Shown piece after piece: positions 1 through 64,000 of a stretch of DNA of 64,000 nt (within the stretch, counting starts at the first letter, position 1; each line of letters begins with the position of its first letter). The position numbers and the translations under genes were made by a program. The stretch is from contig CAYFOF010000003.1 of assembly GCA_964344655.1 (NCBI GenBank), positions 428-64,427 of the forward strand, written 5' to 3'. The notes beneath the pieces were generated by a model. It worked only from the letters and a program-made list of their open reading frames with translations, had not been told where the DNA came from and made no database searches. Source of the stretch: Candidatus Woesearchaeota archaeon. GTDB lineage: Archaea; Nanobdellota; Nanobdellia; SCGC-AAA011-G17; PNOQ01.

Positions 1-42
1 TTTTTTTTGGGGTAAAATTTAATAAAAAAATAATTATTGAGA

Positions 43-150
43 TTAACTCTTCAATCTCTTTCTCTTTCTCTTCTCTTTCTTCATTCTCTTACGTTGCCAC
101 TTCCAACGCATTTGTCCTTTCTTTTTCCAACGTCTTGAACTTCTTTTCAT
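43..150 (-). CDS. Very small, highly basic protein (35 aa, MKRSSRRWKKKGQMRWKWQRKRMKKEKRKRKRLKS); possible L41e-like ribosomal micro-protein
   Basis: Hand-translated ORF absent from the ORF track (<60 aa). It is extremely K/R/W-rich, like eukaryotic/archaeal L41e. A TATA-like TTTATAAA lies about 30 nt upstream (178-192, palindromic so it reads on either strand). Confidence 0.3.
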   Translation of the reverse strand: MKRSSRRWKKKGQMRWKWQRKRMKKEKRKRKRLKS

Positions 151-177
151 CTTGAGTGTTTTTCAAAGTTAAACTGT

Positions 178-192
178 GTTTTATAAATGTTT
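178..192 (-). promoter_or_regulatory. Putative archaeal TATA box (gttttataaatgttt) upstream of the 43..150 micro-ORF
   Basis: TTTATAAA core about 28-35 nt upstream of the ATG at 150. Similar TTTATAAAT elements recur upstream of other genes in this window. Confidence 0.3.
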
Positions 193-206
193 CTAAAATT
201 AATTCA

Positions 207-1232
207 TTAGATTGACCTAAATAAATTTGCTCCCCATGTGAATCCTGCACCGAATGCTACATAAGCAACTAGATCTCCTCTCTTTATTATTTCCTTTTCA
301 TATGCTTCATTTGCTGCGATTGGAATTGAAGCTGTTGATGTATTTCCATATTTTTGTAAGTTTGTATAAATGACCCCATCAAATTCATCTCTTCTTAATC
401 TTTTTTCTGGACGATCAATTATTCTCATATTTGCTCCATGAGGTATTATTCCATTTAAATCTTCTAATATATATTGTGTTCCTTCTAAAACTTTTCTTAC
501 TGCATGTTCCATTATTGGGGCTGCATATTCAAATACTGACCTTCCATCCATAACTAAATAGTTTTGTTCTGCTTCAATAGTTTTTAGACCTCCTTGTCCA
601 TCGGAAACTAATTTTTTCCCCAGTTTTTTTTCTAAAGATAATTTTCCAAATGGGAAATCCTCACTTCCCTCGTCGGGTTTTCCACCAACTACATTATTTA
701 TTATTCCTTCTTGACCTTCTAATCTTTCTAATAAATATGCTCCAGCACCATCTCCAAATAAAACACATGTATTTCTGTCTGAGTAGTCTGTCATGTCTGT
801 TAATCTTTCTCCACCAATAACTAAAATTTTTTTTAAACTTGGATCAGCTACTAAATTATTGTGGGCTTGTCGTATAGCATAAACTAATCCAGAACAACCA
901 GCACCCACATCAGAAAGTGCTGCGTTTTCTATTTCTAATTCTTTTGCAACATGGCCAGCATGACAAGGAAATTCTTTACTCCCATCATGTAAATTTGTAG
1001 CAAAGATAATTTCATCAATTTCACGATCAAAAATTAGTTCTTTATCCAATAATTTTTTTGCTGAAATTGCTCCCATTTCACTAATTCCGAGATCTAATGA
1101 AATTCTTCTTTCTCCCATTCCTGTTCTTTCTCTTATCCATTCATCTGAAGTATCTACTATTGTTTCTAGAAATTCGTTTGTGATTATTGTTTCTGGAATG
1201 TGAACTGCCGGTCTTGATAATATAATTCCCAT
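207..1232 (-). CDS. fabH: 3-oxoacyl-[ACP] synthase III-like (KAS III / FabH family) condensing enzyme
   Basis: FabH-like motifs IRERTGxxxR, active-site Cys in DVGAGCSGLVYAI, and His/Asn in HGANMRIID...AFGAGFTWG; 341 aa is the right length for KAS III. Confidence 0.8.
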   Translation of the reverse strand: MGIILSRPAVHIPETIITNEFLETIVDTSDEWIRERTGMGERRISLDLGISEMGAISAKKLLDKELIFDREIDEIIFATNLHDGSKEFPCHAGHVAKELEIENAALSDVGAGCSGLVYAIRQAHNNLVADPSLKKILVIGGERLTDMTDYSDRNTCVLFGDGAGAYLLERLEGQEGIINNVVGGKPDEGSEDFPFGKLSLEKKLGKKLVSDGQGGLKTIEAEQNYLVMDGRSVFEYAAPIMEHAVRKVLEGTQYILEDLNGIIPHGANMRIIDRPEKRLRRDEFDGVIYTNLQKYGNTSTASIPIAANEAYEKEIIKRGDLVAYVAFGAGFTWGANLFRSI

Positions 1233-1279
1233 TGAAATGCTAATGTGTTTGTATTAATATAACTTATGATAATAAAGAA

Positions 1280-1354
1280 TGCTCCTGCCGGGATTTGAAC
1301 CCGGGTCTTCGGCGCGAAAGGCCGAAATGCTGGACCGGACTACACTACAGAAGC
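1280..1354 (-). tRNA. tRNA-Glu (anticodon UUC)
   Basis: On the reverse complement: 7-bp acceptor GCTTCTG/CAGGAGC with one GU, anticodon stem TCGGC/GCCGA with loop CTTTCGC (anticodon TTC), and T-arm CCGGG-TTCAAAT-CCCGG. Length 75 nt. Confidence 0.8.
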
Positions 1355-1402
1355 ATATTCATTTTGGGTAAATCTTTCCTTTTTAAATGTTTTGAAAAAG
1401 AG

Positions 1403-1516
1403 TGGGCCTGACCGGATTTGAACCGGCGACCTCTGGTGTTCCTAGCATGCTATTGGATTATATCCAATAACCGTCATATAAGACCAGTGCTATAAACCAG
1501 ACTAAGCTACAGGCCC
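1403..1516 (-). tRNA. Intron-containing tRNA (about 114 nt); anticodon tentatively UAU (Ile) with a roughly 38-nt intron after position 37
   Basis: On the reverse complement: acceptor GGGCCTG/CAGGCCC plus discriminator A, and T-arm GCCGG-TTCAAAT-CCGGT. Anticodon stem CTGGT ... ACCAG is split by an insert that contains an internal TTGGAT/ATCCAA hairpin. The exon loop reads CTTATA|intron|C. Confidence 0.6.
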
Positions 1517-1791
1517 GCTAGCAATATTTGTTTACTAGAAATTGTTTTTAAAACTTTCGAGTTTAAAGAAATTCTTCTTCTAATTGATTTTTTGGCATTA
1601 ACACTTCTGGGATTTCCGCAGGCATATCTAATGTTTCAGAACCTTCATAATGCGTTCCAATAGAAGAAGGTAAATATAATGAAATTAATATTGGTAAAGT
1701 ATAATTAATAACTGCCTTTCTTAGTCCTCTCATGTCGTCCATAAATTTACTTTTTGCGTGATATTCCATTTTTTTGTGAATTGTTTTTATT

Positions 1792-2253
1792 TTATAAATT
1801 TATTTTTCCTTTGGCATATAAATAAACAAACCAAAGAAATCCTAAACCCATATCTATTATTGCTAAAGGGATGTGTTTTATCCCGTTCAATAGTGAAACC
1901 GTTTGTGTAGTTTGATAAATTGAGATCCATGGATAAAATGGCCATAATAATTGAACTCCTGGACCTGTGAATAAATCTAGGAAAATATGGATTAATATTC
2001 CTATTGGAAATAGGAGTGCGTATTTGTTTTTTCTTACTAATAGTATAGAGAAAAATGCAAAAAATAATGAGTGAGTTATTGTTCTGTGTATTGGTTCTTG
2101 GAGTAATATTTGAAAAATGAAATCTATATCTGGGAAAATTCCTCCCAGAAATAAAAGTATCCAAGCTTGTTTTGGTAATTTTTTATTTGAAACTTTTTGT
2201 ATAATTAATCCTACTATCCAAGCTCCAATTAAATGACCGAAAGCAAATGCCAT
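1792..2253 (-). CDS. Polytopic membrane protein, likely a membrane-bound metal-dependent hydrolase (YdjM/DUF457-like)
   Basis: Four to five hydrophobic helices, conserved His/Asp (PDIDF, HRTITHS, HIFLD), 153 aa. The overlapping ORF 1787..2164 in another frame is judged spurious. Confidence 0.45.
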   Translation of the reverse strand: MAFAFGHLIGAWIVGLIIQKVSNKKLPKQAWILLFLGGIFPDIDFIFQILLQEPIHRTITHSLFFAFFSILLVRKNKYALLFPIGILIHIFLDLFTGPGVQLLWPFYPWISIYQTTQTVSLLNGIKHIPLAIIDMGLGFLWFVYLYAKGKINL

Positions 2254-2370
2254 AATTTTTTGAATAGTGATTATTTTAAAAGAGTTTTGAAAGATAATTA
2301 TTGTTTACTTTATAGTAGTTACAATAGAAAGGTTTATATAGTGTGGATTTTCTTTGTGGTTTACTTAAAA

Positions 2371-3159
2371 ATGAAAAATAAATTTGTAAATGGGGCGTTA
2401 GCTTTTTTTGCGGGGGGTATTTTTGCTATTGGAGCTGGCCTATTTGGGGCAGAGGTTGTATCAAAAATTGAAGATAGATTTAGAGATATACCTCAAGAAA
2501 ATAGATTAGAAGAAGTAATAAAGAAACCAATTTATTTTAACTTTAATTCTGGAGATGAAAAAAGACAAAATTTAGTAAGAGAATTTGGACTAGTATACAA
2601 CTTGGCAAGAAAAAATTGGGATAATTTCGATGAACAATGGGATTTAGTAAAAAATGTTCGTTTAAATGTTGATTCTGAAAGTCCAAAAAGAACGGGGAGA
2701 ACCGATAGATTTGATAGATTACATTTGACTTTATATGGAGATCAAAGAGAGGCTATAATCCTCATCCATGAACTAGCACATATTTGGGAAAGAAATAAAA
2801 CAGACCAAAGATTTTCACAAAAATGGCAGGCGCTATCTAAAGGAGAATATACTCCCGATTGGAAAAATGCATCTTTTTCAGATGTTATAAAAAATGGCTC
2901 TGTTTCTTATTATTCTATGAAAAGTATTCATGAAGATATAGCAACAATTTGTGAATTTGTTTTTGCTTTGAATAGCCCTCATATTTTTGTGGGTGGCTAT
3001 CCAAATACGCTAGTTGGTAAAGATTTTTATTATAGAGATTTTATTACTTCGAGTATTTCACACCCTAAAATTAGAGAAAAGTTGAAACTATTAAGAAATT
3101 ATGATTTTTTTTCGGAGAGAGAATATAGAATTACTCTTGATGAGATGGCGGAAGATTAA
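2371..3159 (+). CDS. Membrane-anchored HExxH zinc metallopeptidase-like protein
   Basis: HELAHIWE matches HExxH. N-terminal hydrophobic anchor MKNKFVNGALAFFAGGIFAIGAGLF. Start moved to the internal Met at 2371 because the track's 2233 start overlaps the convergent membrane-protein gene. Confidence 0.55.
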   Translation: MKNKFVNGALAFFAGGIFAIGAGLFGAEVVSKIEDRFRDIPQENRLEEVIKKPIYFNFNSGDEKRQNLVREFGLVYNLARKNWDNFDEQWDLVKNVRLNVDSESPKRTGRTDRFDRLHLTLYGDQREAIILIHELAHIWERNKTDQRFSQKWQALSKGEYTPDWKNASFSDVIKNGSVSYYSMKSIHEDIATICEFVFALNSPHIFVGGYPNTLVGKDFYYRDFITSSISHPKIREKLKLLRNYDFFSEREYRITLDEMAED

Positions 3160-3204
3160 TGGATGGAAATTATTCGGATCATATGCAAGGAATGATTGAG
3201 TACG

Positions 3205-6200
3205 CTAGATAGATTCAGAAAATAAATAATCTACAATTCTTTGCCATATTGATTTTTCTGAAGATAGTTTTGGAACTTTTTTTGTTACTGGTTCTTCAGT
3301 TTTTGTTATTGACTCTCCGGTTTTTGTTGAAGGTGTTGTCTCTTCATCTCTTATTGGTATAGTTGGATTTTCAATTCCTTCTGGGTCTTCTAATGTTTCG
3401 GGAAAATCCCTTATCTCTGGCAGGGTTTCTTCGTCTTTACAAGCTATTGTTTGAACTTGTGTGCAACCATCATTAATTGTTGCTCTATTTGCAGATCCAA
3501 ATGTTGATTCTGGAACACTACACTTCATGTCCATTTCGTTTAAACATATCTTATTATTTGAAAAAGTATTGCCCGTTGCTAGATGACTAATATCTACTCC
3601 TCTTTGATTATTTGAAATTTCATTAAAGTTAAATTCATTATTATTTGCGTTGTAAATACTTAACCCTACAAGAGGGTTGTCCTTTCCAACAATTTTATTG
3701 TTATCAAATATATTATCATGAGAATGTTTTGTTCCTATTCCGATTAATTCATTTATTATTGTATTATCTTTGATTATATTATCATTTGATAAATACATGT
3801 TTATTCCTACTATGTATTCTTTAATTGTACATCCATATATCGTTACTCCAGATCTTTGAGTTAGATCTATCCCTGCACCATTTTGGATTCCGTTTATTTC
3901 TGCATCGTGGCAATTGAATTTAATATTATCTGCCAATATTTTTACTCCATTATCTAAGTAATATTTTTTGGGACAAACCCATGTGTCTGTAGTTATTTCT
4001 TCTATTTCTGAATTGTATTCTGAACAATAGGTTTGATCAAAATCTGTGTGAGATATGTGTTCTGTGAAAACGTTTGGAAAATCATTGGCAACCGTTTCAT
4101 AAGAATATGCGCCATCGGTTCTTTTTAACTCTATACTTACTAATTCATATTGTCCGGTGCCAAGAGAATTATATATTTCTTTTCCACGGAAAGTTTCTTT
4201 TAGAGTGTGTGTTCCTGGTTTTAGGGTTTGTTTGCCATCATTAAAAAAACTATAAATTATGTCTCCTCCAGGAGTACGCAAATGACCACTTAACGAATAT
4301 TCTCCTTCTTCATATATTTCTACTTCTGCATTCCATTTTAATAGTTCATATTTTCCATCATCATTTAAGTCTTCAATTAAATAATCATAATCTCCTGTAA
4401 ATTCTGCCACTATGTTTTCGTGTTGAAAATCAGAATATTTGTATGAGCTTGTTACAAACGGAAAATTTCCACAATGTATTCTTGATGTTTCTTCTCTTGC
4501 ACACATAGATACCAATTCATAAGGCCCATCAAGTCCTGCACGATATATATTTGATCCAGGATGTAAAGAAGTTAATGTGTGTGTTCCAGGAATTAAATAA
4601 ATTCCAGAAGAGGGCTCAGAGTGGGAGGAATGTGTAATTTCATCTCTTTCTCCTAAATAAATCTGAGAGGTTAAATGATAATAACCTGGTTCAGTTACTT
4701 GTACATCTGAGTCTATAGCGAGGTAATCATACAGCCCATCTCCATCAGTATCGATAGGATAGTCTTCATAATTTCCTGTTATTAAAATTCCTGGTTCATC
4801 GAAATTTAAAGTGATTGTGTTAGATTCAAACCCGGCGGGGTAAGCACTTTCGGGTATGCCTTCGTATACAACTTTTAATTCGTGATCTCCTGAAGTGAAA
4901 AAATCTTTATCTATTTCTTGATGTGTGAAGCGTATTGGGATGATTTTTGCTCCATCTACATAAAAATAAAATGGTAACTTTCCACAATTTGCTCCAAGAT
5001 TGTCTGTGCATGTACCAGATAAATCCAATACACATTTTGTTGATATTGGAGAAACGGGATCTATTATACAATCTTCAGAAGAAATAGCAAAATCTAAATC
5101 TGATATTTCTCTTTGTTTTATTGCAATTGGCTCTATCGTATAGTATATAGAACTCTCTCCCAAAGATATGTCAACTCTAAAACTTATACTTTCACTAGAT
5201 ATTTGCCCTAGGTTAACTTCAACTTCAGGATAATTTATGGTTGGTTGAATTTCAATCCAACTACCGTCTGTTTTATAATAGGTATTTAATGATAATTGAG
5301 CTTGGCTTCCAAGATTATTTTCTATTATTCTGAACTTTAATATTTTGTCTTGATTAGAATTATAGTAAGACTCAGATTCAATAAATTCTATATGGGGGAA
5401 TTCATAGTCTTTAGAAGAGGATATTGTTGTTTCGCCTTCTATTGTATAGTTTCGTACATCATCGTAAGAAGGCATATGTAAATTAAATGAGTATGTGTCT
5501 CCAGAAGTTAATGTAAATAATTCTCCAATTTCTTCTCCGGGATTACGATATTTTTCGTGGTGATATTCATCAAATTCGTCTGTTGACACTTGAACACCAT
5601 TTATGTATTCTTTTAATACAGGATACATTGATCTGTCTTTTAGATCTTGTATAATGACATAATTTACTTCAGTAGGATACAGCACGCTTTTTAGTGTTAA
5701 AGCATATTCTCCACCCAAAGTATTATTTAAATATGGTTCTGTAAAATATAATATTTGGCTAAAGAAATTTGCGTTATATGTTTGTCCTAGATCTAGAGGT
5801 CCTTCGAAATATTGCTCTTTGTAAATATTATCGAAATTATCATCTTCGTCATATCCCCATATTCTTGATTCTACATCTAAAAATGTGAAGTCGTCATTGA
5901 ATGGTCTAAAATATTCTATTGTACCATCTGGGTTGTATGTTTTAGAAAATAAATGAGATGTTCTATCATAGGGTAAAACCCCCATACTTCCAACTGCAGT
6001 GATAGATCCAGTAAAAGGATCTATAAGATGTAGAAAAGTGTATATGCTGTCTTCTGAAACGGCGCCAAGTAAATTTGTTTTTGCATTAAAATGTGTTAGT
6101 TCTCCTTGTGAAAAATCTAAATTTGTGGAAGTTGAATCACTTACATCTTTTAATATATAATATTCTATATATTCTTCTTCTGCCATATTATAATATGGAG

Positions 6201-6279
6201 AAACATAACAACCAGATATGAATAATAGTGAGGATAACAGAAATATTACTGCCGATATTTGAAACTTATGTTGGATCAC
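3205..6279 (-). CDS. Large (1024 aa) secreted/lipobox surface protein with a C-terminal right-handed parallel beta-helix (PbH1/NosD-like) repeat region and a T/P/K-rich stalk
   Basis: N-terminal signal with lipobox-like LFISGC. Repeated N/D/G-x-I/V turns (DNTIINE, FDNNKIVG, NFNEISNN, TFSNNKI) typical of beta-helix repeats. C-terminal low-complexity TPSTKTGESITKTEEPVTKKVP. Overlaps the upstream subtilisin gene by 14 nt, so likely an operon. Confidence 0.7.
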   Translation of the reverse strand: MIQHKFQISAVIFLLSSLLFISGCYVSPYYNMAEEEYIEYYILKDVSDSTSTNLDFSQGELTHFNAKTNLLGAVSEDSIYTFLHLIDPFTGSITAVGSMGVLPYDRTSHLFSKTYNPDGTIEYFRPFNDDFTFLDVESRIWGYDEDDNFDNIYKEQYFEGPLDLGQTYNANFFSQILYFTEPYLNNTLGGEYALTLKSVLYPTEVNYVIIQDLKDRSMYPVLKEYINGVQVSTDEFDEYHHEKYRNPGEEIGELFTLTSGDTYSFNLHMPSYDDVRNYTIEGETTISSSKDYEFPHIEFIESESYYNSNQDKILKFRIIENNLGSQAQLSLNTYYKTDGSWIEIQPTINYPEVEVNLGQISSESISFRVDISLGESSIYYTIEPIAIKQREISDLDFAISSEDCIIDPVSPISTKCVLDLSGTCTDNLGANCGKLPFYFYVDGAKIIPIRFTHQEIDKDFFTSGDHELKVVYEGIPESAYPAGFESNTITLNFDEPGILITGNYEDYPIDTDGDGLYDYLAIDSDVQVTEPGYYHLTSQIYLGERDEITHSSHSEPSSGIYLIPGTHTLTSLHPGSNIYRAGLDGPYELVSMCAREETSRIHCGNFPFVTSSYKYSDFQHENIVAEFTGDYDYLIEDLNDDGKYELLKWNAEVEIYEEGEYSLSGHLRTPGGDIIYSFFNDGKQTLKPGTHTLKETFRGKEIYNSLGTGQYELVSIELKRTDGAYSYETVANDFPNVFTEHISHTDFDQTYCSEYNSEIEEITTDTWVCPKKYYLDNGVKILADNIKFNCHDAEINGIQNGAGIDLTQRSGVTIYGCTIKEYIVGINMYLSNDNIIKDNTIINELIGIGTKHSHDNIFDNNKIVGKDNPLVGLSIYNANNNEFNFNEISNNQRGVDISHLATGNTFSNNKICLNEMDMKCSVPESTFGSANRATINDGCTQVQTIACKDEETLPEIRDFPETLEDPEGIENPTIPIRDEETTPSTKTGESITKTEEPVTKKVPKLSSEKSIWQRIVDYLFSESI

Positions 6280-8677
6280 TTTCTACCCCCTTTCTTTGGA
6301 AAAATACACCCATCTCATCATTAAAATCGGTGGGTTTTTTTGACACATATATTTTGTAACTTCCAGTTTTGGGATAACTAGAAGTAAATCTAGACCTAAC
6401 AAGATCTATTCCGTTTGAAAAATAATATCCTGATTCTTGATTCGAACTGAGATCTTTTCCATTTATTGATTTTCCTTCAACTATGAATTCTTTTGCATCT
6501 GCTATTCTTAAATTAAGTGTTTTGTCTTGATTTTCTTGGAGGTACACAGAATCATACAAAAAATATTCTGAATCTTGAGTTCCAAACATTGTTGCAGTAA
6601 TAAGATATTGTTGTTCTCCCTTGAAGGCACCCACCATTGATTCGTCCCTTCCAAGATAAGCATATTTTCTAGAAGATGCAAAATCAGAGTTATATACAAT
6701 AAAGGAAAAAATGGGATTAACTATATAGTCTTGTCTATCTTCTATATTTATTGTAACTTTGCTTAATTTTGTAATTGTGTAGGGTATTACATGGGGCTTT
6801 CCATTTTGTATAAGCTTTATTTTTCCAAAAAATATTCCAGACTTTCCAGTCGCATCTATGTTAAAATTTAATGTTTTTTCATTTTCTCCCCTTACGTATA
6901 ATGTTGAAACTTCTGGAGTCATTATATTGTGTTGTGTAGTAATCCCCTCTTTTATATCAAAAAATTCATTTGCTGGCTCTACTATAACATCCAGTACAAG
7001 AGTTTCTAATCCAAGATTGGAAATAACTATATTATCATTTCCCGTTGGGTTTCCGGCTTCTACATTCACAGATAATGAAGATTTGTCAGTAGAAAATTTT
7101 AAATCGTTTGTTCCTGATAAATTTAATTGACCAGATCCTTGGTAGAGTGTGTTTGGAGATCCTGTAGCGCCCGGAGCGCCAAAATCTAATTCTGTTGCAG
7201 AAAGAGTTATTGCAGTTTTGATTTGTTGAGGAGTCCAATCTGGATTAGCTTGTTTTATTAGAGCTGCTGCTCCTGCAACATGAGGAGTTGCCATACTAGT
7301 ACCAGAAATTGCTATATGATCCCCATCTTTACATGAATTAGAAGATTGATAGGTTCCATGTTGAGATGCACAAATTTCCACCCCTGGTGCAACTATGTCT
7401 GGTTTTGATATTGATTCTCCGATTACTATTGCTGGACCCTTTGAACTAAAAGCTGCAATTGGAAATTCTTCTCTACAATAAGGCAAATACTCTCCGGTCC
7501 AAGAGATTGATCCTCCTTGGTTATACGCTTTACATGAGGCACCCACCGTAATTGCAGTTCTTGCAATTCCAGGAGTTTTTATTTTTCCGTAATCCCATGA
7601 ATTTCCTGCAGCAATTGCTGCAGTCACGCCTATTTCTGTTGCTGCGTCTATTGCTTCAGCCATTGAATCATAATATCTTGTGCTTCCTCCCAAACTTAAA
7701 CTTATTACGTCTAAATGATCTGAAAAATCATCATCCCCATTTGGATCCATTGAGGCTTCAATTCCTGCGATAATGCTTGCTGCCGATCCGCCACCAGAAG
7801 AACTTAAAACTTTGTAAGCATAAATTGTTGCATCTGGAGCAACTCCCTTCAATCCTAATCCATAAGCATCTATTCCTGCAGCAGTGGCAGCGCAATGAGT
7901 TCCGTGTCCATGATCATCAATTGGATCAGGATCTTCATTAATGAAATCGTACCCTCCTTCAACCTTGCAACCACTTCCAAAACACCCTCCCAAATCTGAA
8001 TGAGTGTAATCTACTCCAGTGTCTAATATTCCAATTGTGGTTCCTTGGCCAGTATAACCTTGATTCCAAAATGCATCTGAAGAAATAATTCCTGTTGATT
8101 GATCCAATGATGCAGTTACTCCAGTATTTGGCATTATCCTTTTAATATTTGGATTTTTTTCTAATTCATTTAATTCTTCGTTTGTAAGTTTCTTTTCTAT
8201 TACAATACCATTAATTGCTTTATAAAATTCTTTTTTAACGACGATATTTTCATTGATTTTTTTTAAATCATCTTTTAGTTTTTTTTGTTCTTCTTTTATT
8301 GTTATTTTTTGTGCTTCTTTTGTTGCTTTGTTGTGGAATTTATACAATGGTTCAGACTTTAGTTCTATTATATGCCCTATAGAATATTCTATATCTATTG
8401 GTAATGAATTTATATCTGTGTTTTTGAATATTATGTCTCCCTTGTCCCCCATTGAGATTGTTATTAAATCTTCAATTCCCTCTAAACGGAAAGTGTAATC
8501 TCCGTAGTTGAAATCATATGATGCTAAAGTTAATTCTCCTGTTTCTCTATTTAATATTTCAAAATCGACAATTTTTGCATTGTCTTGAGTGATTGCTTTG
8601 GAAAATTGTGGTTCAAATTGTGTACAACCACTCAAAAACAGAACTGAAATTAGTATTAATATTACACCCCTTTTCAT
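6266..8677 (-). CDS. Subtilisin-like serine protease (peptidase S8), lipoprotein-type signal peptide, with a C-terminal extension
   Basis: Catalytic triad in canonical order: Asp in GILDTGVDYTH, His in HGHGTHCAATAAG, oxyanion Asn in AIAAGNS, Ser in GTSMATPHVAGAAALI. N-terminal MKRGVILILISVLFLSGC is a lipobox. Confidence 0.9.
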   Translation of the reverse strand: MKRGVILILISVLFLSGCTQFEPQFSKAITQDNAKIVDFEILNRETGELTLASYDFNYGDYTFRLEGIEDLITISMGDKGDIIFKNTDINSLPIDIEYSIGHIIELKSEPLYKFHNKATKEAQKITIKEEQKKLKDDLKKINENIVVKKEFYKAINGIVIEKKLTNEELNELEKNPNIKRIMPNTGVTASLDQSTGIISSDAFWNQGYTGQGTTIGILDTGVDYTHSDLGGCFGSGCKVEGGYDFINEDPDPIDDHGHGTHCAATAAGIDAYGLGLKGVAPDATIYAYKVLSSSGGGSAASIIAGIEASMDPNGDDDFSDHLDVISLSLGGSTRYYDSMAEAIDAATEIGVTAAIAAGNSWDYGKIKTPGIARTAITVGASCKAYNQGGSISWTGEYLPYCREEFPIAAFSSKGPAIVIGESISKPDIVAPGVEICASQHGTYQSSNSCKDGDHIAISGTSMATPHVAGAAALIKQANPDWTPQQIKTAITLSATELDFGAPGATGSPNTLYQGSGQLNLSGTNDLKFSTDKSSLSVNVEAGNPTGNDNIVISNLGLETLVLDVIVEPANEFFDIKEGITTQHNIMTPEVSTLYVRGENEKTLNFNIDATGKSGIFFGKIKLIQNGKPHVIPYTITKLSKVTINIEDRQDYIVNPIFSFIVYNSDFASSRKYAYLGRDESMVGAFKGEQQYLITATMFGTQDSEYFLYDSVYLQENQDKTLNLRIADAKEFIVEGKSINGKDLSSNQESGYYFSNGIDLVRSRFTSSYPKTGSYKIYVSKKPTDFNDEMGVFFQRKGVESDPT

Positions 8678-8696
8678 GGTTTTATTGTGTTGTTTT

Positions 8697-8710
8697 GGTT
8701 TATAAATATT
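8697..8710 (+). promoter_or_regulatory. Putative archaeal BRE/TATA promoter element (ggtttataaatatt) for the GTPase gene
   Basis: TTTATAAAT about 55 nt upstream of the ATG at 8763. An identical 14-mer recurs at 46091-46104. Confidence 0.35.
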
Positions 8711-8762
8711 TCTGTAAATTTTGAAAGATAAATCTTTTAAACTTTAATTTTTAACTTTTTTT

Positions 8763-9935
8763 ATGTTAATTGGAATAGTGGGAAAACCAAATGTAGGAAA
8801 GTCAACTTTTTTTAAGAGTATGACTTTGGCTGAAGTAGAAATTGCTAATTATCCTTTTGCAACTATTAATCCAAATACTGGTGCGGGGCATGTGAAAATA
8901 AGAGATGTTGCTCGTGAATTTGATAAAGTTGCTAATCCTAGGGAGGGTTTTGTTTTAGATAAATATAGGTTTGTTCCGGTTGAATTGTTAGATGTTGCTG
9001 GTTTGGTTCCTGGAGCTTATGAAGGAAAGGGTTTGGGAAATAAATTTTTAGATGATTTAAATCAAGCTAATGCTTTAATTCATGTTATTGATATTAGTGG
9101 AAGTACAAATGAAAAAGGAGAACCAGTTGAACCATTGTCTTACGATCCTATTGAAGATATTAAATTTTTAGAGTATGAATTAGATATGTGGTTTTTAGGT
9201 ATTTTGAAAAAAGGTTGGGAAAAACTTTCTAGAACCATAAAATATGAAGGAAAAGAAGTTGCAATTCCTTTGGCTAAACAATTATCTGGATTGAGAGTTA
9301 CTGAGGATATGGTTAAAGATTGTATTAGAGATTTAGATAAAGATCCAACAACTTGGGGTGAAGACGTTTTAATGAAATTAGCTAGTTCTTTGAGAAAGAT
9401 GGCTAAACCAATGGTTATTGCTGCGAATAAACTTGATGTTGATGGAGGAAAAGAAAATTTAGAAAGAGTAAAAAAAGAATTTCCAGAATATAAAATAATT
9501 TCATGTAGTGCTGAATCTGAATTAGCATTGAAAGAAGCTGCAAAACATGATTTGATTTCTTACATTCCTGGGGAAAATGATTTTAATGTTAATGGAGACT
9601 TAAATGAAAAACAAAAAAAAGCTTTAGAATTTATTAAAAAAAATAGTTTACCAACCGGAGTTCAAGAAATATTGGATTATGTTGTGTTTGAAATATTAAA
9701 TAGGATTGCTGTACATCCTGGCGGAGCAAATAAATTAGAGGATTCTGAAGGTAATGTTTTGCCAGATTGTTTTTTAATGAAAGAGGGTTCAACAGCTTTA
9801 GATTTTGCATTTAGGTTACACACAGATTTTGGAAAGAATTTTGTTCGTGCTATTGATGTTAAAACTAAGAAAGTTATTGGTAAAGATTATTTGTTGAAAC
9901 ATTTAGATATTATTGAATTAATCCTTGGCAAATAG
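8763..9935 (+). CDS. Obg-like GTPase of the YchF/OLA1-Ygr210 type (P-loop GTPase with C-terminal TGS-like domain)
   Basis: G1 motif GIVGKPNVGKSTFF; NYPFATINPNTG; G3 DVAGLV; NKLD; 390 aa. Confidence 0.8.
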   Translation: MLIGIVGKPNVGKSTFFKSMTLAEVEIANYPFATINPNTGAGHVKIRDVAREFDKVANPREGFVLDKYRFVPVELLDVAGLVPGAYEGKGLGNKFLDDLNQANALIHVIDISGSTNEKGEPVEPLSYDPIEDIKFLEYELDMWFLGILKKGWEKLSRTIKYEGKEVAIPLAKQLSGLRVTEDMVKDCIRDLDKDPTTWGEDVLMKLASSLRKMAKPMVIAANKLDVDGGKENLERVKKEFPEYKIISCSAESELALKEAAKHDLISYIPGENDFNVNGDLNEKQKKALEFIKKNSLPTGVQEILDYVVFEILNRIAVHPGGANKLEDSEGNVLPDCFLMKEGSTALDFAFRLHTDFGKNFVRAIDVKTKKVIGKDYLLKHLDIIELILGK

Positions 9936-9965
9936 TTTTATAAAAGAAATAGTTTATTTTATGAT

Positions 9966-11174
9966 ATGTATAAAAAAGAGGAATTAAAACACCTTTGGAA
10001 ATTTTACGTTATTAATTTTACTGAGCATCTATTTGGTTTGGGAGTACTTATTTGGATAGTATATTTTGTAAGTAAAGGTTTTTCGTTTACAGAAGTGAGT
10101 TTAGCCTTAGCAATTTTTTCTGGGACATTATTTTTATTGGAAGTTCCCACTGGGGCGATTGCAGATATTTTTGGTAGGAAAAGAAGTGTATTTTTATCAT
10201 TCTTTTTAGTTGCATTATCCTCTTTACTAGTGCCATTTGTATCTGGATTTCTACAATTATGCGCTTTATGTTTTCTTTGGGGAGGAGCATTAACATTAGC
10301 ATCGGGAGCAGATGAGGCATTAGTAATAGATTATTTGCACAGAAAAAAAAGGAAGGACTTAATTGATGATTACTATGCAAAATCTGCTAGTATAAACCAG
10401 GTGGGTTTATTTTTTTCTGGTCTGTTATTAACGGGGCTTTTATTTATTTTAAATGATTCAATTAATTTTTCGGCCTATGATAAGATTTGGTTCATACAGG
10501 CAGGAGGTATGTTTCTTGTTGGATTAATAGCATTAACTATTGATGAAAAAATAAAAAAACCCAAGAAGCAAAATATTACATTTTTAAATACTTTGCATTT
10601 TTCAAAATCTGGATTTTCTTATGTAAAAAATCACAAAAAACTTTTGAAGATATTTATAGGATTCTCCTTTTTTAGTTTTGCTGGGTCTCTTTGGTATTTT
10701 GCATATCAACCATTTTTATTGAATTCTGGATTTGAAATGAAAGATTTTGGATGGATAGAAAGTTTAACAAGTATTTTTGGGGTATTTCTTCCTCTCTTTG
10801 CTATTAAGTTAGGAAAAAAATTCAAAGATAAGTATAAATTAATCTACTTTATATCCTTATTTAAGTTTATATTTATGTTTACAGTTTTATTATTTTTTGG
10901 CCCATTATTTGCACTAACATTTTATCTTATAATGGGAGGATTTGGTTTTTTTATATTTCCTATCTTAAATCCTATCATTCAAAAAAATATTCCATCTGAA
11001 AAGAGGGCTACAATTGGATCTATAAGGAATATGTTTTTTTCAATTGGAGAAATAGTGCCCCTATTATTTGCGGGGTTATTAGTAGATTTAATAGGTACAA
11101 AATTCACAATAATTGTTTCTGCATTGTTTATTATTCCTTTGATCTGGATATTTTATAGTTTAAGAAAAAGTTAA
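9966..11174 (+). CDS. Major facilitator superfamily transporter
   Basis: About 12 predicted TM helices, MFS-like loop motif GAIADIFGRKR between TM2 and TM3, 402 aa. Confidence 0.7.
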   Translation: MYKKEELKHLWKFYVINFTEHLFGLGVLIWIVYFVSKGFSFTEVSLALAIFSGTLFLLEVPTGAIADIFGRKRSVFLSFFLVALSSLLVPFVSGFLQLCALCFLWGGALTLASGADEALVIDYLHRKKRKDLIDDYYAKSASINQVGLFFSGLLLTGLLFILNDSINFSAYDKIWFIQAGGMFLVGLIALTIDEKIKKPKKQNITFLNTLHFSKSGFSYVKNHKKLLKIFIGFSFFSFAGSLWYFAYQPFLLNSGFEMKDFGWIESLTSIFGVFLPLFAIKLGKKFKDKYKLIYFISLFKFIFMFTVLLFFGPLFALTFYLIMGGFGFFIFPILNPIIQKNIPSEKRATIGSIRNMFFSIGEIVPLLFAGLLVDLIGTKFTIIVSALFIIPLIWIFYSLRKS

Positions 11175-12028
11175 TCCTTGGCAAATAGTTCTAGTGATTT
11201 TTTAACTGCGTTTAGCCTTGCTTGGAATATGTTATCACTATCTTTATAATTATGATCTAAAATGTGGTAAACAAAGGCTTCTGCAAATTGTTCATCGGCT
11301 TTTGCTATAGCATATTCTGCATCTATATCAAATCCTGGAGGGATTGAACTATAGAGGGATAAGTATGATGGATGGCCGGGAATTTTTTCTCCGTTATATG
11401 CTGCTGCATTATCTAGAAATTGAAATTGTAGCGTTAAATCTATTTGATTTTCTAACCCAATCATATCAAAATAAACATGTCCCATATTGTGGAGTACTTG
11501 TGCAACCATTGGTTTATCATATGGGACTGAAAATCTTTCATCTATTGGTTTAGGTAATGCACCAAAAAGAACAGGGATTGAGTTATTAAATGGGAAGTCC
11601 TTTTGATGTTCTTCAAAATTTTTCATAACAATTAGATAATGACCATAAGGATTCCAGTAGGGAACATTTACTTCAAAGAGATTTTCTGTGTTTGATCTTG
11701 GAACTCCGGGCATAGATTCACAAAATAGACTATCTGCTTCTGCAGATAGTTTGTCTATGTGTTTTTTTTCTATGAAAAATATGTCAGGTAAAAAATATTT
11801 TTCTTGAACGTTTATTTGGGCTACTGCTATAGCAGAAACTCCAAAAACAGAGAAACCATCTGTTGATAAATTTAGTTTTTGAGCTAGTGATTGTCCTTCT
11901 CTTAAATCTTCTTGTGTAATGTCTACTGTTTTTCTTGGTAAGTCTTGTTCTAACCTTCTTTCTAAACATCCGGACGAAGTTAAACTAATTGAAATTGCTG
12001 CTATTGCGGGAAGAATCAAATTTCTCAT
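11171..12028 (-). CDS. Hypothetical secreted lipoprotein (about 285 aa)
   Basis: Start trimmed to the internal Met giving MRNLILPAIAAISISLTSSGC (signal plus lipobox). The longer track ORF would overlap the LAGLIDADG gene. No recognizable catalytic motif. Confidence 0.5.
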   Translation of the reverse strand: MRNLILPAIAAISISLTSSGCLERRLEQDLPRKTVDITQEDLREGQSLAQKLNLSTDGFSVFGVSAIAVAQINVQEKYFLPDIFFIEKKHIDKLSAEADSLFCESMPGVPRSNTENLFEVNVPYWNPYGHYLIVMKNFEEHQKDFPFNNSIPVLFGALPKPIDERFSVPYDKPMVAQVLHNMGHVYFDMIGLENQIDLTLQFQFLDNAAAYNGEKIPGHPSYLSLYSSIPPGFDIDAEYAIAKADEQFAEAFVYHILDHNYKDSDNIFQARLNAVKKSLELFAKD

Positions 12029-12129
12029 AAAAAAGGAAGTTGAAGTTATGTTATAAAATGTTTGATTGTGGTTGTCAGCTTGCCAAACGTGCAGAGATTG
12101 TTTATATATTAAGTAAATAATAAAATCAT

Positions 12130-12840
12130 ATGGATAAAATAAGTGAAGAATTGGCGGAACTGATCGGGATACATATTGGTGATGGATGTTTGAGTAATAA
12201 TGGAAGATATAAGGAGGTCGCATTGGCGGGAGACCTTTTAGAAGAAAAGTCATATTATGATGATTACGTAGTTCCTCTTTTTAATAAAATAATCGCAAAA
12301 AATATTTTAAATAAAGAAGTAAAGGCCAAGGCATACCCATCAACAGGAGTTTATGGATTTTTTATTTTTAATGGAGCTCTTTTTGATCATTATGAATCAT
12401 TGGGGATCACAGTGGGATCGAAAATACGAACTAAAATCCCAGAAATCTTTTTGTCAAAAAAATTAATTAAGCATGTCATAAGAGGAATTTTTGATACAGA
12501 CGGAAATTTGTATTTTGACAAAAATAGAACTGCTAAAAATCCTATTAATAAAGTTCCAATAATTAAGTTATCTAGTACATCTAATATTCTTATAGAACAA
12601 GTTTTTAATGAATTAGTTAAATTAGGATATCACCCAAGAAAGAAAAAACCGTATAAGGGAAAAAGAGATAAAAATCAAAACCATATACTTCTCATTTATA
12701 GAAAAAAAGATGTAAAAAGATATATAGAAGAAGACATAGGATTCAATAATTTAAAACATCAAGTAAAGTGGGACTTTTTCAAAAAATATGGATACTATGT
12801 CCCTCGCATGACTACAAAAGACAGACAAAAACTTTTATAA
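12130..12840 (+). CDS. Free-standing double-motif LAGLIDADG homing-endonuclease-like protein
   Basis: Two LAGLIDADG-type motifs, LIGIHIGDGCL (N-terminal) and IRGIFDTDGNLYF (mid-protein). 236 aa and a basic C-terminus are typical of single-chain monomeric LAGLIDADG enzymes. Confidence 0.75.
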   Translation: MDKISEELAELIGIHIGDGCLSNNGRYKEVALAGDLLEEKSYYDDYVVPLFNKIIAKNILNKEVKAKAYPSTGVYGFFIFNGALFDHYESLGITVGSKIRTKIPEIFLSKKLIKHVIRGIFDTDGNLYFDKNRTAKNPINKVPIIKLSSTSNILIEQVFNELVKLGYHPRKKKPYKGKRDKNQNHILLIYRKKDVKRYIEEDIGFNNLKHQVKWDFFKKYGYYVPRMTTKDRQKLL

Positions 12841-12866
12841 ACACTCGCAGTTCCATTTTTGTATAC

Positions 12867-12952
12867 GCGGGTGTGCCAGAGTTCGGTCAAATGGGGTGGA
12901 CTTAAGATCCATCGGCTTAGTGCCTGCGCAGGTTCAAATCCTGTCACCCGCA
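12867..12952 (+). tRNA. tRNA-Leu (anticodon UAA), class II with long variable arm
   Basis: Acceptor GCGGGTG/CACCCGC plus discriminator A, anticodon stem GTGGA/TCCAT with loop CTTAAGA (anticodon TAA), long variable arm, and T-arm GCAGG-TTCAAAT-CCTGT. Length 86 nt. Confidence 0.85.
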
Positions 12953-13537
12953 TTCATTTTTACTTTTTTTAGCTACGATAAATACTAATATTGTTAGAAT
13001 AATCATGCCCCATATAATATAGTCGTTTAACCAAATAAAACTTATTCCTAAAAAGTATCCTAGAAATTGCCATAAAATTGACCAAATGATTATCCCAATA
13101 GTTGAATAAAAAAAGAAAATCCAAAATGGCATTTTAATCATTCCTGCGGGAATTGAAACAATCGATCTAACAATCGGTATGCATCTAAAAATTCCCACCC
13201 AATGTGCACCATCGATTCTAAATTTTTTTGCCATATCATCTAATGATTTTTTATCTATAAATCTCCTGGCTAAATTTATCCTCAGTATCCAATCATAACC
13301 AAATAATCTTCCTAAGATATATAAAATAATTGCACCAAATAAATTTCCAAATGTTGCTGAAGCAATTGTGTGAATTAGATTGTAATCCGAAGCGTAAGCA
13401 TAAATCCCAGCCATAAAAAGAATTGCTTCGCTTGGTATGATTCCAATTGAGCCATTAATTGCCATCAATATAAATAATACAAAAATTCCCATGTTATTGA
13501 TTAATTGATCGAACATGTTTACGACAATGTCATTCAA
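12944..13537 (-). CDS. DedA/SNARE-associated (TVP38/TMEM64) family membrane protein
   Basis: DedA-like hydrophobic topology and conserved G/R-rich re-entrant loop region (LGRLFGYDWI ... GIFRCIPIVRSIVSIPAG). 197 aa. Confidence 0.7.
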   Translation of the reverse strand: MNDIVVNMFDQLINNMGIFVLFILMAINGSIGIIPSEAILFMAGIYAYASDYNLIHTIASATFGNLFGAIILYILGRLFGYDWILRINLARRFIDKKSLDDMAKKFRIDGAHWVGIFRCIPIVRSIVSIPAGMIKMPFWIFFFYSTIGIIIWSILWQFLGYFLGISFIWLNDYIIWGMIILTILVFIVAKKSKNECG

Positions 13538-13577
13538 TTTATAAAATTAGTTAATTTTAAAAATAATTATTTAATAT

Positions 13578-13651
13578 TTGATTTAATGCCCATGTAGCAT
13601 AGTTGGTTAATGCACTGCATTGGTAATGCAGAGATCCGGAGTTCAAGTCTC
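13578..13651 (+). tRNA. tRNA-Thr (anticodon GGU)
   Basis: Acceptor GCCCATG/CGTGGGC (one GU), anticodon stem CTGCA/TGCAG with loop TTGGTAA (anticodon GGT), and T-arm CGGAG-TTCAAGT-CTCCG. Length 74 nt. Confidence 0.85.
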
Positions 13652-13725
13652 CGCGTGGGCTTCCAATTATATATTTAAATTTGTAAATTAGATAGTTTTT
13701 TATATATTTTTGGTAAACCTTTATT

Positions 13726-14838
13726 ATGAAATCTGCAATTGCATTGGTTTTATTCCTTTTAATTATTCCTTCCGTATCTGCAGATAAATGTCAAGACTAT
13801 GTTGGAGATATACATTTAGAAGTCGAATCTTTTGAGGGATGGACATCAACAAATTCTTATTCTTTAAATTTTAAAGAATTTACAACATTAAGAATAACTG
13901 AGATTTCTATAATAAATGTAGGAGATTGTGATATACCTCCCTCTAGATTAATATTAAAAATAACTAATCCTTGGGGTGAAAATAATTTTGCCTTTACAAG
14001 ATATGAAGGAATAGATACTCCTCAAATCCTAAAAGGAGAAACAATAAAAAGCTCGCTATTGGGTTCCTACTATAACTATAATGGATTTCTTAAAAATAAA
14101 TCTATAATAGGAAAATCTTTAGACTATGAAGGGATTTGGAATATGGAATATAATTGGCAAACAAAAAATGGAGAATTTATTAGCAATTCTCTCACTTTAA
14201 ATAACTATTTTTTTAATGGGAGATCTCGTAATTTTAAAGTTGTTTCTGCATTAGATTTTATTTCCTTGGAAAATAGTGAAAAAATTGGCAAAATATCCAT
14301 TATTGCTTTATTCCTTGTTACTTTTCTCTCGATAATAATTTCAACGCTTGCGCTCCGATTTTTTACAAATAAACAAATCAAAAAAATGGATGAACATTAT
14401 AAAAAAACAATAGAAAAAGAAGAGCAAAGAGAAGAAGAAAAACAATTTGATTTATTAAATATTATACTTCTTGAGTTGAAATTTTTAGAAGATAATTTAA
14501 AATCATATAAGAATAGTTTTTCTAAAAAAAATCATTATCCTATGTGGGATTTATGGAATATTGATGTTGCAACATATATTAAAACACTAAGTCATAAAAT
14601 AAGTAAAAAAGATACCATCAAGTTAAAAGAAAAACTTATGAAAATTAAAGATAAAATTTCGATTATAAATAATATGGAAGTACAATCCAAAAAAGATACA
14701 GAAGAAAGAGGAAATGAAGAGTTAATTCGAATTAGGATAGAAGCGATGAGAAATAAAATAGTAATAACAATTGATGAGTTACTTTCCATTTTGAAAATAT
14801 CAAAGCAAATTATTAAAAAAAATTGGAGTATTGAGTAA
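13726..14838 (+). CDS. Hypothetical type-I membrane protein: signal peptide, extracytoplasmic domain, single TM, K/E-rich coiled-coil cytoplasmic tail
   Basis: N-terminal MKSAIALVLFLLIIPSVSA; TM IIALFLVTFLSIIISTLAL near residue 190; charged heptad-like C-terminus. Confidence 0.5.
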   Translation: MKSAIALVLFLLIIPSVSADKCQDYVGDIHLEVESFEGWTSTNSYSLNFKEFTTLRITEISIINVGDCDIPPSRLILKITNPWGENNFAFTRYEGIDTPQILKGETIKSSLLGSYYNYNGFLKNKSIIGKSLDYEGIWNMEYNWQTKNGEFISNSLTLNNYFFNGRSRNFKVVSALDFISLENSEKIGKISIIALFLVTFLSIIISTLALRFFTNKQIKKMDEHYKKTIEKEEQREEEKQFDLLNIILLELKFLEDNLKSYKNSFSKKNHYPMWDLWNIDVATYIKTLSHKISKKDTIKLKEKLMKIKDKISIINNMEVQSKKDTEERGNEELIRIRIEAMRNKIVITIDELLSILKISKQIIKKNWSIE

Positions 14839-14931
14839 AGTAGTATGTTTAATAATTTGTTGCTACAATAAAATATTATCTTCCTAAAACTTTTCGTAAG
14901 ATTTTTATATTGTTTTATTCATGCTAATTCG

Positions 14932-15387
14932 ATGTCTTCAAGAGTTATTGTTCCGTGGGCAAGAGCAGATTTGGTGAAAAAACCAGAGCTTGTATCCGCG
15001 TTTGTAAAAGGAGGTATTTCTATAGATTATATTAGTGATGCAAGAGACGCTGTTGAAACTTTAACTAAAGAAGAATATCCAATAATTATGGTTGATATGG
15101 TTCAGACTAGTTTACATGATATTGGGATGGAAGAAGATCTTCCTAGGTTATTTTGTGGAGCACATAATGAATCTTGGAAAGTTGGTTGTTATGTTTTAGA
15201 AAAAATTTTATCAAAAAAATCTAAAAATAAGGATAGTTTAGTTATAGTTACGGGCAAACACGATTTAGATTCTGAAGTTAATTTATTGGGAGTTAGAAAA
15301 TATATTGAAGAAGTGGGAGCACATAGTTATTACCATATGCAAGAAGGGGTTTCTGGTTTAGTTGAATTAGTGAAAAGATTGGTTTAA
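14932..15387 (+). CDS. Hypothetical protein (151 aa), possibly a divergent receiver-like fold
   Basis: ORF with good codon usage. PIIMVDM resembles the hydrophobic strand before the phospho-acceptor in receiver domains, but the canonical Asp pair is absent. Confidence 0.35.
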   Translation: MSSRVIVPWARADLVKKPELVSAFVKGGISIDYISDARDAVETLTKEEYPIIMVDMVQTSLHDIGMEEDLPRLFCGAHNESWKVGCYVLEKILSKKSKNKDSLVIVTGKHDLDSEVNLLGVRKYIEEVGAHSYYHMQEGVSGLVELVKRLV

Positions 15388-15487
15388 ATTTTCCATAATA
15401 TCCTTTATTTCCTTACTATTTTCAAGTAATAACAAAACAAAAGATTTATAAACCATATCATTGTTCCAAAGATAGGATAGTTATAAA

Positions 15488-16282
15488 ATGACAGAAAAAT
15501 ATCGTTTATTGAGAGCAGAAAAAAGATTGCCAGAAATAAATTTACTTGTGGCCCCACAGGGTGGGAAAACCAAGATTTTTGGCATTTTTGGAAAAAAACC
15601 ATTTCAATTTAATCTTGAAGATATGGGTTATGATTGTTATGATCCAACACATTATGGGGGTGTTGCTTATTTTAATTCAGCCGAGTTTCCAAATTTGTTA
15701 TTTAGGGAACCGCAAACCCAAGAATCGATATCTGTTATGTCTAATTGTGTTGAAAACATAGAAGAGTTTCAATTTGTTGGAGATATGGTCCCATTACAGT
15801 TGGGTAGGATGGTGATAACATCGGATGGTGTTTTTACAAATACTTATGAAACAAATGAACAAAAACTTATTGAACTTTTAAAAAACGCGGAAAAAGTTAA
15901 TGGAATTTATTTAATTAATGGTGGAATGGCCTTTGCGCCTTATGAAAGTTTTAAAATGGGTGTCCAATCTGGAGAAGATTTTGTGCAAGGAGGACTTGCA
16001 AGAGCATTAGAGCACACCCTAGAAAAATCTGCAGACAGATTGGAGACTATTGCATCAGAAGAATTTTTTCCAGAAGGAGTGAATGTTTCAGGATTTAATG
16101 ATCGAAGAAGAAATGACTCTCAAAGAATTGTTTCATTTTATCCTCAGGATTTACGTGGAATCGAATATCATAATTGTTTTTTTGAAGATCCTAAACTTAG
16201 ACTGATTGTTAGCTGTCAACACCCAAATGATTCTGGTTATGGGTATCTATTTGGAGTTTCAACAAACGAAAAAGTAGAATAA
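15488..16282 (+). CDS. Hypothetical protein (264 aa)
   Basis: Long ORF with typical composition; no motif recognized. Confidence 0.45.
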   Translation: MTEKYRLLRAEKRLPEINLLVAPQGGKTKIFGIFGKKPFQFNLEDMGYDCYDPTHYGGVAYFNSAEFPNLLFREPQTQESISVMSNCVENIEEFQFVGDMVPLQLGRMVITSDGVFTNTYETNEQKLIELLKNAEKVNGIYLINGGMAFAPYESFKMGVQSGEDFVQGGLARALEHTLEKSADRLETIASEEFFPEGVNVSGFNDRRRNDSQRIVSFYPQDLRGIEYHNCFFEDPKLRLIVSCQHPNDSGYGYLFGVSTNEKVE

Positions 16283-16406
16283 ATTTTAAATATTCATTTT
16301 CGAAAGTACTAATTGAACATACCCAGATAGTTATATATGAAACAAATAGGAGATATTTTATTGAAACGATACCTTTAAAAAATAAAAATAAGTTAAAAAA
16401 GATAAT

Positions 16407-16530
16407 GCAGGCGTGCCGGAGTGGTCAAACGGGCTAGAGATTTATCGTCGGCTAAGCTTAGGCTACTCTTTAAGAGTATGAGAAACCTAGTGACTTAGTG
16501 TCTACGCAGGTTCGAGTCCTGTCGCCTGCA
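16407..16530 (+). tRNA. Interrupted (intron-containing, possibly multiply) tRNA of about 124 nt; isotype unresolved (D-arm resembles class II Leu/Ser tRNAs)
   Basis: Clean acceptor GCAGGCG/CGCCTGC plus discriminator A, T-arm GCAGG-TTCGAGT-CCTGT, and D-arm-like GCCGGAGTGGTCAAACGGGC. The interior contains palindromes CTAAG/CTTAG and ACTCT/AGAGT and roughly 35-40 extra nt; I could not place the anticodon by eye. Confidence 0.55.
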
Positions 16531-16538
16531 TTTTATTT

Positions 16539-19500
16539 TTATCTAAAAACTTCCATAAAAGTAGTTCCGCCAATTACAGCATGTGCTTGACTATTTGGAT
16601 GTAATCCGTCTCCATCGTATTCTGATTTTAAGTAACCATTTCCATCATCTAGTGGAGTGAATACATCTACTGCAAAATCAACATTATTATTTGTTAATAT
16701 CCAATTATTTATATCTTTAATTATTTTAACTGAATCACTTACGTCTTCACAGTTTTTACGCTCTTCGTACCATCTTCCTGCAGGAGTTAAGGTTAGAGCA
16801 ATTACTGTTTTTCCTTGAGCTTTTAGGTAAGAATATATTGTTTCTAATTTGTTTGCGTATGTTTCGTAATTTCCTTCACAAGGTATGTCATTTATTCCAG
16901 CAAATACTAAAACAGTGTCATAATTATTTAGGTTAAAGCTATCTACGGTTCCTCCCGCGCAATCTCTTGTTTGTTCTGATCCAAGAAGTCTTAATCTTAT
17001 ATTATCTATGCCACAACTAGAATATCCTCTATAATCTAAATTTATATTGTAGCTTTCTAAATTTGCTTTTAGGTGATTTGCATAACCTCCGTTGGCAGTT
17101 ATAGAATCTCCTATGGCCAAAACGTTTGTTATTTGTTTTGTGTTTTTGAAATTAGTAGTTGAAGTTCCGCAGGAAATAAATCCATAATATCTATCATTTA
17201 GTTTGTCTATGTTGTCGGTTGTTTTTGCAACAGTACATCCATAATTTGTATTTGTCGGATGGCAATTTGTATTCCAGCGATTTCCTCCTATTCTTTCAAT
17301 TTCTTCTACATTATTATTTGCATCTACAGAAACTCCTGTTACGACATCACAATGTCCTGATCTATCTGGGGTTAGTGTGTTATATGTGGTTGATCCAGAT
17401 TCAACTCTGCACAAAATGTCTCCAGGTTTTATATTGTTTATATTTGATATGTCATTTGTTTTACAACTATATTCATTTGGATTGTCTCTTAATTCTGTGA
17501 AATACACTGAATGTTTTCCACTTACTGGGAAATCTGAAACTCCGGCATTTTTCATAACGTAAGAAATAAATGCTCCAGACCATGGAGTATCTTCGCAATC
17601 CCAATTTGTTGTTGATGTTGTACTGAAATAAGATTGTAATTTATTTTGCATGTCGCATTCTTTTCTAGCTCCCTCTCCCCATGCAGAATATTCTGCTTTG
17701 GCAACGTCGACAATATCATTTTTACTTTCTAATTGTGTTGTGATAATATTTCTTGATGCAAAGCCGAATTTAGATTTTAAAACATTATATTTTTCCATTA
17801 CTCCTTCAACGTAATTTGGATGGTGCCCGCAAGTATATCCAGCGTATCCTCTTACTGCGGCCTCCCAACCATTGTAGGTTGTTGTGGGACCATCACATGT
17901 TTTTTGGAAACTCATTCCATTCTCTCTTTCACCCCAATAACGATAAGCATTACTTAAAACATAGACTCCACATTGAACATTTGCTTTGGTATTTGTTTTT
18001 AATCCGTCAACAGAGCTAGCCCCAGATACTCTTCCATCGGAACAAGCATCGTCAAATCCTGTTCCTGTAATTTGCATTAAACCTCTGGCTCCAGTGTTGG
18101 ATGTTGCACTTTGATCACACCCACTTTCGTGCATCATAATTGCTAAAACTAATAGAGGATCAATATCTTTTTCTTCTGAGTATTGATCTATGTATTGAGC
18201 GTATAACTGGCAATTGTTTCCACAATCGCATCTTCTGTCACCAATTACATTTTCTTTCGCATATTGTATTGCTCCGTAAACATCTCCTGTTCCAGTGACT
18301 GTTGTGGTTCCTCTAGAATCACATTTTGTGGCTTGAGTTTGTATCCATGAGATTATTTTATTGAAATCATTTAGTTCTGTTGTTTTTTCAAATTTTATTC
18401 CGTTTTCACATTTCATTTCAAGTTCATTTATGTTTGTATTGCTATCTACGTATGCCCTTAGAACAGTTTCAAATCCTTCCCACCAATAATATTTTTTACT
18501 TATTCCACCTTTTTTTTCTACGTAAAACCCATTCCAGTGAATTGTTTTATCGTTATCAAATATTAATAAATCGTTTCCTGCTCGTTTTATATCTAGTTCA
18601 AATGGTTGCATCCCGTTTTCTACTCTTTCATAAATTGCATAATATAACCATTCAGCTAATCTGGAAGGAGAAATACCATTTACTACGTTTTGACCATTAA
18701 ATGTATCATATTTATTTTTATCTCCTGTTTTATGTTCAATTATTACTTTATTCCAGTTGTTCATATTTTCCCTAATTACTTGGGCTATCCCATAGGATGC
18801 AGGGGAAAGAGAAATTTCTTCAAAATCTGGGGAGAATACTACTTCTTCATAATCTTCCCATTCTTGATTTGGTCTTTTTAGAGATAATTCTCCGTCATTT
18901 ACCCTAAATTGTGTGTTTGATGAAGTTGGTTCAACTTTTATTTCAATTTCTTTATCTGTTAATTCCGAATATGCTAATTGATCTCTTATTTCTGAAGTTG
19001 CTCTACTATCTTCTTGTCCGCAAAACTCTAATATGTCTAGTATATTTGCCCCACCAGATTCAAATTTGGATTTTCTATTATCTCCTTTGTGTACGGTAAT
19101 ATGATCATCATCCTTTCCTGGAGGGTTGTTTACAGTTTCTACTATTTCTTTTACTCCGCCAGAAAAATCTTTTCCAACTAAACCTTCACAAACGTCAGAA
19201 AGAATTGTTGCGTATTTTGAATTTTTTATTAAATTACAATCTTCATTTTGATATATTTTTATCCATTCTTCATTGTTTGTTGGACCTTCTAATTTGTATT
19301 CCCACGTTCCAAATAAATATCTGAATGAGGCTCTATCGCTATTACTATTTGAATCATCAGCGTCGTAAAATATAGAACATTGAGCAGATTGTTCATCAAG
19401 TTTTCTTTGGGCTTCTTGTTGGGTTTCTTCTATTTTTTTGTATCCTGCCAGGGTTATTAGATGTTCTGCTGCTAATGAATGTGATTTTTCTATCACTTCA

Positions 19501-22500
19501 AAATCTCTTGCTCTGTCAATTAAATCATATAATTTTCCTATAAATTCTATTTTTGTTTGACGATCTCTTGGATCTATTCCTAGTGATTCGAATGCAAGGG
19601 ATTGGTATTCTTCTTCTGAATTATCATCTAATGTTTGTTGTATTTCGTTTCTTCTTTCTTGTTCTTGTGCTGGAGTATATTCATTATTTCTTTGAGCTTC
19701 TGCGATTACTTCTGATAAATTATATGAAGTATCATGTAATGATTGTTTTATTCCAGCAGAATAAAGATAGCAATTTCCTAGCTCTCTTCCTAAATCATCT
19801 TGTCCACAAGTTCCTACAAATTCCCATTCATCTCCCACACCATCGGGGTCGTATGCTGCACAAACTCTTTTTACTCCAGAAGTAAATAATCCAGGAACAT
19901 AACTTCTTTCTCTTGGAACACATTGTTCTGCAGTTTGGATATTATCGTTTAATGTTGATTTTATTAATTCATCTTTTAGATATTGAGTTGAGAATCCACT
20001 TGATGTACTTCCGAATCCACATTCTTGAATACCATCTATGATTATACACATTTCTACAAATCCTGGAGGTAAATTTGGAAGTGTGAAACTTTGATCTACA
20101 CTTTCTCCTCTTCTTAGGATTCTATCTCCTTGGAATAATCCAGGATCGTTAACTGTGATTGTTTGTCCGTTTATGTCTTTCAAAACTACTTTATACCTTA
20201 TGTCTTTATTTCTTCCAGCGTATATGTGATAGTAAATTCTGTATGTTGATTGCCCGGTTCCTATTGTAGCTTGAGTGTTTATGAAACCAGATTGTAAATT
20301 TACTTCTGAAGATCTATCTTCTTCAAACCATCCTGTGAATTGCGGTGGACTCTCTGGTGATGTTAATTGACCCAGTAGATCTCCTCCTGCGGGGGTTCTT
20401 CCGAATATTGCTTGTTTACAAAGTGTGCTTCCTACTTCGCTGGAGGTTCTTCCTCTGAATGCTGAGAATGCTGAAGATGCATAACTCTTTGTGAAAAAGT
20501 TTACAGAATCTCCAAGTCTACTCCAACTAGATTCCCATAATTTATATTCTCCTCCGCCGGATGAACCAAATACTGCTGTTGAGATGAAACTTTGTATCTT
20601 TCCAAAGACATTTACTAATGCTAAAGCTTCTTCCCATAAAATATTACACATGTATAAACTTCTTATTTCATTACAGATTCCTACAGATTCCCCACTTGTT
20701 TTGGCTACTTCTAGACAATCTCTGAAACTACCAAACATAGAATAGATGTTTTCTAATCCTGCATGTATTCCAGTTAAACAAATTGGAAGAATATCTCCAT
20801 TGCCCCATCCTAGTGTGATTGAACCAATGATTCCTTTTTGTACTACAGATCCTGCATCTCCCCCAAGATCCCATCTCCCTCCAAGATTAAATCTTGATGG
20901 CGGACACATTACAGGATCACAAACATTGTATAAAATTTTACAATCTGTAGAAGACATTGAATCTTCACATTGTCCATTTGGATCTAATCTTGATCCTATA
21001 TTTCCTTCGTATTGTTCAATTAATATGTCTTGACCGTTGAATTTTACTATTGATCCCTTGTCTTTTGTAGCTAGTGGAACTGCTTGTTGATATGTTCTTT
21101 CTATTTCATAAGCTAACCTATCATTTTCTTTTAATCTTGTATCTGGATGTAATTGTGTTGAGGACATTACTAGTTTATCATCTTCTGTGTCTGGAATTCC
21201 GTCTGAGCCAATATTCCATACTGAAAATCTATATCCTCCTCTTCTTTCTGCATTTTCATCTACTTGTATGTAGTTTGCAAAACTTAGTGATTCTTCTCCA
21301 CCATTATATTGGAATGGGATTAATGTTGGAGTGTTAGTTTCATCGTCGAAGTAAATTCTTGGAACTGTTGTATATTGAGTTAAGAAAGATCCTTCTGAAA
21401 GTCCGGCAAGGTAAATGTTTCCGTTTGCTTCATAAAAGTCTCCTCTGGTACTTGAAAGGATTTCACTTCCATCCATTATTGGGGTTACAGTTATTTTATT
21501 TCCTTCCGTATCTATTATGTATTTGTTATCTCCATCTGTGTAAAGCGGGAATGGGTTATTGTTTGGTCTGGAGATTATATCTCTTCCTTGAAGTGTTTGT
21601 TGTGCACGAGTGTCTTGATCTGTGAAGAATGCATTTGAAGGAGTTGTTAAAGAACCAGTTCCAACACTTAATCTGTATCTTAATTCAATTTCTTTTATTT
21701 CTTTATCAGAAAGTTCTTGATCTCCTATTTCTTCTCTTATTGATCGATCAATTTTATTTACTTTTTGTAGTTGTTCGTCAAAGTCTAAACTGCCGTCTTG
21801 CCAAACTTCTTCATCATACATTGATTCGTATAATTCTTGACCTGAAAGATCTCCGTATTTGTGTAATAATGTTAAGTTTGTTACATCCATGTTTAATCTT
21901 GTAGCTATTCCTTGTAAAGATTCTTCATCTTCAAAATCTACATCTTTGAATAATTCATCTAATTCGTTTTTTGTTCTTTGAGAAATTTCTACTCTTTCTT
22001 CTATTTCATTTTTAGCATCGTTGAAACAATTTATTGAGGCTTGAGTGTTAGTCCCGTGTACACTTTCACAGTCTTCTCTTACTCTATTTTCAATTAATCT
22101 TTTTGCAGGATTTGAAAAGAAAGCATTTTTTATTGTTAGTGCAGCAAATGTTGCATAACAAACTCCTTTCCAGGTTGAAATTATACTTCCTAGTCTATTT
22201 ATTATTCCGTCTAGTCTAGAAAGTGTTCTATCTGTTGAGGCAATCATCTTATCAATTTCTTCAGGAGTCCATTGCCATAATCTTTTTTCTATTGGCAAGT
22301 GAATTGTAAATTGAGAAGTTCCATAATTATCTCTTGTTCCTGGAGTTACAGTTATTATTGCACTTTCAACTACATCTATTTTATCTATGTAAATGAATCT
22401 AGATTGAGTACCGAAAGGAACTTGAGTTTTTTTGCCTATTTCTAATGTTCTTGTATTTGCTTCTGGTCTGTTTCTTGAATTTAATTCTGTGAATTCTTGT

Positions 22501-24017
22501 TGGATCACAACTTCATTTGAGCTTATTGAAGTTATTGCCCATCTATATTTATTTCCTGACTCGTCAATTATCTCTGGAGAAATGTATTCTCCGATTGTTC
22601 CTTCATCAAAATCGAAATTTATTATGCTATCATCAAAACTGTTTAATACAGCATAATTTACTTTACTTTGTTCTGCATCATCATCAATTGATATTAAAGT
22701 TATTAACATATCATCTGCTTTGACATAATTGTATTTGTTTTGTAATCTTAATTGAGAATTATCTAATCTTTCTTGATATTTTTCTTGCAATGAAGGATCT
22801 GCTTGTATTGCATTTAGTAAGAAAAGATTTGCTTTTTCTATTGAATTAAGACCTTCGTAAGCCTCAGAAATTTTTACATAGTATTCTGCTTCTTCTGTTG
22901 AAGTTTCTGCTAGTTGTAATGCAGATCTGTAATCTTCAATTGCTTGACAGTATAACTGAGTTGAAGAAGCAGCGCTTAATTGTTCACTTGGTAGATATCT
23001 GAAATTTGCACACGGATCTGAAATTTCACTTCCCTCTTCATATGCTATGAATAATTCATTTCCATCTGTGTCAACTATTATTAATCCGTCAGAAAATATT
23101 TCTTTTACAACCCATTCACTGTTTAATTTCATTCCAGCAACATAATCTTTTGTTGATGAAACAATTTCTTCTCCTAAATCTTCTTCAATTAGTAACCTTG
23201 CTTTGTTTTCGTTTTTACTTACTCTTTCTAGTTTTAGATTAATTCTACTTTCCAGTAAACTTGGAGCCCCTGGGAGTGTAACTTCTTTTGGTTCTCCTCC
23301 AGCTGTTAATTTAACTTGATTAGCAAATCCTATTTTTCTTTTATTTCCGTCGTATAATTGTACTCTTGCGGTGTTTCCATTTATTTCTATAACTCTTATG
23401 TACCCTCTTCCGCCCCATAAAGCACTATCTTTTAGTTCTTTGTTTAGCCATGCTTCTTCATCCTTTTGAGGAGCGAGATTGAAACTTTGTGTACTTAAAA
23501 CTCCAAATCCAGATTCAACATCAAAATAAATTCTTGCATCAACTTCAATTGTTATTTCTTCAGGAACTTTTTCTTCTAGTGGTTGACGTTTTAGTCTTAC
23601 AGTTGTGTATCCTAGATCTATGTTTCCATTTGCATCAACTACTAATTCTTCTCCTTTTGGTCTTACTAGAGAAGTTAATCCTCCTTGAATGTATTTACTT
23701 GATTCTCGGTTTGGGATTAAATCTATATGTTTAATTTTCATATCTCCGTAAAATGGAGCCCCCGCAGGAGATTGAGAATCACCGAATAATGCAGTGCCTA
23801 AAGTTTTACCAGAAAGAAATACGTGAACATTTGCTGCTCTGTGTTGGAATAAATCAGAAGTTATTGGAGTTGGGCTTACGTGATCTACGTTTATTGTAAG
23901 TGCTTCTCCTAAGTCTCTTGTGTCTCCTTCTATTGGATCGTTGTAATATCCAAAGGAAGTTACTGGAGTACTAACTATTAAAATTATACAAATTATTGCG
24001 TATATTGCTTTATTCAT
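16539..24017 (-). CDS. Giant secreted protein (2492 aa): about 1900 aa N-terminal region of unknown function followed by lytic transglycosylase (SLT), CHAP-like Cys/His peptidase and SGNH/GDSL hydrolase domains
   Basis: Signal peptide MNKAIYAIICIILIVSTPVTSFG. SLT motif AIMMHESGCDQ...GARGLMQIT (coding around 17.9-18.25 kb). CHAP-like Cys region WSGAFISYVMKNAGV and His region SGHCDVVTGV (around 17.3-17.6 kb). SGNH block I AIGDSITANGG and block V DGLHPN (16.54-17.14 kb). The start codon overlaps the stop of the upstream gene (ATGA). Confidence 0.85.
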   Translation of the reverse strand: MNKAIYAIICIILIVSTPVTSFGYYNDPIEGDTRDLGEALTINVDHVSPTPITSDLFQHRAANVHVFLSGKTLGTALFGDSQSPAGAPFYGDMKIKHIDLIPNRESSKYIQGGLTSLVRPKGEELVVDANGNIDLGYTTVRLKRQPLEEKVPEEITIEVDARIYFDVESGFGVLSTQSFNLAPQKDEEAWLNKELKDSALWGGRGYIRVIEINGNTARVQLYDGNKRKIGFANQVKLTAGGEPKEVTLPGAPSLLESRINLKLERVSKNENKARLLIEEDLGEEIVSSTKDYVAGMKLNSEWVVKEIFSDGLIIVDTDGNELFIAYEEGSEISDPCANFRYLPSEQLSAASSTQLYCQAIEDYRSALQLAETSTEEAEYYVKISEAYEGLNSIEKANLFLLNAIQADPSLQEKYQERLDNSQLRLQNKYNYVKADDMLITLISIDDDAEQSKVNYAVLNSFDDSIINFDFDEGTIGEYISPEIIDESGNKYRWAITSISSNEVVIQQEFTELNSRNRPEANTRTLEIGKKTQVPFGTQSRFIYIDKIDVVESAIITVTPGTRDNYGTSQFTIHLPIEKRLWQWTPEEIDKMIASTDRTLSRLDGIINRLGSIISTWKGVCYATFAALTIKNAFFSNPAKRLIENRVREDCESVHGTNTQASINCFNDAKNEIEERVEISQRTKNELDELFKDVDFEDEESLQGIATRLNMDVTNLTLLHKYGDLSGQELYESMYDEEVWQDGSLDFDEQLQKVNKIDRSIREEIGDQELSDKEIKEIELRYRLSVGTGSLTTPSNAFFTDQDTRAQQTLQGRDIISRPNNNPFPLYTDGDNKYIIDTEGNKITVTPIMDGSEILSSTRGDFYEANGNIYLAGLSEGSFLTQYTTVPRIYFDDETNTPTLIPFQYNGGEESLSFANYIQVDENAERRGGYRFSVWNIGSDGIPDTEDDKLVMSSTQLHPDTRLKENDRLAYEIERTYQQAVPLATKDKGSIVKFNGQDILIEQYEGNIGSRLDPNGQCEDSMSSTDCKILYNVCDPVMCPPSRFNLGGRWDLGGDAGSVVQKGIIGSITLGWGNGDILPICLTGIHAGLENIYSMFGSFRDCLEVAKTSGESVGICNEIRSLYMCNILWEEALALVNVFGKIQSFISTAVFGSSGGGEYKLWESSWSRLGDSVNFFTKSYASSAFSAFRGRTSSEVGSTLCKQAIFGRTPAGGDLLGQLTSPESPPQFTGWFEEDRSSEVNLQSGFINTQATIGTGQSTYRIYYHIYAGRNKDIRYKVVLKDINGQTITVNDPGLFQGDRILRRGESVDQSFTLPNLPPGFVEMCIIIDGIQECGFGSTSSGFSTQYLKDELIKSTLNDNIQTAEQCVPRERSYVPGLFTSGVKRVCAAYDPDGVGDEWEFVGTCGQDDLGRELGNCYLYSAGIKQSLHDTSYNLSEVIAEAQRNNEYTPAQEQERRNEIQQTLDDNSEEEYQSLAFESLGIDPRDRQTKIEFIGKLYDLIDRARDFEVIEKSHSLAAEHLITLAGYKKIEETQQEAQRKLDEQSAQCSIFYDADDSNSNSDRASFRYLFGTWEYKLEGPTNNEEWIKIYQNEDCNLIKNSKYATILSDVCEGLVGKDFSGGVKEIVETVNNPPGKDDDHITVHKGDNRKSKFESGGANILDILEFCGQEDSRATSEIRDQLAYSELTDKEIEIKVEPTSSNTQFRVNDGELSLKRPNQEWEDYEEVVFSPDFEEISLSPASYGIAQVIRENMNNWNKVIIEHKTGDKNKYDTFNGQNVVNGISPSRLAEWLYYAIYERVENGMQPFELDIKRAGNDLLIFDNDKTIHWNGFYVEKKGGISKKYYWWEGFETVLRAYVDSNTNINELEMKCENGIKFEKTTELNDFNKIISWIQTQATKCDSRGTTTVTGTGDVYGAIQYAKENVIGDRRCDCGNNCQLYAQYIDQYSEEKDIDPLLVLAIMMHESGCDQSATSNTGARGLMQITGTGFDDACSDGRVSGASSVDGLKTNTKANVQCGVYVLSNAYRYWGERENGMSFQKTCDGPTTTYNGWEAAVRGYAGYTCGHHPNYVEGVMEKYNVLKSKFGFASRNIITTQLESKNDIVDVAKAEYSAWGEGARKECDMQNKLQSYFSTTSTTNWDCEDTPWSGAFISYVMKNAGVSDFPVSGKHSVYFTELRDNPNEYSCKTNDISNINNIKPGDILCRVESGSTTYNTLTPDRSGHCDVVTGVSVDANNNVEEIERIGGNRWNTNCHPTNTNYGCTVAKTTDNIDKLNDRYYGFISCGTSTTNFKNTKQITNVLAIGDSITANGGYANHLKANLESYNINLDYRGYSSCGIDNIRLRLLGSEQTRDCAGGTVDSFNLNNYDTVLVFAGINDIPCEGNYETYANKLETIYSYLKAQGKTVIALTLTPAGRWYEERKNCEDVSDSVKIIKDINNWILTNNNVDFAVDVFTPLDDGNGYLKSEYDGDGLHPNSQAHAVIGGTTFMEVFR

Positions 24018-25987
24018 TGTACTTCTGGGTATATGAAATTTTGATTATTTGCATTTGCATTCATGTTATTGAAAACATCTAACATTTCTGATTGTGTTCT
24101 TGGAGTTTTATCATATGGGACGTAAACTGTTAGTTTATTTCTATTGAAAACATCAGCATACCATTCGTATGCAGCTCCGCCGACAATAACATCCGTTAGT
24201 GTTCCTCCATCAAATTCGGATTCAAAACATTTTTCTTCACTTGAGAATAATCCAAGTATTCCTGGACGTGGAACTTTTACACAACTTATTTCTGAATCGG
24301 ATTTAAGTTCTATGTTTGTATTTTCTTCAGTTAGTAAGTATGAAGTTACTTGGTAGTTTCCGTCGGTTAATTTTATTTCAGTGTCTTCATTTGTTACCAT
24401 AGTTATGTATCCATTATCTAGGTTTTCAAATTGTACTACCGCTTGTTTGTCATTTACGGAACTAGTGAATCCATCTCCAAGTTGAACTTCTTTTATTTCT
24501 AATTCTAGAGTGTAGTGTTTGTCTAGTAGAACTGTAGTTTCTTGATCTATGTTTGTTGAAATAAATTCTCCGCCAAGCTCATAGCCATCTTTTTGTGCAA
24601 TTATTGCACCGTTTAAACATGGAGGGAAGTTTGCATTTATTTTTCCTTGTTCATTTGTTTCTCCAATATAACAAGTAGATGTGAAACATTTGTATAGTAT
24701 ACTTGTATCTTCAATATCTCTGAATGTTTTGCTGTCATAAACTGTTACTTCCATTGGTTTTACTTTGTTTTCACAGAAATTATCTGTAAATTCATTTGAA
24801 TATTCTGTGTTGAATACTTCTCCCTCATATGCTCTTGGATTGTTGTTATCTATGATTACTGTTGTTGCGTATTGGAAAGTTAATCCAGTATTGTCGTCGG
24901 TTAATCCAATTAATACTGGGTATTTTACGTCGTAAACAAAATGGTAATTGTTTAAACAGAAAAATAAGTTTAGGAATTTACTTATCTCTGGAGTTTGTTG
25001 TGTTAGAGCATCTCCTACTAAAATTTCTCCTTTTGTTGGTGAGACATCCATAAACATTGGGAAGTCGGTTGAATAGGTGAATGATTCAGTTATATATTCG
25101 GGTTTTGTTATGTCTATTTCAAAATAATCTCTATTTGTTGGAAGATATGCAGATGAAGTTGGGTCTTTTAAGGTTAGGGCAGCTATGTTTGTGTTTGTTA
25201 TTGATTTAAGATCTTCTAGAACTCTTGATTTTTGCCAAACTTTTCTTTCACATGAAAACTCTGTTGTTGAATATGGAATTTCTTCGTATGTTGCCATTAG
25301 ATCAATTGTTTTTTCTTCTAGGAATAATTCTTCATTTTCTTTTTCCATAACTTCTTTTGCAAGATTGTATAGTTCTCCTAATTTTGAATCTGCTATTACC
25401 ATTAGTTTATCTATATCAGTATAAACTTCTTTTAGTGAAATTTGTAAATCAGAATTTAATTTTACTTGAACATTGTTTTGGTTTATTTTTACTTCTGAAG
25501 ATAATATTTCTGGATAGTTTATTGTGAATCCATCTTCTTCAAAACTTTGAGCAAAATATTCGCAGTTGTTGAAATTATTGTTTATGTATTCTTCAAGTTC
25601 TCTTTCCATTTCTTCTATAGTTGGAATTTGTTGTTGTTGGATTCCATTTGAGGTTTCATAAAACCAATATGCAACTTCATGGATTGAGTAAAGATTTAAT
25701 GTATTTGAGAATTCATCATTTATTGTTCTTTTGTAAGGTTCTTCTGGAAGGTTTATGTATCCTCCTTGAGAAGCTAAAATGTTTATTCCATCTTGAGTTA
25801 TTCCTTCTAAACATACATCAAAATAGTCTTTTGCGGGTCTTATTTGTTCTGGAATTATTATAGAATTCATCTCTGATTCAAAATCTTGTTCTAATATTTG
25901 AGATCTGAAGGAAAATAGTATTGTAAATACTGCTAAAATGACAATTCCTAGAATTATAAATACAGTAACTTGACCCCTCTTTTTCAT
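24014..25987 (-). CDS. Hypothetical 657-aa protein with an archaeal class III (type IV prepilin-like) signal peptide
   Basis: N-terminal MKKRGQVTVFIILGIVILAVFTILF: basic residues, Gly, then a 20-residue hydrophobic helix is typical of archaeal prepilin/archaellin signal peptides processed after the KRG. The rest is rich in T/N/E/Y with no motif recognized. The stop overlaps the start of the giant gene. Confidence 0.65.
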   Translation of the reverse strand: MKKRGQVTVFIILGIVILAVFTILFSFRSQILEQDFESEMNSIIIPEQIRPAKDYFDVCLEGITQDGINILASQGGYINLPEEPYKRTINDEFSNTLNLYSIHEVAYWFYETSNGIQQQQIPTIEEMERELEEYINNNFNNCEYFAQSFEEDGFTINYPEILSSEVKINQNNVQVKLNSDLQISLKEVYTDIDKLMVIADSKLGELYNLAKEVMEKENEELFLEEKTIDLMATYEEIPYSTTEFSCERKVWQKSRVLEDLKSITNTNIAALTLKDPTSSAYLPTNRDYFEIDITKPEYITESFTYSTDFPMFMDVSPTKGEILVGDALTQQTPEISKFLNLFFCLNNYHFVYDVKYPVLIGLTDDNTGLTFQYATTVIIDNNNPRAYEGEVFNTEYSNEFTDNFCENKVKPMEVTVYDSKTFRDIEDTSILYKCFTSTCYIGETNEQGKINANFPPCLNGAIIAQKDGYELGGEFISTNIDQETTVLLDKHYTLELEIKEVQLGDGFTSSVNDKQAVVQFENLDNGYITMVTNEDTEIKLTDGNYQVTSYLLTEENTNIELKSDSEISCVKVPRPGILGLFSSEEKCFESEFDGGTLTDVIVGGAAYEWYADVFNRNKLTVYVPYDKTPRTQSEMLDVFNNMNANANNQNFIYPEVQ

Positions 25988-26049
25988 GTTAAGAAATTAC
26001 GCATTTAGCTTTATAAAGTTTGTGATGAAAAATAGACGATAAAATTAGA

Positions 26050-27603
26050 TTATTTTCTCCATCTTCCTTTAATGATTGGAAGTGCTTGAACTAATCCTCC
26101 TTCATATAGTACCCCATTGCCCGCCATTGAAGTTGAAGGTTGTCCTAATTGATAATCTAAAGGTATTAATGAACTTGTTCCAACAGACATTGATCCTTTG
26201 CTTACTTCTAGTTGATGAACGTGCCCCATAATGACTTTTCCATAGGCTTCTATTAAACTTTTTAGTGAGCCTCTTCCGCCATTTTTTCCTTTGTGACCAT
26301 GGGCACCACATTGATATCCCCAATACATTGCGTCTTCACCAAGTCTTAGGAATCTTAGATTATTTGGGATTTTATTTTCAAAAAGTTTTCTTATTGCTAC
26401 TTCAAGTGCATTATCTTTAACAGAATTAAAAGATTCAGCCCCCAATATTCTGTGTGCCATTTTTCTATTTTGTGGATCACTTCTATAAGCTCCTTTTGCT
26501 AACCAACGATATAACATATCGTCATGATTGGAGTAGTTAACGATTACTTCACCTTTTCCTGCTCTTTTTGCTTTCTCTATTAGATATTCTCCAGTTTCAT
26601 AAAGCTCTTCTTCAAGACTTCTAACTCTTCTTTCATGTTTGTCTGTTTGTGCAACTTCGTCATCTAGTTCATGAAGATTTATTGATTGAGCACTGAATGC
26701 GTCGTGAATGTGTATGTGTTCTGGAGCAAAATAATCTATCATTTCGTTGTTTGCTTCATCTGTTTCTGGATCTAATTCAGAAACGTGGGAATCTCCAAGA
26801 ACTAAAGCAACTGTTTTTGCTTTGTGGGGTTTTACTCCTTTTGCGTACTTTATTCCTAAATCTATAAATGTTCCATTTGCTTGAGCAGGAACTATTCTTG
26901 GAAGGTATAATTTTTCATCTAAAACATCAACAACTACAAATCCAAATTCATGCTCTTCATCAGCATCATATCCCCTTCTATTTGTAGTGTTATAACTTGG
27001 ATGAGTGCAACATCCTGTCGTTAACATTAATTTTGGGTATTCTCCAGATTGTCCTTTTGCTACAGGAGTTAATACTTGTTTTGGGCTTGGCATAACAATT
27101 GAACTTCCGCCGTGTTTTTTTGTATATTTTCCTTTCCCAGTTAAAGGATTTTGATTTTGAGAGGGTTCTGGAACCGCTATTAGTCGTACATTTGTATTTA
27201 ATCTTTCTCCCGTTGTTTCATAATTAGTATTTGGCATTTCATTCCAAAAAAAATGCATTGGCATTTTTGGAGATCTTCCTTTTTCTCTCCAATTATCTCT
27301 CTTTTCTTGTTCTCTTTCTTTTTGCATTTCTAATCTGCCTTTTGCATTACTTTCCATATATACATCATCTCTTTTGTGGAAAAATGGATGTAATTCAATT
27401 TCATTAACGTAAGATCCGGGAATTGCACAAATTCTTAATTCCCCTTCGTTATCTCGAACATATCTTTCTAAATTTTTTATAAGTGGTAAATTTGGAGCAC
27501 CTTTAGAAGAATCTCTTCCATAGTGTTCAGCAGAATGAGGATTTTGAATGCCTTGCGCAGCAGTTATAGCAATAGTTTTAGTTTTAGAATTATCACCCTC
27601 CAT
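26050..27603 (-). CDS. Two-domain protein: N-terminal region of unknown function plus C-terminal calcineurin-like metallophosphoesterase domain
   Basis: Phosphoesterase motifs LGDSHV (GDxH), HIHDAF, YSNHDD (GNHD/E-like) and GHVHQ (GHxH) in residues about 260-470. 517 aa. Confidence 0.7.
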   Translation of the reverse strand: MEGDNSKTKTIAITAAQGIQNPHSAEHYGRDSSKGAPNLPLIKNLERYVRDNEGELRICAIPGSYVNEIELHPFFHKRDDVYMESNAKGRLEMQKEREQEKRDNWREKGRSPKMPMHFFWNEMPNTNYETTGERLNTNVRLIAVPEPSQNQNPLTGKGKYTKKHGGSSIVMPSPKQVLTPVAKGQSGEYPKLMLTTGCCTHPSYNTTNRRGYDADEEHEFGFVVVDVLDEKLYLPRIVPAQANGTFIDLGIKYAKGVKPHKAKTVALVLGDSHVSELDPETDEANNEMIDYFAPEHIHIHDAFSAQSINLHELDDEVAQTDKHERRVRSLEEELYETGEYLIEKAKRAGKGEVIVNYSNHDDMLYRWLAKGAYRSDPQNRKMAHRILGAESFNSVKDNALEVAIRKLFENKIPNNLRFLRLGEDAMYWGYQCGAHGHKGKNGGRGSLKSLIEAYGKVIMGHVHQLEVSKGSMSVGTSSLIPLDYQLGQPSTSMAGNGVLYEGGLVQALPIIKGRWRK

Positions 27604-27703
27604 GTTTATGTTTAGTTAGGTTTTATATTTAAAGAATTATATACTTGAAAATGTAGAATGTTGTTATTTGTAAACTTTTAAAGTATTTATTGTTTCTTTT
27701 TTT

Positions 27704-27946
27704 ATGAAATTGACAAGAATTTTAAGTCATACTGTAGAGACATATAATTCTGAAAATGAATCTACTAGAACTCATACATATAGAATTGATGGTGAAGAAG
27801 TTGATTTAGAAACTTTTTCTAGAGCAGAAAATCAAAGATGTTTATATAGTTCTGAAAAACATTGGTATGAGCCTATGGCGCATGTAATGCCAGAAGGCCG
27901 TGTAGGTGCAAGTGGAGAAATTATAAAACAATATTTTCCTTTTTAA
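27704..27946 (+). CDS. Small hypothetical protein (80 aa)
   Basis: ORF between the phosphoesterase gene and tRNA-Val; no motif; could be non-coding. Confidence 0.3.
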   Translation: MKLTRILSHTVETYNSENESTRTHTYRIDGEEVDLETFSRAENQRCLYSSEKHWYEPMAHVMPEGRVGASGEIIKQYFPF

Positions 27947-27950
27947 AATA

Positions 27951-28022
27951 TGGTCCCAAGGAGAATCGAACTCCTGTCTCTGCCAAGTCAGGGCAGCGTC
28001 TTAACCACTGGACTATGGGGCC
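27951..28022 (-). tRNA. tRNA-Val (anticodon GAC)
   Basis: On the reverse complement: GGCCCCA ... TGGGACC plus A (one C-A mismatch in the acceptor), anticodon stem CTGCC/GGCAG with loop CTGACTT (anticodon GAC), and T-arm AGGAG-TTCGATT-CTCCT. Length 72 nt. Confidence 0.7.
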
Positions 28023-28127
28023 TTTAACCTAAATTAGAAACCCACATGAATAATAACACAAATAAAATTATGATAAATAGTATGCTGGACATCCAACCTA
28101 AAGTTTTTGGGTTTACAAACATGATTA

Positions 28128-28295
28128 TTATTTCTTCTTCAACCAAGAAAACATTCTTAGTTTAGAAGTTTTTCCATATCCGCAGCTAGAACACTTTTTC
28201 TTCCTTATATGGTATGATGCTTTTCCACATCTTCTACATCTGATAAAGTTCTTTTTACCAGATTTCTTCCCCATGGATGGTGTTCCTTTAGTCAT
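28128..28295 (-). CDS. rpl37e: Ribosomal protein L37e (55 aa, C4 zinc ribbon)
   Basis: Hand translation MTKGTPSMGKKSGKKNFIRCRRCGKASYHIRKKKCSSCGYGKTSKLRMFSWLKKK matches the L37e pattern (MTKGTxSxGKR...CRRCG...KKxCxxCGY). Not in the ORF track (<60 aa). Sits immediately downstream of the LSm gene, the conserved archaeal arrangement. Confidence 0.85.
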   Translation of the reverse strand: MTKGTPSMGKKSGKKNFIRCRRCGKASYHIRKKKCSSCGYGKTSKLRMFSWLKKK

Positions 28296-28299
28296 TTTC

Positions 28300-28524
28300 T
28301 TATGCTGGTGATATTAGAATTATTGTGTCGCCTCTAACGAATACGGTTCCAAGTTTTCTTTTTGTTTCTCCGTTTTCTCTTTCTTCAGCGTCATCTAATA
28401 CAGTATTTATGTGAATATCAAATGCTTTTAATGTACCTAGAAATTGCTTTCCGTTTTTTAACTCAAGCATTACTCTGCTTCCACGTGCTTTGTTTAATGC
28501 GTCTAATGGTCTACTTTCTTCCAT
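28300..28524 (-). CDS. Sm-like archaeal protein (LSm/SmAP)
   Basis: Sm1/Sm2 motifs (VMLELKNGKQFLGTLKAFDIHINTVL ... GTVFVRGDTIILI). 74 aa. Confidence 0.85.
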   Translation of the reverse strand: MEESRPLDALNKARGSRVMLELKNGKQFLGTLKAFDIHINTVLDDAEERENGETKRKLGTVFVRGDTIILISPA

Positions 28525-28599
28525 TTTTATTTAATCCCCCTAAAATATAGAATTTAGCTTAAACTTCTTGTTTATAAGATTATCGGTAATTGTGTAAAA

Positions 28600-28875
28600 T
28601 TAGTTTTTTAATTTTTCATAAGCATCATTAACTTTGACTGCTAATCCGTTATAAAAATCTGTAAATTCCGGATTTGTATCTGGATGAATATCTCTCATTA
28701 TTGCATTTCTTGCTTGTTTAATTTGTTCAAGAGTTGCGTCTTCAGATATTCCAAGTACTTCATAAGGATTTGAAGAACAAACTATTCTGGTTTCTAAAGA
28801 ACCGATTATATCTAGTATGCTTTTTTTAGATGTAGGAATAATTGTTGAATATTTCCTTGGAGTTACTTGCATCAT
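28600..28875 (-). CDS. J-domain (DnaJ-like) protein
   Basis: YEVLGISEDATLEQIKQARNAIMRDIHPD contains the HPD tripeptide of J-domains. Start trimmed to an internal Met to avoid overlap with the upstream ORF. Confidence 0.6.
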   Translation of the reverse strand: MMQVTPRKYSTIIPTSKKSILDIIGSLETRIVCSSNPYEVLGISEDATLEQIKQARNAIMRDIHPDTNPEFTDFYNGLAVKVNDAYEKLKN

Positions 28876-28879
28876 TTTT

Positions 28880-29308
28880 TTATTTTTGATGATTTGCAGC
28901 ATACCATAAACTTTCTAGTAAAATTTCTGCATCTGTTTCTAATAATGCATATAATCTTGGGTCAGTAATTCCTTGATCAACAAAATAATCTCTCAAATTT
29001 GGAAAGCTAGGATTTGGTAAATGTGGAACAAATCTAGAACGGTTACACGATAATGCTAAATCTGCATATTCTTCTTCCCATGCTTCTTTGTAACCTTCAA
29101 TTGCCCTAGTAACTTTTTCTCTTAAATCTGGGTTGCCATTTAAGTAAGCTAAAACAACTGGACTTAAATCTTCAATTCTTCTCGGTGTTAAAATTCCTTC
29201 CGCTGAAAATGTTTCAAGCATAGATGCTTTGAAAGAACTAAGACCTTCGTCTGCTCTATCTTCAATTCTCTTATTAGGTTCAATAAATGTTTTTGATTTT
29301 GTATCCAT
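28880..29308 (-). CDS. Hypothetical protein (142 aa)
   Basis: ORF with normal composition immediately upstream of the J-domain gene; no motif. Confidence 0.4.
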   Translation of the reverse strand: MDTKSKTFIEPNKRIEDRADEGLSSFKASMLETFSAEGILTPRRIEDLSPVVLAYLNGNPDLREKVTRAIEGYKEAWEEEYADLALSCNRSRFVPHLPNPSFPNLRDYFVDQGITDPRLYALLETDAEILLESLWYAANHQK

Positions 29309-29431
29309 TTTAATATTGCCTCTACTGTCTAGTGGTATAATTATTTATAAAGGTTTCTGTTTTTTATTTATTGATAAATCGGGGAGAAATAAAAAGTTTT
29401 ATAAAGAGAATGAGTTCCAAAAAAGTTACAA

Positions 29432-29809
29432 ATGGCAATAAGTCAAGAAAGATCAAGAAGGAAAGTAAGTGGATCAAGATATGTAGCTTTGAGAAAAAAG
29501 AAAAGCTATGAATTGGGAAGAGATCCTACGTACACTAAGCTAGGTACTGAAAAGAAAAAAACTATTCGGAAAATGGCTGGTGGAAGAAAAGAAGTTTTAC
29601 TTACTGCAGAAACTATTAATTTACTTGATCCTAAAACAAAAAAGAGTTCTAAGATAAAAATTGATAAAGTTTTGGAGAATCCAGCTAATAGACACTTTGT
29701 TAGAAGAAATATTTTAACTAAGGGCACTGTTATTGAGACTTCAAAAGGAAAAGCTAAAATTACTTCACGTCCTGGACAAGAAGGAAGTATTAACGCTGTT
29801 TTGATTTAA
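29432..29809 (+). CDS. rps8e: Ribosomal protein S8e
   Basis: N-terminal RRK-rich region and C-terminal ...KITSRPGQEGSINAVLI are characteristic of S8e. 125 aa. Confidence 0.85.
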   Translation: MAISQERSRRKVSGSRYVALRKKKSYELGRDPTYTKLGTEKKKTIRKMAGGRKEVLLTAETINLLDPKTKKSSKIKIDKVLENPANRHFVRRNILTKGTVIETSKGKAKITSRPGQEGSINAVLI

Positions 29810-29835
29810 GTTAATTTTATATATAATGAGTATTT

Positions 29836-30246
29836 TTGCGATTTATGAAAAATGAACGCAAAGGATTAATTTATTTGTTATCTGCCGTCGCAGTAAGCAT
29901 TCCCGGGATTGTTTATATGGAAAGAAATGATCTAAAGATAAGAGAAACTTCTCCTCCCCCAATAGTACAGGAATATAATGAATTAGAAGAAAATATTAAT
30001 CAAATTTCTGAAGCAATAAGATGGGCCCCGGGAGTAGAAAGTTTATTGGCTGACGAAAGAATTCAATATGTTGCAAAAAAGGATAGTTTAGAAAATACCC
30101 AACCATATAGAGTTGCATCTCAAGATTATGATAATTCCTTGAAAGATATACGTAATAAAAATAAAAAAGTAGCCATCCCCATGCTTTTGGTAGTGGGGGG
30201 TCTTGCAGTTAAAGGATTACGTATTTCGAAAAAAAGAGATTCTTAA
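29836..30246 (+). CDS. Hypothetical membrane protein with N- and C-terminal TM segments
   Basis: LIYLLSAVAVSIPGIVYM and IPMLLVVGGLAVKGL hydrophobic segments. 136 aa. Confidence 0.4.
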   Translation: MRFMKNERKGLIYLLSAVAVSIPGIVYMERNDLKIRETSPPPIVQEYNELEENINQISEAIRWAPGVESLLADERIQYVAKKDSLENTQPYRVASQDYDNSLKDIRNKNKKVAIPMLLVVGGLAVKGLRISKKRDS

Positions 30247-30308
30247 AATAGAAAGTTTTATAAATAGATAATCGACTTGCTATATAAACCTTACTGGACT
30301 TTCAGTAG

Positions 30309-31268
30309 GTGGTGAAATACAATATGTCTGCTAATTATATAAAAAAATGTCCCGAATGTGGGAGTATTAACCTAATGTCTCGAGATGAGAGAGGAGAAAT
30401 CATCTGCAAAGATTGTGGTTTAGTTATTGAAGAACGTATGATTGACTTTGGTCAAGAATGGAGAGAGTTTGATTCTGAATCTGCTGATAAGAGAAGAAGA
30501 ACTGGTGCACCAATAACTGCTACTAAATTTGATGGTGGATTAGGTACAAGCATTGGTACTGATGCTGATATTTTGAAATTAAATACTAAATCTAAAAATA
30601 AATATATGAGATTACAAAAATGGCAACATAGAATTTCTACTGCTATTGAAAGAAATTTAAAATTAGCTTTAGCTGAATTGAAAAGAGTAAGTTCATTCTT
30701 GAAATTACCAAATCCGGTTTTAGAAGATGCTTCTGAAATTTACAGACAAGCTGTTCAACGTGGATTAGTTAGAGGAAGATCTATGGAGAGTGTTGTTTCT
30801 GGTGCATTATACGCTGCATGTAGAAGACATGAAATTCCTAGAACTTTAGATGAATTAGCTGAGGCTTCTGGAATTGATAAGAAAGAAATTGGAAGAACTT
30901 ATAGATTTATTACTAGAGAATTGGGAGTTAGAATTTTACCATCTAATCCTGTAGATTATATTCCAAGGTTTTCATCTGAATTAAAATTAAACGCTGAAAC
31001 TCAGAGTAAAGCTGTTGAAATTTTAGAGATGGCTCAAAAAGCTGAATTAACTTCTGGTCGTGGACCAACAGGAATTGCGGCCGCTTCATTGTATGTTGCT
31101 GCTGTGATGAATAATGAAAAAAGAACTCAAAGAGAGGTGGCTGATGTTGCCGGTGTAACTGAAGTTACAATCAGGAATAGATACAAAGAGTTGCTTAAGA
31201 AGTTAGATTTAGAAGATGAGTTGAAGAAGAAACAAAAAGAGAATAAAGAAGAAAACGAAGAAGAGTAG
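30309..31268 (+). CDS. tfb: Transcription initiation factor IIB (TFB)
   Basis: N-terminal zinc ribbon CPECGS...CKDCG, B-finger/linker, two cyclin-like repeats, and an acidic K/E tail. Confidence 0.9.
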   Translation: MVKYNMSANYIKKCPECGSINLMSRDERGEIICKDCGLVIEERMIDFGQEWREFDSESADKRRRTGAPITATKFDGGLGTSIGTDADILKLNTKSKNKYMRLQKWQHRISTAIERNLKLALAELKRVSSFLKLPNPVLEDASEIYRQAVQRGLVRGRSMESVVSGALYAACRRHEIPRTLDELAEASGIDKKEIGRTYRFITRELGVRILPSNPVDYIPRFSSELKLNAETQSKAVEILEMAQKAELTSGRGPTGIAAASLYVAAVMNNEKRTQREVADVAGVTEVTIRNRYKELLKKLDLEDELKKKQKENKEENEEE

Positions 31269-31288
31269 AAAGGTTTTTATATTCTAAT

Positions 31289-31678
31289 TTGAATTTATAT
31301 TATATGGCTTTGAAATGTGCTAGATGCGGAAAGGCATTGACAGGAAGACAAAAGAAGTGGTGTTCTGTTTCTTGCAGAAATGAAGGCAGTCAAAAAGCTG
31401 GAAGTTCTGAATTAAAAAGATTAGTTGAAGTTAGTGTTTTATCACAAAAAACTAATTTAGCATTGGCTAAATCTGTAAATGATTTAAGTTCTAGAATTGA
31501 TAGAATGATTTCTATGTTTGAAAAAGCTGCCGAGGGTGTTGGAGATGTTAGGGAAGTTACAAAAGATGAGGTAAATCAGGTAGCTAAACAATTGAAAGAG
31601 GTTGTCCAACAAAATAAAGATTTAGCAGAAGGCTTGCTTGCATTAGATAATTATGTGAGAAGGCATAAAAATGGATGA
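31289..31678 (+). CDS. Hypothetical zinc-finger plus coiled-coil protein
   Basis: CARCG...CSVSC four-Cys cluster at the N-terminus followed by a heptad-rich C-terminus. 129 aa. Confidence 0.45.
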   Translation: MNLYYMALKCARCGKALTGRQKKWCSVSCRNEGSQKAGSSELKRLVEVSVLSQKTNLALAKSVNDLSSRIDRMISMFEKAAEGVGDVREVTKDEVNQVAKQLKEVVQQNKDLAEGLLALDNYVRRHKNG

Positions 31679-31819
31679 AATATTTTTTGTTAATGATAAA
31701 TATACTTTAGACAAAGATAGTTTGTTTAGAAAATTAAGTATTATGTTGGATGCAGAGGAAAGAGAGAAAGCAAAGTTCATGAAGGACTATGTTTTCAAAT
31801 TGATTAGAGCAAGTAAAAA

Positions 31820-32212
31820 ATGAAATCGTTTTTGATATTATTGATGTTATTAGTAATACCTTTTTCTAGTGCTTACTCTGTTGGAGATTTTATTGATGAT
31901 GGAAAAGATTTTTTTGAAGATTATTTTGCTTTAACTGGTTCTGTTATTGTTAAGTTAACTGAGAGAATAACTGATTTGGGTGGGGGAAGTTTTGAAAGTA
32001 TTCACCCTTCTCAAGAATATGTTTTTGAAGGATGTATTGATAATGATAGGGGAAATTATAAATTTAAAGGAACTTGTGAGTTTGAAGGTGAAAAATTTGT
32101 AGATTATTGTAGTGAAGATTCAGTTATGGTTTATGAACATTCTTGTAATAATGGTTGTGTTGGTTCTTGGTATTTGTGTGAGAATAAGTGTGAAGATGGA
32201 GCTTGCATATAG
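31820..32212 (+). CDS. Small secreted cysteine-rich protein
   Basis: Signal peptide MKSFLILLMLLVIPFSSAYS. Ten Cys in the C-terminal 70 residues, consistent with disulfide-stabilized extracellular protein. Confidence 0.45.
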   Translation: MKSFLILLMLLVIPFSSAYSVGDFIDDGKDFFEDYFALTGSVIVKLTERITDLGGGSFESIHPSQEYVFEGCIDNDRGNYKFKGTCEFEGEKFVDYCSEDSVMVYEHSCNNGCVGSWYLCENKCEDGACI

Positions 32213-32246
32213 AAAAGTATTTATATTCTTATTGTAATTTTTTATT

Positions 32247-32756
32247 ATGAATAATATCTCAAGAGCATTAGGAGGGCTAATTATTTTAGTATTGTTATTT
32301 TTGGGTTTAGCTGGAGTTAATTATACTGGAAATGTTGTTGGTTCTTTTGAGAAACATCCATTAGTTGCTGTTGAATTTAATTATGAAGATGATAGTTTTT
32401 CTAAAGATGTTCATAGAGAATTAGTTTCAGGAGATTATTCTTTGAATACAGTTGATGAAGGAAAGTATTTGGTTTTGAGATGGAATAAAGAAATCATAGA
32501 ATTAAATTTAATTGTTAATGGAAATTCAAAATTTGAAATATGGTCTGAAGATGATATTTTGGTTGCTTCTGGAGAAATAGATCATAAAAATTTTAGAGAG
32601 TATACTTTTGAATTAAGTGGAGACTTATCTCACGGAGATTATGCTTTATTTAATTATGGACCTGAAAAAATTGTAATTGATAGTATTTCGGGAGTTGAAG
32701 TTTCTGAATCTAAATTAAATAAATTTTTAGAATTAATTGCAGAAGGGTTTATTTAA
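32247..32756 (+). CDS. Hypothetical secreted or N-terminally anchored protein
   Basis: N-terminal TM/signal GGLIILVLLFLGLAGV. 169 aa. Confidence 0.45.
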   Translation: MNNISRALGGLIILVLLFLGLAGVNYTGNVVGSFEKHPLVAVEFNYEDDSFSKDVHRELVSGDYSLNTVDEGKYLVLRWNKEIIELNLIVNGNSKFEIWSEDDILVASGEIDHKNFREYTFELSGDLSHGDYALFNYGPEKIVIDSISGVEVSESKLNKFLELIAEGFI

Positions 32757-33732
32757 CCCAATCTACTAAAACTTGATCGGTTCTTTGGTATGGGTAAATT
32801 TTTGGATCTTTATTTTTTGTTTTGTGTCCACCTTTGTGCATTAAATATGCCGTTAAACCAATCATTGCGGCGTTGTCAACTAAAAATTGATTTTCTGGAA
32901 TAAAACATTTTGCATCTCTTTCTTTACACATTATTTGTGACATTTCTTTTAATCTTGTGTTGCAAGCAACTCCACCACCCAGGGCAAGTTCTTTTTTGTC
33001 ACAGTGAGCCATTGCTCTTTCTGAAACTTCTAATAACATTGCAAAAGATGTTTCTTGTAGGGAGTACGCAAGATCTTCAACTTTGTATTTTTTTGAATCG
33101 TATAATTGTTTTAGTTTTGTTAACATCCCAGTTAGAGAAATATCCATGCCTTTTACAGAATAAGGAAGTTCTATGTAGTTTTTTGATTTGTCTGCCAAGT
33201 TAGAAAGTTTTGGTCCACCAGGAAATCCTAGTCCTAAATATCTTGCGAAAGAATCTAGAAAATTACCAATACCTTGATCTAAAGTTTCTCCGAAAATTCT
33301 GTATTTTCCACCCTCAAAAGCAATCACTTGCGTGTTAGCTCCTGAAGCGTATAATAAAACTGGGTCTTTTGCTCCAGTTAGAACTTTTGTGACTTCTAAA
33401 TGTGCCACGCAATGATTTACTTCTATGAAAGGGATTTTATATTTTTCATTTAATTTTTTTATGAAATCTTTTCCTACATGTAAGCAAGGTGCTATTCCTG
33501 GACCGGCAGAATATGCAAGTAAGTCAATCTCTTCTATTTTTGTATTTGATTCATTTAATGCTTGTTCTAATAATTCATCTTTGTGTTTTTTGTGATGGTT
33601 TGCGGCATTTGTTGGAATTATTCCGCCAGATTCTGTTGTATAAGATTTTTTTAAATTAATTAGAACTTTTTCATCTTCTATTATTGCTATTCCAAAAGTA
33701 TGTGCAGTGGATTCTACTGATAAAATCTTCAT
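32749..33732 (-). CDS. kae1: tRNA N6-adenosine threonylcarbamoyltransferase Kae1 (Kae1/TsaD family), not fused to Bud32
   Basis: MKILSVESTAHTFGIAI N-terminus; metal-binding HCVAHLE (HxxxH); ASKH-fold motifs GGGVACN. Start set at MKIL, whose ATG overlaps the stop of the upstream micro-ORF. Confidence 0.85.
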   Translation of the reverse strand: MKILSVESTAHTFGIAIIEDEKVLINLKKSYTTESGGIIPTNAANHHKKHKDELLEQALNESNTKIEEIDLLAYSAGPGIAPCLHVGKDFIKKLNEKYKIPFIEVNHCVAHLEVTKVLTGAKDPVLLYASGANTQVIAFEGGKYRIFGETLDQGIGNFLDSFARYLGLGFPGGPKLSNLADKSKNYIELPYSVKGMDISLTGMLTKLKQLYDSKKYKVEDLAYSLQETSFAMLLEVSERAMAHCDKKELALGGGVACNTRLKEMSQIMCKERDAKCFIPENQFLVDNAAMIGLTAYLMHKGGHKTKNKDPKIYPYQRTDQVLVDWVK

Positions 33733-33833
33733 TTTTGACATTCTGAACAAACTGGTTTTTTCTTTTCGTATGTTCCTTTTATTTTTCCTAAAAAAGTTTG
33801 TTCTATTTCCTTATTACATTTTGAACATTTCAT
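33729..33833 (-). CDS. 34-aa zinc-ribbon micro-protein (MKCSKCNKEIEQTFLGKIKGTYEKKKPVCSECQK), translationally coupled to kae1
   Basis: CxxC...CxxC spacing. Its TGA overlaps the kae1 ATG (ATGA). Not in the ORF track. Confidence 0.35.
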   Translation of the reverse strand: MKCSKCNKEIEQTFLGKIKGTYEKKKPVCSECQK

Positions 33834-33867
33834 TTTAGAAATAAAGAAAATAATTGATTAATATAGT

Positions 33868-34521
33868 TTATTGTTTTTCTGCAAAATGTTTTTCAATATA
33901 AAATCTTAGTAATTGCTCTGCTTCTGGGATACAGTTTTTATCTTGCACTCCAATTTTTGTTCTTTTTTGAAGCTCTTCAAATGTTCTTACTCCCTCTAAA
34001 ACAGCTTCTTCAATGTCATGGTCAGTAATTCTTAAAGTTTTATCAATTACTTTAACTCCAGATCTTCGTATTCTATCATATTGTTCAGTTCTTTCATAGT
34101 AATCATTAACTGCTGCTCTTAATGCTTTGTCTGCCAATACAGAACAGTGATATTTATTTGTTGGAAGTCCATCTAGTCTTGATACTATGTCTTGCGGTTT
34201 AACTTCTAACGCTTGTTCTAGTGTCATTCCGCCATTTTCTGTAATCATTTCTGAAAATATTGAAGTTGATGCAATTGCAGATGCGCATCCAAATGTTTGC
34301 CATTTACATTCTGTTATTCGTTCTTGATCATTAACTTTAATCCACATCTTCATCATATCTCCGCATGCAGCAGAACCTTCTATTCCAACACCGTTTGCTT
34401 CCGAAGCATATTTTGTGGCTTCATCTTGGCTTGTAATTAAATTTCTTGGGTTGAAGAAATGATCTTTAACTTTTTCAGAGTAGATCCATTCTTGACCGTC
34501 CCTTGTAAATCCATCACTCAT
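33868..34521 (-). CDS. iscU: Fe-S cluster assembly scaffold, IscU/NifU N-terminal-domain protein with C-terminal extension
   Basis: Three conserved scaffold Cys: GSAACGD, FGCASAI, plus a downstream Cys/His region. 217 aa. Overlaps iscS by 4 nt. Confidence 0.75.
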   Translation of the reverse strand: MSDGFTRDGQEWIYSEKVKDHFFNPRNLITSQDEATKYASEANGVGIEGSAACGDMMKMWIKVNDQERITECKWQTFGCASAIASTSIFSEMITENGGMTLEQALEVKPQDIVSRLDGLPTNKYHCSVLADKALRAAVNDYYERTEQYDRIRRSGVKVIDKTLRITDHDIEEAVLEGVRTFEELQKRTKIGVQDKNCIPEAEQLLRFYIEKHFAEKQ

Positions 34522-35690
34522 TTTTCTAAATCCTCCTTTGTTAATGTTACTGGAGACATTCCTCTTAATCTTTCGATTATTGGAGGAATTTCTTTTAGTA
34601 CATAATCTAAATCTTTTTTTGTTGTGTATTTGCTTAGAGAAAATCTTATACTTCCATGTGCCATTTCATATGGTTGACCCATTGCTAAAATTACATGACT
34701 TGGATCTAAAGATTTAGAAGTGCATGCACTTCCAGAAGATGCGTAAATTCCTTTTTCATTTAACATTAATAATATTGCTTCTCCTTCAATGTTTAGGAAG
34801 GTTATGTTTGCATTATTTGGAAGTCTTTGTCTTGGATCTCCATTTAGGAAAGTGTTTTCTAATTTTAATAATTCTTGAATAAAGTAATCTCTTAGTGGCG
34901 TTAATTCTTTTGTGTATCTTTCTCTGTTTCTTTGTGCTAGATCTAGTGCTTCAGCAAATCCAACAATTGCTGGAACGTTTTCAGTTCCGCTTCTTAGTTT
35001 GTGTTCTTGTCCACCGCCGTGAATTAAAGTTTCTAATCTTATTTTTTTATTTCTGTATAGAACTCCAACTCCCTTTGGACCGTATAGTTTGCTGGAATTT
35101 AAACTCATCATATCTACTCCAAGATCTTGGACGTCTAATGATTCAGAGTTTCCAGCTTGACATGCATCTGTGTGGAACGTTATGCCGTTTTCTCTAGCTA
35201 TTTGAGAAATTTCTCTTATTGGTTGTATTGTCCCGACTTCATTATTAGCATACATTATTGAAATTAATGAAGTATTTTCAGTTATTGCTTCTTTTACTTT
35301 AATTGGATCAACTATTCCTTCTTTTCCGACTGGGATGTAGGTTACTTCAAACCCTTGAGACTCTAAATAATCTAATGTTTCTAGTACTGCATGATGTTCG
35401 ATTGAGCTTGTGATTATGTGACTTCCTTTTTTCTTATTTTTATTTACAAATCCTTTTATTGCTAAGTTTATACTTTCTGTTCCGGAACTTGTGAAAATAA
35501 TTTCTTCTAATTTACAGTTTAATGTTGTTGCAACTTTTTTTCTTGCTTCATCTAGAGCTTGATTTGCTTGGAATCCTAAATTATGCATGCTTCCAGGATT
35601 TCCATATTGATCTTCTAAATAAGGTTGCATAGCTTTCAATACTTCTGGATCAATTTGTGTTGTTGAGGAAGTGTCTAGATAGATATTCAT
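34518..35690 (-). CDS. iscS: Cysteine desulfurase (IscS/NifS class V aminotransferase)
   Basis: PLP-lysine region SLNSSKLYGPKGVGVLY; active-site loop SSGSACTS; start trimmed to MNIYLDTSSTTQ. The track's 5' extension encodes an implausible R/K-rich leader and would engulf the upstream gene. Confidence 0.85.
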   Translation of the reverse strand: MNIYLDTSSTTQIDPEVLKAMQPYLEDQYGNPGSMHNLGFQANQALDEARKKVATTLNCKLEEIIFTSSGTESINLAIKGFVNKNKKKGSHIITSSIEHHAVLETLDYLESQGFEVTYIPVGKEGIVDPIKVKEAITENTSLISIMYANNEVGTIQPIREISQIARENGITFHTDACQAGNSESLDVQDLGVDMMSLNSSKLYGPKGVGVLYRNKKIRLETLIHGGGQEHKLRSGTENVPAIVGFAEALDLAQRNRERYTKELTPLRDYFIQELLKLENTFLNGDPRQRLPNNANITFLNIEGEAILLMLNEKGIYASSGSACTSKSLDPSHVILAMGQPYEMAHGSIRFSLSKYTTKKDLDYVLKEIPPIIERLRGMSPVTLTKEDLEK

Positions 35691-35887
35691 TTTATTATTT
35701 GGTTTAGTTTTTTTATTGTTGATTCTATTTCTTTGTTGTTTTTTCCGTGGGATTTTAGTCCTTGTTCTATTGTTTCGAAACCTGCTGCGAAACATCCGAT
35801 GCAATGAAATCCAATACTCAATAAATAGTCTGCTGTTTCTGGATATTTTGAAATGCACTCTCCAATTATCATATCTTTAGTTATCAT
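35687..35887 (-). CDS. Small CxxC redox-disulfide protein (DUF1858-like, hybrid-cluster-protein-associated redox disulfide family)
   Basis: 66 aa with GFHCIGC motif; 4-nt ATGA overlaps on both sides within the isc operon. Confidence 0.55.
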   Translation of the reverse strand: MITKDMIIGECISKYPETADYLLSIGFHCIGCFAAGFETIEQGLKSHGKNNKEIESTIKKLNQIIK

Positions 35888-36231
35888 TTTTCAAAACAAA
35901 GATTGCAATTTTCTGGAATGCAATCATATTCTCGATGAATATCACAAATTGTATGAGTTTCTTTGATTATTTTTGTTAGTCTTAGTAATTCTGGTTGTGC
36001 CGTAAACCTATTTTTTATTATTCTATTTTTTGAAATTTCAATTTCTTTTTTTAGATTTAATTTTGTTTGTCCTCGTTTTTCTTTTAGATATTGAGAAACG
36101 GCGGCAGGAGTTATGTTTAATATTGAGGCTATTTCTTTTTGTTTTAGATCTTTAGATAAAGCTAAAGCTAATTCTCTTCTTAGTGCAGGAAGTATATATC
36201 TTACTTCAATTTCTTGGGGCATAAGTTTCAT
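35884..36231 (-). CDS. HTH transcriptional regulator with C-terminal four-Cys cluster (candidate Fe-S/redox-sensing regulator of the isc operon)
   Basis: Helix-turn-helix KQKEIASILNITPAAVSQYL; C-terminal CDIHREYDCIPENCNLC. First gene of the four-gene overlapping operon. Confidence 0.55.
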   Translation of the reverse strand: MKLMPQEIEVRYILPALRRELALALSKDLKQKEIASILNITPAAVSQYLKEKRGQTKLNLKKEIEISKNRIIKNRFTAQPELLRLTKIIKETHTICDIHREYDCIPENCNLCFEK

Positions 36232-36271
36232 AAGAAAAAGTTAACAATAGTTTATTTATAAAGTTTATGGA

Positions 36272-36508
36272 TTATATTATTTGTTTATTATTCTTTAAAT
36301 CAACTATATTGATTGCATTGGTTGGACAGGTTTTTGCTGCCTTTAGGGCTTTTTCTAATTCATCTTTAGAAATTTCTAAGATATTTTCTTTACTTCCTTT
36401 TAGAATTGGTTTTTCAGAATTTCCTTTTATGAATTTTTTATATATCTCTGTACAAAGCAATGTACCCATACAGGTTTCTTCATCGAATATTATTTTGTAG
36501 TCTTTCAT
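36272..36508 (-). CDS. Single-cluster [4Fe-4S] ferredoxin-like protein (Fer4_13/DUF1271 type)
   Basis: CMGTLLC...CP spacing (CxGxxxC plus distal CP). 78 aa. The plus-strand ORF 36267..36500 is rejected. Confidence 0.5.
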   Translation of the reverse strand: MKDYKIIFDEETCMGTLLCTEIYKKFIKGNSEKPILKGSKENILEISKDELEKALKAAKTCPTNAINIVDLKNNKQII

Positions 36509-37884
36509 TTTTTATGCATATGTTGGGCAGTAATATTTATTCCCTTTCCTGGTAGGGAAGATATTGCTTGTACAAATAATTTTTTGGAATCTACTTCTTC
36601 ATGTTCTTCTATATCTTTTAATCTTGGAAGGAAAAATAGTGAAATTGCTAGTCTTAATATTCCTCCAATTAAGAATATTGGCATGTATTGAGAGAAGAAT
36701 ACGTTTGATAAGATAGTATTTGATGTGAAATCTACATTTTGGAATAATTTAATTAGTCCTGCACCAGCTATACTTCCTAAGAATGTGAAGGTTCCAACCA
36801 TTAGATTGAAATATGATTTTGAAGTTACCCTTTTATCTGGATGAGTAACTTCAAGCATGAAATTGAATGAAGATAACATAAATCCAGACATTGTGAAACC
36901 AGCATAAATTTGTATTAATACTGCACCAATTAAATCTCTAGGTATCATCCATAGTATTGGGTTTATGGTCATCATTATACCAGTTAGTTTTAGTATTGGT
37001 AAAGCACCGTATCTATCAGATAGTTTTCCCCAGATGATAAAAAATATCATTTGCACTATTAAGAATGCGGCAGTAGAAATTGTATATTGGAAATATGTGA
37101 AATTTAAAGATTTTAATAAATTAGCAACAATATATGGGGCTGAAAGATATAATGCAAAACTCATAAATGCTAAGTAAAGTACTAACGTATTGAAATGACC
37201 TTTTTTGAATCTTTTTTTAAAATGATATAAGAAATCTTTAATTCTAAATTCATTTTCGGAATCTACTTTTAATGGGGGTTCGTATTGTTTGGTTAAAAAT
37301 GCTGCAGAGAAAAATCTAGCAACTAATGCTAACCCAAATATAATTGCAAATCCTAAAAATTCATTTCCTAAAGTTCCCTTTGCGTATGTTAAAATTAAAC
37401 CACCAATAACAAATGAAGCAAATAAAGCAAATGCAGTAACTAAACTTCTTCTTCCGAAAAACCTTCCTCTAACTTCTTTTGGTACTAAATCGGCAACCCA
37501 GCTAGTCCATATTGCATTTGTCATCAATCCAAATACCCAATAGAGAGTTACGAAAAATATTAAACTTGAAACATTCCCTTTGGTTAAAAAGTAAGTTAAT
37601 ATTATTGGTATCCAGATTAATCCCTGGATTGCGGCGAAAGTTACTGTCGCATGTCTTCTTGTCCGCATTTTATGCATTAATTTTACAGAATATAATTGAG
37701 CAATTGAAGCAATTAAAATTGGGAATGTTGCAACTAAAGCTAGTTGTAAATCAGATGCTGCTAAGAAAATTGCGTATGCTAAAAGGTAGTGTTCTCCTAT
37801 CCCAAGCATTGCAGAATGTGCTGCTCCATCTAGAATAGAATATTTCAAACCAGATCTTACTTTTTTGGTTAATCTCTCTTGCAT
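36505..37884 (-). CDS. Major facilitator superfamily transporter
   Basis: Twelve hydrophobic helices; 459 aa; 4-nt overlap with the ferredoxin gene. Confidence 0.75.
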   Translation of the reverse strand: MQERLTKKVRSGLKYSILDGAAHSAMLGIGEHYLLAYAIFLAASDLQLALVATFPILIASIAQLYSVKLMHKMRTRRHATVTFAAIQGLIWIPIILTYFLTKGNVSSLIFFVTLYWVFGLMTNAIWTSWVADLVPKEVRGRFFGRRSLVTAFALFASFVIGGLILTYAKGTLGNEFLGFAIIFGLALVARFFSAAFLTKQYEPPLKVDSENEFRIKDFLYHFKKRFKKGHFNTLVLYLAFMSFALYLSAPYIVANLLKSLNFTYFQYTISTAAFLIVQMIFFIIWGKLSDRYGALPILKLTGIMMTINPILWMIPRDLIGAVLIQIYAGFTMSGFMLSSFNFMLEVTHPDKRVTSKSYFNLMVGTFTFLGSIAGAGLIKLFQNVDFTSNTILSNVFFSQYMPIFLIGGILRLAISLFFLPRLKDIEEHEEVDSKKLFVQAISSLPGKGINITAQHMHKK

Positions 37885-37940
37885 AAGTAGAAAATTGGAT
37901 TATATTTTTATAAATTTAACTGAAAAAAAGAAAAAAAGAT

Positions 37941-38234
37941 TTAGAAGTCGTCTTCTTCTTCATCTAAGTCTTGAGGTTCTTCAGAAGGTTCTTCTTCTTT
38001 TGGTTCTTCCTCTTCTGCTGGTTCCTCTTCTTTTTCTTCTGATTCTTCTTCGGAAGGTTCTTCCTCTTCTGCTGGTTCTTCAGATTCTTCTTCAGAACTT
38101 TCTTCTTCTCCAGATTCTTCTTCAGTTGACTCTTCAGATTCTTCTTCAGAATCTTCGGATTCTTCAGTAGTAGGTTCTTCAGTAGTTTCTTCTTCTTTAG
38201 TTTCTTCTAAATTTTCGTTCATGTTTTCTTCCAT
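37941..38234 (-). CDS. Extremely acidic Glu/Ser/Pro-rich low-complexity protein (97 aa)
   Basis: About 60% Glu plus Asp with repeated EEESEE/EPAEEEEP units. Has an ATG and stop; the underlying DNA is GAAGAA-type simple sequence. Confidence 0.45.
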   Translation of the reverse strand: MEENMNENLEETKEEETTEEPTTEESEDSEEESEESTEEESGEEESSEEESEEPAEEEEPSEEESEEKEEEPAEEEEPKEEEPSEEPQDLDEEEDDF

Positions 38235-38326
38235 TTTATAATCTACCTCCGTTGATAATGATTAGACATTGTTTTGTTTTATAAAGATTTTGTAAATAAA
38301 AAAGATATATAGAAAAAAAGAAAAAT

Positions 38327-39121
38327 TTAGGATTTATCCCAAACTAATCCAAATAAGTTATCTAATGCTCCTGCAAAGTATGGTGCATCTACCCAAATTC
38401 CTAAATCATACGTTGGGTGTACATCTTTATCATCCATTACCATGAACATTACTTCTTTTCCGTCAACTATACAAAATCTTGCATCTAGGTTATTTATTCC
38501 TTTTAATTTTGCAAATTTTTTGACATCTTTTACTTGTTCGTGGTCTGCTCCTTCGGTTGGAGCGGCAATTCTAACTTTTACACCTTTTCTGCTTAGCTTA
38601 GAAAGAGTTGGTTGAAGTGCTTCAACTTTTCTTAGAACACCTTTTGAAGTAGTCATTATTGTTACAGAATCATTTGCTCTTTTGATCATTGTTTCTAAGT
38701 GATCGTAGATATTATGTCTTCCTTTTATTGCACCAGAAAGATCTGCTGGTTCAACGTATTCAACACCTTGGCTGAATAAAGTATTTAATTCTGTTAGAAC
38801 ATCATTATTGTTTAAGTCTTTTAGTTTTTGTAAGTTTTTGTCTGCATCTAATTTTACAGATTTTTTTAATCTTTCAACAACTTCTTTTGGTTCAACTGCT
38901 AAATATTGTATTGGTTTTCCAACTTTCAATGTAACGAAACCTTTCTTTTCTAAAGATTCTAGAACATCGTAAGCTCTTGATCTTGGAACTTCACCAATTT
39001 CAGAAAGTTCTCCAGCTGTTGATTTTCCCCTCGATAACAAGGCTGTCCAGATTCTAACCTCATATAAATTAAGTCCAAAAAATTGTCTCAGTTTTGTAAG
39101 AAACTCATCTTTAACTATCAT
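38327..39121 (-). CDS. TrmB-family transcriptional regulator
   Basis: N-terminal winged helix LYEVRIWTALLSRGKSTAGELSEIGEVPRSRAYDVLESLEKKGFV plus a C-terminal TrmB-type domain. 264 aa. Confidence 0.75.
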   Translation of the reverse strand: MIVKDEFLTKLRQFFGLNLYEVRIWTALLSRGKSTAGELSEIGEVPRSRAYDVLESLEKKGFVTLKVGKPIQYLAVEPKEVVERLKKSVKLDADKNLQKLKDLNNNDVLTELNTLFSQGVEYVEPADLSGAIKGRHNIYDHLETMIKRANDSVTIMTTSKGVLRKVEALQPTLSKLSRKGVKVRIAAPTEGADHEQVKDVKKFAKLKGINNLDARFCIVDGKEVMFMVMDDKDVHPTYDLGIWVDAPYFAGALDNLFGLVWDKS

Positions 39122-39238
39122 ATATATACCCCTCCGTTTAAGGAAACCCCCTTTTTTAGTTTATTACTAATGAATAACATAAACTATTATCAAATGGTGA
39201 TTGAACAGTATATAAATATTATTGTAATGAAGTAGTAG

Positions 39239-40996
39239 TTATTTTACTTTGTGTTGAGAAATAAATATTTTTTTTACTTTTGTTATATCGTCGATATCTG
39301 TGAATCCTAAATCTTTTCTTATGTTTACTACTTTTGGAAATCTTAAAGCATAACCTGATTTGTAAGTTGGAGATTTTTGTATTTCTTCATATCCTATCTC
39401 TAAAATTATTTTTGGTTTTAATATAACGTGTTTTCCTTTTTCTTCTTTTATCAAAGGTTTAAGTTCTTTTGTTAATGATTCAAAGGTTATGTCTGCATCT
39501 TTTTCAGAAATTCCAGTTCCAACCTTTCCAATTGTGAAGAGTTCATTTTTATCTCTGCATGATAGAGTAAAAGAAGCTAACCATTTTGAACGTTTTCCCT
39601 CTCCCCAATCAGCTTCGGTGATTACTAAGTCTAGAGTTTCTTTTATTGGTTTTAGTTTTACCCATCCTCCAACTCTTCTTCCGGGGATATATTTTGCTTC
39701 TAAGTTTTTTATCATGATTCCTTCATTTCCTTCTTTTAGGGATTTTTTGTAGAACTCTTCCATTTCTTTTTTTGATTTTGTTATTAGTTTTTTTGTAATT
39801 ACGATTTTTGTTTTTTCTTGCTTTACTGATTTTTCTAAAATTTCTCTTCTTTCTTTTTGTGCTAAATGTAGTAAAGCTTCTCCTTCTTTATTTAAGATGT
39901 CAAAAATTTGTATTTCTACAGGGAGTTTTTCTGCAGTTCTTTCTATGTTATATTTTCTTTTTATTCTTTGAGAAATATGTTGGAAAGGCAAGTGTTTTTT
40001 TGTTTCTGGGTCGTACCCAACTAGTTCGGCGTCTAAAATTGTATTTTTTAATTTTATATTTGATTTTATTATTGGAAGAATTTCTTTGAATTGATTTGTT
40101 ATGTTTTCTAATCTACGTGTGAATAGTGTTATTTTATCTTCTTCTTTGTGAATTTGTAATCGGAACCCATCTAGTTTATCTTCTACTAATGCTGGAACTC
40201 CAACTGCTTCAAATGCTTCTTCTGGTGATTCTATTCTTACTGCAAGCATTGGATTTATTGGTTTTCCAATTTGCATTTTTAGAGATTTTAGATTATTCTT
40301 TTTTGCTGCTTTAGCTACTTCTGCAAAATCATTTGTTAAGTTATATGCTTCTTCTATTTGTTTTACTTGTTTATTGTATTCTTCTCTGGCTTCTTTTTCT
40401 GAGGATTTTTCTATGGTTTTGAATCCTTCTTCGTCGTTGATTCCTTTTATTCTAGGGAAATATGTGTAAACTATGGCATCTCTGATTACTCCATCTTTAA
40501 CTCCGATTCTTAAATCTTCAATTACAGTTCTTGCAATGAATTTTGCTTCATTAGTTTCTGCAGAAGTTAATAATTCTGTTATGTATTGAATTTTTTTAGT
40601 TACAGTTCCTTGTCCTTCAAGTTCAGAAAGTTTTTGTATATTTTCGAATACTTTTTCTACTGTTAATTTTGTTTTGAATAATGAAGTTTGTTTTGATTTT
40701 TTTATTAACTTTTCAACTACTATGCCTAAATCTCCTTCTCTTGCCCATTCTCTTTCTATTTTAGAGATTGTTTCCCCGGTTGAAGAATTAATTGCTTTTA
40801 GAACTAATCTTGATGACATTCCGGTTTTTCTTTCATCCCATTTTGGAAAAACTTTTCCTTGAAGTAAATATATTATTTTATCTAGTAAATTTTCTGGAGT
40901 TTCTTTTAGTAATCTAGAAATTATTTTTGTTTTTTCTAACCTTTTCGTTGTTTTTTCTAGTTTCTCATAGGTTTCAACTAATTTAGAATAATCCAT
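39239..40996 (-). CDS. lig: ATP-dependent DNA ligase
   Basis: Motif I EDKLDGFR (KxDGxR), motif III/IV EGIMIKN, motif V WVKLK. 585 aa with N-terminal DNA-binding, adenylation and OB domains. Confidence 0.9.
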   Translation of the reverse strand: MDYSKLVETYEKLEKTTKRLEKTKIISRLLKETPENLLDKIIYLLQGKVFPKWDERKTGMSSRLVLKAINSSTGETISKIEREWAREGDLGIVVEKLIKKSKQTSLFKTKLTVEKVFENIQKLSELEGQGTVTKKIQYITELLTSAETNEAKFIARTVIEDLRIGVKDGVIRDAIVYTYFPRIKGINDEEGFKTIEKSSEKEAREEYNKQVKQIEEAYNLTNDFAEVAKAAKKNNLKSLKMQIGKPINPMLAVRIESPEEAFEAVGVPALVEDKLDGFRLQIHKEEDKITLFTRRLENITNQFKEILPIIKSNIKLKNTILDAELVGYDPETKKHLPFQHISQRIKRKYNIERTAEKLPVEIQIFDILNKEGEALLHLAQKERREILEKSVKQEKTKIVITKKLITKSKKEMEEFYKKSLKEGNEGIMIKNLEAKYIPGRRVGGWVKLKPIKETLDLVITEADWGEGKRSKWLASFTLSCRDKNELFTIGKVGTGISEKDADITFESLTKELKPLIKEEKGKHVILKPKIILEIGYEEIQKSPTYKSGYALRFPKVVNIRKDLGFTDIDDITKVKKIFISQHKVK

Positions 40997-41073
40997 GGTT
41001 TTTGATTATTTATTTTAGATATAAAAGTTTTGGTTAGGAAATGTTTATATAGTATTTTTGTATTGTTTTTATT

Positions 41074-41475
41074 ATGGATTGTATTTTTTGTAAGATTGTG
41101 AAGGGAGAAGTTCCTTGTAATAAAGTTTATGAGGATGATGAAGTTTTTGCTTTTTTAGATATTAATCCTGTTTCTGCTGGACATACTTTAGTTATTCCTA
41201 AAGAACATTATGAAAATATTTACGATATTCCTGAAGAAGTATTAGGGAAAATTGCAATTGTTGCCAAAAGATTGGCTTTAGTTTATCGAGATAAATTGGG
41301 GATTGAAAATGTTAATATTTTAAATTCTAATGGATCTGCTGCACAGCAAGATGTGTTTCATTATCATATGCATATTATTCCAAGAAGAAAAGGAGATGGG
41401 ACATTATTTAAATGGAATAAGGAAGAAGTTGATTTTGATGCTTTTTTGAAAAAGTTGGGAGAAGTAAAAATATGA
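41074..41475 (+). CDS. HIT-family nucleotide hydrolase
   Basis: Histidine triad FHYHMHIIP; 133 aa. Confidence 0.85.
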   Translation: MDCIFCKIVKGEVPCNKVYEDDEVFAFLDINPVSAGHTLVIPKEHYENIYDIPEEVLGKIAIVAKRLALVYRDKLGIENVNILNSNGSAAQQDVFHYHMHIIPRRKGDGTLFKWNKEEVDFDAFLKKLGEVKI

Positions 41476-41999
41476 AAAAAATTATCCAAGGATTAAGTGT
41501 TACTAAGAATTATTTAGATAAAAAAATTAAATGGGATAAATTAACTGAAATTTTAGATGCTATAAGATATGCTCCAAGTTCTGGAGATTTACAAAATTGG
41601 AAAGTTGTTGTTGTGGATGATTTAGAAACTAAAAAAGAATTAGCTAAGTTTTCTTATGATCAAACATGGATTGCAAAATCTTCTGTTGTTTTGGTTATTT
41701 GTAATGATCAGTCTGAAGTTAAAAGGATGTTTAAGAATAAAGCGGATTTTTATTCTACACAAAATTGTGCAGCGGGAATTCAAAATATGTTACTGAGAGC
41801 TACATCTTTAGGAATTGATAGTGCGTGGATTAGAACATATAACGCCGATAGAATTAAAGGATTGTTAAAAATTCCTGAAGATATAAAGATTGACGCTTTG
41901 ATTACTTTGGGTTATGCAAAAAAAAGAGAAAGTAAAGCAAGAGTCAATGAATTAAAAAATATTGTTTATTTTAGAGAGTGGGGAAAGAGTGAGTTATAA
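41472..41999 (+). CDS. Nitroreductase-family protein
   Basis: AIRYAPSSGDLQNWKVVVV and a flavin-binding-like C-terminal half; 175 aa; 4-nt overlap with the HIT gene. Confidence 0.75.
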   Translation: MKKIIQGLSVTKNYLDKKIKWDKLTEILDAIRYAPSSGDLQNWKVVVVDDLETKKELAKFSYDQTWIAKSSVVLVICNDQSEVKRMFKNKADFYSTQNCAAGIQNMLLRATSLGIDSAWIRTYNADRIKGLLKIPEDIKIDALITLGYAKKRESKARVNELKNIVYFREWGKSEL

Positions 42000-42428
42000 T
42001 CCGGTAGAACCGAAATTGTTTTCTCCTCTTTCTGTTTCATCTAATTCTTGAACTTCTTCAATTGGAAAATGATTTGCAACTGGTTGTATTAGTATTTGAG
42101 CAATTCTCATTCCTTTTTCTACTTTAAATATTTCACTTCCTAAATTCTTTACTACAATTCCAACTTCTCCTCGATAATGAGAATCTATTACTCCTGCCAT
42201 AATATGTATTGCATTTTTGTAAGCTAAACCACTTCTGTCCCAAATTAAGCCAACATGATTATTTGGAATGTCCATCTTTAATCCAGTTTTTACTAATCTA
42301 TGTTCTCCGGGATGAATTTCATAATCTTCTACTGAAGATAAATCTAAACCCGCATCTCCTTGTTTTGCAAATTTTGGTATTATTGCGTCATCATGTATTT
42401 TTTTGAATTTTATTTTCATCCTCCGCAC
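41994..42428 (-). CDS. dut: dUTP diphosphatase (dCTP deaminase/dUTPase superfamily)
   Basis: GDAGLDL motif plus beta-rich trimeric dUTPase-like sequence; 144 aa; overlaps the 3' end of the RNR gene. Confidence 0.8.
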   Translation of the reverse strand: MRRMKIKFKKIHDDAIIPKFAKQGDAGLDLSSVEDYEIHPGEHRLVKTGLKMDIPNNHVGLIWDRSGLAYKNAIHIMAGVIDSHYRGEVGIVVKNLGSEIFKVEKGMRIAQILIQPVANHFPIEEVQELDETERGENNFGSTGL

Positions 42429-45400
42429 CCCCCTACTTTATCTCCGCAAGTACATTCATAACATCCGGGACCGGTTTGTTTCATTGTTCTGCCGCATCTG
42501 CATGTAACTCCTGTTGAAGCTGTTTTTTTCTTAGATTTAGTTTTGCCGTTTTTTCCTTTTGTAAAACCGCCGGTTTCAGAATCTTCTAAAACATCATCTA
42601 TTTCCCATTCATTAATGTCTTTTCTTTCTAAATATCTAAATGAGCCACTACCTTCGCCTCTTAATTTTGAAACATCAACTTTCTCCGGTTCTTGTGCAAC
42701 GGATGTGTCCCCTAAATACTCTATTCTTAGTATTTTTTGTGCTGCATCAAATATAGAACTTGCTTGTTTTACGTGTTCATTATCAAAGACCAACCCTCTT
42801 GGTTCCATTGTATGGCCTTTCCAAGAATCTAATATTACTTCTAATGGTGTTCCAGTTTTTAGAGATTTTGATGCTTGAATCCCGGCAACTTTTAATACAC
42901 TATTTAGTGTGGTTCCACCATCATAAGCTAAAAGAGCTATTTGTCCAGGCAATCCTGTTTCAGGATATTCACTTGTAATTAGGTGTACGGGGGTTTCTCC
43001 AATTTTAAATTCCCATTCATACGCTTGTCTACTTGTTGGGAGATCTACTTTTTCGCCCCAAGAAGGCTGGTTTAAACTTCTATCCTCCCCAAACGATAAA
43101 GCATATGATAATTTGCTATTAGACCTAAATGCTGCTACCGCCTTTAAACCATGTTCGTGAGATTGAATTAGGCCATCATAAATTTCTTTTACTGTAGTAT
43201 GTTCTGGGAAATTATTTGTTTTTGAAATAGCCCCAGATATGAATGGTTGCATTGCACCTAGCATTTTTACATGTCCCAGGAAAGGAATACTTCCTTCTCC
43301 ACTTATGTTTCCTAATGCTGTTTCGAAAACTTTGTGATGTTCTGGTTTTAAATCTAAAGATCCTAGTGTTGTTCCATGTTCAGCAATGTGAGAAGATATT
43401 TTTGTTATGTCTTCTTCATTATATCCAAGATTTCTTAATCCATTTGGAATTTCTTTATTTGATTCTAGGTTTAAACTTCCCCCGCCTGCGAGATCTTTTT
43501 TTATTGAAAAAGCTATGTAGGGTTCTGGCCCAGTAGTTTCACAACCAAGTAAATAAGAAATTGTTCCCGTTGGTGCAAGAACAGAAACTTGAGAATTTCT
43601 AAATCCAGTTTTATTCCCTTTTGTTTCTGCTACATCCCAAGAAGAATATGCTGCCTCTTTAATATTTTCTGGAATAGAATCCCAAACTATATCATCTAGA
43701 CTTTTTTTATGTTTTTTAATAACATCCATCATTGGATTTTTATTAAACTCAAAATGTTCAAATGTACCTATACTTTCTGCCAAATTTGCAGAAGTTTGGT
43801 ATGCTGTACCAGTCAATAATGCAGTTATTGAAGCAGCAAATTGCCTTCCTTCATCTGAATCATATGGCAATCCTTTTCTCATCAAAACAGCACCTATGTT
43901 TGCATAACCTAGTCCAATATTATTTAATTCTGGACTTATTTGGGCAACACTTCTTATAGGATACCCAGAAGATTGATTTAATATGTTTTGCCCAGTTGCC
44001 ATAATGTTTACAGCATATTGAAATCCTTCAACATCAAAATTTCCTTCTAAGTCTGTAAATTCTAATAAATTTAGTGATGCTAAGTTACATGCTGTGTCAT
44101 TTATTGACATATATTCTGAACAAGGATTACTAGAATTTATTCTTCCAGAGTTTTTTACAGTGTGCATTCTTTGAATTGTATCTTCAAATTGTGCTCCTGG
44201 GTCTCCCGTTCTCCAAATACCAAAAGAAATCTCTTTAAGCATTCTGTCTGCGGAAATTTCATCAACTATTTCTCCATTTTTTATATTTCTTAATTCAATA
44301 TTTCCTCCATTTCTTACTTGTTCAAAGAAATGATCATCTAACCTGACAGAAATATTTGTATTTTGATAATCTACAGATGTTACTGCTGGTCCATCCATCC
44401 CTCCCTCATAGCCTGCACGCATTAAAGCTAGAGTTTTTTTCTCTTCTCCAACTTTGGATCTTATGAATTTCATAACATCTGGATGGCCTTGCCGCATTGT
44501 TGTCATTCTTGCTGCACGTCTGCTCTTTCCACCAGATTTTATTGTTCCTGCCCAAACATCATATCCTTTCCAAAAACTTAATGGTCCAGAAGATTCTCCA
44601 CCACAAGATAAAGATTCTCCTTCTGCTCTTAATACTCCAATATCTTGACCAATCCCAGATCCAGATTCAAAAATATCAATTTCATGAACAGCGTGTTGTG
44701 CTATGCTTGTTAAATCATCTTGAGGTCCAGCAATAAAACATGCATGATTTTGGGGTCTAATGTTTCCCCCTTCTTCTATTTCTTCTACATCTCCTGTTTC
44801 TGGATTTCTCCAATGTTTTGTAGTTCCATTTCCTTCAATTCCATATTCTGAATATAATCCTGCATTAAATTGTACTGGAGAATTAAATGCTGCTTTCCTA
44901 TTAGCCATCAACCATAATAATTCATCTCTAAATATTTCTTTGTCTTCAGTAGAAGAAAAATATCCAAACTCTTCACCTGAATCGGCTATGTAATTTGCAA
45001 CCCTTGTCCATATATGTTTTACTGAGTTTTCGTGATTGTTTCCTATTATTGCTTCTAATTTTCTTGTTTCTTCTTCTCCTTTTGGAACATAAGCATATTT
45101 GCTCATTACAACTGTTGCATCATTATCTGACCAAGAAGAAGGCACTTCTGCGTCTTCCATATCAAATATAATCTCTCCCTCTTTGTCTTTATTAGTTAAA
45201 TGTCTTATTTCGTATGGCCCAATTGTATCAAGAGGGTTTGTTGTACCATCAGTATTATATCTTTGAAAGCTGATTCCTTGGGGATTTTCATTTGTTTGAT
45301 GGAATAGTCTTCCTAAAGCTAACCTGTCTACGTAAAGGTCATTTCCTTTTTCCAAAGTAATTACGTCTCCCGAACTAACCGCATCTTCTAATCTTGAAAC

Positions 45401-45556
45401 GCCATTAGCTAAATAAGGATTTGTTGTACTTTCTGAAGAAATTAAAGATCTTGCATCATCCAAACTTATGTGTCTTTCTGGGTCATATATGTTTAATCTT
45501 GATCCTGAAGGATCGTACATAGGACTATCATTAGAATTTATTTTTACTTTACTCAT
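42416..45556 (-). CDS. nrdJ: Ribonucleotide reductase, class II (adenosylcobalamin-dependent, NrdJ-like) with C-terminal Cys-rich zinc ribbon
   Basis: Active-site NPCSEY...CNLASLNL, ten-stranded-barrel RNR-like length (1046 aa), C-terminal CRCGRTMKQTGPGCYECTCGDKVGGCGG tail. No glycyl-radical motif. Confidence 0.8.
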   Translation of the reverse strand: MSKVKINSNDSPMYDPSGSRLNIYDPERHISLDDARSLISSESTTNPYLANGVSRLEDAVSSGDVITLEKGNDLYVDRLALGRLFHQTNENPQGISFQRYNTDGTTNPLDTIGPYEIRHLTNKDKEGEIIFDMEDAEVPSSWSDNDATVVMSKYAYVPKGEEETRKLEAIIGNNHENSVKHIWTRVANYIADSGEEFGYFSSTEDKEIFRDELLWLMANRKAAFNSPVQFNAGLYSEYGIEGNGTTKHWRNPETGDVEEIEEGGNIRPQNHACFIAGPQDDLTSIAQHAVHEIDIFESGSGIGQDIGVLRAEGESLSCGGESSGPLSFWKGYDVWAGTIKSGGKSRRAARMTTMRQGHPDVMKFIRSKVGEEKKTLALMRAGYEGGMDGPAVTSVDYQNTNISVRLDDHFFEQVRNGGNIELRNIKNGEIVDEISADRMLKEISFGIWRTGDPGAQFEDTIQRMHTVKNSGRINSSNPCSEYMSINDTACNLASLNLLEFTDLEGNFDVEGFQYAVNIMATGQNILNQSSGYPIRSVAQISPELNNIGLGYANIGAVLMRKGLPYDSDEGRQFAASITALLTGTAYQTSANLAESIGTFEHFEFNKNPMMDVIKKHKKSLDDIVWDSIPENIKEAAYSSWDVAETKGNKTGFRNSQVSVLAPTGTISYLLGCETTGPEPYIAFSIKKDLAGGGSLNLESNKEIPNGLRNLGYNEEDITKISSHIAEHGTTLGSLDLKPEHHKVFETALGNISGEGSIPFLGHVKMLGAMQPFISGAISKTNNFPEHTTVKEIYDGLIQSHEHGLKAVAAFRSNSKLSYALSFGEDRSLNQPSWGEKVDLPTSRQAYEWEFKIGETPVHLITSEYPETGLPGQIALLAYDGGTTLNSVLKVAGIQASKSLKTGTPLEVILDSWKGHTMEPRGLVFDNEHVKQASSIFDAAQKILRIEYLGDTSVAQEPEKVDVSKLRGEGSGSFRYLERKDINEWEIDDVLEDSETGGFTKGKNGKTKSKKKTASTGVTCRCGRTMKQTGPGCYECTCGDKVGGCGG

Positions 45557-45557
45557 T

Positions 45558-46010
45558 TTATTCCCCCTTTCTTAAATTATTAACCATATCTTCAAACGAA
45601 TCTATGTCTGTGAAATCTTTGTACACAGATGCAAATCTTACGTAAGCAACTTTATCCAGTTTTTTTAGTTTTCTCATGACTAATTCTCCAATTATTTTTG
45701 AATGAACTTCTGGAGTATCATTGCTTCTTAGTTCGTTTTCTATTTCTGTGAATGTTTTTTGAAGTTGTTCTGTTGAAACTGGTCTTTTTTCACATGCCCT
45801 TATTATTCCTTTTTTTAGTTTGTCTCGGTCAAAAATTACTCTTTCGCCAGATTTTTTGACAACTCTTAAATCTAAGGTTTCTATTCTTTCGTGTGTTGTA
45901 AACCTTTTTTCGCAATCATTACATTCTCGTCTTCTTCTTACTGCTTCTTCAGAATGATCCCTCTTATCAACTACTTTCATAGATTGGCTATTACAGAACG
46001 GACACCTCAT
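45558..46010 (-). CDS. nrdR: NrdR transcriptional repressor (zinc ribbon plus ATP-cone)
   Basis: MRCPFCNSQSMKVVDKR...CNDCEKRFTTHE zinc ribbon followed by an ATP-cone. 150 aa. One nucleotide separates it from nrdJ. Confidence 0.85.
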   Translation of the reverse strand: MRCPFCNSQSMKVVDKRDHSEEAVRRRRECNDCEKRFTTHERIETLDLRVVKKSGERVIFDRDKLKKGIIRACEKRPVSTEQLQKTFTEIENELRSNDTPEVHSKIIGELVMRKLKKLDKVAYVRFASVYKDFTDIDSFEDMVNNLRKGE

Positions 46011-46011
46011 T

Positions 46012-46060
46012 TTTCAATATGTTGTGGTAGTTACATGTTTTTTGACACAATATATTGTGT
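46012..46060. promoter_or_regulatory. NrdR operator: perfect 16-bp NrdR box ACACAATATATTGTGT (46045-46060) plus a degenerate second box (46012-46027)
   Basis: Box 1 is a perfect palindrome matching the published NrdR-box consensus acaCwAtATaTwGtgt. It lies 35-50 nt upstream of the nrdR start on the minus strand, where an archaeal TATA box/TSS would sit. Box 2 matches 11 of 16 positions, centred about 33 bp away. Confidence 0.6.
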
Positions 46061-46166
46061 TTTACTCACAACAACCTATTTTTTAGGATTTAGGTTTATA
46101 AATATTTAGTAAGTTTGGTGTATAGATTATCAAAACTTTTATATTTGGTTTAGTGTTTGTGAAATT

Positions 46167-46391
46167 ATGGTAGATAGTTATAAAGAAACTCAAAATATGG
46201 ATAGATATACTATGATTTTAGGATATTACATGGAAAATCCAGGAAGAATAGAGAATAATTCTGAACTTTTAGATCAGGCAATTGATGAAATCGATAAAGA
46301 AATGGATAGTTTGGGATTTCCAGAAGATGTAAAGTTAGATTTTTATGAAGAATTTGATCCTGTTATTAATTGGAGAAAATACGTTAATTAA
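46167..46391 (+). CDS. Small hypothetical protein (74 aa)
   Basis: ORF preceded by the ggtttataaatatt promoter-like element at 46091-46104; no motif. Confidence 0.3.
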   Translation: MVDSYKETQNMDRYTMILGYYMENPGRIENNSELLDQAIDEIDKEMDSLGFPEDVKLDFYEEFDPVINWRKYVN

Positions 46392-46481
46392 AAAAACAAG
46401 GGAAGGAGTTAGACTCCTCCCAAAAAAATTCTAAAGTAGTGAGTCAACTTATGGGGGTTAAAATGAATGGAGTTAATCCCA

Positions 46482-47561
46482 CTACTTGAGCATGTCAATT
46501 CCCAGCATATCTTTCATTTGGGTAGCTTCTTCAGCTTTCGCTTGTGCCCTATCGATTTTGCCAAGGATATATGGTGATTTTACACCAGTAATTATGGTCA
46601 TGACTCTTAGTTTTCCATCCATGGATGGATCTACGCTTGCTCCCCAGATTACTAAAGCATCTTCATCTAGAGAACCAGTAACCATATTACCAATTTTCTC
46701 AATATCATCTAATAGTAAGTCTGAACCACCAGATATATTGATTAATGCACCAGTTGCACCTTCGTAACTTACATCCAGTAAAGGATTTGAAAGTGCTTTC
46801 TTTACAGCTTCTTCAACTCTGTTTTCTGTAGTTGATTCGCCTATTCCAACAACTGAAACTCCTCCTCCAGTCATTATTGTTTTAACATCTGCATAATCTA
46901 AGTTTACTAAACTTGGAACTGCAATTGTTTCTACTATTCCTTTAATCATTGTGGAAAGTAGTTCATTTGCAACTGCGAATGCTTGTTGTAAAGGTAATTG
47001 TCCAGCAATCATAGATAATCTATTGTTGTCCATAACAATTACAGTATCACAAACATCTCTTAGTTCTTGTAAACCGAATTCTGCTTTGTCACATCTTGCT
47101 TTTTCAATATTGAAAGGCATTGTAACATTTGCAATGACTATTGCTCCAGCTTCTTTTGCCATTTGAGCAATTATTGGTGCTGCACCCGTTCCGGTTCCAC
47201 CACCCATTCCAGCAGTAATAAATACCATATCAGTATCTCTTAAGATTTCTCTTAATTCATGATTATTTTCTTGTGCTGCTTCTCTACCTTTGTTTGGCAT
47301 TCCACCTGCACCAAGTCCTCGTGTTAATTCTCTTCCAAGAAGTATTTTTCTATCACCATGGCACATATCTAAGTGTGCTTTATCAGTGTTAGCAATTATA
47401 ACTTCTGCTCCATTTACACCTTTTTTGTATAGCCAAGAAGCAATATTTCCACCAGCTCCGCCGGTTCCAATTACCTTCATGTTGGCTTTACCAACTTGTA
47501 AATCATCGTCGTTATTATTTGTGTCTACGTTTTTCAATGCGTCTTGTATAATAAATTCCAT
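46482..47561 (-). CDS. ftsZ: Cell division GTPase FtsZ
   Basis: GGAGGN and tubulin signature GGGTGTGAAP. 359 aa. Confidence 0.9.
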   Translation of the reverse strand: MEFIIQDALKNVDTNNNDDDLQVGKANMKVIGTGGAGGNIASWLYKKGVNGAEVIIANTDKAHLDMCHGDRKILLGRELTRGLGAGGMPNKGREAAQENNHELREILRDTDMVFITAGMGGGTGTGAAPIIAQMAKEAGAIVIANVTMPFNIEKARCDKAEFGLQELRDVCDTVIVMDNNRLSMIAGQLPLQQAFAVANELLSTMIKGIVETIAVPSLVNLDYADVKTIMTGGGVSVVGIGESTTENRVEEAVKKALSNPLLDVSYEGATGALINISGGSDLLLDDIEKIGNMVTGSLDEDALVIWGASVDPSMDGKLRVMTIITGVKSPYILGKIDRAQAKAEEATQMKDMLGIDMLK

Positions 47562-47878
47562 TTTGTCTTATTTTTTCCCCCTTTTTTATATGTTGTATCA
47601 CAACAAATTTTATATATGTGTGAATGTAATTTTCTTCTAAGAAAAAGTTGTTTAATCGCCAAATTAAAACGCTTTTTTGAGATAGTAAAAACTAAGACTT
47701 GATACAAATCGTGTGTATTTTCATTCGGAATCGCCAAAAACCGTTGAAAATGTTAAGACCTAAGAGTATTTTAATTCTGATTGTTTATAAATGTTTTTGG
47801 AGTTTAATTTATATTTTCGAGTAGATAGGTTGCTATTTTTTGGATAAGTTTTTATATTAGTAATTTAGTTTTCTTCTT

Positions 47879-49114
47879 ATGAAAAGTGGAGATTATGTTG
47901 AAATTAAAACTTCTGAAAAAATCTTTAAGGGAATTTTAATGCCAGATTCTGTTGCTGGAAAATTAGTTTTGAAATTAGATTCTGGGTATAATATGGGACT
48001 TGATAAAAAGAAAATTAAATCTAAGAAAATTCTGAAAAATGTTGCAAAAAAGTTTTCTAAAGTTGTAAAAGTAAAACAGAATTCTAAGCTTCCTAAAATC
48101 CTTATTTTACATACTGGAGGAACTATTGCTAGTAAAGTTTCATACAAAACTGGAGGAGTTATTGCTAAGTTTAAACCAGAAGAATTGTTGGAATTAATTC
48201 CAGAATTAGGAAAAATTGCAAATATTGAGACAAAATTAGTTTCAAATGTGTTTTCTGAGGATATGGGTTTCAAAGATTATAATAATTTGGCCAAGGAAAT
48301 AAAAAAAGCTAAAGGATATTCTGGTGTGATTATTACTCATGGAACAGACACCATGCATTATACTTCTGCTGCTTTGTCATTTATGTTGGAAGGATTGGGA
48401 TTCCCAGTTATTTTAGTTGGATCTCAGAGGAGTTCAGATAGAGGAAGTTCAGATGCAGGAATAAATATGATCTGTGCTGCAAATTTCATTGCAAATTCTG
48501 ATTTTGCTGGCGTTGGAATATGTATGCATTCTTCAATGGATGATGATAAGTGTTGGATTTTACCAGGATTGAAATCTAGAAAATTCCACAGTTCAAGAAG
48601 AGATGCTTTTCAAGCAGTAAATACAAAACCCCATGCTTTAGTTGGGGTTAATGGGAAAATTAAGATAATTGACAATAATTTTAGAAAAAGAGAGGATTTG
48701 AAGGTTAAGGTTGATTTATTTAATGAAAAATTGAAAATCGGAATTTTGAAAGTTCACCCAGGAATGAATGTTAGTGAAATTCCTTCTGGTCTTAATGGAT
48801 TGATTATTGAAGGAACTGGATTGGGACATATGCCCGTTAATTTAGATTCTAAGATATTTAACAAGTTGAAAAGTTTGAAAATCCCTATTGTTATGTGCAG
48901 TCAAACTGTTTTTGGTAGAGTGAATATGAATGTTTATTCAACTGGCCGTAAATTACAAGAATTTATTATTTCTGGCTCGGATATGACTTCTGAAACTGCT
49001 TTTATGAAATTAGCTTGGTTATTAAGCAGTAAAAAGGATATTAGTTTAATGACTTCTAATCTGAAAGGAGAAATTAATGAAAGAATTTCTGATGAATTTT
49101 TATCTTTGTATTAA
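47879..49114 (+). CDS. gatD: Glutamyl-tRNA(Gln) amidotransferase subunit D (GatD)
   Basis: Archaeal GatD layout: N-terminal domain plus L-asparaginase-like domain with HTGGTIASK and ITHGTDTM threonine motifs. 411 aa. Confidence 0.85.
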   Translation: MKSGDYVEIKTSEKIFKGILMPDSVAGKLVLKLDSGYNMGLDKKKIKSKKILKNVAKKFSKVVKVKQNSKLPKILILHTGGTIASKVSYKTGGVIAKFKPEELLELIPELGKIANIETKLVSNVFSEDMGFKDYNNLAKEIKKAKGYSGVIITHGTDTMHYTSAALSFMLEGLGFPVILVGSQRSSDRGSSDAGINMICAANFIANSDFAGVGICMHSSMDDDKCWILPGLKSRKFHSSRRDAFQAVNTKPHALVGVNGKIKIIDNNFRKREDLKVKVDLFNEKLKIGILKVHPGMNVSEIPSGLNGLIIEGTGLGHMPVNLDSKIFNKLKSLKIPIVMCSQTVFGRVNMNVYSTGRKLQEFIISGSDMTSETAFMKLAWLLSSKKDISLMTSNLKGEINERISDEFLSLY

Positions 49115-49116
49115 TT

Positions 49117-49521
49117 TTATTTAAGTCCGTGATCATGGAAGCATTTTATGTATTTTTGATCTGACCCTAAAACATGCCCAACAATCCATTTTAATACAAA
49201 TTCTAATAGTTCTTTTGTAACTTTTTCTTCGTCAATATTATTTTCTTCAAGGCTTTTTTGTATTTGTTTTTTGAATGATTCGTGTTCGGTTTTATGTTCT
49301 TCTTTGAATTCATAATCAAATTTTTCAAAGTATTTTTCTTCTGTTTCGAAATGGTATACAGAATAGTCTATTAATTCTTCAATTACTTTTGTTAAGAATT
49401 CATGTTCTCTTTTGTCTTTTATCGATGCGTCTAATTTTTTAAGAATTTCAAATATTTTTTTGTGTTGATCATCGATTTCTTTTACTTCAACACTGTACTC
49501 TGGTTTCCAGTTTAAATCCAT
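49117..49521 (-). CDS. Hemerythrin-like (HHE cation-binding) protein
   Basis: H/E spacing IDDQH ... HFETEE ... HKTEHE ... HV typical of bacteriohemerythrin-type four-helix bundles. 134 aa. Confidence 0.65.
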   Translation of the reverse strand: MDLNWKPEYSVEVKEIDDQHKKIFEILKKLDASIKDKREHEFLTKVIEELIDYSVYHFETEEKYFEKFDYEFKEEHKTEHESFKKQIQKSLEENNIDEEKVTKELLEFVLKWIVGHVLGSDQKYIKCFHDHGLK

Positions 49522-49537
49522 GAGCTTAATTTTGGGT

Positions 49538-50326
49538 TTACTTATTTATAAATTTATTGAATCCGATTAGTTTGTAAACTAATTTTGCTGCTGTGTATGA
49601 GGAAAGCTCTTCTTTGGGGCATAATTCAACGATATCTGCACCGAGAACGTTTCTATGTTTGAAAACTTCTTTTAATAAATCTGTAACTTGTTTGAATTGT
49701 AATCCTACTGGTTCTGGTGTTCCAACATCGGGGATTACTGTTGGATCGAAAGAATCTAGATCTATTGTTATGTATACATTTTTCTTTAATGTTTTTAGAA
49801 TCTTTTTAATATTAAATTTGTTATGTGCATAAAAAGTATTTATTTTGTGTTTTTTTATGTAATTATATTCATCTTTGTCCAAAGCTCTTACTCCAACTTG
49901 AGTTATGTTTTTGTTGAATTCTGAAATTCTTCTTGCTACACAAGCATGACTTAATTTTTTTCCGTCAAATTCATCTTTTAGATCTGCATGAGCATCAATT
50001 TGTAATATAGAAAGATCTTTTTGCGGCAATCTTTTGATTAGGGGGTAAGAAATTGTGTGTTCTCCTCCAAGTGCAATTATAAATTTATTTGATTTTAAGT
50101 TTTCAAGTTGTTTTAGTGTTTTTATTTCTTTTAATGTTGTTATTCCAATTTTGTATGGTTCTATGTTTAGTTCTGGATCATATAAGTATAATTCATTTGA
50201 AGCTTTAATTATTTCTTTTGGGCCATTTTTTGTTCCTTTTTTATAAGATGTTGTAGATTCAAATGGAACTGGCAAAATAGCTACTTTTGCTTCTTCAAAT
50301 TCTGGCAAATTCATGAATGTTTTCAT
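49538..50326 (-). CDS. Agmatinase/arginase (ureohydrolase) family protein
   Basis: Mn-binding motifs GGEHTISYP, DAHADL, DLDSFDP. 262 aa (short for the family). Confidence 0.8.
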   Translation of the reverse strand: MKTFMNLPEFEEAKVAILPVPFESTTSYKKGTKNGPKEIIKASNELYLYDPELNIEPYKIGITTLKEIKTLKQLENLKSNKFIIALGGEHTISYPLIKRLPQKDLSILQIDAHADLKDEFDGKKLSHACVARRISEFNKNITQVGVRALDKDEYNYIKKHKINTFYAHNKFNIKKILKTLKKNVYITIDLDSFDPTVIPDVGTPEPVGLQFKQVTDLLKEVFKHRNVLGADIVELCPKEELSSYTAAKLVYKLIGFNKFINK

Positions 50327-50361
50327 GAAAATTCGGAGAAAATAACGTGTTATAAAGGTTT

Positions 50362-51108
50362 TTATTTGATTATTGGTCCTTTATTTTGTGCCCAATCTAG
50401 TAAATCTCGAGTAGTATACCATCCAAAATCATGATTTTTTTGGTCCATTGGGTTTAACCACCATATGGGATTTCCATCATCATCAAATCTTTTTACACTT
50501 AATGCTATATATTTTTGTCCTGATTCTTTTAAAGCCTCTAGAACTCCGCTTTCTTCCTCTGCTTTTTTGCATCTAATTGTGTGATCTCTAGCTTTTTTAT
50601 CTTCAAATCTTGCTTCTTCTAGCATATCTTCAGGAATTTGCCTGTAATCTAGTAATATCAATCCAGAATTGCCAAAGGGATCTTCTCTTCCACCCAGAGT
50701 GATTACTCCATTGTTTGTTCTAAATGCATCATCTAAATTTTCTAAGACATAACTATTTTTTTCTAAAACTGCAATTCCGAAATCGTTATTACTCCATGCA
50801 GCACCAATTTCTGTATCGCCATAAGGAATTAGGGATCTACTTGAGGCAATACTATTTATTCTTGAATCATCTAAATATGAATTGTAAACAAGATACGATC
50901 TTCCTTCGCTATTATGGAATATTAATCCTTCTGGAACAATAGTATTTTTTCTTCCTTCAAATCCAAGAAGTTCTGTATTTAATCCAAAAGCATTTGTTAG
51001 GTCAGAAATCCCCCATTCATGTTCTGCGGTAAAATCCCATCCTAAATTAACTCCAATAATTTTTTCGTCTAAAGTTATAAAATCAGTATCATGTGTACCC
51101 CTTCTCAT
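50362..51108 (-). CDS. Hypothetical protein (248 aa)
   Basis: Long ORF; no motif recognized. Confidence 0.45.
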   Translation of the reverse strand: MRRGTHDTDFITLDEKIIGVNLGWDFTAEHEWGISDLTNAFGLNTELLGFEGRKNTIVPEGLIFHNSEGRSYLVYNSYLDDSRINSIASSRSLIPYGDTEIGAAWSNNDFGIAVLEKNSYVLENLDDAFRTNNGVITLGGREDPFGNSGLILLDYRQIPEDMLEEARFEDKKARDHTIRCKKAEEESGVLEALKESGQKYIALSVKRFDDDGNPIWWLNPMDQKNHDFGWYTTRDLLDWAQNKGPIIK

Positions 51109-51175
51109 TGTAATATAGGGGATGTAAAACTATTTATAAATTTATTTGAAAAAAAAGAAAAAAATTAATTGGTTT

Positions 51176-51370
51176 TTACTCTTTTTTATGCATGAAAATC
51201 ATGTATAAAGCAGATAGACCAACTAGAATATAGATTAAGCTCAATAACCAAGTTACAGAACCAAAGATTGCGCTAACTAAATTCCAATTAAAAGCTCCAA
51301 CTAAACCCCAGTTCAAGCCTCCAACAATAAGAAGCACATAAGCAATCCAATCAAGAGTACCCATCTTCAT
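51176..51370 (-). CDS. Small two-TM membrane protein (DUF378-like)
   Basis: LDWIAYVLLIVGGLNWGLVG ... WLLSLIYILVGLSALY. 64 aa. Confidence 0.5.
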   Translation of the reverse strand: MKMGTLDWIAYVLLIVGGLNWGLVGAFNWNLVSAIFGSVTWLLSLIYILVGLSALYMIFMHKKE

Positions 51371-51480
51371 CTGGTTACACCTCCTTTTTTAATAGTTGAA
51401 ATTGGAATTTTCATTATTTAAAGGTTTCTTATATGTTTTAGAAGTTAAAATCTTATAAATTCTTTATAATTTTCCTTTTT

Positions 51481-52077
51481 ATGCTAATTGGCCATGATGT
51501 TGACGAAATGTTATTACAATTTTTACCTAGTTTTTTGAGATGGCACAACTTAGAATACGGATCTTGTTTAGAAATGGAGGATATGGATGATTTTGATATG
51601 AGCAATAGATTAGATTGTAATAGAGAAGAATGTGCCAGAAGAATATTTGAATTTTATGACCATCCTATGATGGAAAATCTTATTCCTGTGCCTGGGGCAG
51701 TTGATGCTTTGTCTTACCTTGGCTTAAAACATGAAAATATTGCAATAACATCTAGAACTAAATCCTTGAGAGAAATAACTCAAAGATCTATAGACAAATA
51801 TTTTTATGATTCTATAAAAGGACTTTATTTAACTGGAGAATGGATAGGCAATGGTGGAAAAACAAAAGGCGAAGTTTGTTTAGATTTGGGTGTTGACGTT
51901 TTAGTTGATGATCGCCCAAAGTACTGTCATGAAGCAGTTGATGTTGGTATTGATGCAATTTTGTTTAATTACAAAGGAAAATATGGATATGGCGAGCCAT
52001 ATGCTGTTAGAGAGGGGTTATATCACGCTCAAGATTTTGACGAAGTTATTGGAATAATTGAAGATTTAGATTCGTAA
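51481..52077 (+). CDS. HAD-superfamily 5'(3')-deoxyribonucleotidase-like hydrolase
   Basis: Length and overall pattern of NT5C-type HAD enzymes (PVPGAVDAL ... VLVDDRPKY C-terminal Asp motif). The DxD nucleophile is not clearly resolved at the N-terminus. Confidence 0.45.
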   Translation: MLIGHDVDEMLLQFLPSFLRWHNLEYGSCLEMEDMDDFDMSNRLDCNREECARRIFEFYDHPMMENLIPVPGAVDALSYLGLKHENIAITSRTKSLREITQRSIDKYFYDSIKGLYLTGEWIGNGGKTKGEVCLDLGVDVLVDDRPKYCHEAVDVGIDAILFNYKGKYGYGEPYAVREGLYHAQDFDEVIGIIEDLDS

Positions 52078-52108
52078 GTTTTATATTTTTGTTTGATTAT
52101 TTTTTATT

Positions 52109-52600
52109 ATGAAAGAGATTGAGGTAAAAATTTTAGAGATTGATGTTGACTCTGTTATTGAAAAATTAAAATCTCTTGGGGCAGAAAAAGAAAAAGAAGT
52201 TGATATTTTAGCTTTTCATTATGATGTTGATGGTGTTTCTTTGAGGCTTAGAAAGGTTGGAGATAAAGTAGAATTTACTTCTAAGAAAGATATAGAATCT
52301 GAAAATGCAAAAATTCGTGAGGAATTAGAAGTTGAAGTTGATGATTTTGAAAAAATGTCTGAAATTTTAGAGAGTATTGGATTTATCGAAAAAATTGAAT
52401 TGCGTAAAAAAAGAATTTCTTATGTTTTGGAAGATGTTCGTTTTGAAATAGATACTTATGAAGGAATTCCTACTTTTTTAGAAATTGAAGTACCAAATGA
52501 GGAGAAATTGTTTGAAATGGTTTCTAAGTTAGGATTCTCTGTTTCTGATACTAAACCTTGGAGTTGGAAGAAGGTTTTGAAGCATTACGGAAAGCTTTAA
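52109..52600 (+). CDS. CYTH-domain protein (class IV adenylyl cyclase / triphosphate tunnel metalloenzyme family)
   Basis: N-terminal EIEVKILEID (ExExK) and later acidic strands EVEVDD, EIEV. 163 aa. Confidence 0.65.
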   Translation: MKEIEVKILEIDVDSVIEKLKSLGAEKEKEVDILAFHYDVDGVSLRLRKVGDKVEFTSKKDIESENAKIREELEVEVDDFEKMSEILESIGFIEKIELRKKRISYVLEDVRFEIDTYEGIPTFLEIEVPNEEKLFEMVSKLGFSVSDTKPWSWKKVLKHYGKL

Positions 52601-52625
52601 AAGCCTTATTTTTAGCTCAATTTTA

Positions 52626-53561
52626 ATGGAATTTGTTAAAGATTTTAGATGGAAAGAAGGAATGGATGTGAATGATTTAGTTAGTTCTCTAGGTAAAGTT
52701 GGATTCCAGAGTGTTGAATTGAAAAAAGCACAAGAAAATATAATCAAGATGAAAAAAGATGGCGCTAAAATTTATTTAACTTTTACTTCAAATATGGTTA
52801 CCTCTGGTTTGAGAGGATTTTTTGCTCAATTAATTAAGTTAGGAATCCCAGATGTTATTGTTACAACAGTTGGTGGAATTGAAGAAGATATTATGAAAGC
52901 ACATGGAGAAGAATTTGTTATTGGAGATTTTCAAGCGGATGATGTTGAATTGTATGAGAAAGGAGTGAATAGAGTTGGAAATTTATTTATTAGAAACGAG
53001 AGTTATTCTAAATTTGAAGATTTGGTTAGCCCAATGATAAAAAGAATTTATGCTAAGAAAAAAAGAGTCACTCCTTCTGAAATTTTTAAGGAAATTGGGT
53101 TGGGATTAGAAGATGAAGATTCTATTTTGTATCAAGCGGCGAAGAAGGGAATTCCTGTTTTTTGTCCAGCAATAACGGATGGGGCTTTTGGATTTCATTT
53201 GTTTATGTTTCAACAAAACAATAAAGATTTCATTGTAGATGTTGTTGAAGATTTTCAAAATATATTATTTAGTACTTCACAAGATGAAAAGAAAGGTTTG
53301 ATTAGTTTGGGCGGGAGCATTTCTAAACATCATGCAATCTTAGCTTGTTTGCTAAATGGCGGGTTAGACTATGCTGTGTATATGACAACTGCGAGACATA
53401 CTTCGGGATCAATGTCTGGTGCTACAACAAATGAGGCAAAATCTTGGGGAAAAGTAAAAGATGATAGTGATGCTGTTACAGTTATTGGAGATGTTTCAAT
53501 TAATTTTCCATTAGTTATGATTTCTGTATTGGAAGAATTAAAGAAAGATGAACTTATCTGA
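52626..53561 (+). CDS. dys: Deoxyhypusine synthase
   Basis: Length (311 aa) and Rossmann-like NAD pocket of archaeal DHS with GGSISKHH at the catalytic Lys region. Confidence 0.75.
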   Translation: MEFVKDFRWKEGMDVNDLVSSLGKVGFQSVELKKAQENIIKMKKDGAKIYLTFTSNMVTSGLRGFFAQLIKLGIPDVIVTTVGGIEEDIMKAHGEEFVIGDFQADDVELYEKGVNRVGNLFIRNESYSKFEDLVSPMIKRIYAKKKRVTPSEIFKEIGLGLEDEDSILYQAAKKGIPVFCPAITDGAFGFHLFMFQQNNKDFIVDVVEDFQNILFSTSQDEKKGLISLGGSISKHHAILACLLNGGLDYAVYMTTARHTSGSMSGATTNEAKSWGKVKDDSDAVTVIGDVSINFPLVMISVLEELKKDELI

Positions 53562-53775
53562 AGCGATTGTTAATAAAGAATATATTATTTCTAATCTTGA
53601 AATGGATGGAGAGAGTAAATCTAAATTTTATGAAAGAGGAATTATTCCGGGTTTAGAAATAGTTCCTTATAGATATTTTCAAGGATCTTGTATGATAAGA
53701 TCTATTCGGGGTAGATTTGCAATTAGTAAAGATTACTTAGAAATGATAATTGTAGAAGAATTACATTCCCAATAA
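53548..53775 (+). CDS. FeoA-domain (SH3-like) small protein
   Basis: FeoA-like pattern ...NLEMDGESKSKFYERGIIPGLEIVPYR...IRGRFAISKDYLEMIIV. 75 aa. Overlaps the 3' end of the DHS gene. Confidence 0.45.
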   Translation: MNLSEAIVNKEYIISNLEMDGESKSKFYERGIIPGLEIVPYRYFQGSCMIRSIRGRFAISKDYLEMIIVEELHSQ

Positions 53776-53958
53776 TTTATAGACTAACATTGCAGGCCAT
53801 ACTAAAGCTTTTAGAACTCCTAAAACGCCGTTCCAGAATCCTGTTGCGGTTGAAATGTAATAAACAACTGCACCGACAAATCCTAGACCATATATGCAAG
53901 ATGGGGCATTCCCCATTTTTGGTCCACAATCGCATGATTTTTTCTTTGATTTTTTCAT
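53761..53958 (-). CDS. Small membrane protein with N-terminal CxC...C motif
   Basis: 65 aa; KKSCDCGPKMGNAPSC followed by two hydrophobic helices. Confidence 0.35.
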   Translation of the reverse strand: MKKSKKKSCDCGPKMGNAPSCIYGLGFVGAVVYYISTATGFWNGVLGVLKALVWPAMLVYKLLGM

Positions 53959-54015
53959 GGTTTAAATTTATCTTATTTGTTTATATATGTTTCTAAGAAG
54001 ATTTATATATTTTAG

Positions 54016-54294
54016 TTGCTTTTTCTTTTTATGGAGAAGTTAAATCTTGAAGGAAAGATTGATTTGGGAACTGCTATGATTCTTTGGAGGGCAGTTAATG
54101 TTCCTCAAAATATTTTTGATTTAATTGAAAAGCATTATACTATGAAAAGTGTTTCTTATGTTGCTTATATTCCTGATCATATTTGTCAAGTTGATGGATT
54201 GCCCAGATTTATGATGAGTGGAACCCCTTTTGCATTGAATTATACAGAACAATTGCCTTGTAAAGAAGGCACTTTGGTTATAGGATATCATTAA
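54016..54294 (+). CDS. Hypothetical protein (92 aa)
   Basis: ORF only. Confidence 0.3.
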   Translation: MLFLFMEKLNLEGKIDLGTAMILWRAVNVPQNIFDLIEKHYTMKSVSYVAYIPDHICQVDGLPRFMMSGTPFALNYTEQLPCKEGTLVIGYH

Positions 54295-54364
54295 AAGCAA
54301 GGCTTTATAAAGTGTAAATTTTTCATTATTGTAGATGATCTTAGAATCATCAGGAGAAAAATAA

Positions 54365-54625
54365 ATGAAAGGAACAGTAAAGTTTTTTAACGATGACAAA
54401 GGTTTTGGATTTATTTCCGGAGAAGATGGAAATGAATACTTTGTTCATGTTTCTGGTCTTGCAGAAGGTGTAAGATTACAAGAAAATGATCCTGTTACAT
54501 TTGATGTAGAGGAAGGCGACAGAGGACCAAAAGCAGTTAATGTTAAAACGGGTGGTTCTGAAGAAGCTAGTACAGAAGAAGAAGCTAGTTCTGAAGAAGT
54601 TGCTGAAGATTCAGAAGAATTCTAA
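54365..54625 (+). CDS. csp: Cold-shock-domain protein (CspA family) with acidic C-terminal tail
   Basis: MKGTVKFFNDDKGFGFISGEDGNEYFVHVSGL contains RNP1 (KGFGFI) and RNP2 (VFVHF-like). 86 aa. GGAG-like RBS upstream. Confidence 0.85.
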   Translation: MKGTVKFFNDDKGFGFISGEDGNEYFVHVSGLAEGVRLQENDPVTFDVEEGDRGPKAVNVKTGGSEEASTEEEASSEEVAEDSEEF

Positions 54626-54670
54626 TTATTTTGAATTTTTGAGTTTGAGTAAATTAAATTTTTTCTTTTT

Positions 54671-55384
54671 TTATTTTATAAATTTTGGATATTTCCATGC
54701 ATACCATTTTTTTACTTTGAATTTATCTCTAAATTTGGGGCTTACTATTGCGATGAAAATTGCTATTGACAATAAACACCAAATTGCAGGAATTTCATTT
54801 GGACTATCTGCGATTAATCTTACTAAGACTGGGCCGACCATTATATGGTATAGGTTTAATTTCCATGATCCGTAGATTAGAGGTAATACAAATAATCCGA
54901 AAGCATAGGCATAAGTGAAAACAAAACCAACATTTTTTAGAGGGATTTGCCAAGCAAGATGCCAGTTGCCTGCGGTAGAGCAAAGGTTTGTTCCGCACAA
55001 CCAATCTGTGCCTACCTTGCAAGCTTCTGCCCATAAAAATGGATAAACTCTAATTAAAATTAAAATTGCCACAGCGAAAGATATTGCGTAAACAAAACCA
55101 GATATTTTGTCTTTAACTTTCTTAGGGATAAAATATAACAAAAGCATATTCATAAAAAATGGTTGGAATGCAATGTGTAAATATCCAAGATAAGTTAATA
55201 TTTGATTTGCTGGCTTATCGCACTGGTTTAAATATAGATATGTGAAAACTTGTAAAAGTTCCATTAAAGTAAAATATAGTAAAGGAACCCATAGGAGAGA
55301 ACTGTTTCTTTTTTTAATTAGATAGCCTGTTGCAATTAATCCTGCTACTGTGAATATTATTGACGCTGTAAAACTCCAACACAT
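54671..55384 (-). CDS. Polytopic membrane protein, hypothetical
   Basis: Six to seven TM helices; 237 aa. Confidence 0.5.
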   Translation of the reverse strand: MCWSFTASIIFTVAGLIATGYLIKKRNSSLLWVPLLYFTLMELLQVFTYLYLNQCDKPANQILTYLGYLHIAFQPFFMNMLLLYFIPKKVKDKISGFVYAISFAVAILILIRVYPFLWAEACKVGTDWLCGTNLCSTAGNWHLAWQIPLKNVGFVFTYAYAFGLFVLPLIYGSWKLNLYHIMVGPVLVRLIADSPNEIPAIWCLLSIAIFIAIVSPKFRDKFKVKKWYAWKYPKFIK

Positions 55385-55472
55385 AAATAGAAATATTTGT
55401 TATGAGTATTAAAAGGTTGTTGTTTTTTTACTAATAAAAAGCTTTAAAAGGTATATTTCTCGCTCAATTTTA

Positions 55473-56480
55473 ATGAAAGCTAAATTTATTTTAAGCAGAG
55501 AAAAAGTATTTGAACAGTTGGAAATAGTTCAAAATATTTCTGATGAAGTTTCTTATAGTGTTAAAACTAATATTGAAGTTGCCAAGGTTTTAGAAGGGAA
55601 TTGTTGGTTTAGCGTTCACTCTTTACAAAATTTAATGTTATTAGAAGACAAATCAAAAGTTTGGTTTTTTGGGCAGGGTTGGAATAATGAATTAGTAAAA
55701 AAATTATTAGATTTGGGCGTTTCTAGTTTTGTTGTTGATAATGAAAATGATTTGAAAGTTTTAATGGATAATGCCAATAAGAAAATTAATTTATTACTTC
55801 GTATGAGATTAAAAGAACATACAATACACACAGGAAAACATTTTGTCTTTGGTTTTAGTTCTGAGAGGATCAATCAACTTATTCCTGAATTAAAAGATAA
55901 AGTGAATAAGTTAGGAATACATTTTCATAGAAAAACTCAAAATGTTTCTGAATGGTCATTAAAAGAAGAGTTATTGGATAGTATTTCTTCTGAGAATCTT
56001 TCTAAATTAGATTATGTTAATATTGGAGGAGGAATTCCTGCACAGTACAAAAACTTTAGAAAAGAAGTAATTGATTATATTTTTAAGAAAATTAAAGAGT
56101 TGAAAGAATTTTTGAATTCTCAAAATATAAAGATGATTATTGAGCCAGGAAGATTTATTGCGGCTCCTTCTGTTAATTTAGAGTGTTCTGTTGTTAATGT
56201 TTATGGAAATAATGTTATTGTAAATGCTTCAGTGTATAATTCTGCTATGGATACTTTTGTTGCAAATATTAGATTGTTAGTTGAAGATGAAGTTGAGAAT
56301 TCTGAATATTGTTATGTTATTAAGGGATTTACTCCAGATTCTTTAGATATTTTTAGATATAAAGTTTGTTTTGATAAAGAATTAAAAGTTGGAGATAAAA
56401 TTGTTTTTTTGAATGCTGGAGCTTATAATTATTCTAGCAATTATTTCAATTTAGAAAAAGTTGAAACTGAAGTTTTATAA
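55473..56480 (+). CDS. PLP-dependent decarboxylase of the Orn/Lys/Arg/DAP (alanine-racemase fold) family
   Basis: PLP-Lys motif YSVKTN, Gly-rich NIGGGIP, and a C-terminal beta-domain. 335 aa (short). Confidence 0.7.
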   Translation: MKAKFILSREKVFEQLEIVQNISDEVSYSVKTNIEVAKVLEGNCWFSVHSLQNLMLLEDKSKVWFFGQGWNNELVKKLLDLGVSSFVVDNENDLKVLMDNANKKINLLLRMRLKEHTIHTGKHFVFGFSSERINQLIPELKDKVNKLGIHFHRKTQNVSEWSLKEELLDSISSENLSKLDYVNIGGGIPAQYKNFRKEVIDYIFKKIKELKEFLNSQNIKMIIEPGRFIAAPSVNLECSVVNVYGNNVIVNASVYNSAMDTFVANIRLLVEDEVENSEYCYVIKGFTPDSLDIFRYKVCFDKELKVGDKIVFLNAGAYNYSSNYFNLEKVETEVL

Positions 56481-56502
56481 ATAACTAGCATGAGGTAAAA
56501 AT

Positions 56503-56856
56503 ATGAAAAAATCTAAAATTTTGGGAATAAGTAAACAAGAGAATAGAGTTAGTGTTGTTTTAAAAAAAGAACAAAAATTTGTAAAACTATTTAGGGACTT
56601 TATGGGAGATTTGAAGTTTGATAGAATATATTCTTTAATGGATGAAACAGACTATCGAGAAGGTGGGAAATCTATAAAATACGATATTATGAATGAAAAA
56701 GATGTTCATCACTGGGAAAGAAATGAAGAATTTGATGTCGATTTAGTAATTGGAGATAAAAAAATATTTTTAACAGTATATTCTAGGAAAAAAGATTTGC
56801 AAAAAGGAATTTCAGAAAAAATATTTAAGTTCTGTGAATTTGAAGAAAGTTTATAA
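56503..56856 (+). CDS. Hypothetical protein (117 aa)
   Basis: ORF with an SD-like sequence upstream; no motif. Confidence 0.4.
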   Translation: MKKSKILGISKQENRVSVVLKKEQKFVKLFRDFMGDLKFDRIYSLMDETDYREGGKSIKYDIMNEKDVHHWERNEEFDVDLVIGDKKIFLTVYSRKKDLQKGISEKIFKFCEFEESL

Positions 56857-56879
56857 ATAACCAATATTATTTTATTTTA

Positions 56880-58289
56880 ATGGATTATAAGAAGTTAGGT
56901 TTTAAGTGTGGGATTGAAATTCATCAACAATTAGAGACCCATAAATTATTTTGTAATTGTCCTTCAGAGTTAAGGGATGATCCTCACAATATTTCTGTGA
57001 AAAGAAAATTAAGACCAGTTCCTGGAGAAGAAGGAGAAATAGATATTGCTGCAAAACATGAAACTGAAAAAGATTTGGAATTTACTTATGAAGGTTATTC
57101 TGATTCAATTTGTTCTGTGGAATTGGATGAAGAACCACCACACGATTTAAATCAAGATGCATTAAAAATTGTTTTAGAGATTTGTAAGTTGTTGAATTGT
57201 AAGGTTGTAGATGAAGTGCAAGTTATGAGAAAAACTGTTGTGGATGGTTCAAATACATCGGGGTTTCAAAGAACAATGTTGATTGGTTTTGATGGATATT
57301 TAGAAACATCTTACGGAAAAGTTGGAATTGATAGTGTTTGTTTAGAAGAAGATTCTGCAAGAAGAGTTGGAAGGGTTTTACAAGACAAAAAGGAGAAATC
57401 AAAAGTTTATAGATTAGATAGATTGGGAATTCCATTAGTTGAAATTGCGACTAATCCAGATATAAAAAATCCTGAACAGTGTAAAGAAACTGCAGAAAAG
57501 TTAGGAATGATTTTGAGAAGTACTGGAAAAGTAAAAAGGGGAATCGGGGTTATAAGGCAAGATGTTAATGTTTCTATAAAAAAAGGAGCAAGAGTTGAGA
57601 TAAAAGGTTTTCAGGATTTAAGAAATATTCCGAAAGTCGTTGATGGTGAAATAAAAAGACAACAAAAAGGTAAAGTAAAAGAAGAAGTCAGAAATGCAAA
57701 TGCGGATGGGAGTACAACTTTTATGAGGCCAATGCCTGGAGCAGCAAGAATGTATCCAGAAACGGATGTTAAGCCAGTTGTTATTAGTAAAAAATTATTA
57801 AACAGTGTAAAGGTTTCAGAATTGATTGATGATAAAGTTTTGAAATATGAAAAGATGGGTTTAAATTCTGAATTATCTAAAAACTTAGTTAGTTCTGGAA
57901 TAAATTTAGAAGATTATCAATATGATTTGGATTTAAAATTAATTGCTAATGTTTTAGTGGAAATTCCTAAAGATGTAAAATCTAGGTATAATTTAGATTA
58001 TGAATTTAAAGAAGAAGATTTTAGGTTTGTTTTGGAAGCAATTGAATTGAATAAGATTTCTAAAGATTCTGTTACTGAAATTCTTATCGATATTGCAAAA
58101 GGTAAAAAAGTTAACTTGAAAAAATACTCTCCAATGGATTCTTTGAAGTTAGAAGAAGAAATTAAAAAAATAGTTACTAAAAATAAAGATTTAACTATTG
58201 GTGCTTTGATGGGAGAGGTTATGAAAAAATTCTCTGGGAAAGTTGATGGAAAGCTGGCTGCTAAGTTAGTTGCTAAATATAAAAAATAA
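56880..58289 (+). CDS. gatE: Glu-tRNA(Gln) amidotransferase subunit of the GatB/GatE family; the N-terminus is GatE-like but the length is GatB-like
   Basis: GFKCGIEIHQQLETHKLFCNC is the GatE-type N-terminal signature. C-terminal GatB/YqeY-like domain (ALMGEVMKKFSGKVDG). Only 469 aa versus the roughly 620 aa usual for GatE. Confidence 0.75.
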   Translation: MDYKKLGFKCGIEIHQQLETHKLFCNCPSELRDDPHNISVKRKLRPVPGEEGEIDIAAKHETEKDLEFTYEGYSDSICSVELDEEPPHDLNQDALKIVLEICKLLNCKVVDEVQVMRKTVVDGSNTSGFQRTMLIGFDGYLETSYGKVGIDSVCLEEDSARRVGRVLQDKKEKSKVYRLDRLGIPLVEIATNPDIKNPEQCKETAEKLGMILRSTGKVKRGIGVIRQDVNVSIKKGARVEIKGFQDLRNIPKVVDGEIKRQQKGKVKEEVRNANADGSTTFMRPMPGAARMYPETDVKPVVISKKLLNSVKVSELIDDKVLKYEKMGLNSELSKNLVSSGINLEDYQYDLDLKLIANVLVEIPKDVKSRYNLDYEFKEEDFRFVLEAIELNKISKDSVTEILIDIAKGKKVNLKKYSPMDSLKLEEEIKKIVTKNKDLTIGALMGEVMKKFSGKVDGKLAAKLVAKYKK

Positions 58290-58553
58290 TTATTTTATTT
58301 TGTAGTCTTCTCCTTTTTTTGCTAATATTTCCCATATGTCTTCTATTAATTCTATTCCTTTTTTGTGCATATAAACACATGTTTTTAATTCTTCAATTTC
58401 CATGGCCATACAATTATCTCTTATTTCTGTCCAATATTGACTTAAAACAAAATTAGCTAGACTTAAATTATGACTTTTTATTGCATGAATCATAGTATGA
58501 GAATAGTTTTCTAAAAATTTATCTACTAGACTCATTTTCTCCCATGAATTCAT
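58290..58553 (-). CDS. Hypothetical small protein (start uncertain)
   Basis: The track ORF 58290..58691 overlaps the 3' end of the nuclease gene in another frame. Trimmed to an internal Met. Low confidence. Confidence 0.3.
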   Translation of the reverse strand: MNSWEKMSLVDKFLENYSHTMIHAIKSHNLSLANFVLSQYWTEIRDNCMAMEIEELKTCVYMHKKGIELIEDIWEILAKKGEDYKIK

Positions 58554-59355
58554 CCATTGTTTTTTGTCCAAAACAAATGTCATAAAAATCACAGTAATTG
58601 CATAGTGGCCCGGTTTTTTTTGAGTAGTCTGAAATGTCTTCTGAAATCGTTTGTTCTTGAATAAACTTACATTCAAGTTTTGCAAAATCAACTAGTTCTT
58701 GATCTACATCTAAATGATGGTGTTTGTGTCTTAGAAAATCTATTCCTACTTTGTGTGGTTTTTTTCCGTATTTTTCTTCATATAATAATGCGTAGATTGC
58801 TAATTGTAATTTATACTCTGGGGTCATTTTTTCTCTTTTGGATGTTTTGTAATCCATTAGAGAGATTTCTCCATCGATTTTATGTATTGCATCTATGAAT
58901 CCACGCACTTGATGCTCTTCAGATAGAAAATAAATTTCTGTTTGAGGTTTTACATGGTTGAATCCTTGTACTAAACCTTCTTTCTCTACTTTTGGTTTTA
59001 AGATTTGCATAAAATTATCAAACCAATTATTTATCATAGAAAGTGATTCTCTGAAATAAAATTCTAATTGTTCTGGAGTTAACTCTATTTTTTCTAATTC
59101 TTTCTTTTCTTCAGTCCATTTTTGTTTGAATAAACTTTGAAGTAATGTTTTTAATTCAAATTCATAATGGTCTTCTGTTAGGTTATTTACATCTATTTTG
59201 AATAAATCTTCTAGGGCTGCGTGAACTATTTTTCCACGTTGTAAATGAATAGAAGGGACTTTTTGAGCTATCTTTAATATGTATTGATAGTAATACTTTC
59301 TAGGACATTGTTTGAATGTATTTATTGAGCTTGGACTTTGAATTCTGGGAGCCAT
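58519..59355 (-). CDS. Cas4-like / RecB-family PD-(D/E)xK nuclease with Fe-S cysteine signature (DUF83-type), stand-alone
   Basis: N-terminal FKQCPRKYYYQYI (Cys 1), catalytic core IDAIHKIDGEISLMDYKTSK (D...D/ExK), and C-terminal CNYCDFYDIC (Cys 2-4). 278 aa. Confidence 0.7.
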   Translation of the reverse strand: MAPRIQSPSSINTFKQCPRKYYYQYILKIAQKVPSIHLQRGKIVHAALEDLFKIDVNNLTEDHYEFELKTLLQSLFKQKWTEEKKELEKIELTPEQLEFYFRESLSMINNWFDNFMQILKPKVEKEGLVQGFNHVKPQTEIYFLSEEHQVRGFIDAIHKIDGEISLMDYKTSKREKMTPEYKLQLAIYALLYEEKYGKKPHKVGIDFLRHKHHHLDVDQELVDFAKLECKFIQEQTISEDISDYSKKTGPLCNYCDFYDICFGQKTMDEFMGENESSR

Positions 59356-59466
59356 GTATACTTGAAATTGGCTCTTGTTTTAAAGATTATCTATATTTAT
59401 TATATATTTTCAAGGAAAAAGTTTTTAAATAGGAAAAACAAAATTTATGATGGAGGTTGATATTTA

Positions 59467-59646
59467 ATGGCTAAGAAAAAAAAGTTAGGTTCTAAGACGA
59501 GGTCAGGTTTGATTTTTGCGGGTATTGTTTCTTTGATACTTGGTTGGGCTTTGTGGAATCATTTGTTGAATTTAGAACAACTTGTTGCTTTGTTATTATT
59601 CATCGCAGGATTTTCAAAAATATTCTGGGGAATTTTTTCAAAATAA
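59467..59646 (+). CDS. Small (59 aa) two-TM membrane protein, paralog 1
   Basis: MAKKKKLGSKTRSGLIFAGIVSLILGWALW...; hand-translated. Confidence 0.4.
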   Translation: MAKKKKLGSKTRSGLIFAGIVSLILGWALWNHLLNLEQLVALLLFIAGFSKIFWGIFSK

Positions 59647-59660
59647 AAAGGAGGTAAAAA

Positions 59661-59876
59661 ATGGCTGCTAAAAAGAAGAAAGTTATGAAAAAGGAAGAGA
59701 AATCAGTGCATCATTGTGGTCCAAGTAAAAATGCTTTAGTGTTTAAAGGAATAATTTCTATATTGTTAGGTTTAATACTATGGTTTGGATATTTGAGTTT
59801 TGCACAAGTGTTTGCGATAGTATTGATTTTAGTTGGTATAAAGAAATTATATTATAGTTCACACGCTTGTTGTTAA
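59661..59876 (+). CDS. Small (71 aa) two-TM membrane protein, paralog 2 of the preceding gene
   Basis: MAAKKKKVMKKEEKSVHHCGPSKNALVFKGIISILLGLILWFGY... shares the MA-KKKK...G-I-S-LLG-LW architecture. Perfect GGAGGT SD 7 nt upstream. Confidence 0.45.
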   Translation: MAAKKKKVMKKEEKSVHHCGPSKNALVFKGIISILLGLILWFGYLSFAQVFAIVLILVGIKKLYYSSHACC

Positions 59877-59896
59877 TTCTTTTTTATTTTTTTATT

Positions 59897-61129
59897 TTAT
59901 TCATATCTTAGTGCATCTACAGGTTTTAGTTTTGAAGCTTGTCTAGCTGGAAGTACTCCGGATGCTGCTCCAACTAAAAATGAAAATAATAATGCACCGA
60001 TAATTAATGGGATTGTTACGCTTGCTCCAAGCATGTTTGAACCTAAAGCTTGTTGAGCAATGAATTCTACTAGTTTTGCAATTCCAACTCCAAGTATTAC
60101 TCCAATTGCCCCACCAACCAATCCTAGTGAGCCAGATTCTATTAAGAATATTAATAACACATCAGAATTTTTAGCACCAATAGCTTTCATAGTTCCGATG
60201 TCTTTAGTTCTTTCTAGTACGGAAGTGTACATTGTGTTCATAATTCCAACTCCACCAACTAATAATGAAATTGCTGCAATACCAACAAGAACTGCTGAAA
60301 TTACTGAGAATATTGAACTAAATGAATCTAATAGTTGTTCGGAAGTTTGTACGTTAAATGTTTCTTGATCTTCTTTTTCGTTTCTTGAATCTCTAAGTTC
60401 GTCTTTTATTCTTTCTGCTACGTTTTCAGGATCGAAACCTTCTTCAGTTTTTACTAAAATTTGTGATTCTTCATCTCCAACGTTTAAAATTTCTCTTAGA
60501 GTTTCTTTTGGAACATAAATTGAACCATCATCGTAAGGATTTCCAGATTTTTCAAATACACCAATAATTTTGAATTCATGCCCTTCAATTATTATTGTAT
60601 CTCTTATTCTTAATCCATCATCCCAGATTGCGCTTTCTTCACCGTCTTTGTCGTAAATATGACTGTATCCAACTACGGCTTTGAATTTATCTCCTTTTTT
60701 TAGTGATCTTCCTTCTAAGACATCAAAAGGTTGGGTTTCCAACATTGTGTCTAGTTCATTTGGGTTAACACCGATGGCAAAGCCTATTTCAGATTGATCT
60801 CCCACGGTTGCCTGGCCGGTTTTGACAAGATAACCCATTGCCCACTTTACACCCTTGGTATCTTCTATTACTTGTAAATCTTTACTTGTTAATAAGAGAG
60901 ATTTTGTGGTTACAGATCCGGGAGGACCCATGGTTTTGGGTTCAATGATTATTTTGTCGCTTCCAAGCATTTCAAATTGATCTGAAATAAAGTCTTGAAG
61001 ACCTTGACCAATAGAGATTAAACTAACTACGGCAGCTATTCCAATGAATATCCCTAGCATTGTAAGCCAGGATCTCATTTTTCTCTGCCTTATTCCATTT
61101 ATTGCAAATGTGAAATAGTCAGCAATCAT
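59897..61129 (-). CDS. ABC transporter permease, MacB/FtsX-like (N-terminal TM, large extracytoplasmic domain, C-terminal three-TM FtsX domain)
   Basis: 410 aa; MacB periplasmic-core-like middle region; FtsX-type C-terminal helices. Confidence 0.8.
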   Translation of the reverse strand: MIADYFTFAINGIRQRKMRSWLTMLGIFIGIAAVVSLISIGQGLQDFISDQFEMLGSDKIIIEPKTMGPPGSVTTKSLLLTSKDLQVIEDTKGVKWAMGYLVKTGQATVGDQSEIGFAIGVNPNELDTMLETQPFDVLEGRSLKKGDKFKAVVGYSHIYDKDGEESAIWDDGLRIRDTIIIEGHEFKIIGVFEKSGNPYDDGSIYVPKETLREILNVGDEESQILVKTEEGFDPENVAERIKDELRDSRNEKEDQETFNVQTSEQLLDSFSSIFSVISAVLVGIAAISLLVGGVGIMNTMYTSVLERTKDIGTMKAIGAKNSDVLLIFLIESGSLGLVGGAIGVILGVGIAKLVEFIAQQALGSNMLGASVTIPLIIGALLFSFLVGAASGVLPARQASKLKPVDALRYE

Positions 61130-61965
61130 TGTTTTCGTCTTTTCTTAATTTTCCTGTATATTACGAAAGCAATTATCAACACAACAATTCCAGTAATTAC
61201 AAAAGGAGTATTACTTGTTTGTATTAATCCAAGATCTTTTGCTTCTTTTTGTGTGTATATGTCTATTTCAACACTTTGTACATCTGAATGGATGTTATTT
61301 AGTGCATCTGCGTATTCTATGTAAACTTTAATTGGTAGATTTCTTCCAGCCAAAGGATAGTTTATTTTTAGATCAAATTCTGCAGTATCGTAATCATCAG
61401 AATCTAAATCCCCAATGTAAACATCATTTGTTGAAATTATATCATAGAATGCACTATGTCCTAACTTTACATTTAAGAATTGTATGTCAGCTAGACCCTT
61501 ATTTACTATTTTTACATCTATTGTAGATCTATCTCCAACAATAAAATCAGGATTATCTATTGAAATTGATAATTTAGCATTTGTGTCAACTATGAAGCTA
61601 ATTACATCTTCTTTAGTTTCATCATCGTATTCTATCAAAACAGGGATTTTATATATTCCTGGTTTTGCATTTGGCAATACGATAACATCAAATTCTATAT
61701 TTTCTTTATCATCATATCTTATTTCATCTATAGTTTGTGTACTTGAACCTGCTGGTGAGATTGGCATGTCACTTGAGGATAAATCAAGTTTTACTATTAC
61801 GTCTTGTATTGTATTTTCTAAGTTATTTTCTATTTTTAATTCGATTGTTGCTCTGTTTCCAGGTTCTACTGTTGATGGAGATGTTTCTACTTGATCTATG
61901 TTTATAGCAGATACATTTGCCATTAGTAAAACTGAAAATATTGCAACTAACATTATTTTGTTCAT
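61126..61965 (-). CDS. Secreted protein with C-terminal TM anchor, partner of the MacB-like ABC transporter
   Basis: Signal peptide MNKIMLVAIFSVLLMANVSA, a beta-rich body, and C-terminal VITGIVVLIIAFVIY-RKIKKRRKQ (TM plus basic tail). 4-nt overlaps with both ABC genes. Confidence 0.5.
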   Translation of the reverse strand: MNKIMLVAIFSVLLMANVSAINIDQVETSPSTVEPGNRATIELKIENNLENTIQDVIVKLDLSSSDMPISPAGSSTQTIDEIRYDDKENIEFDVIVLPNAKPGIYKIPVLIEYDDETKEDVISFIVDTNAKLSISIDNPDFIVGDRSTIDVKIVNKGLADIQFLNVKLGHSAFYDIISTNDVYIGDLDSDDYDTAEFDLKINYPLAGRNLPIKVYIEYADALNNIHSDVQSVEIDIYTQKEAKDLGLIQTSNTPFVITGIVVLIIAFVIYRKIKKRRKQ

Positions 61966-62654
61966 TTTACAATCCTCCCGTCTTGTATCTTGATCACCCT
62001 TTTTGCTCTACGCGCAATGTTAGAATCATGAGTTATAATAACAACAGTTTTGTTGTGTTGTTCGTTTAGTGTTTTTAGTAATTCCATAATTTCTTCTCCG
62101 GTTTTAGAATCTAAATTTCCAGTTGGTTCGTCTGCAAGAATAACTTCAGAATTTGTTACTAAAGCTCTAGCAATTGCAACTCTTTGTCTTTCTCCACCAG
62201 ATAATTCAGTTGGTTTGTGAGTTAATCTATGATCTAGTTTAACTTTTTCAAGTTCTTGTTTTGCTCTCTTTGTTGCTTCACTTTTTGGAATTCCTTGAAA
62301 TGTTAAAGGAAGTGTTACATTTTGTAAAGCAGTTAGAGAAGGTATTAAGTTAAAATTTTGAAATATGAATCCTATCTTTTTTCCTCTTAGTTGTGCTAAT
62401 TCTGATTCGTCTAGTTTTGAAATATCTTTATTATCTAAGTAAATTATTCCTCTTGTTGGAGTATCTAGAGAACCAATCATGTTCATTGTTGTTGATTTTC
62501 CAGAACCCGAAGGACCAATAATTGCTAGAAATTCTCCTTTTTTTATATCTAGATCTATTCCTTTTAATATTGGAACTTCATTTTTTGCCAGAATGTAACT
62601 TTTTTCTACATTTTCCAGCTTAATTACGGTATTTTCCATGTTCAGTACCACCAA
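61962..62654 (-). CDS. ABC transporter ATP-binding protein (MacB/LolD-type)
   Basis: Walker A GPSGSGKST, Q-loop, ABC signature LSGGERQR, Walker B ILADEPTGNLD, H-loop ITHD. Confidence 0.9.
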   Translation of the reverse strand: MVVLNMENTVIKLENVEKSYILAKNEVPILKGIDLDIKKGEFLAIIGPSGSGKSTTMNMIGSLDTPTRGIIYLDNKDISKLDESELAQLRGKKIGFIFQNFNLIPSLTALQNVTLPLTFQGIPKSEATKRAKQELEKVKLDHRLTHKPTELSGGERQRVAIARALVTNSEVILADEPTGNLDSKTGEEIMELLKTLNEQHNKTVVIITHDSNIARRAKRVIKIQDGRIVK

Positions 62655-62711
62655 TAAGTGGTTTATAAATGTTGTGTATCATAGAAAGATTTATATATTA
62701 GTAACTATTCC

Positions 62712-62727
62712 TTATTAATAATTATTC
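62712..62727. promoter_or_regulatory. Candidate Fur-family operator: AT-rich palindrome TTATTAATAATTATTC centred on AATAATTATT, 13 nt upstream of the fur start
   Basis: Perfect 10-bp palindrome AATAATTATT (62717-62726) within an inverted-repeat context resembling Fur/PerR boxes (TTATAAT-N-ATTATAA-like). Confidence 0.3.
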
Positions 62728-62739
62728 TTAATAGTAAAA

Positions 62740-63108
62740 ATGGAAACTCGTATGACAAACCAAAAATTGAAAATTATGCAGCATTTAGAGAGTGTTAGAA
62801 CTCACCCAACTGCTGAAATGATATTCAAAGAAGTTTCCAAAGAATTGCCAGCAATTTCATTAGCTACAGTTTATAGAAATTTAAACTTGTTGGCTTCTGA
62901 AGGAAGGATATTGAAATTAGAAATAAATGGAGAAGCACATTTTGATGGATTTTGTAGTGGACATCCACATTTTGTATGTAGTAATTGTGGAAAAATTTAT
63001 GATATTGATCAAGAAGAAATTTCTAAATATGCTTTAAAGAAATTGAAAAGTTTTGAAGCTAGTTCTGTTAAAGTTATTTTTAATGGAATTTGTAAAAGTT
63101 GTAAGTAA
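62740..63108 (+). CDS. fur: Fur-family metalloregulator (Fur/PerR-like)
   Basis: DNA-binding helix SLATVYRNLNLLASEGRI, His cluster HFDGFCSGHPHF, and C-terminal CxxC...CKSC. 122 aa. Confidence 0.85.
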   Translation: METRMTNQKLKIMQHLESVRTHPTAEMIFKEVSKELPAISLATVYRNLNLLASEGRILKLEINGEAHFDGFCSGHPHFVCSNCGKIYDIDQEEISKYALKKLKSFEASSVKVIFNGICKSCK

Positions 63109-63120
63109 GGAGGAATAAAA

Positions 63121-63696
63121 ATGAAATTAGAATATGATTATGGAGCATTAGAGCCATATATAGATGAAGAAACAATGAAAATACATCATGATAAACACTA
63201 TCATGCTTATTATGATAATTTTATGAAAGCAATCACAGGAACTGAATTAGAAGAAAAAGATGTAAAAGAAATATTATCAGATTTAGATTCGATTCCAGAA
63301 GAAATTAAAACTGCTGTTGTAAATAATGGTGGAGGATATTTTAATCACAGATTTTTCTGGACAATATTAAAGAAAGATGTTCCCTTTGAAGGAGAGATTG
63401 CCGAAGCAATAAAAGAGAAATTTGATAATTTTGAAGAGGAATTTAGTAATGCGGCTACAACTCAATTTGGAAGTGGATGGGCTTGGTTAGTTTTAGATGA
63501 TGGAGAATTAAAAATTATAAAAACTTCAAATCAAGAATCTCCAATTAGTAAAGGAATGATTCCTTTATTGACTATTGATGTTTGGGAGCATGCGTATTAT
63601 TTGAAATATCAAAATAAAAGACCAGATTATGTTAAGAATTTTCTTAATGTGATAAACTGGAAAAAAGTAAATGAATATTATATGGAGGCAAAATAA
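63121..63696 (+). CDS. sod: Fe/Mn superoxide dismutase
   Basis: KHHDKHYHAYYDNF and DVWEHAYYL metal-ligand motifs. 191 aa. GGAGG SD upstream. Confidence 0.9.
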   Translation: MKLEYDYGALEPYIDEETMKIHHDKHYHAYYDNFMKAITGTELEEKDVKEILSDLDSIPEEIKTAVVNNGGGYFNHRFFWTILKKDVPFEGEIAEAIKEKFDNFEEEFSNAATTQFGSGWAWLVLDDGELKIIKTSNQESPISKGMIPLLTIDVWEHAYYLKYQNKRPDYVKNFLNVINWKKVNEYYMEAK

Positions 63697-63697
63697 A

Positions 63698-64000
63698 ATG
63701 GAAGAACAAAAATTAGAAATAGGAAAACCAGCTCCAGATTTTGAATTGGAAGCTTTTCAAGATGGTGATGTTAAAAAAGTAAAATTATCTTCTTTGCGAG
63801 GAAAGTGGGTGGCATTAGTATTTTATCCAGCCGACTTTACGTTTATTTGTCCAACTGAATTGGGCGAATTAGCAGATAAATATCCAGAATTTAAAGAAAA
63901 TAATATTGAGATATTAAGTGCGAGTACGGATACTGTTTTTGTGCATAAAGCATGGTTTGATAACTCTGAAACTATTAAAAAAATAAAATATCCAATGTTA
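63698..64000 (+). CDS. Peroxiredoxin (2-Cys Prx/AhpC type), 3'-truncated by the window end
   Basis: PAPDFELEAF ... FYPADFTFICPTE peroxidatic-Cys motif. ATG at 63698 with AGGAGG-like RBS. Runs off the window. Confidence 0.85.
   Translation, partial: MEEQKLEIGKPAPDFELEAFQDGDVKKVKLSSLRGKWVALVFYPADFTFICPTELGELADKYPEFKENNIEILSASTDTVFVHKAWFDNSETIKKIKYPML

Follow-up and report, generated by a model that had tools for sequence, protein, structure and literature searches.

A putative NrdR-controlled nrdR-nrdJ-dut operon with tandem NrdR boxes below a predicted archaeal promoter in a DPANN archaeon

The 64-kb stretch of DNA analysed here (the window) carries three tightly packed minus-strand genes, nrdR, nrdJ and dut, preceded by two NrdR boxes and a predicted BRE/TATA promoter (Table 1).

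Table 1. Features of the nrdR-nrdJ-dut locus, with positions counted from the first letter of the window.
Feature	Position	Strand	Description
nrdR	45558-46010	-	150 aa, Zn-ribbon and ATP-cone repressor; TIGR00244 187.8 bits (cutoff 124.65)
nrdJ	42416-45556	-	1046 aa, class II adenosylcobalamin-dependent ribonucleotide reductase; TIGR02504 442 bits, NF005122 854.8 bits
dut	41994-42419 (ATG) or to 42428 (GTG)	-	Trimeric dUTPase; TIGR00576 156.5 bits, PF00692
NrdR box 1	46045-46060	.	ACACAATATATTGTGT, perfect 16-bp palindrome with all six conserved positions
NrdR box 2	46012-46027	-	CCACAACATATTGAAA; C4, A6, A8, T9, T11 and G13 all present
Linker between boxes	46028-46044	.	CAAAAAACATGTAACTA, 17 bp
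Predicted BRE/TATA of nrdR operon	46093-46107	-	AAATATTTATAAACC; TATA octamer TTTATAAA at 46095-46102
Predicted transcription start region	46070-46075	-	TATA start + ~29 nt, from the spacing in 20 leaderless genes

Profile scores confirmed the identities that an earlier note on this DNA had assigned to the three products: NrdR, a class II B12-dependent ribonucleotide reductase (RNR) and a trimeric dUTPase. NrdR consists of a Zn-ribbon (PF22811, Zn_ribbon_NrdR, residues 1-41) and an ATP-cone (PF03477, residues 49-135), and matched E. coli NrdR structures with E = 1e-38. The published criteria for an NrdR, namely two CxxC motifs, RRRR and the base-reading residues D15 and R17 (PMC9110341), are all represented (C3/C6 and C30/C33; R25-R28; D15; R17). 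The ATP-cone was compared with the nucleotide-contacting residues of S. coelicolor NrdR (K50, R51, E56, K62, F124, V127 and Y128). K52, K53, K64 and the RFASVY motif are kept, and D15, R17, RRRR and RFASVY are the same in the two proteins. Unlike the S. coelicolor protein, the NrdR described here has Lys (K53) in place of R51, as do most archaeal and many bacterial sequences, and Val (V58) in place of E56, with a Glu two residues earlier; the glutamate equivalent to E56 is also missing in some betaproteobacterial NrdRs. E56 provides the adenine contact of inner-site ATP in S. coelicolor, and V58 counts against the operon model set out below. Taken together, the Zn-ribbon and the ATP-cone keep most of their characteristic residues.

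NrdJ contains the Pfam domains Ribonuc_red_2_N and Ribonuc_red_lgC, and its NF005122 match, which falls just below the cutoff of 859 bits, extends to the end of the Cys-rich C-terminal tail. A search with Pfam profiles found no ATP-cone (PF03477) in NrdJ, which is the only ribonucleotide reductase in the window. The stop codon of nrdR is separated from the nrdJ start by 1 nt (TAA-A-ATG), a GGGGG Shine-Dalgarno lies before nrdJ at 45563-45567, and no TATA heptamer was found at the usual distance before this gene. The nrdJ-dut overlap is 13 nt from the GTG at 42428 or 4 nt (ATGA) from the ATG at 42419, and we prefer the ATG as the dut start. The 1-nt gap with its Shine-Dalgarno, the ATGA overlap and the lack of a heptamer before nrdJ are consistent with co-transcription of the three genes. 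At its 3' end, dut overlaps a convergent nitroreductase gene (41472-41999, plus strand) by 6 nt.

NrdR boxes were defined by six positions (C4, A6, A8, T9, T11 and G13) together with the spacing of the pair. These are the highly conserved NrdR-box positions in experimentally derived criteria that also call for two boxes and for an AT content of 63% or more between C4 and G13 (PMC13584703). Both boxes agree with these criteria, with AT at 8/8 positions between C4 and G13 in box 1 and 7/8 in box 2. The palindrome just upstream of nrdR, which the earlier note had picked out as a perfect NrdR box, is the sole perfect copy in the window, and a search allowing up to 3 mismatches returned one extra match, at 6917, which is chance level for the window. 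The weaker second box near the ATG was recovered as well: it begins 33 bp downstream of where box 1 begins, leaves 2 nt to the ATG of nrdR, and matches just 11/16 letters of the consensus yet 6/6 of the highly conserved positions. A plain count against the 16-letter consensus was dropped as noisy, giving 25 matches of at least 12/16 in the window and passing over box 2. With 29 single 16-mers carrying the six core positions in the window, one NrdR box alone is weak evidence. Among pairs spaced 28-45 bp, by contrast, the nrdR pair is unique in the window, and first-order Markov simulations gave a chance expectation of 0.03 pairs per 64 kb. The linker length falls in the "short spacer" class of 14-17 bp and within the ranges for tight in vitro binding by the NrdRs of L. 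monocytogenes (14-18 bp), E. coli (15-18 bp) and S. coelicolor (15-17 bp) (PMC12051234). It is 1 bp above the usual 15-16 bp, with 14-18 bp tolerated, and this position at the edge of the usual range counts against the operon model set out below.

The same arrangement recurs in related archaea. Tandem boxes 31-33 bp apart, with at most 2 mismatches per pair, precede the nrdR-RNR operon at 23/29 archaeal nrdR loci, including one (L012) at which the boxes precede the RNR gene heading an RNR-x-nrdR string; at the other 6/29 the pair was not found. When 1 mismatch was allowed per box, a pair lay within 200 nt upstream of nrdR in 14/28 archaeal loci, against a background of 16 pairs in 268 kb. By both counts the motif is strongly enriched upstream of nrd operons in related genomes, an outcome that had been set in advance as a test. 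Positions A1, A3 and T14, which lay outside the selection criteria, are also conserved in the archaeal boxes, and the linkers of the relatives are mostly 15-16 bp. At one related locus (L002), box 1 (ACACAAGATATTGTGT) and box 2 (CCACAACATGTTGAAA) each carry a single change relative to the window, at the non-conserved positions 7 and 10, respectively, and the linker differs at 4/17 positions. Large ORFs beside archaeal nrdR proved to be ribonucleotide reductases in 10/10 cases tested, and the nrdR-RNR arrangement, with class II and class III reductases, is common to MAGs of Woese-, Pace-, Aenigm- and Micrarchaeota. Because tandem boxes stand before nrdR-RNR at so many of these loci, the NrdR regulon is, judged from sequence, conserved in these archaea and not a one-off.

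The ATG of 20/29 genes in the window is preceded by a TATA heptamer, [TC]TTA[AT]A[AT], that starts 27-32 nt (~29 nt) away, a spacing that implies leaderless mRNAs. Upstream of nrdR the usual TATA position falls within the 17-bp linker, whose sequence does not resemble a TATA, and a scan of -50 to -2 gave no TATA-like sequence. Within 120 nt upstream of nrdR the heptamer has one match, at -92, in a BRE/TATA element that is identical to the promoter motif of the gene at 6266-8677, is conserved at L002 and lies 34 bp upstream of box 1, with the TATA start 42 nt before the start of the box. The proposal that the operator sits where a TATA/BRE would be is thus not upheld. The spacing seen in the leaderless genes predicts that nrdR transcription starts near 46073, with both boxes inside a leader of ~63 nt. 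No Shine-Dalgarno was found before the nrdR ATG in this predicted leader; other leadered or internal genes of the window have one, and its absence counts against a leadered transcript.

The promoters of the relatives follow a similar plan. In 20/23 related loci, box 1 has a TATA heptamer 15-45 nt upstream of it, compared to 7.5% at random positions, and the elements come in the order TATA, box 1 at or beside the predicted start site, and box 2. In many relatives box 2 is followed by a Shine-Dalgarno ahead of the ATG, implying leadered transcripts that start upstream. The upstream canonical TATA, together with the TATA placement in relatives, makes it most likely that the operator does not cover the TATA/BRE but lies below it, either on the start site or immediately past it. 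The TATA-to-box-1 distance of 42 bp in the window and L002 is the longest of the set (typically 23-35 bp); box 1 of the window is accordingly farther from the predicted start site than in relatives, which counts against the model. The distances group near 24, 33 and 42 bp, a hint of helical phasing with the TATA.

We consider it probable, at roughly 70%, that in this Woesearchaeota-like DPANN archaeon nrdR, nrdJ and dut form an autoregulated operon, repressed by NrdR from leader boxes below the BRE/TATA. Transcription would start near 46073, directed by the canonical BRE/TATA, and ~63 bp of leader DNA would hold the two boxes 33 bp (about three helical turns) apart, with box 1 predicted at about +13 to +28 and box 2 at +46 to +61; in most relatives, box 1 would lie directly on the predicted start site. 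By analogy with solved bacterial complexes, the NrdR ATP-cone would read the dATP/ATP ratio, and a rise in dATP would yield an NrdR tetramer that grips both boxes with its two pairs of Zn-ribbons and puts a sharp bend in the DNA. The bound tetramer would either prevent TBP/TFB from recruiting the archaeal RNA polymerase or hold the polymerase from leaving the promoter, and synthesis of the repressor, the window's only reductase and the dUTPase would be lowered together. Since NrdJ has no ATP-cone of its own, feedback of dATP on the dNTP supply may run mainly through NrdR here.

Other readings of the palindrome differ in where the promoter lies and in what NrdR does there. On a model along the lines of the promoter occlusion suggested in the earlier note, the AT-rich centre of box 1 (AATATATT, 46049-46056) could itself be the TATA, with a start near 46027 and NrdR competing directly with TBP/TFB. 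Such a start near the ATG would suit a genome in which most genes are leaderless or short-leadered and an nrdR that lacks a Shine-Dalgarno; the TATA would stand at -46 to -39, leaving a leader of ~17 nt, and the operator would cover -50 to -2, the normal TATA zone of this genome. However, AATATATT mismatches the genome heptamer that is found at -27 to -32 in 20/29 genes, and the canonical BRE/TATA above box 1 is conserved in L002. The separate heptamer upstream of box 1 in 20/23 related loci and the leadered transcripts implied by the relatives' Shine-Dalgarno sequences also speak against it, and we regard this reading as unlikely.

It is less likely still that NrdR binds the boxes but acts in another way, as an elongation-only roadblock, a nucleotide-dependent activator or an architectural factor. 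The predicted positions of both boxes past the core initiation region would fit such a role, and the grouping of TATA-to-box-1 distances hints at phasing, but in most relatives box 1 is predicted to lie on or right beside the start site, the usual place for archaeal repressors that block polymerase recruitment. All characterised NrdRs are repressors (PMC9110341). We give very little credence to the view that NrdR has ceased to act on the palindrome in this archaeon and that the sequence arose by chance, forms an RNA hairpin or serves some unrelated regulator. With a GC content of 31% the genome is AT-rich, and single core matches are plentiful, yet the pair is expected only 0.03 times per window and the tandem arrangement recurs upstream of nrdR/RNR genes at 23/29 archaeal loci. 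Folding of the predicted leader RNA was no stronger than that of shuffled versions (z = 0.14), and Rfam over the window returned tRNAs only, with no riboswitch or other RNA element at the leader; an RNA-level explanation was rejected on these grounds.

The locus closely resembles nrdRJ of S. coelicolor (PMC9110341), in which nrdR is likewise directly upstream of a class II nrdJ encoding the long form with a Cys-rich tail, and nrdR is preceded by two partially palindromic boxes of 16 bp, spaced by about three turns of the helix, a placement that implies autoregulation. It differs in its archaeal host, with BRE/TATA instead of sigma-70 -35/-10 elements, in the addition of dut to the operon, in a linker of 17 bp compared to 15 bp, and in boxes whose predicted place is the leader DNA below the TATA. 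Within the archaea, nrdR-nrdAB and nrdR-nrdBA operons have been described in haloarchaea, where they were acquired from bacteria, some on plasmids, and argued to be recent transfers (PMC3019208). These also place nrdR beside a ribonucleotide reductase in an archaeal genome, but the reductases of Halobacteria are class I, whereas the DPANN operon studied here encodes a class II enzyme and has host-like composition, and its arrangement spans Woese-, Pace-, Aenigm- and Micrarchaeota MAGs with class II and III reductases.

Archaeal repressors such as MDR1, Phr, LrpA and TrmB-type proteins bind on the TATA or immediately below it and block RNA polymerase recruitment, and a position at the start site is usual for repressors that act in this way. 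Most DPANN nrdR promoters are similar in having the operator right below the BRE/TATA, on or beside the predicted start. NrdR differs from these repressors in being a Zn-ribbon/ATP-cone protein that works as a tetramer on two sites and bends DNA sharply.

The earlier note was right that a bacterial-type NrdR, a tandem operator and an nrdR-nrdJ-dut string are all present in an archaeal genome, but its treatment of NrdR as a "bacterial invention", and so an anomaly in an archaeon, does not stand. NrdR has already been reported in "some archaea" and in 22% of archaeal genomes, though papers differ, calling it "absent", "rare" or present in "22% of genomes". The GC and GC3 of nrdR, nrdJ and dut match those of ftsZ, gatD, gatE and the ligase gene, and recent horizontal transfer of the operon was rejected on this basis. 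A neighbour-joining tree built from 80 NrdRs groups the archaeal sequences, and those of CPR and Elusimicrobia fall within that group; the tree is rough, built on 150 residues without support values and with sampling biased to the query, and gives neither direction nor number of transfers. Neither the matching GC3 nor the clustering of archaeal NrdRs suggests a recent transfer. The literature searched yielded no experiment on what NrdR does in an archaeon, and a search of limited coverage for NrdR with DPANN lineage names found nothing. The locus is a sound annotation, not a surprise, as its arrangement is well studied in bacteria and common to many related archaea.

Nothing known is overturned by the nrdR-nrdJ-dut locus. 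NrdR has been studied almost solely in bacteria, partly as an antibacterial target, with its archaeal occurrence mentioned in passing, and here the full set of repressor, tandem boxes and target reductase operon is found in many DPANN archaea, with box placement just below the BRE/TATA recurring in the locus and its relatives. This offers a concrete case of how a tetrameric, DNA-bending, nucleotide-sensing repressor of bacterial type could act on archaeal transcription machinery, and it improves how dNTP control is annotated in organisms whose genomes are very small. More tentatively, and at clearly less than even odds, the DPANN NrdR regulon may be long-standing instead of newly acquired, its tandem operator refitted to archaeal promoters at ~24, 33 or 42 bp from the TATA, perhaps on one helix face, with box 1 covering or abutting the start; where NrdJ has no ATP-cone, dATP would then feed back on dNTP synthesis through NrdR alone, and the removal of dUTP would be under NrdR control as well. 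On this reading, NrdR would repress the TBP/TFB/RNA polymerase machinery in response to nucleotides, by a mechanism beyond those studied so far.

The window bears further archaeal marks in the presence of both GatD and GatE and in BRE/TATA leaderless promoters throughout, and the genome nearest to it is a Candidatus Woesearchaeota MAG. Rfam gives one of its tRNA genes a length of 114 nt, and ARAGORN did not detect that gene, which suggests that it contains an intron.

Box 1, ACACAATATATTGTGT, which the earlier note had read as a perfect palindrome accompanied by a weaker second box near nrdR, is the sole perfect copy of this sequence in the 64-kb window, and a search allowing up to 3 mismatches returned one further match, at chance level. 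Box 2, CCACAACATATTGAAA, lies 17 bases downstream of box 1 and ends 2 nt before the nrdR ATG; its plain consensus count of 11/16 does not stand out from the noise in a genome of 31% GC. According to a 2026 mutational study, positions C4, A6, A8, T9, T11 and G13 of NrdR boxes are highly conserved, C4 and G13 are essential, and NrdR binding requires two boxes (PMC13584703). All six positions are present in box 2, which also satisfies the AT-content rule between C4 and G13. Because NrdR requires two boxes for binding, the pair is the relevant unit: 29 single 16-mers in the window carry all six positions, and only one pair of them is spaced 28–45 bp apart, that at nrdR (expected from Markov simulations, 0.03 per 64 kb). 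The box-pair observation is real, as is the uniqueness of the pair at this spacing in the window.

Coordinates of features in the window
Feature	Position	Strand	Remark
nrdR	45558-46010	-	150 aa
nrdJ	42416-45556	-	1046 aa
dut	41994-42419	-	141/144 aa; alternative GTG start 42428
NrdR box 1	46060-46045	-	ACACAATATATTGTGT
NrdR box 2	46027-46012	-	CCACAACATATTGAAA
nrdR TATA heptamer	46102 (start)	-	inside AAATATTTATAAACC
nrdR start site	near 46073	-	predicted
tRNA gene	1403-1516	-	114 nt
74-aa ORF	46167-46391	+	
Terminator-like hairpin	46395-46440	-	GGGAGGAGTCTAACTCCTTCCC
2492-aa ORF	16539-24017	-	
Two following ORFs	24014-25987, 26050-27603	-	
S8 peptidase-like and NosD-repeat proteins	3205-6279, 6266-8677	-	

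The gene identities proposed earlier were borne out by family profile matches. The first product is NrdR, with Zn-ribbon and ATP-cone (TIGR00244, 187.8 bits against a cutoff of 124.65), and matches the solved E. coli NrdR structures at E = 1e-38. The second belongs to the long-form class II B12-dependent reductases that end in a Cys-rich tail, and no ATP-cone was found in it; the third is a trimeric-family dUTPase. nrdR and nrdJ meet as TAA-A-ATG with a GGGGG Shine-Dalgarno sequence upstream, in agreement with the 1-nt gap described before; the accompanying figure of 13 nt for nrdJ-dut arises from the ORF finder's GTG start, and with the ATG the nrdJ stop and dut start overlap as ATGA. A convergent nitroreductase gene adjoins the end of the string. 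Among described systems, the S. coelicolor nrdRJ operon comes closest. Comparison with related loci indicates that the locus annotation is correct and well supported.

Four lines of evidence indicate that the window is archaeal. GatD and GatE are both present; a 114-nt tRNA gene found by Rfam and missed by ARAGORN is probably intron-containing, consistent with an archaeal genome; BRE/TATA promoters occur across the whole window; and the closest genome is that of a Candidatus Woesearchaeota MAG with a 91% identical NrdR and the same ftsZ ... nrdR-nrdJ-dut order. The GC3 of nrdR, nrdJ and dut agrees with that of neighbouring genes. To regard NrdR in an archaeon as an anomaly, as the earlier note did, is outdated: a figure of "22% of archaeal genomes" has been published for NrdR (PMC13584703), NrdR is said to control "a few archaeal RNRs" (PMC12051234), and a 2010 paper described nrdR-nrdAB operons of haloarchaea (PMC3019208). 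A preprint of 2025 continues to hold that archaea lack NrdR. Our literature search found no paper linking NrdR to DPANN lineages and no NrdR experiment in any archaeon.

A genome scan yielded 28 archaeal nrdR-bearing loci, mostly from Woese-, Pace-, Aenigm- and Micrarchaeota and "Nanoarchaeia", plus many bacterial loci. At one mismatch per box, a tandem pair was found ≤200 nt upstream of nrdR in 14/28 archaeal loci (background, 16 pairs in 268 kb); at two mismatches per pair, the count was 23 of 29 loci with the window counted in, and the box spacing was almost always 31–32 bp. In locus L012 the pair lies upstream of a reductase gene heading an RNR-x-nrdR string. Positions A1, A3 and T14, unused in selection, were conserved too, the archaeal consensus equals the bacterial one, and between the window and its close relative L002 box changes are confined to non-conserved positions 7 and 10. 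The motif is thus enriched upstream of nrd genes in related genomes, a point on which the regulon proposal had been staked, and it is not refuted there because relatives show tandem pairs upstream of nrdR or RNR genes. All large ORFs tested next to archaeal nrdR (10/10) are reductases, four being class III NrdD and five carrying a Ribonuc_red_lgC barrel and ATP-cone; the matches of the ORF in L004 are limited to the ATP-cone and the class II B12-RNR insertion domain. L025, L032, L013, L028 and L002 (several archaeal, one bacterial, from Eremiobacterota) link dut with nrdR or an nrdR-RNR string, so a dUTPase in an NrdR-linked string is recurrent and not unique to the window. ftsZ is the immediate upstream neighbour of nrdR, in the same orientation, in the window and L002 and in two loci from Clostridia (L026, L043), which may reflect coincidence or an old linkage. 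Two MAGs labelled "Methanosarcinales" (L007, L016; 29–30% GC) have DPANN-like nrdR-RNR loci, and these labels may be binning or naming errors.

Promoters of this genome are very regular: in 20 of 29 window genes a [TC]TTA[AT]A[AT] heptamer, usually preceded by an A-rich BRE, starts 27–32 nt before the ATG, which indicates mostly leaderless mRNAs whose start sites lie about 29 nt from the TATA. Internal or leadered genes (nrdJ, ftsZ, 38327-39121, 33868-34521, 63121-63696) have a Shine-Dalgarno sequence, GGGGG or GGAGG. The earlier note had placed the operator on TATA/BRE, with repression by promoter occlusion. This placement is not supported, nrdR being an exception to the pattern: its -30 position falls in the inter-box linker and is not TATA-like, and the sole heptamer within 120 nt upstream of nrdR starts at -92, upstream of box 1, in a stretch identical letter for letter to the promoter of gene 6266-8677 and conserved in L002. 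Counted from the start site that this heptamer predicts, box 1 would span roughly +13 to +28 and box 2 +46 to +61, with the ATG near +63. A TATA heptamer also occurs 15–45 nt upstream of box 1 in 20/23 relatives, compared to 7.5% at random positions; the common distances, 23–27 and 32–35 bp, therefore place the predicted start site within box 1 or immediately ahead of it. In many relatives box 2 is followed by a Shine-Dalgarno sequence, which fits leadered transcripts.

From promoter sequence we conclude that the operator most likely lies downstream of TATA, on or near the predicted start site, and not on TATA/BRE. Two features of the window weigh against this: no Shine-Dalgarno sequence was found in the predicted nrdR leader, and the TATA-to-box distance of 42 bp is the longest in the set. 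The earlier note's model, read as box 1 itself acting as the TATA, would suit the missing Shine-Dalgarno sequence, but the separate heptamer upstream of box 1 here and in most relatives makes it unlikely. By analogy with bacterial structures (PMC9110341), an NrdR tetramer loaded with dATP/ATP would most likely bind both boxes and bend the DNA, and the bound, bent complex would prevent polymerase recruitment or escape. The added value is modest: a recurring DPANN layout of BRE/TATA, then box 1, then box 2, which is a ready test case for NrdR action on archaeal transcription machinery. TATA-start to box-1-start distances group at 23–27, 32–35 and 42 bp, in steps of about one helical turn; the operator might be phased with TATA, a sample of ~20 loci being too small to tell.

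Degeneracy of the ATP-cone had been named as a finding that would refute the proposal, and the residues suggest that it is not degenerate. Window NrdR retains both CxxC motifs, RRRR, D15, R17, K52/K53, K64 and RFASVY, its single departure being a valine where S. coelicolor has E56; L002 shares this valine, and the glutamate is also missing from some betaproteobacterial NrdRs. In two sets of loci, L004, L007, L010, L039 and L027, L028, L029, L037, L046, L058, L079, NrdRs with Thr14 (KVTDKR/KVTNKR) pair with ATAC...GTAT and not ACAC...GTGT boxes, and those with Glu15 for Asp (VxETR/VLESR) pair with ACACTA... boxes. Such covariation of protein and DNA is possible, with few independent events because the Thr14 group is one clade in a rough tree.

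Between ftsZ and nrdR, shortly past the ftsZ stop, is a GC-rich hairpin, GGGAGGAGTCTAACTCCTTCCC, with a T-run behind it, which resembles an intrinsic terminator and is conserved in L002 upstream of nrdR. In the window it is shared with a convergent 74-aa ORF, transcribed away from nrdR and located between the hairpin and the nrdR promoter, which is preceded by a canonical BRE/TATA of the leaderless type (AAAACTTTTATAT, heptamer at -29) and has no Pfam or NCBIfam match. The identical metagenome contig L001 also carries this ORF; the 91%-related L002 lacks it and has 213 nt between ftsZ and nrdR, compared to 471 nt in the window. The difference looks like a small insertion or deletion specific to the lineage. 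Elsewhere, two ORFs for which no family match was found follow a 2492-aa ORF in the same orientation, and the window also encodes an S8 peptidase-like protein and a NosD-repeat protein.
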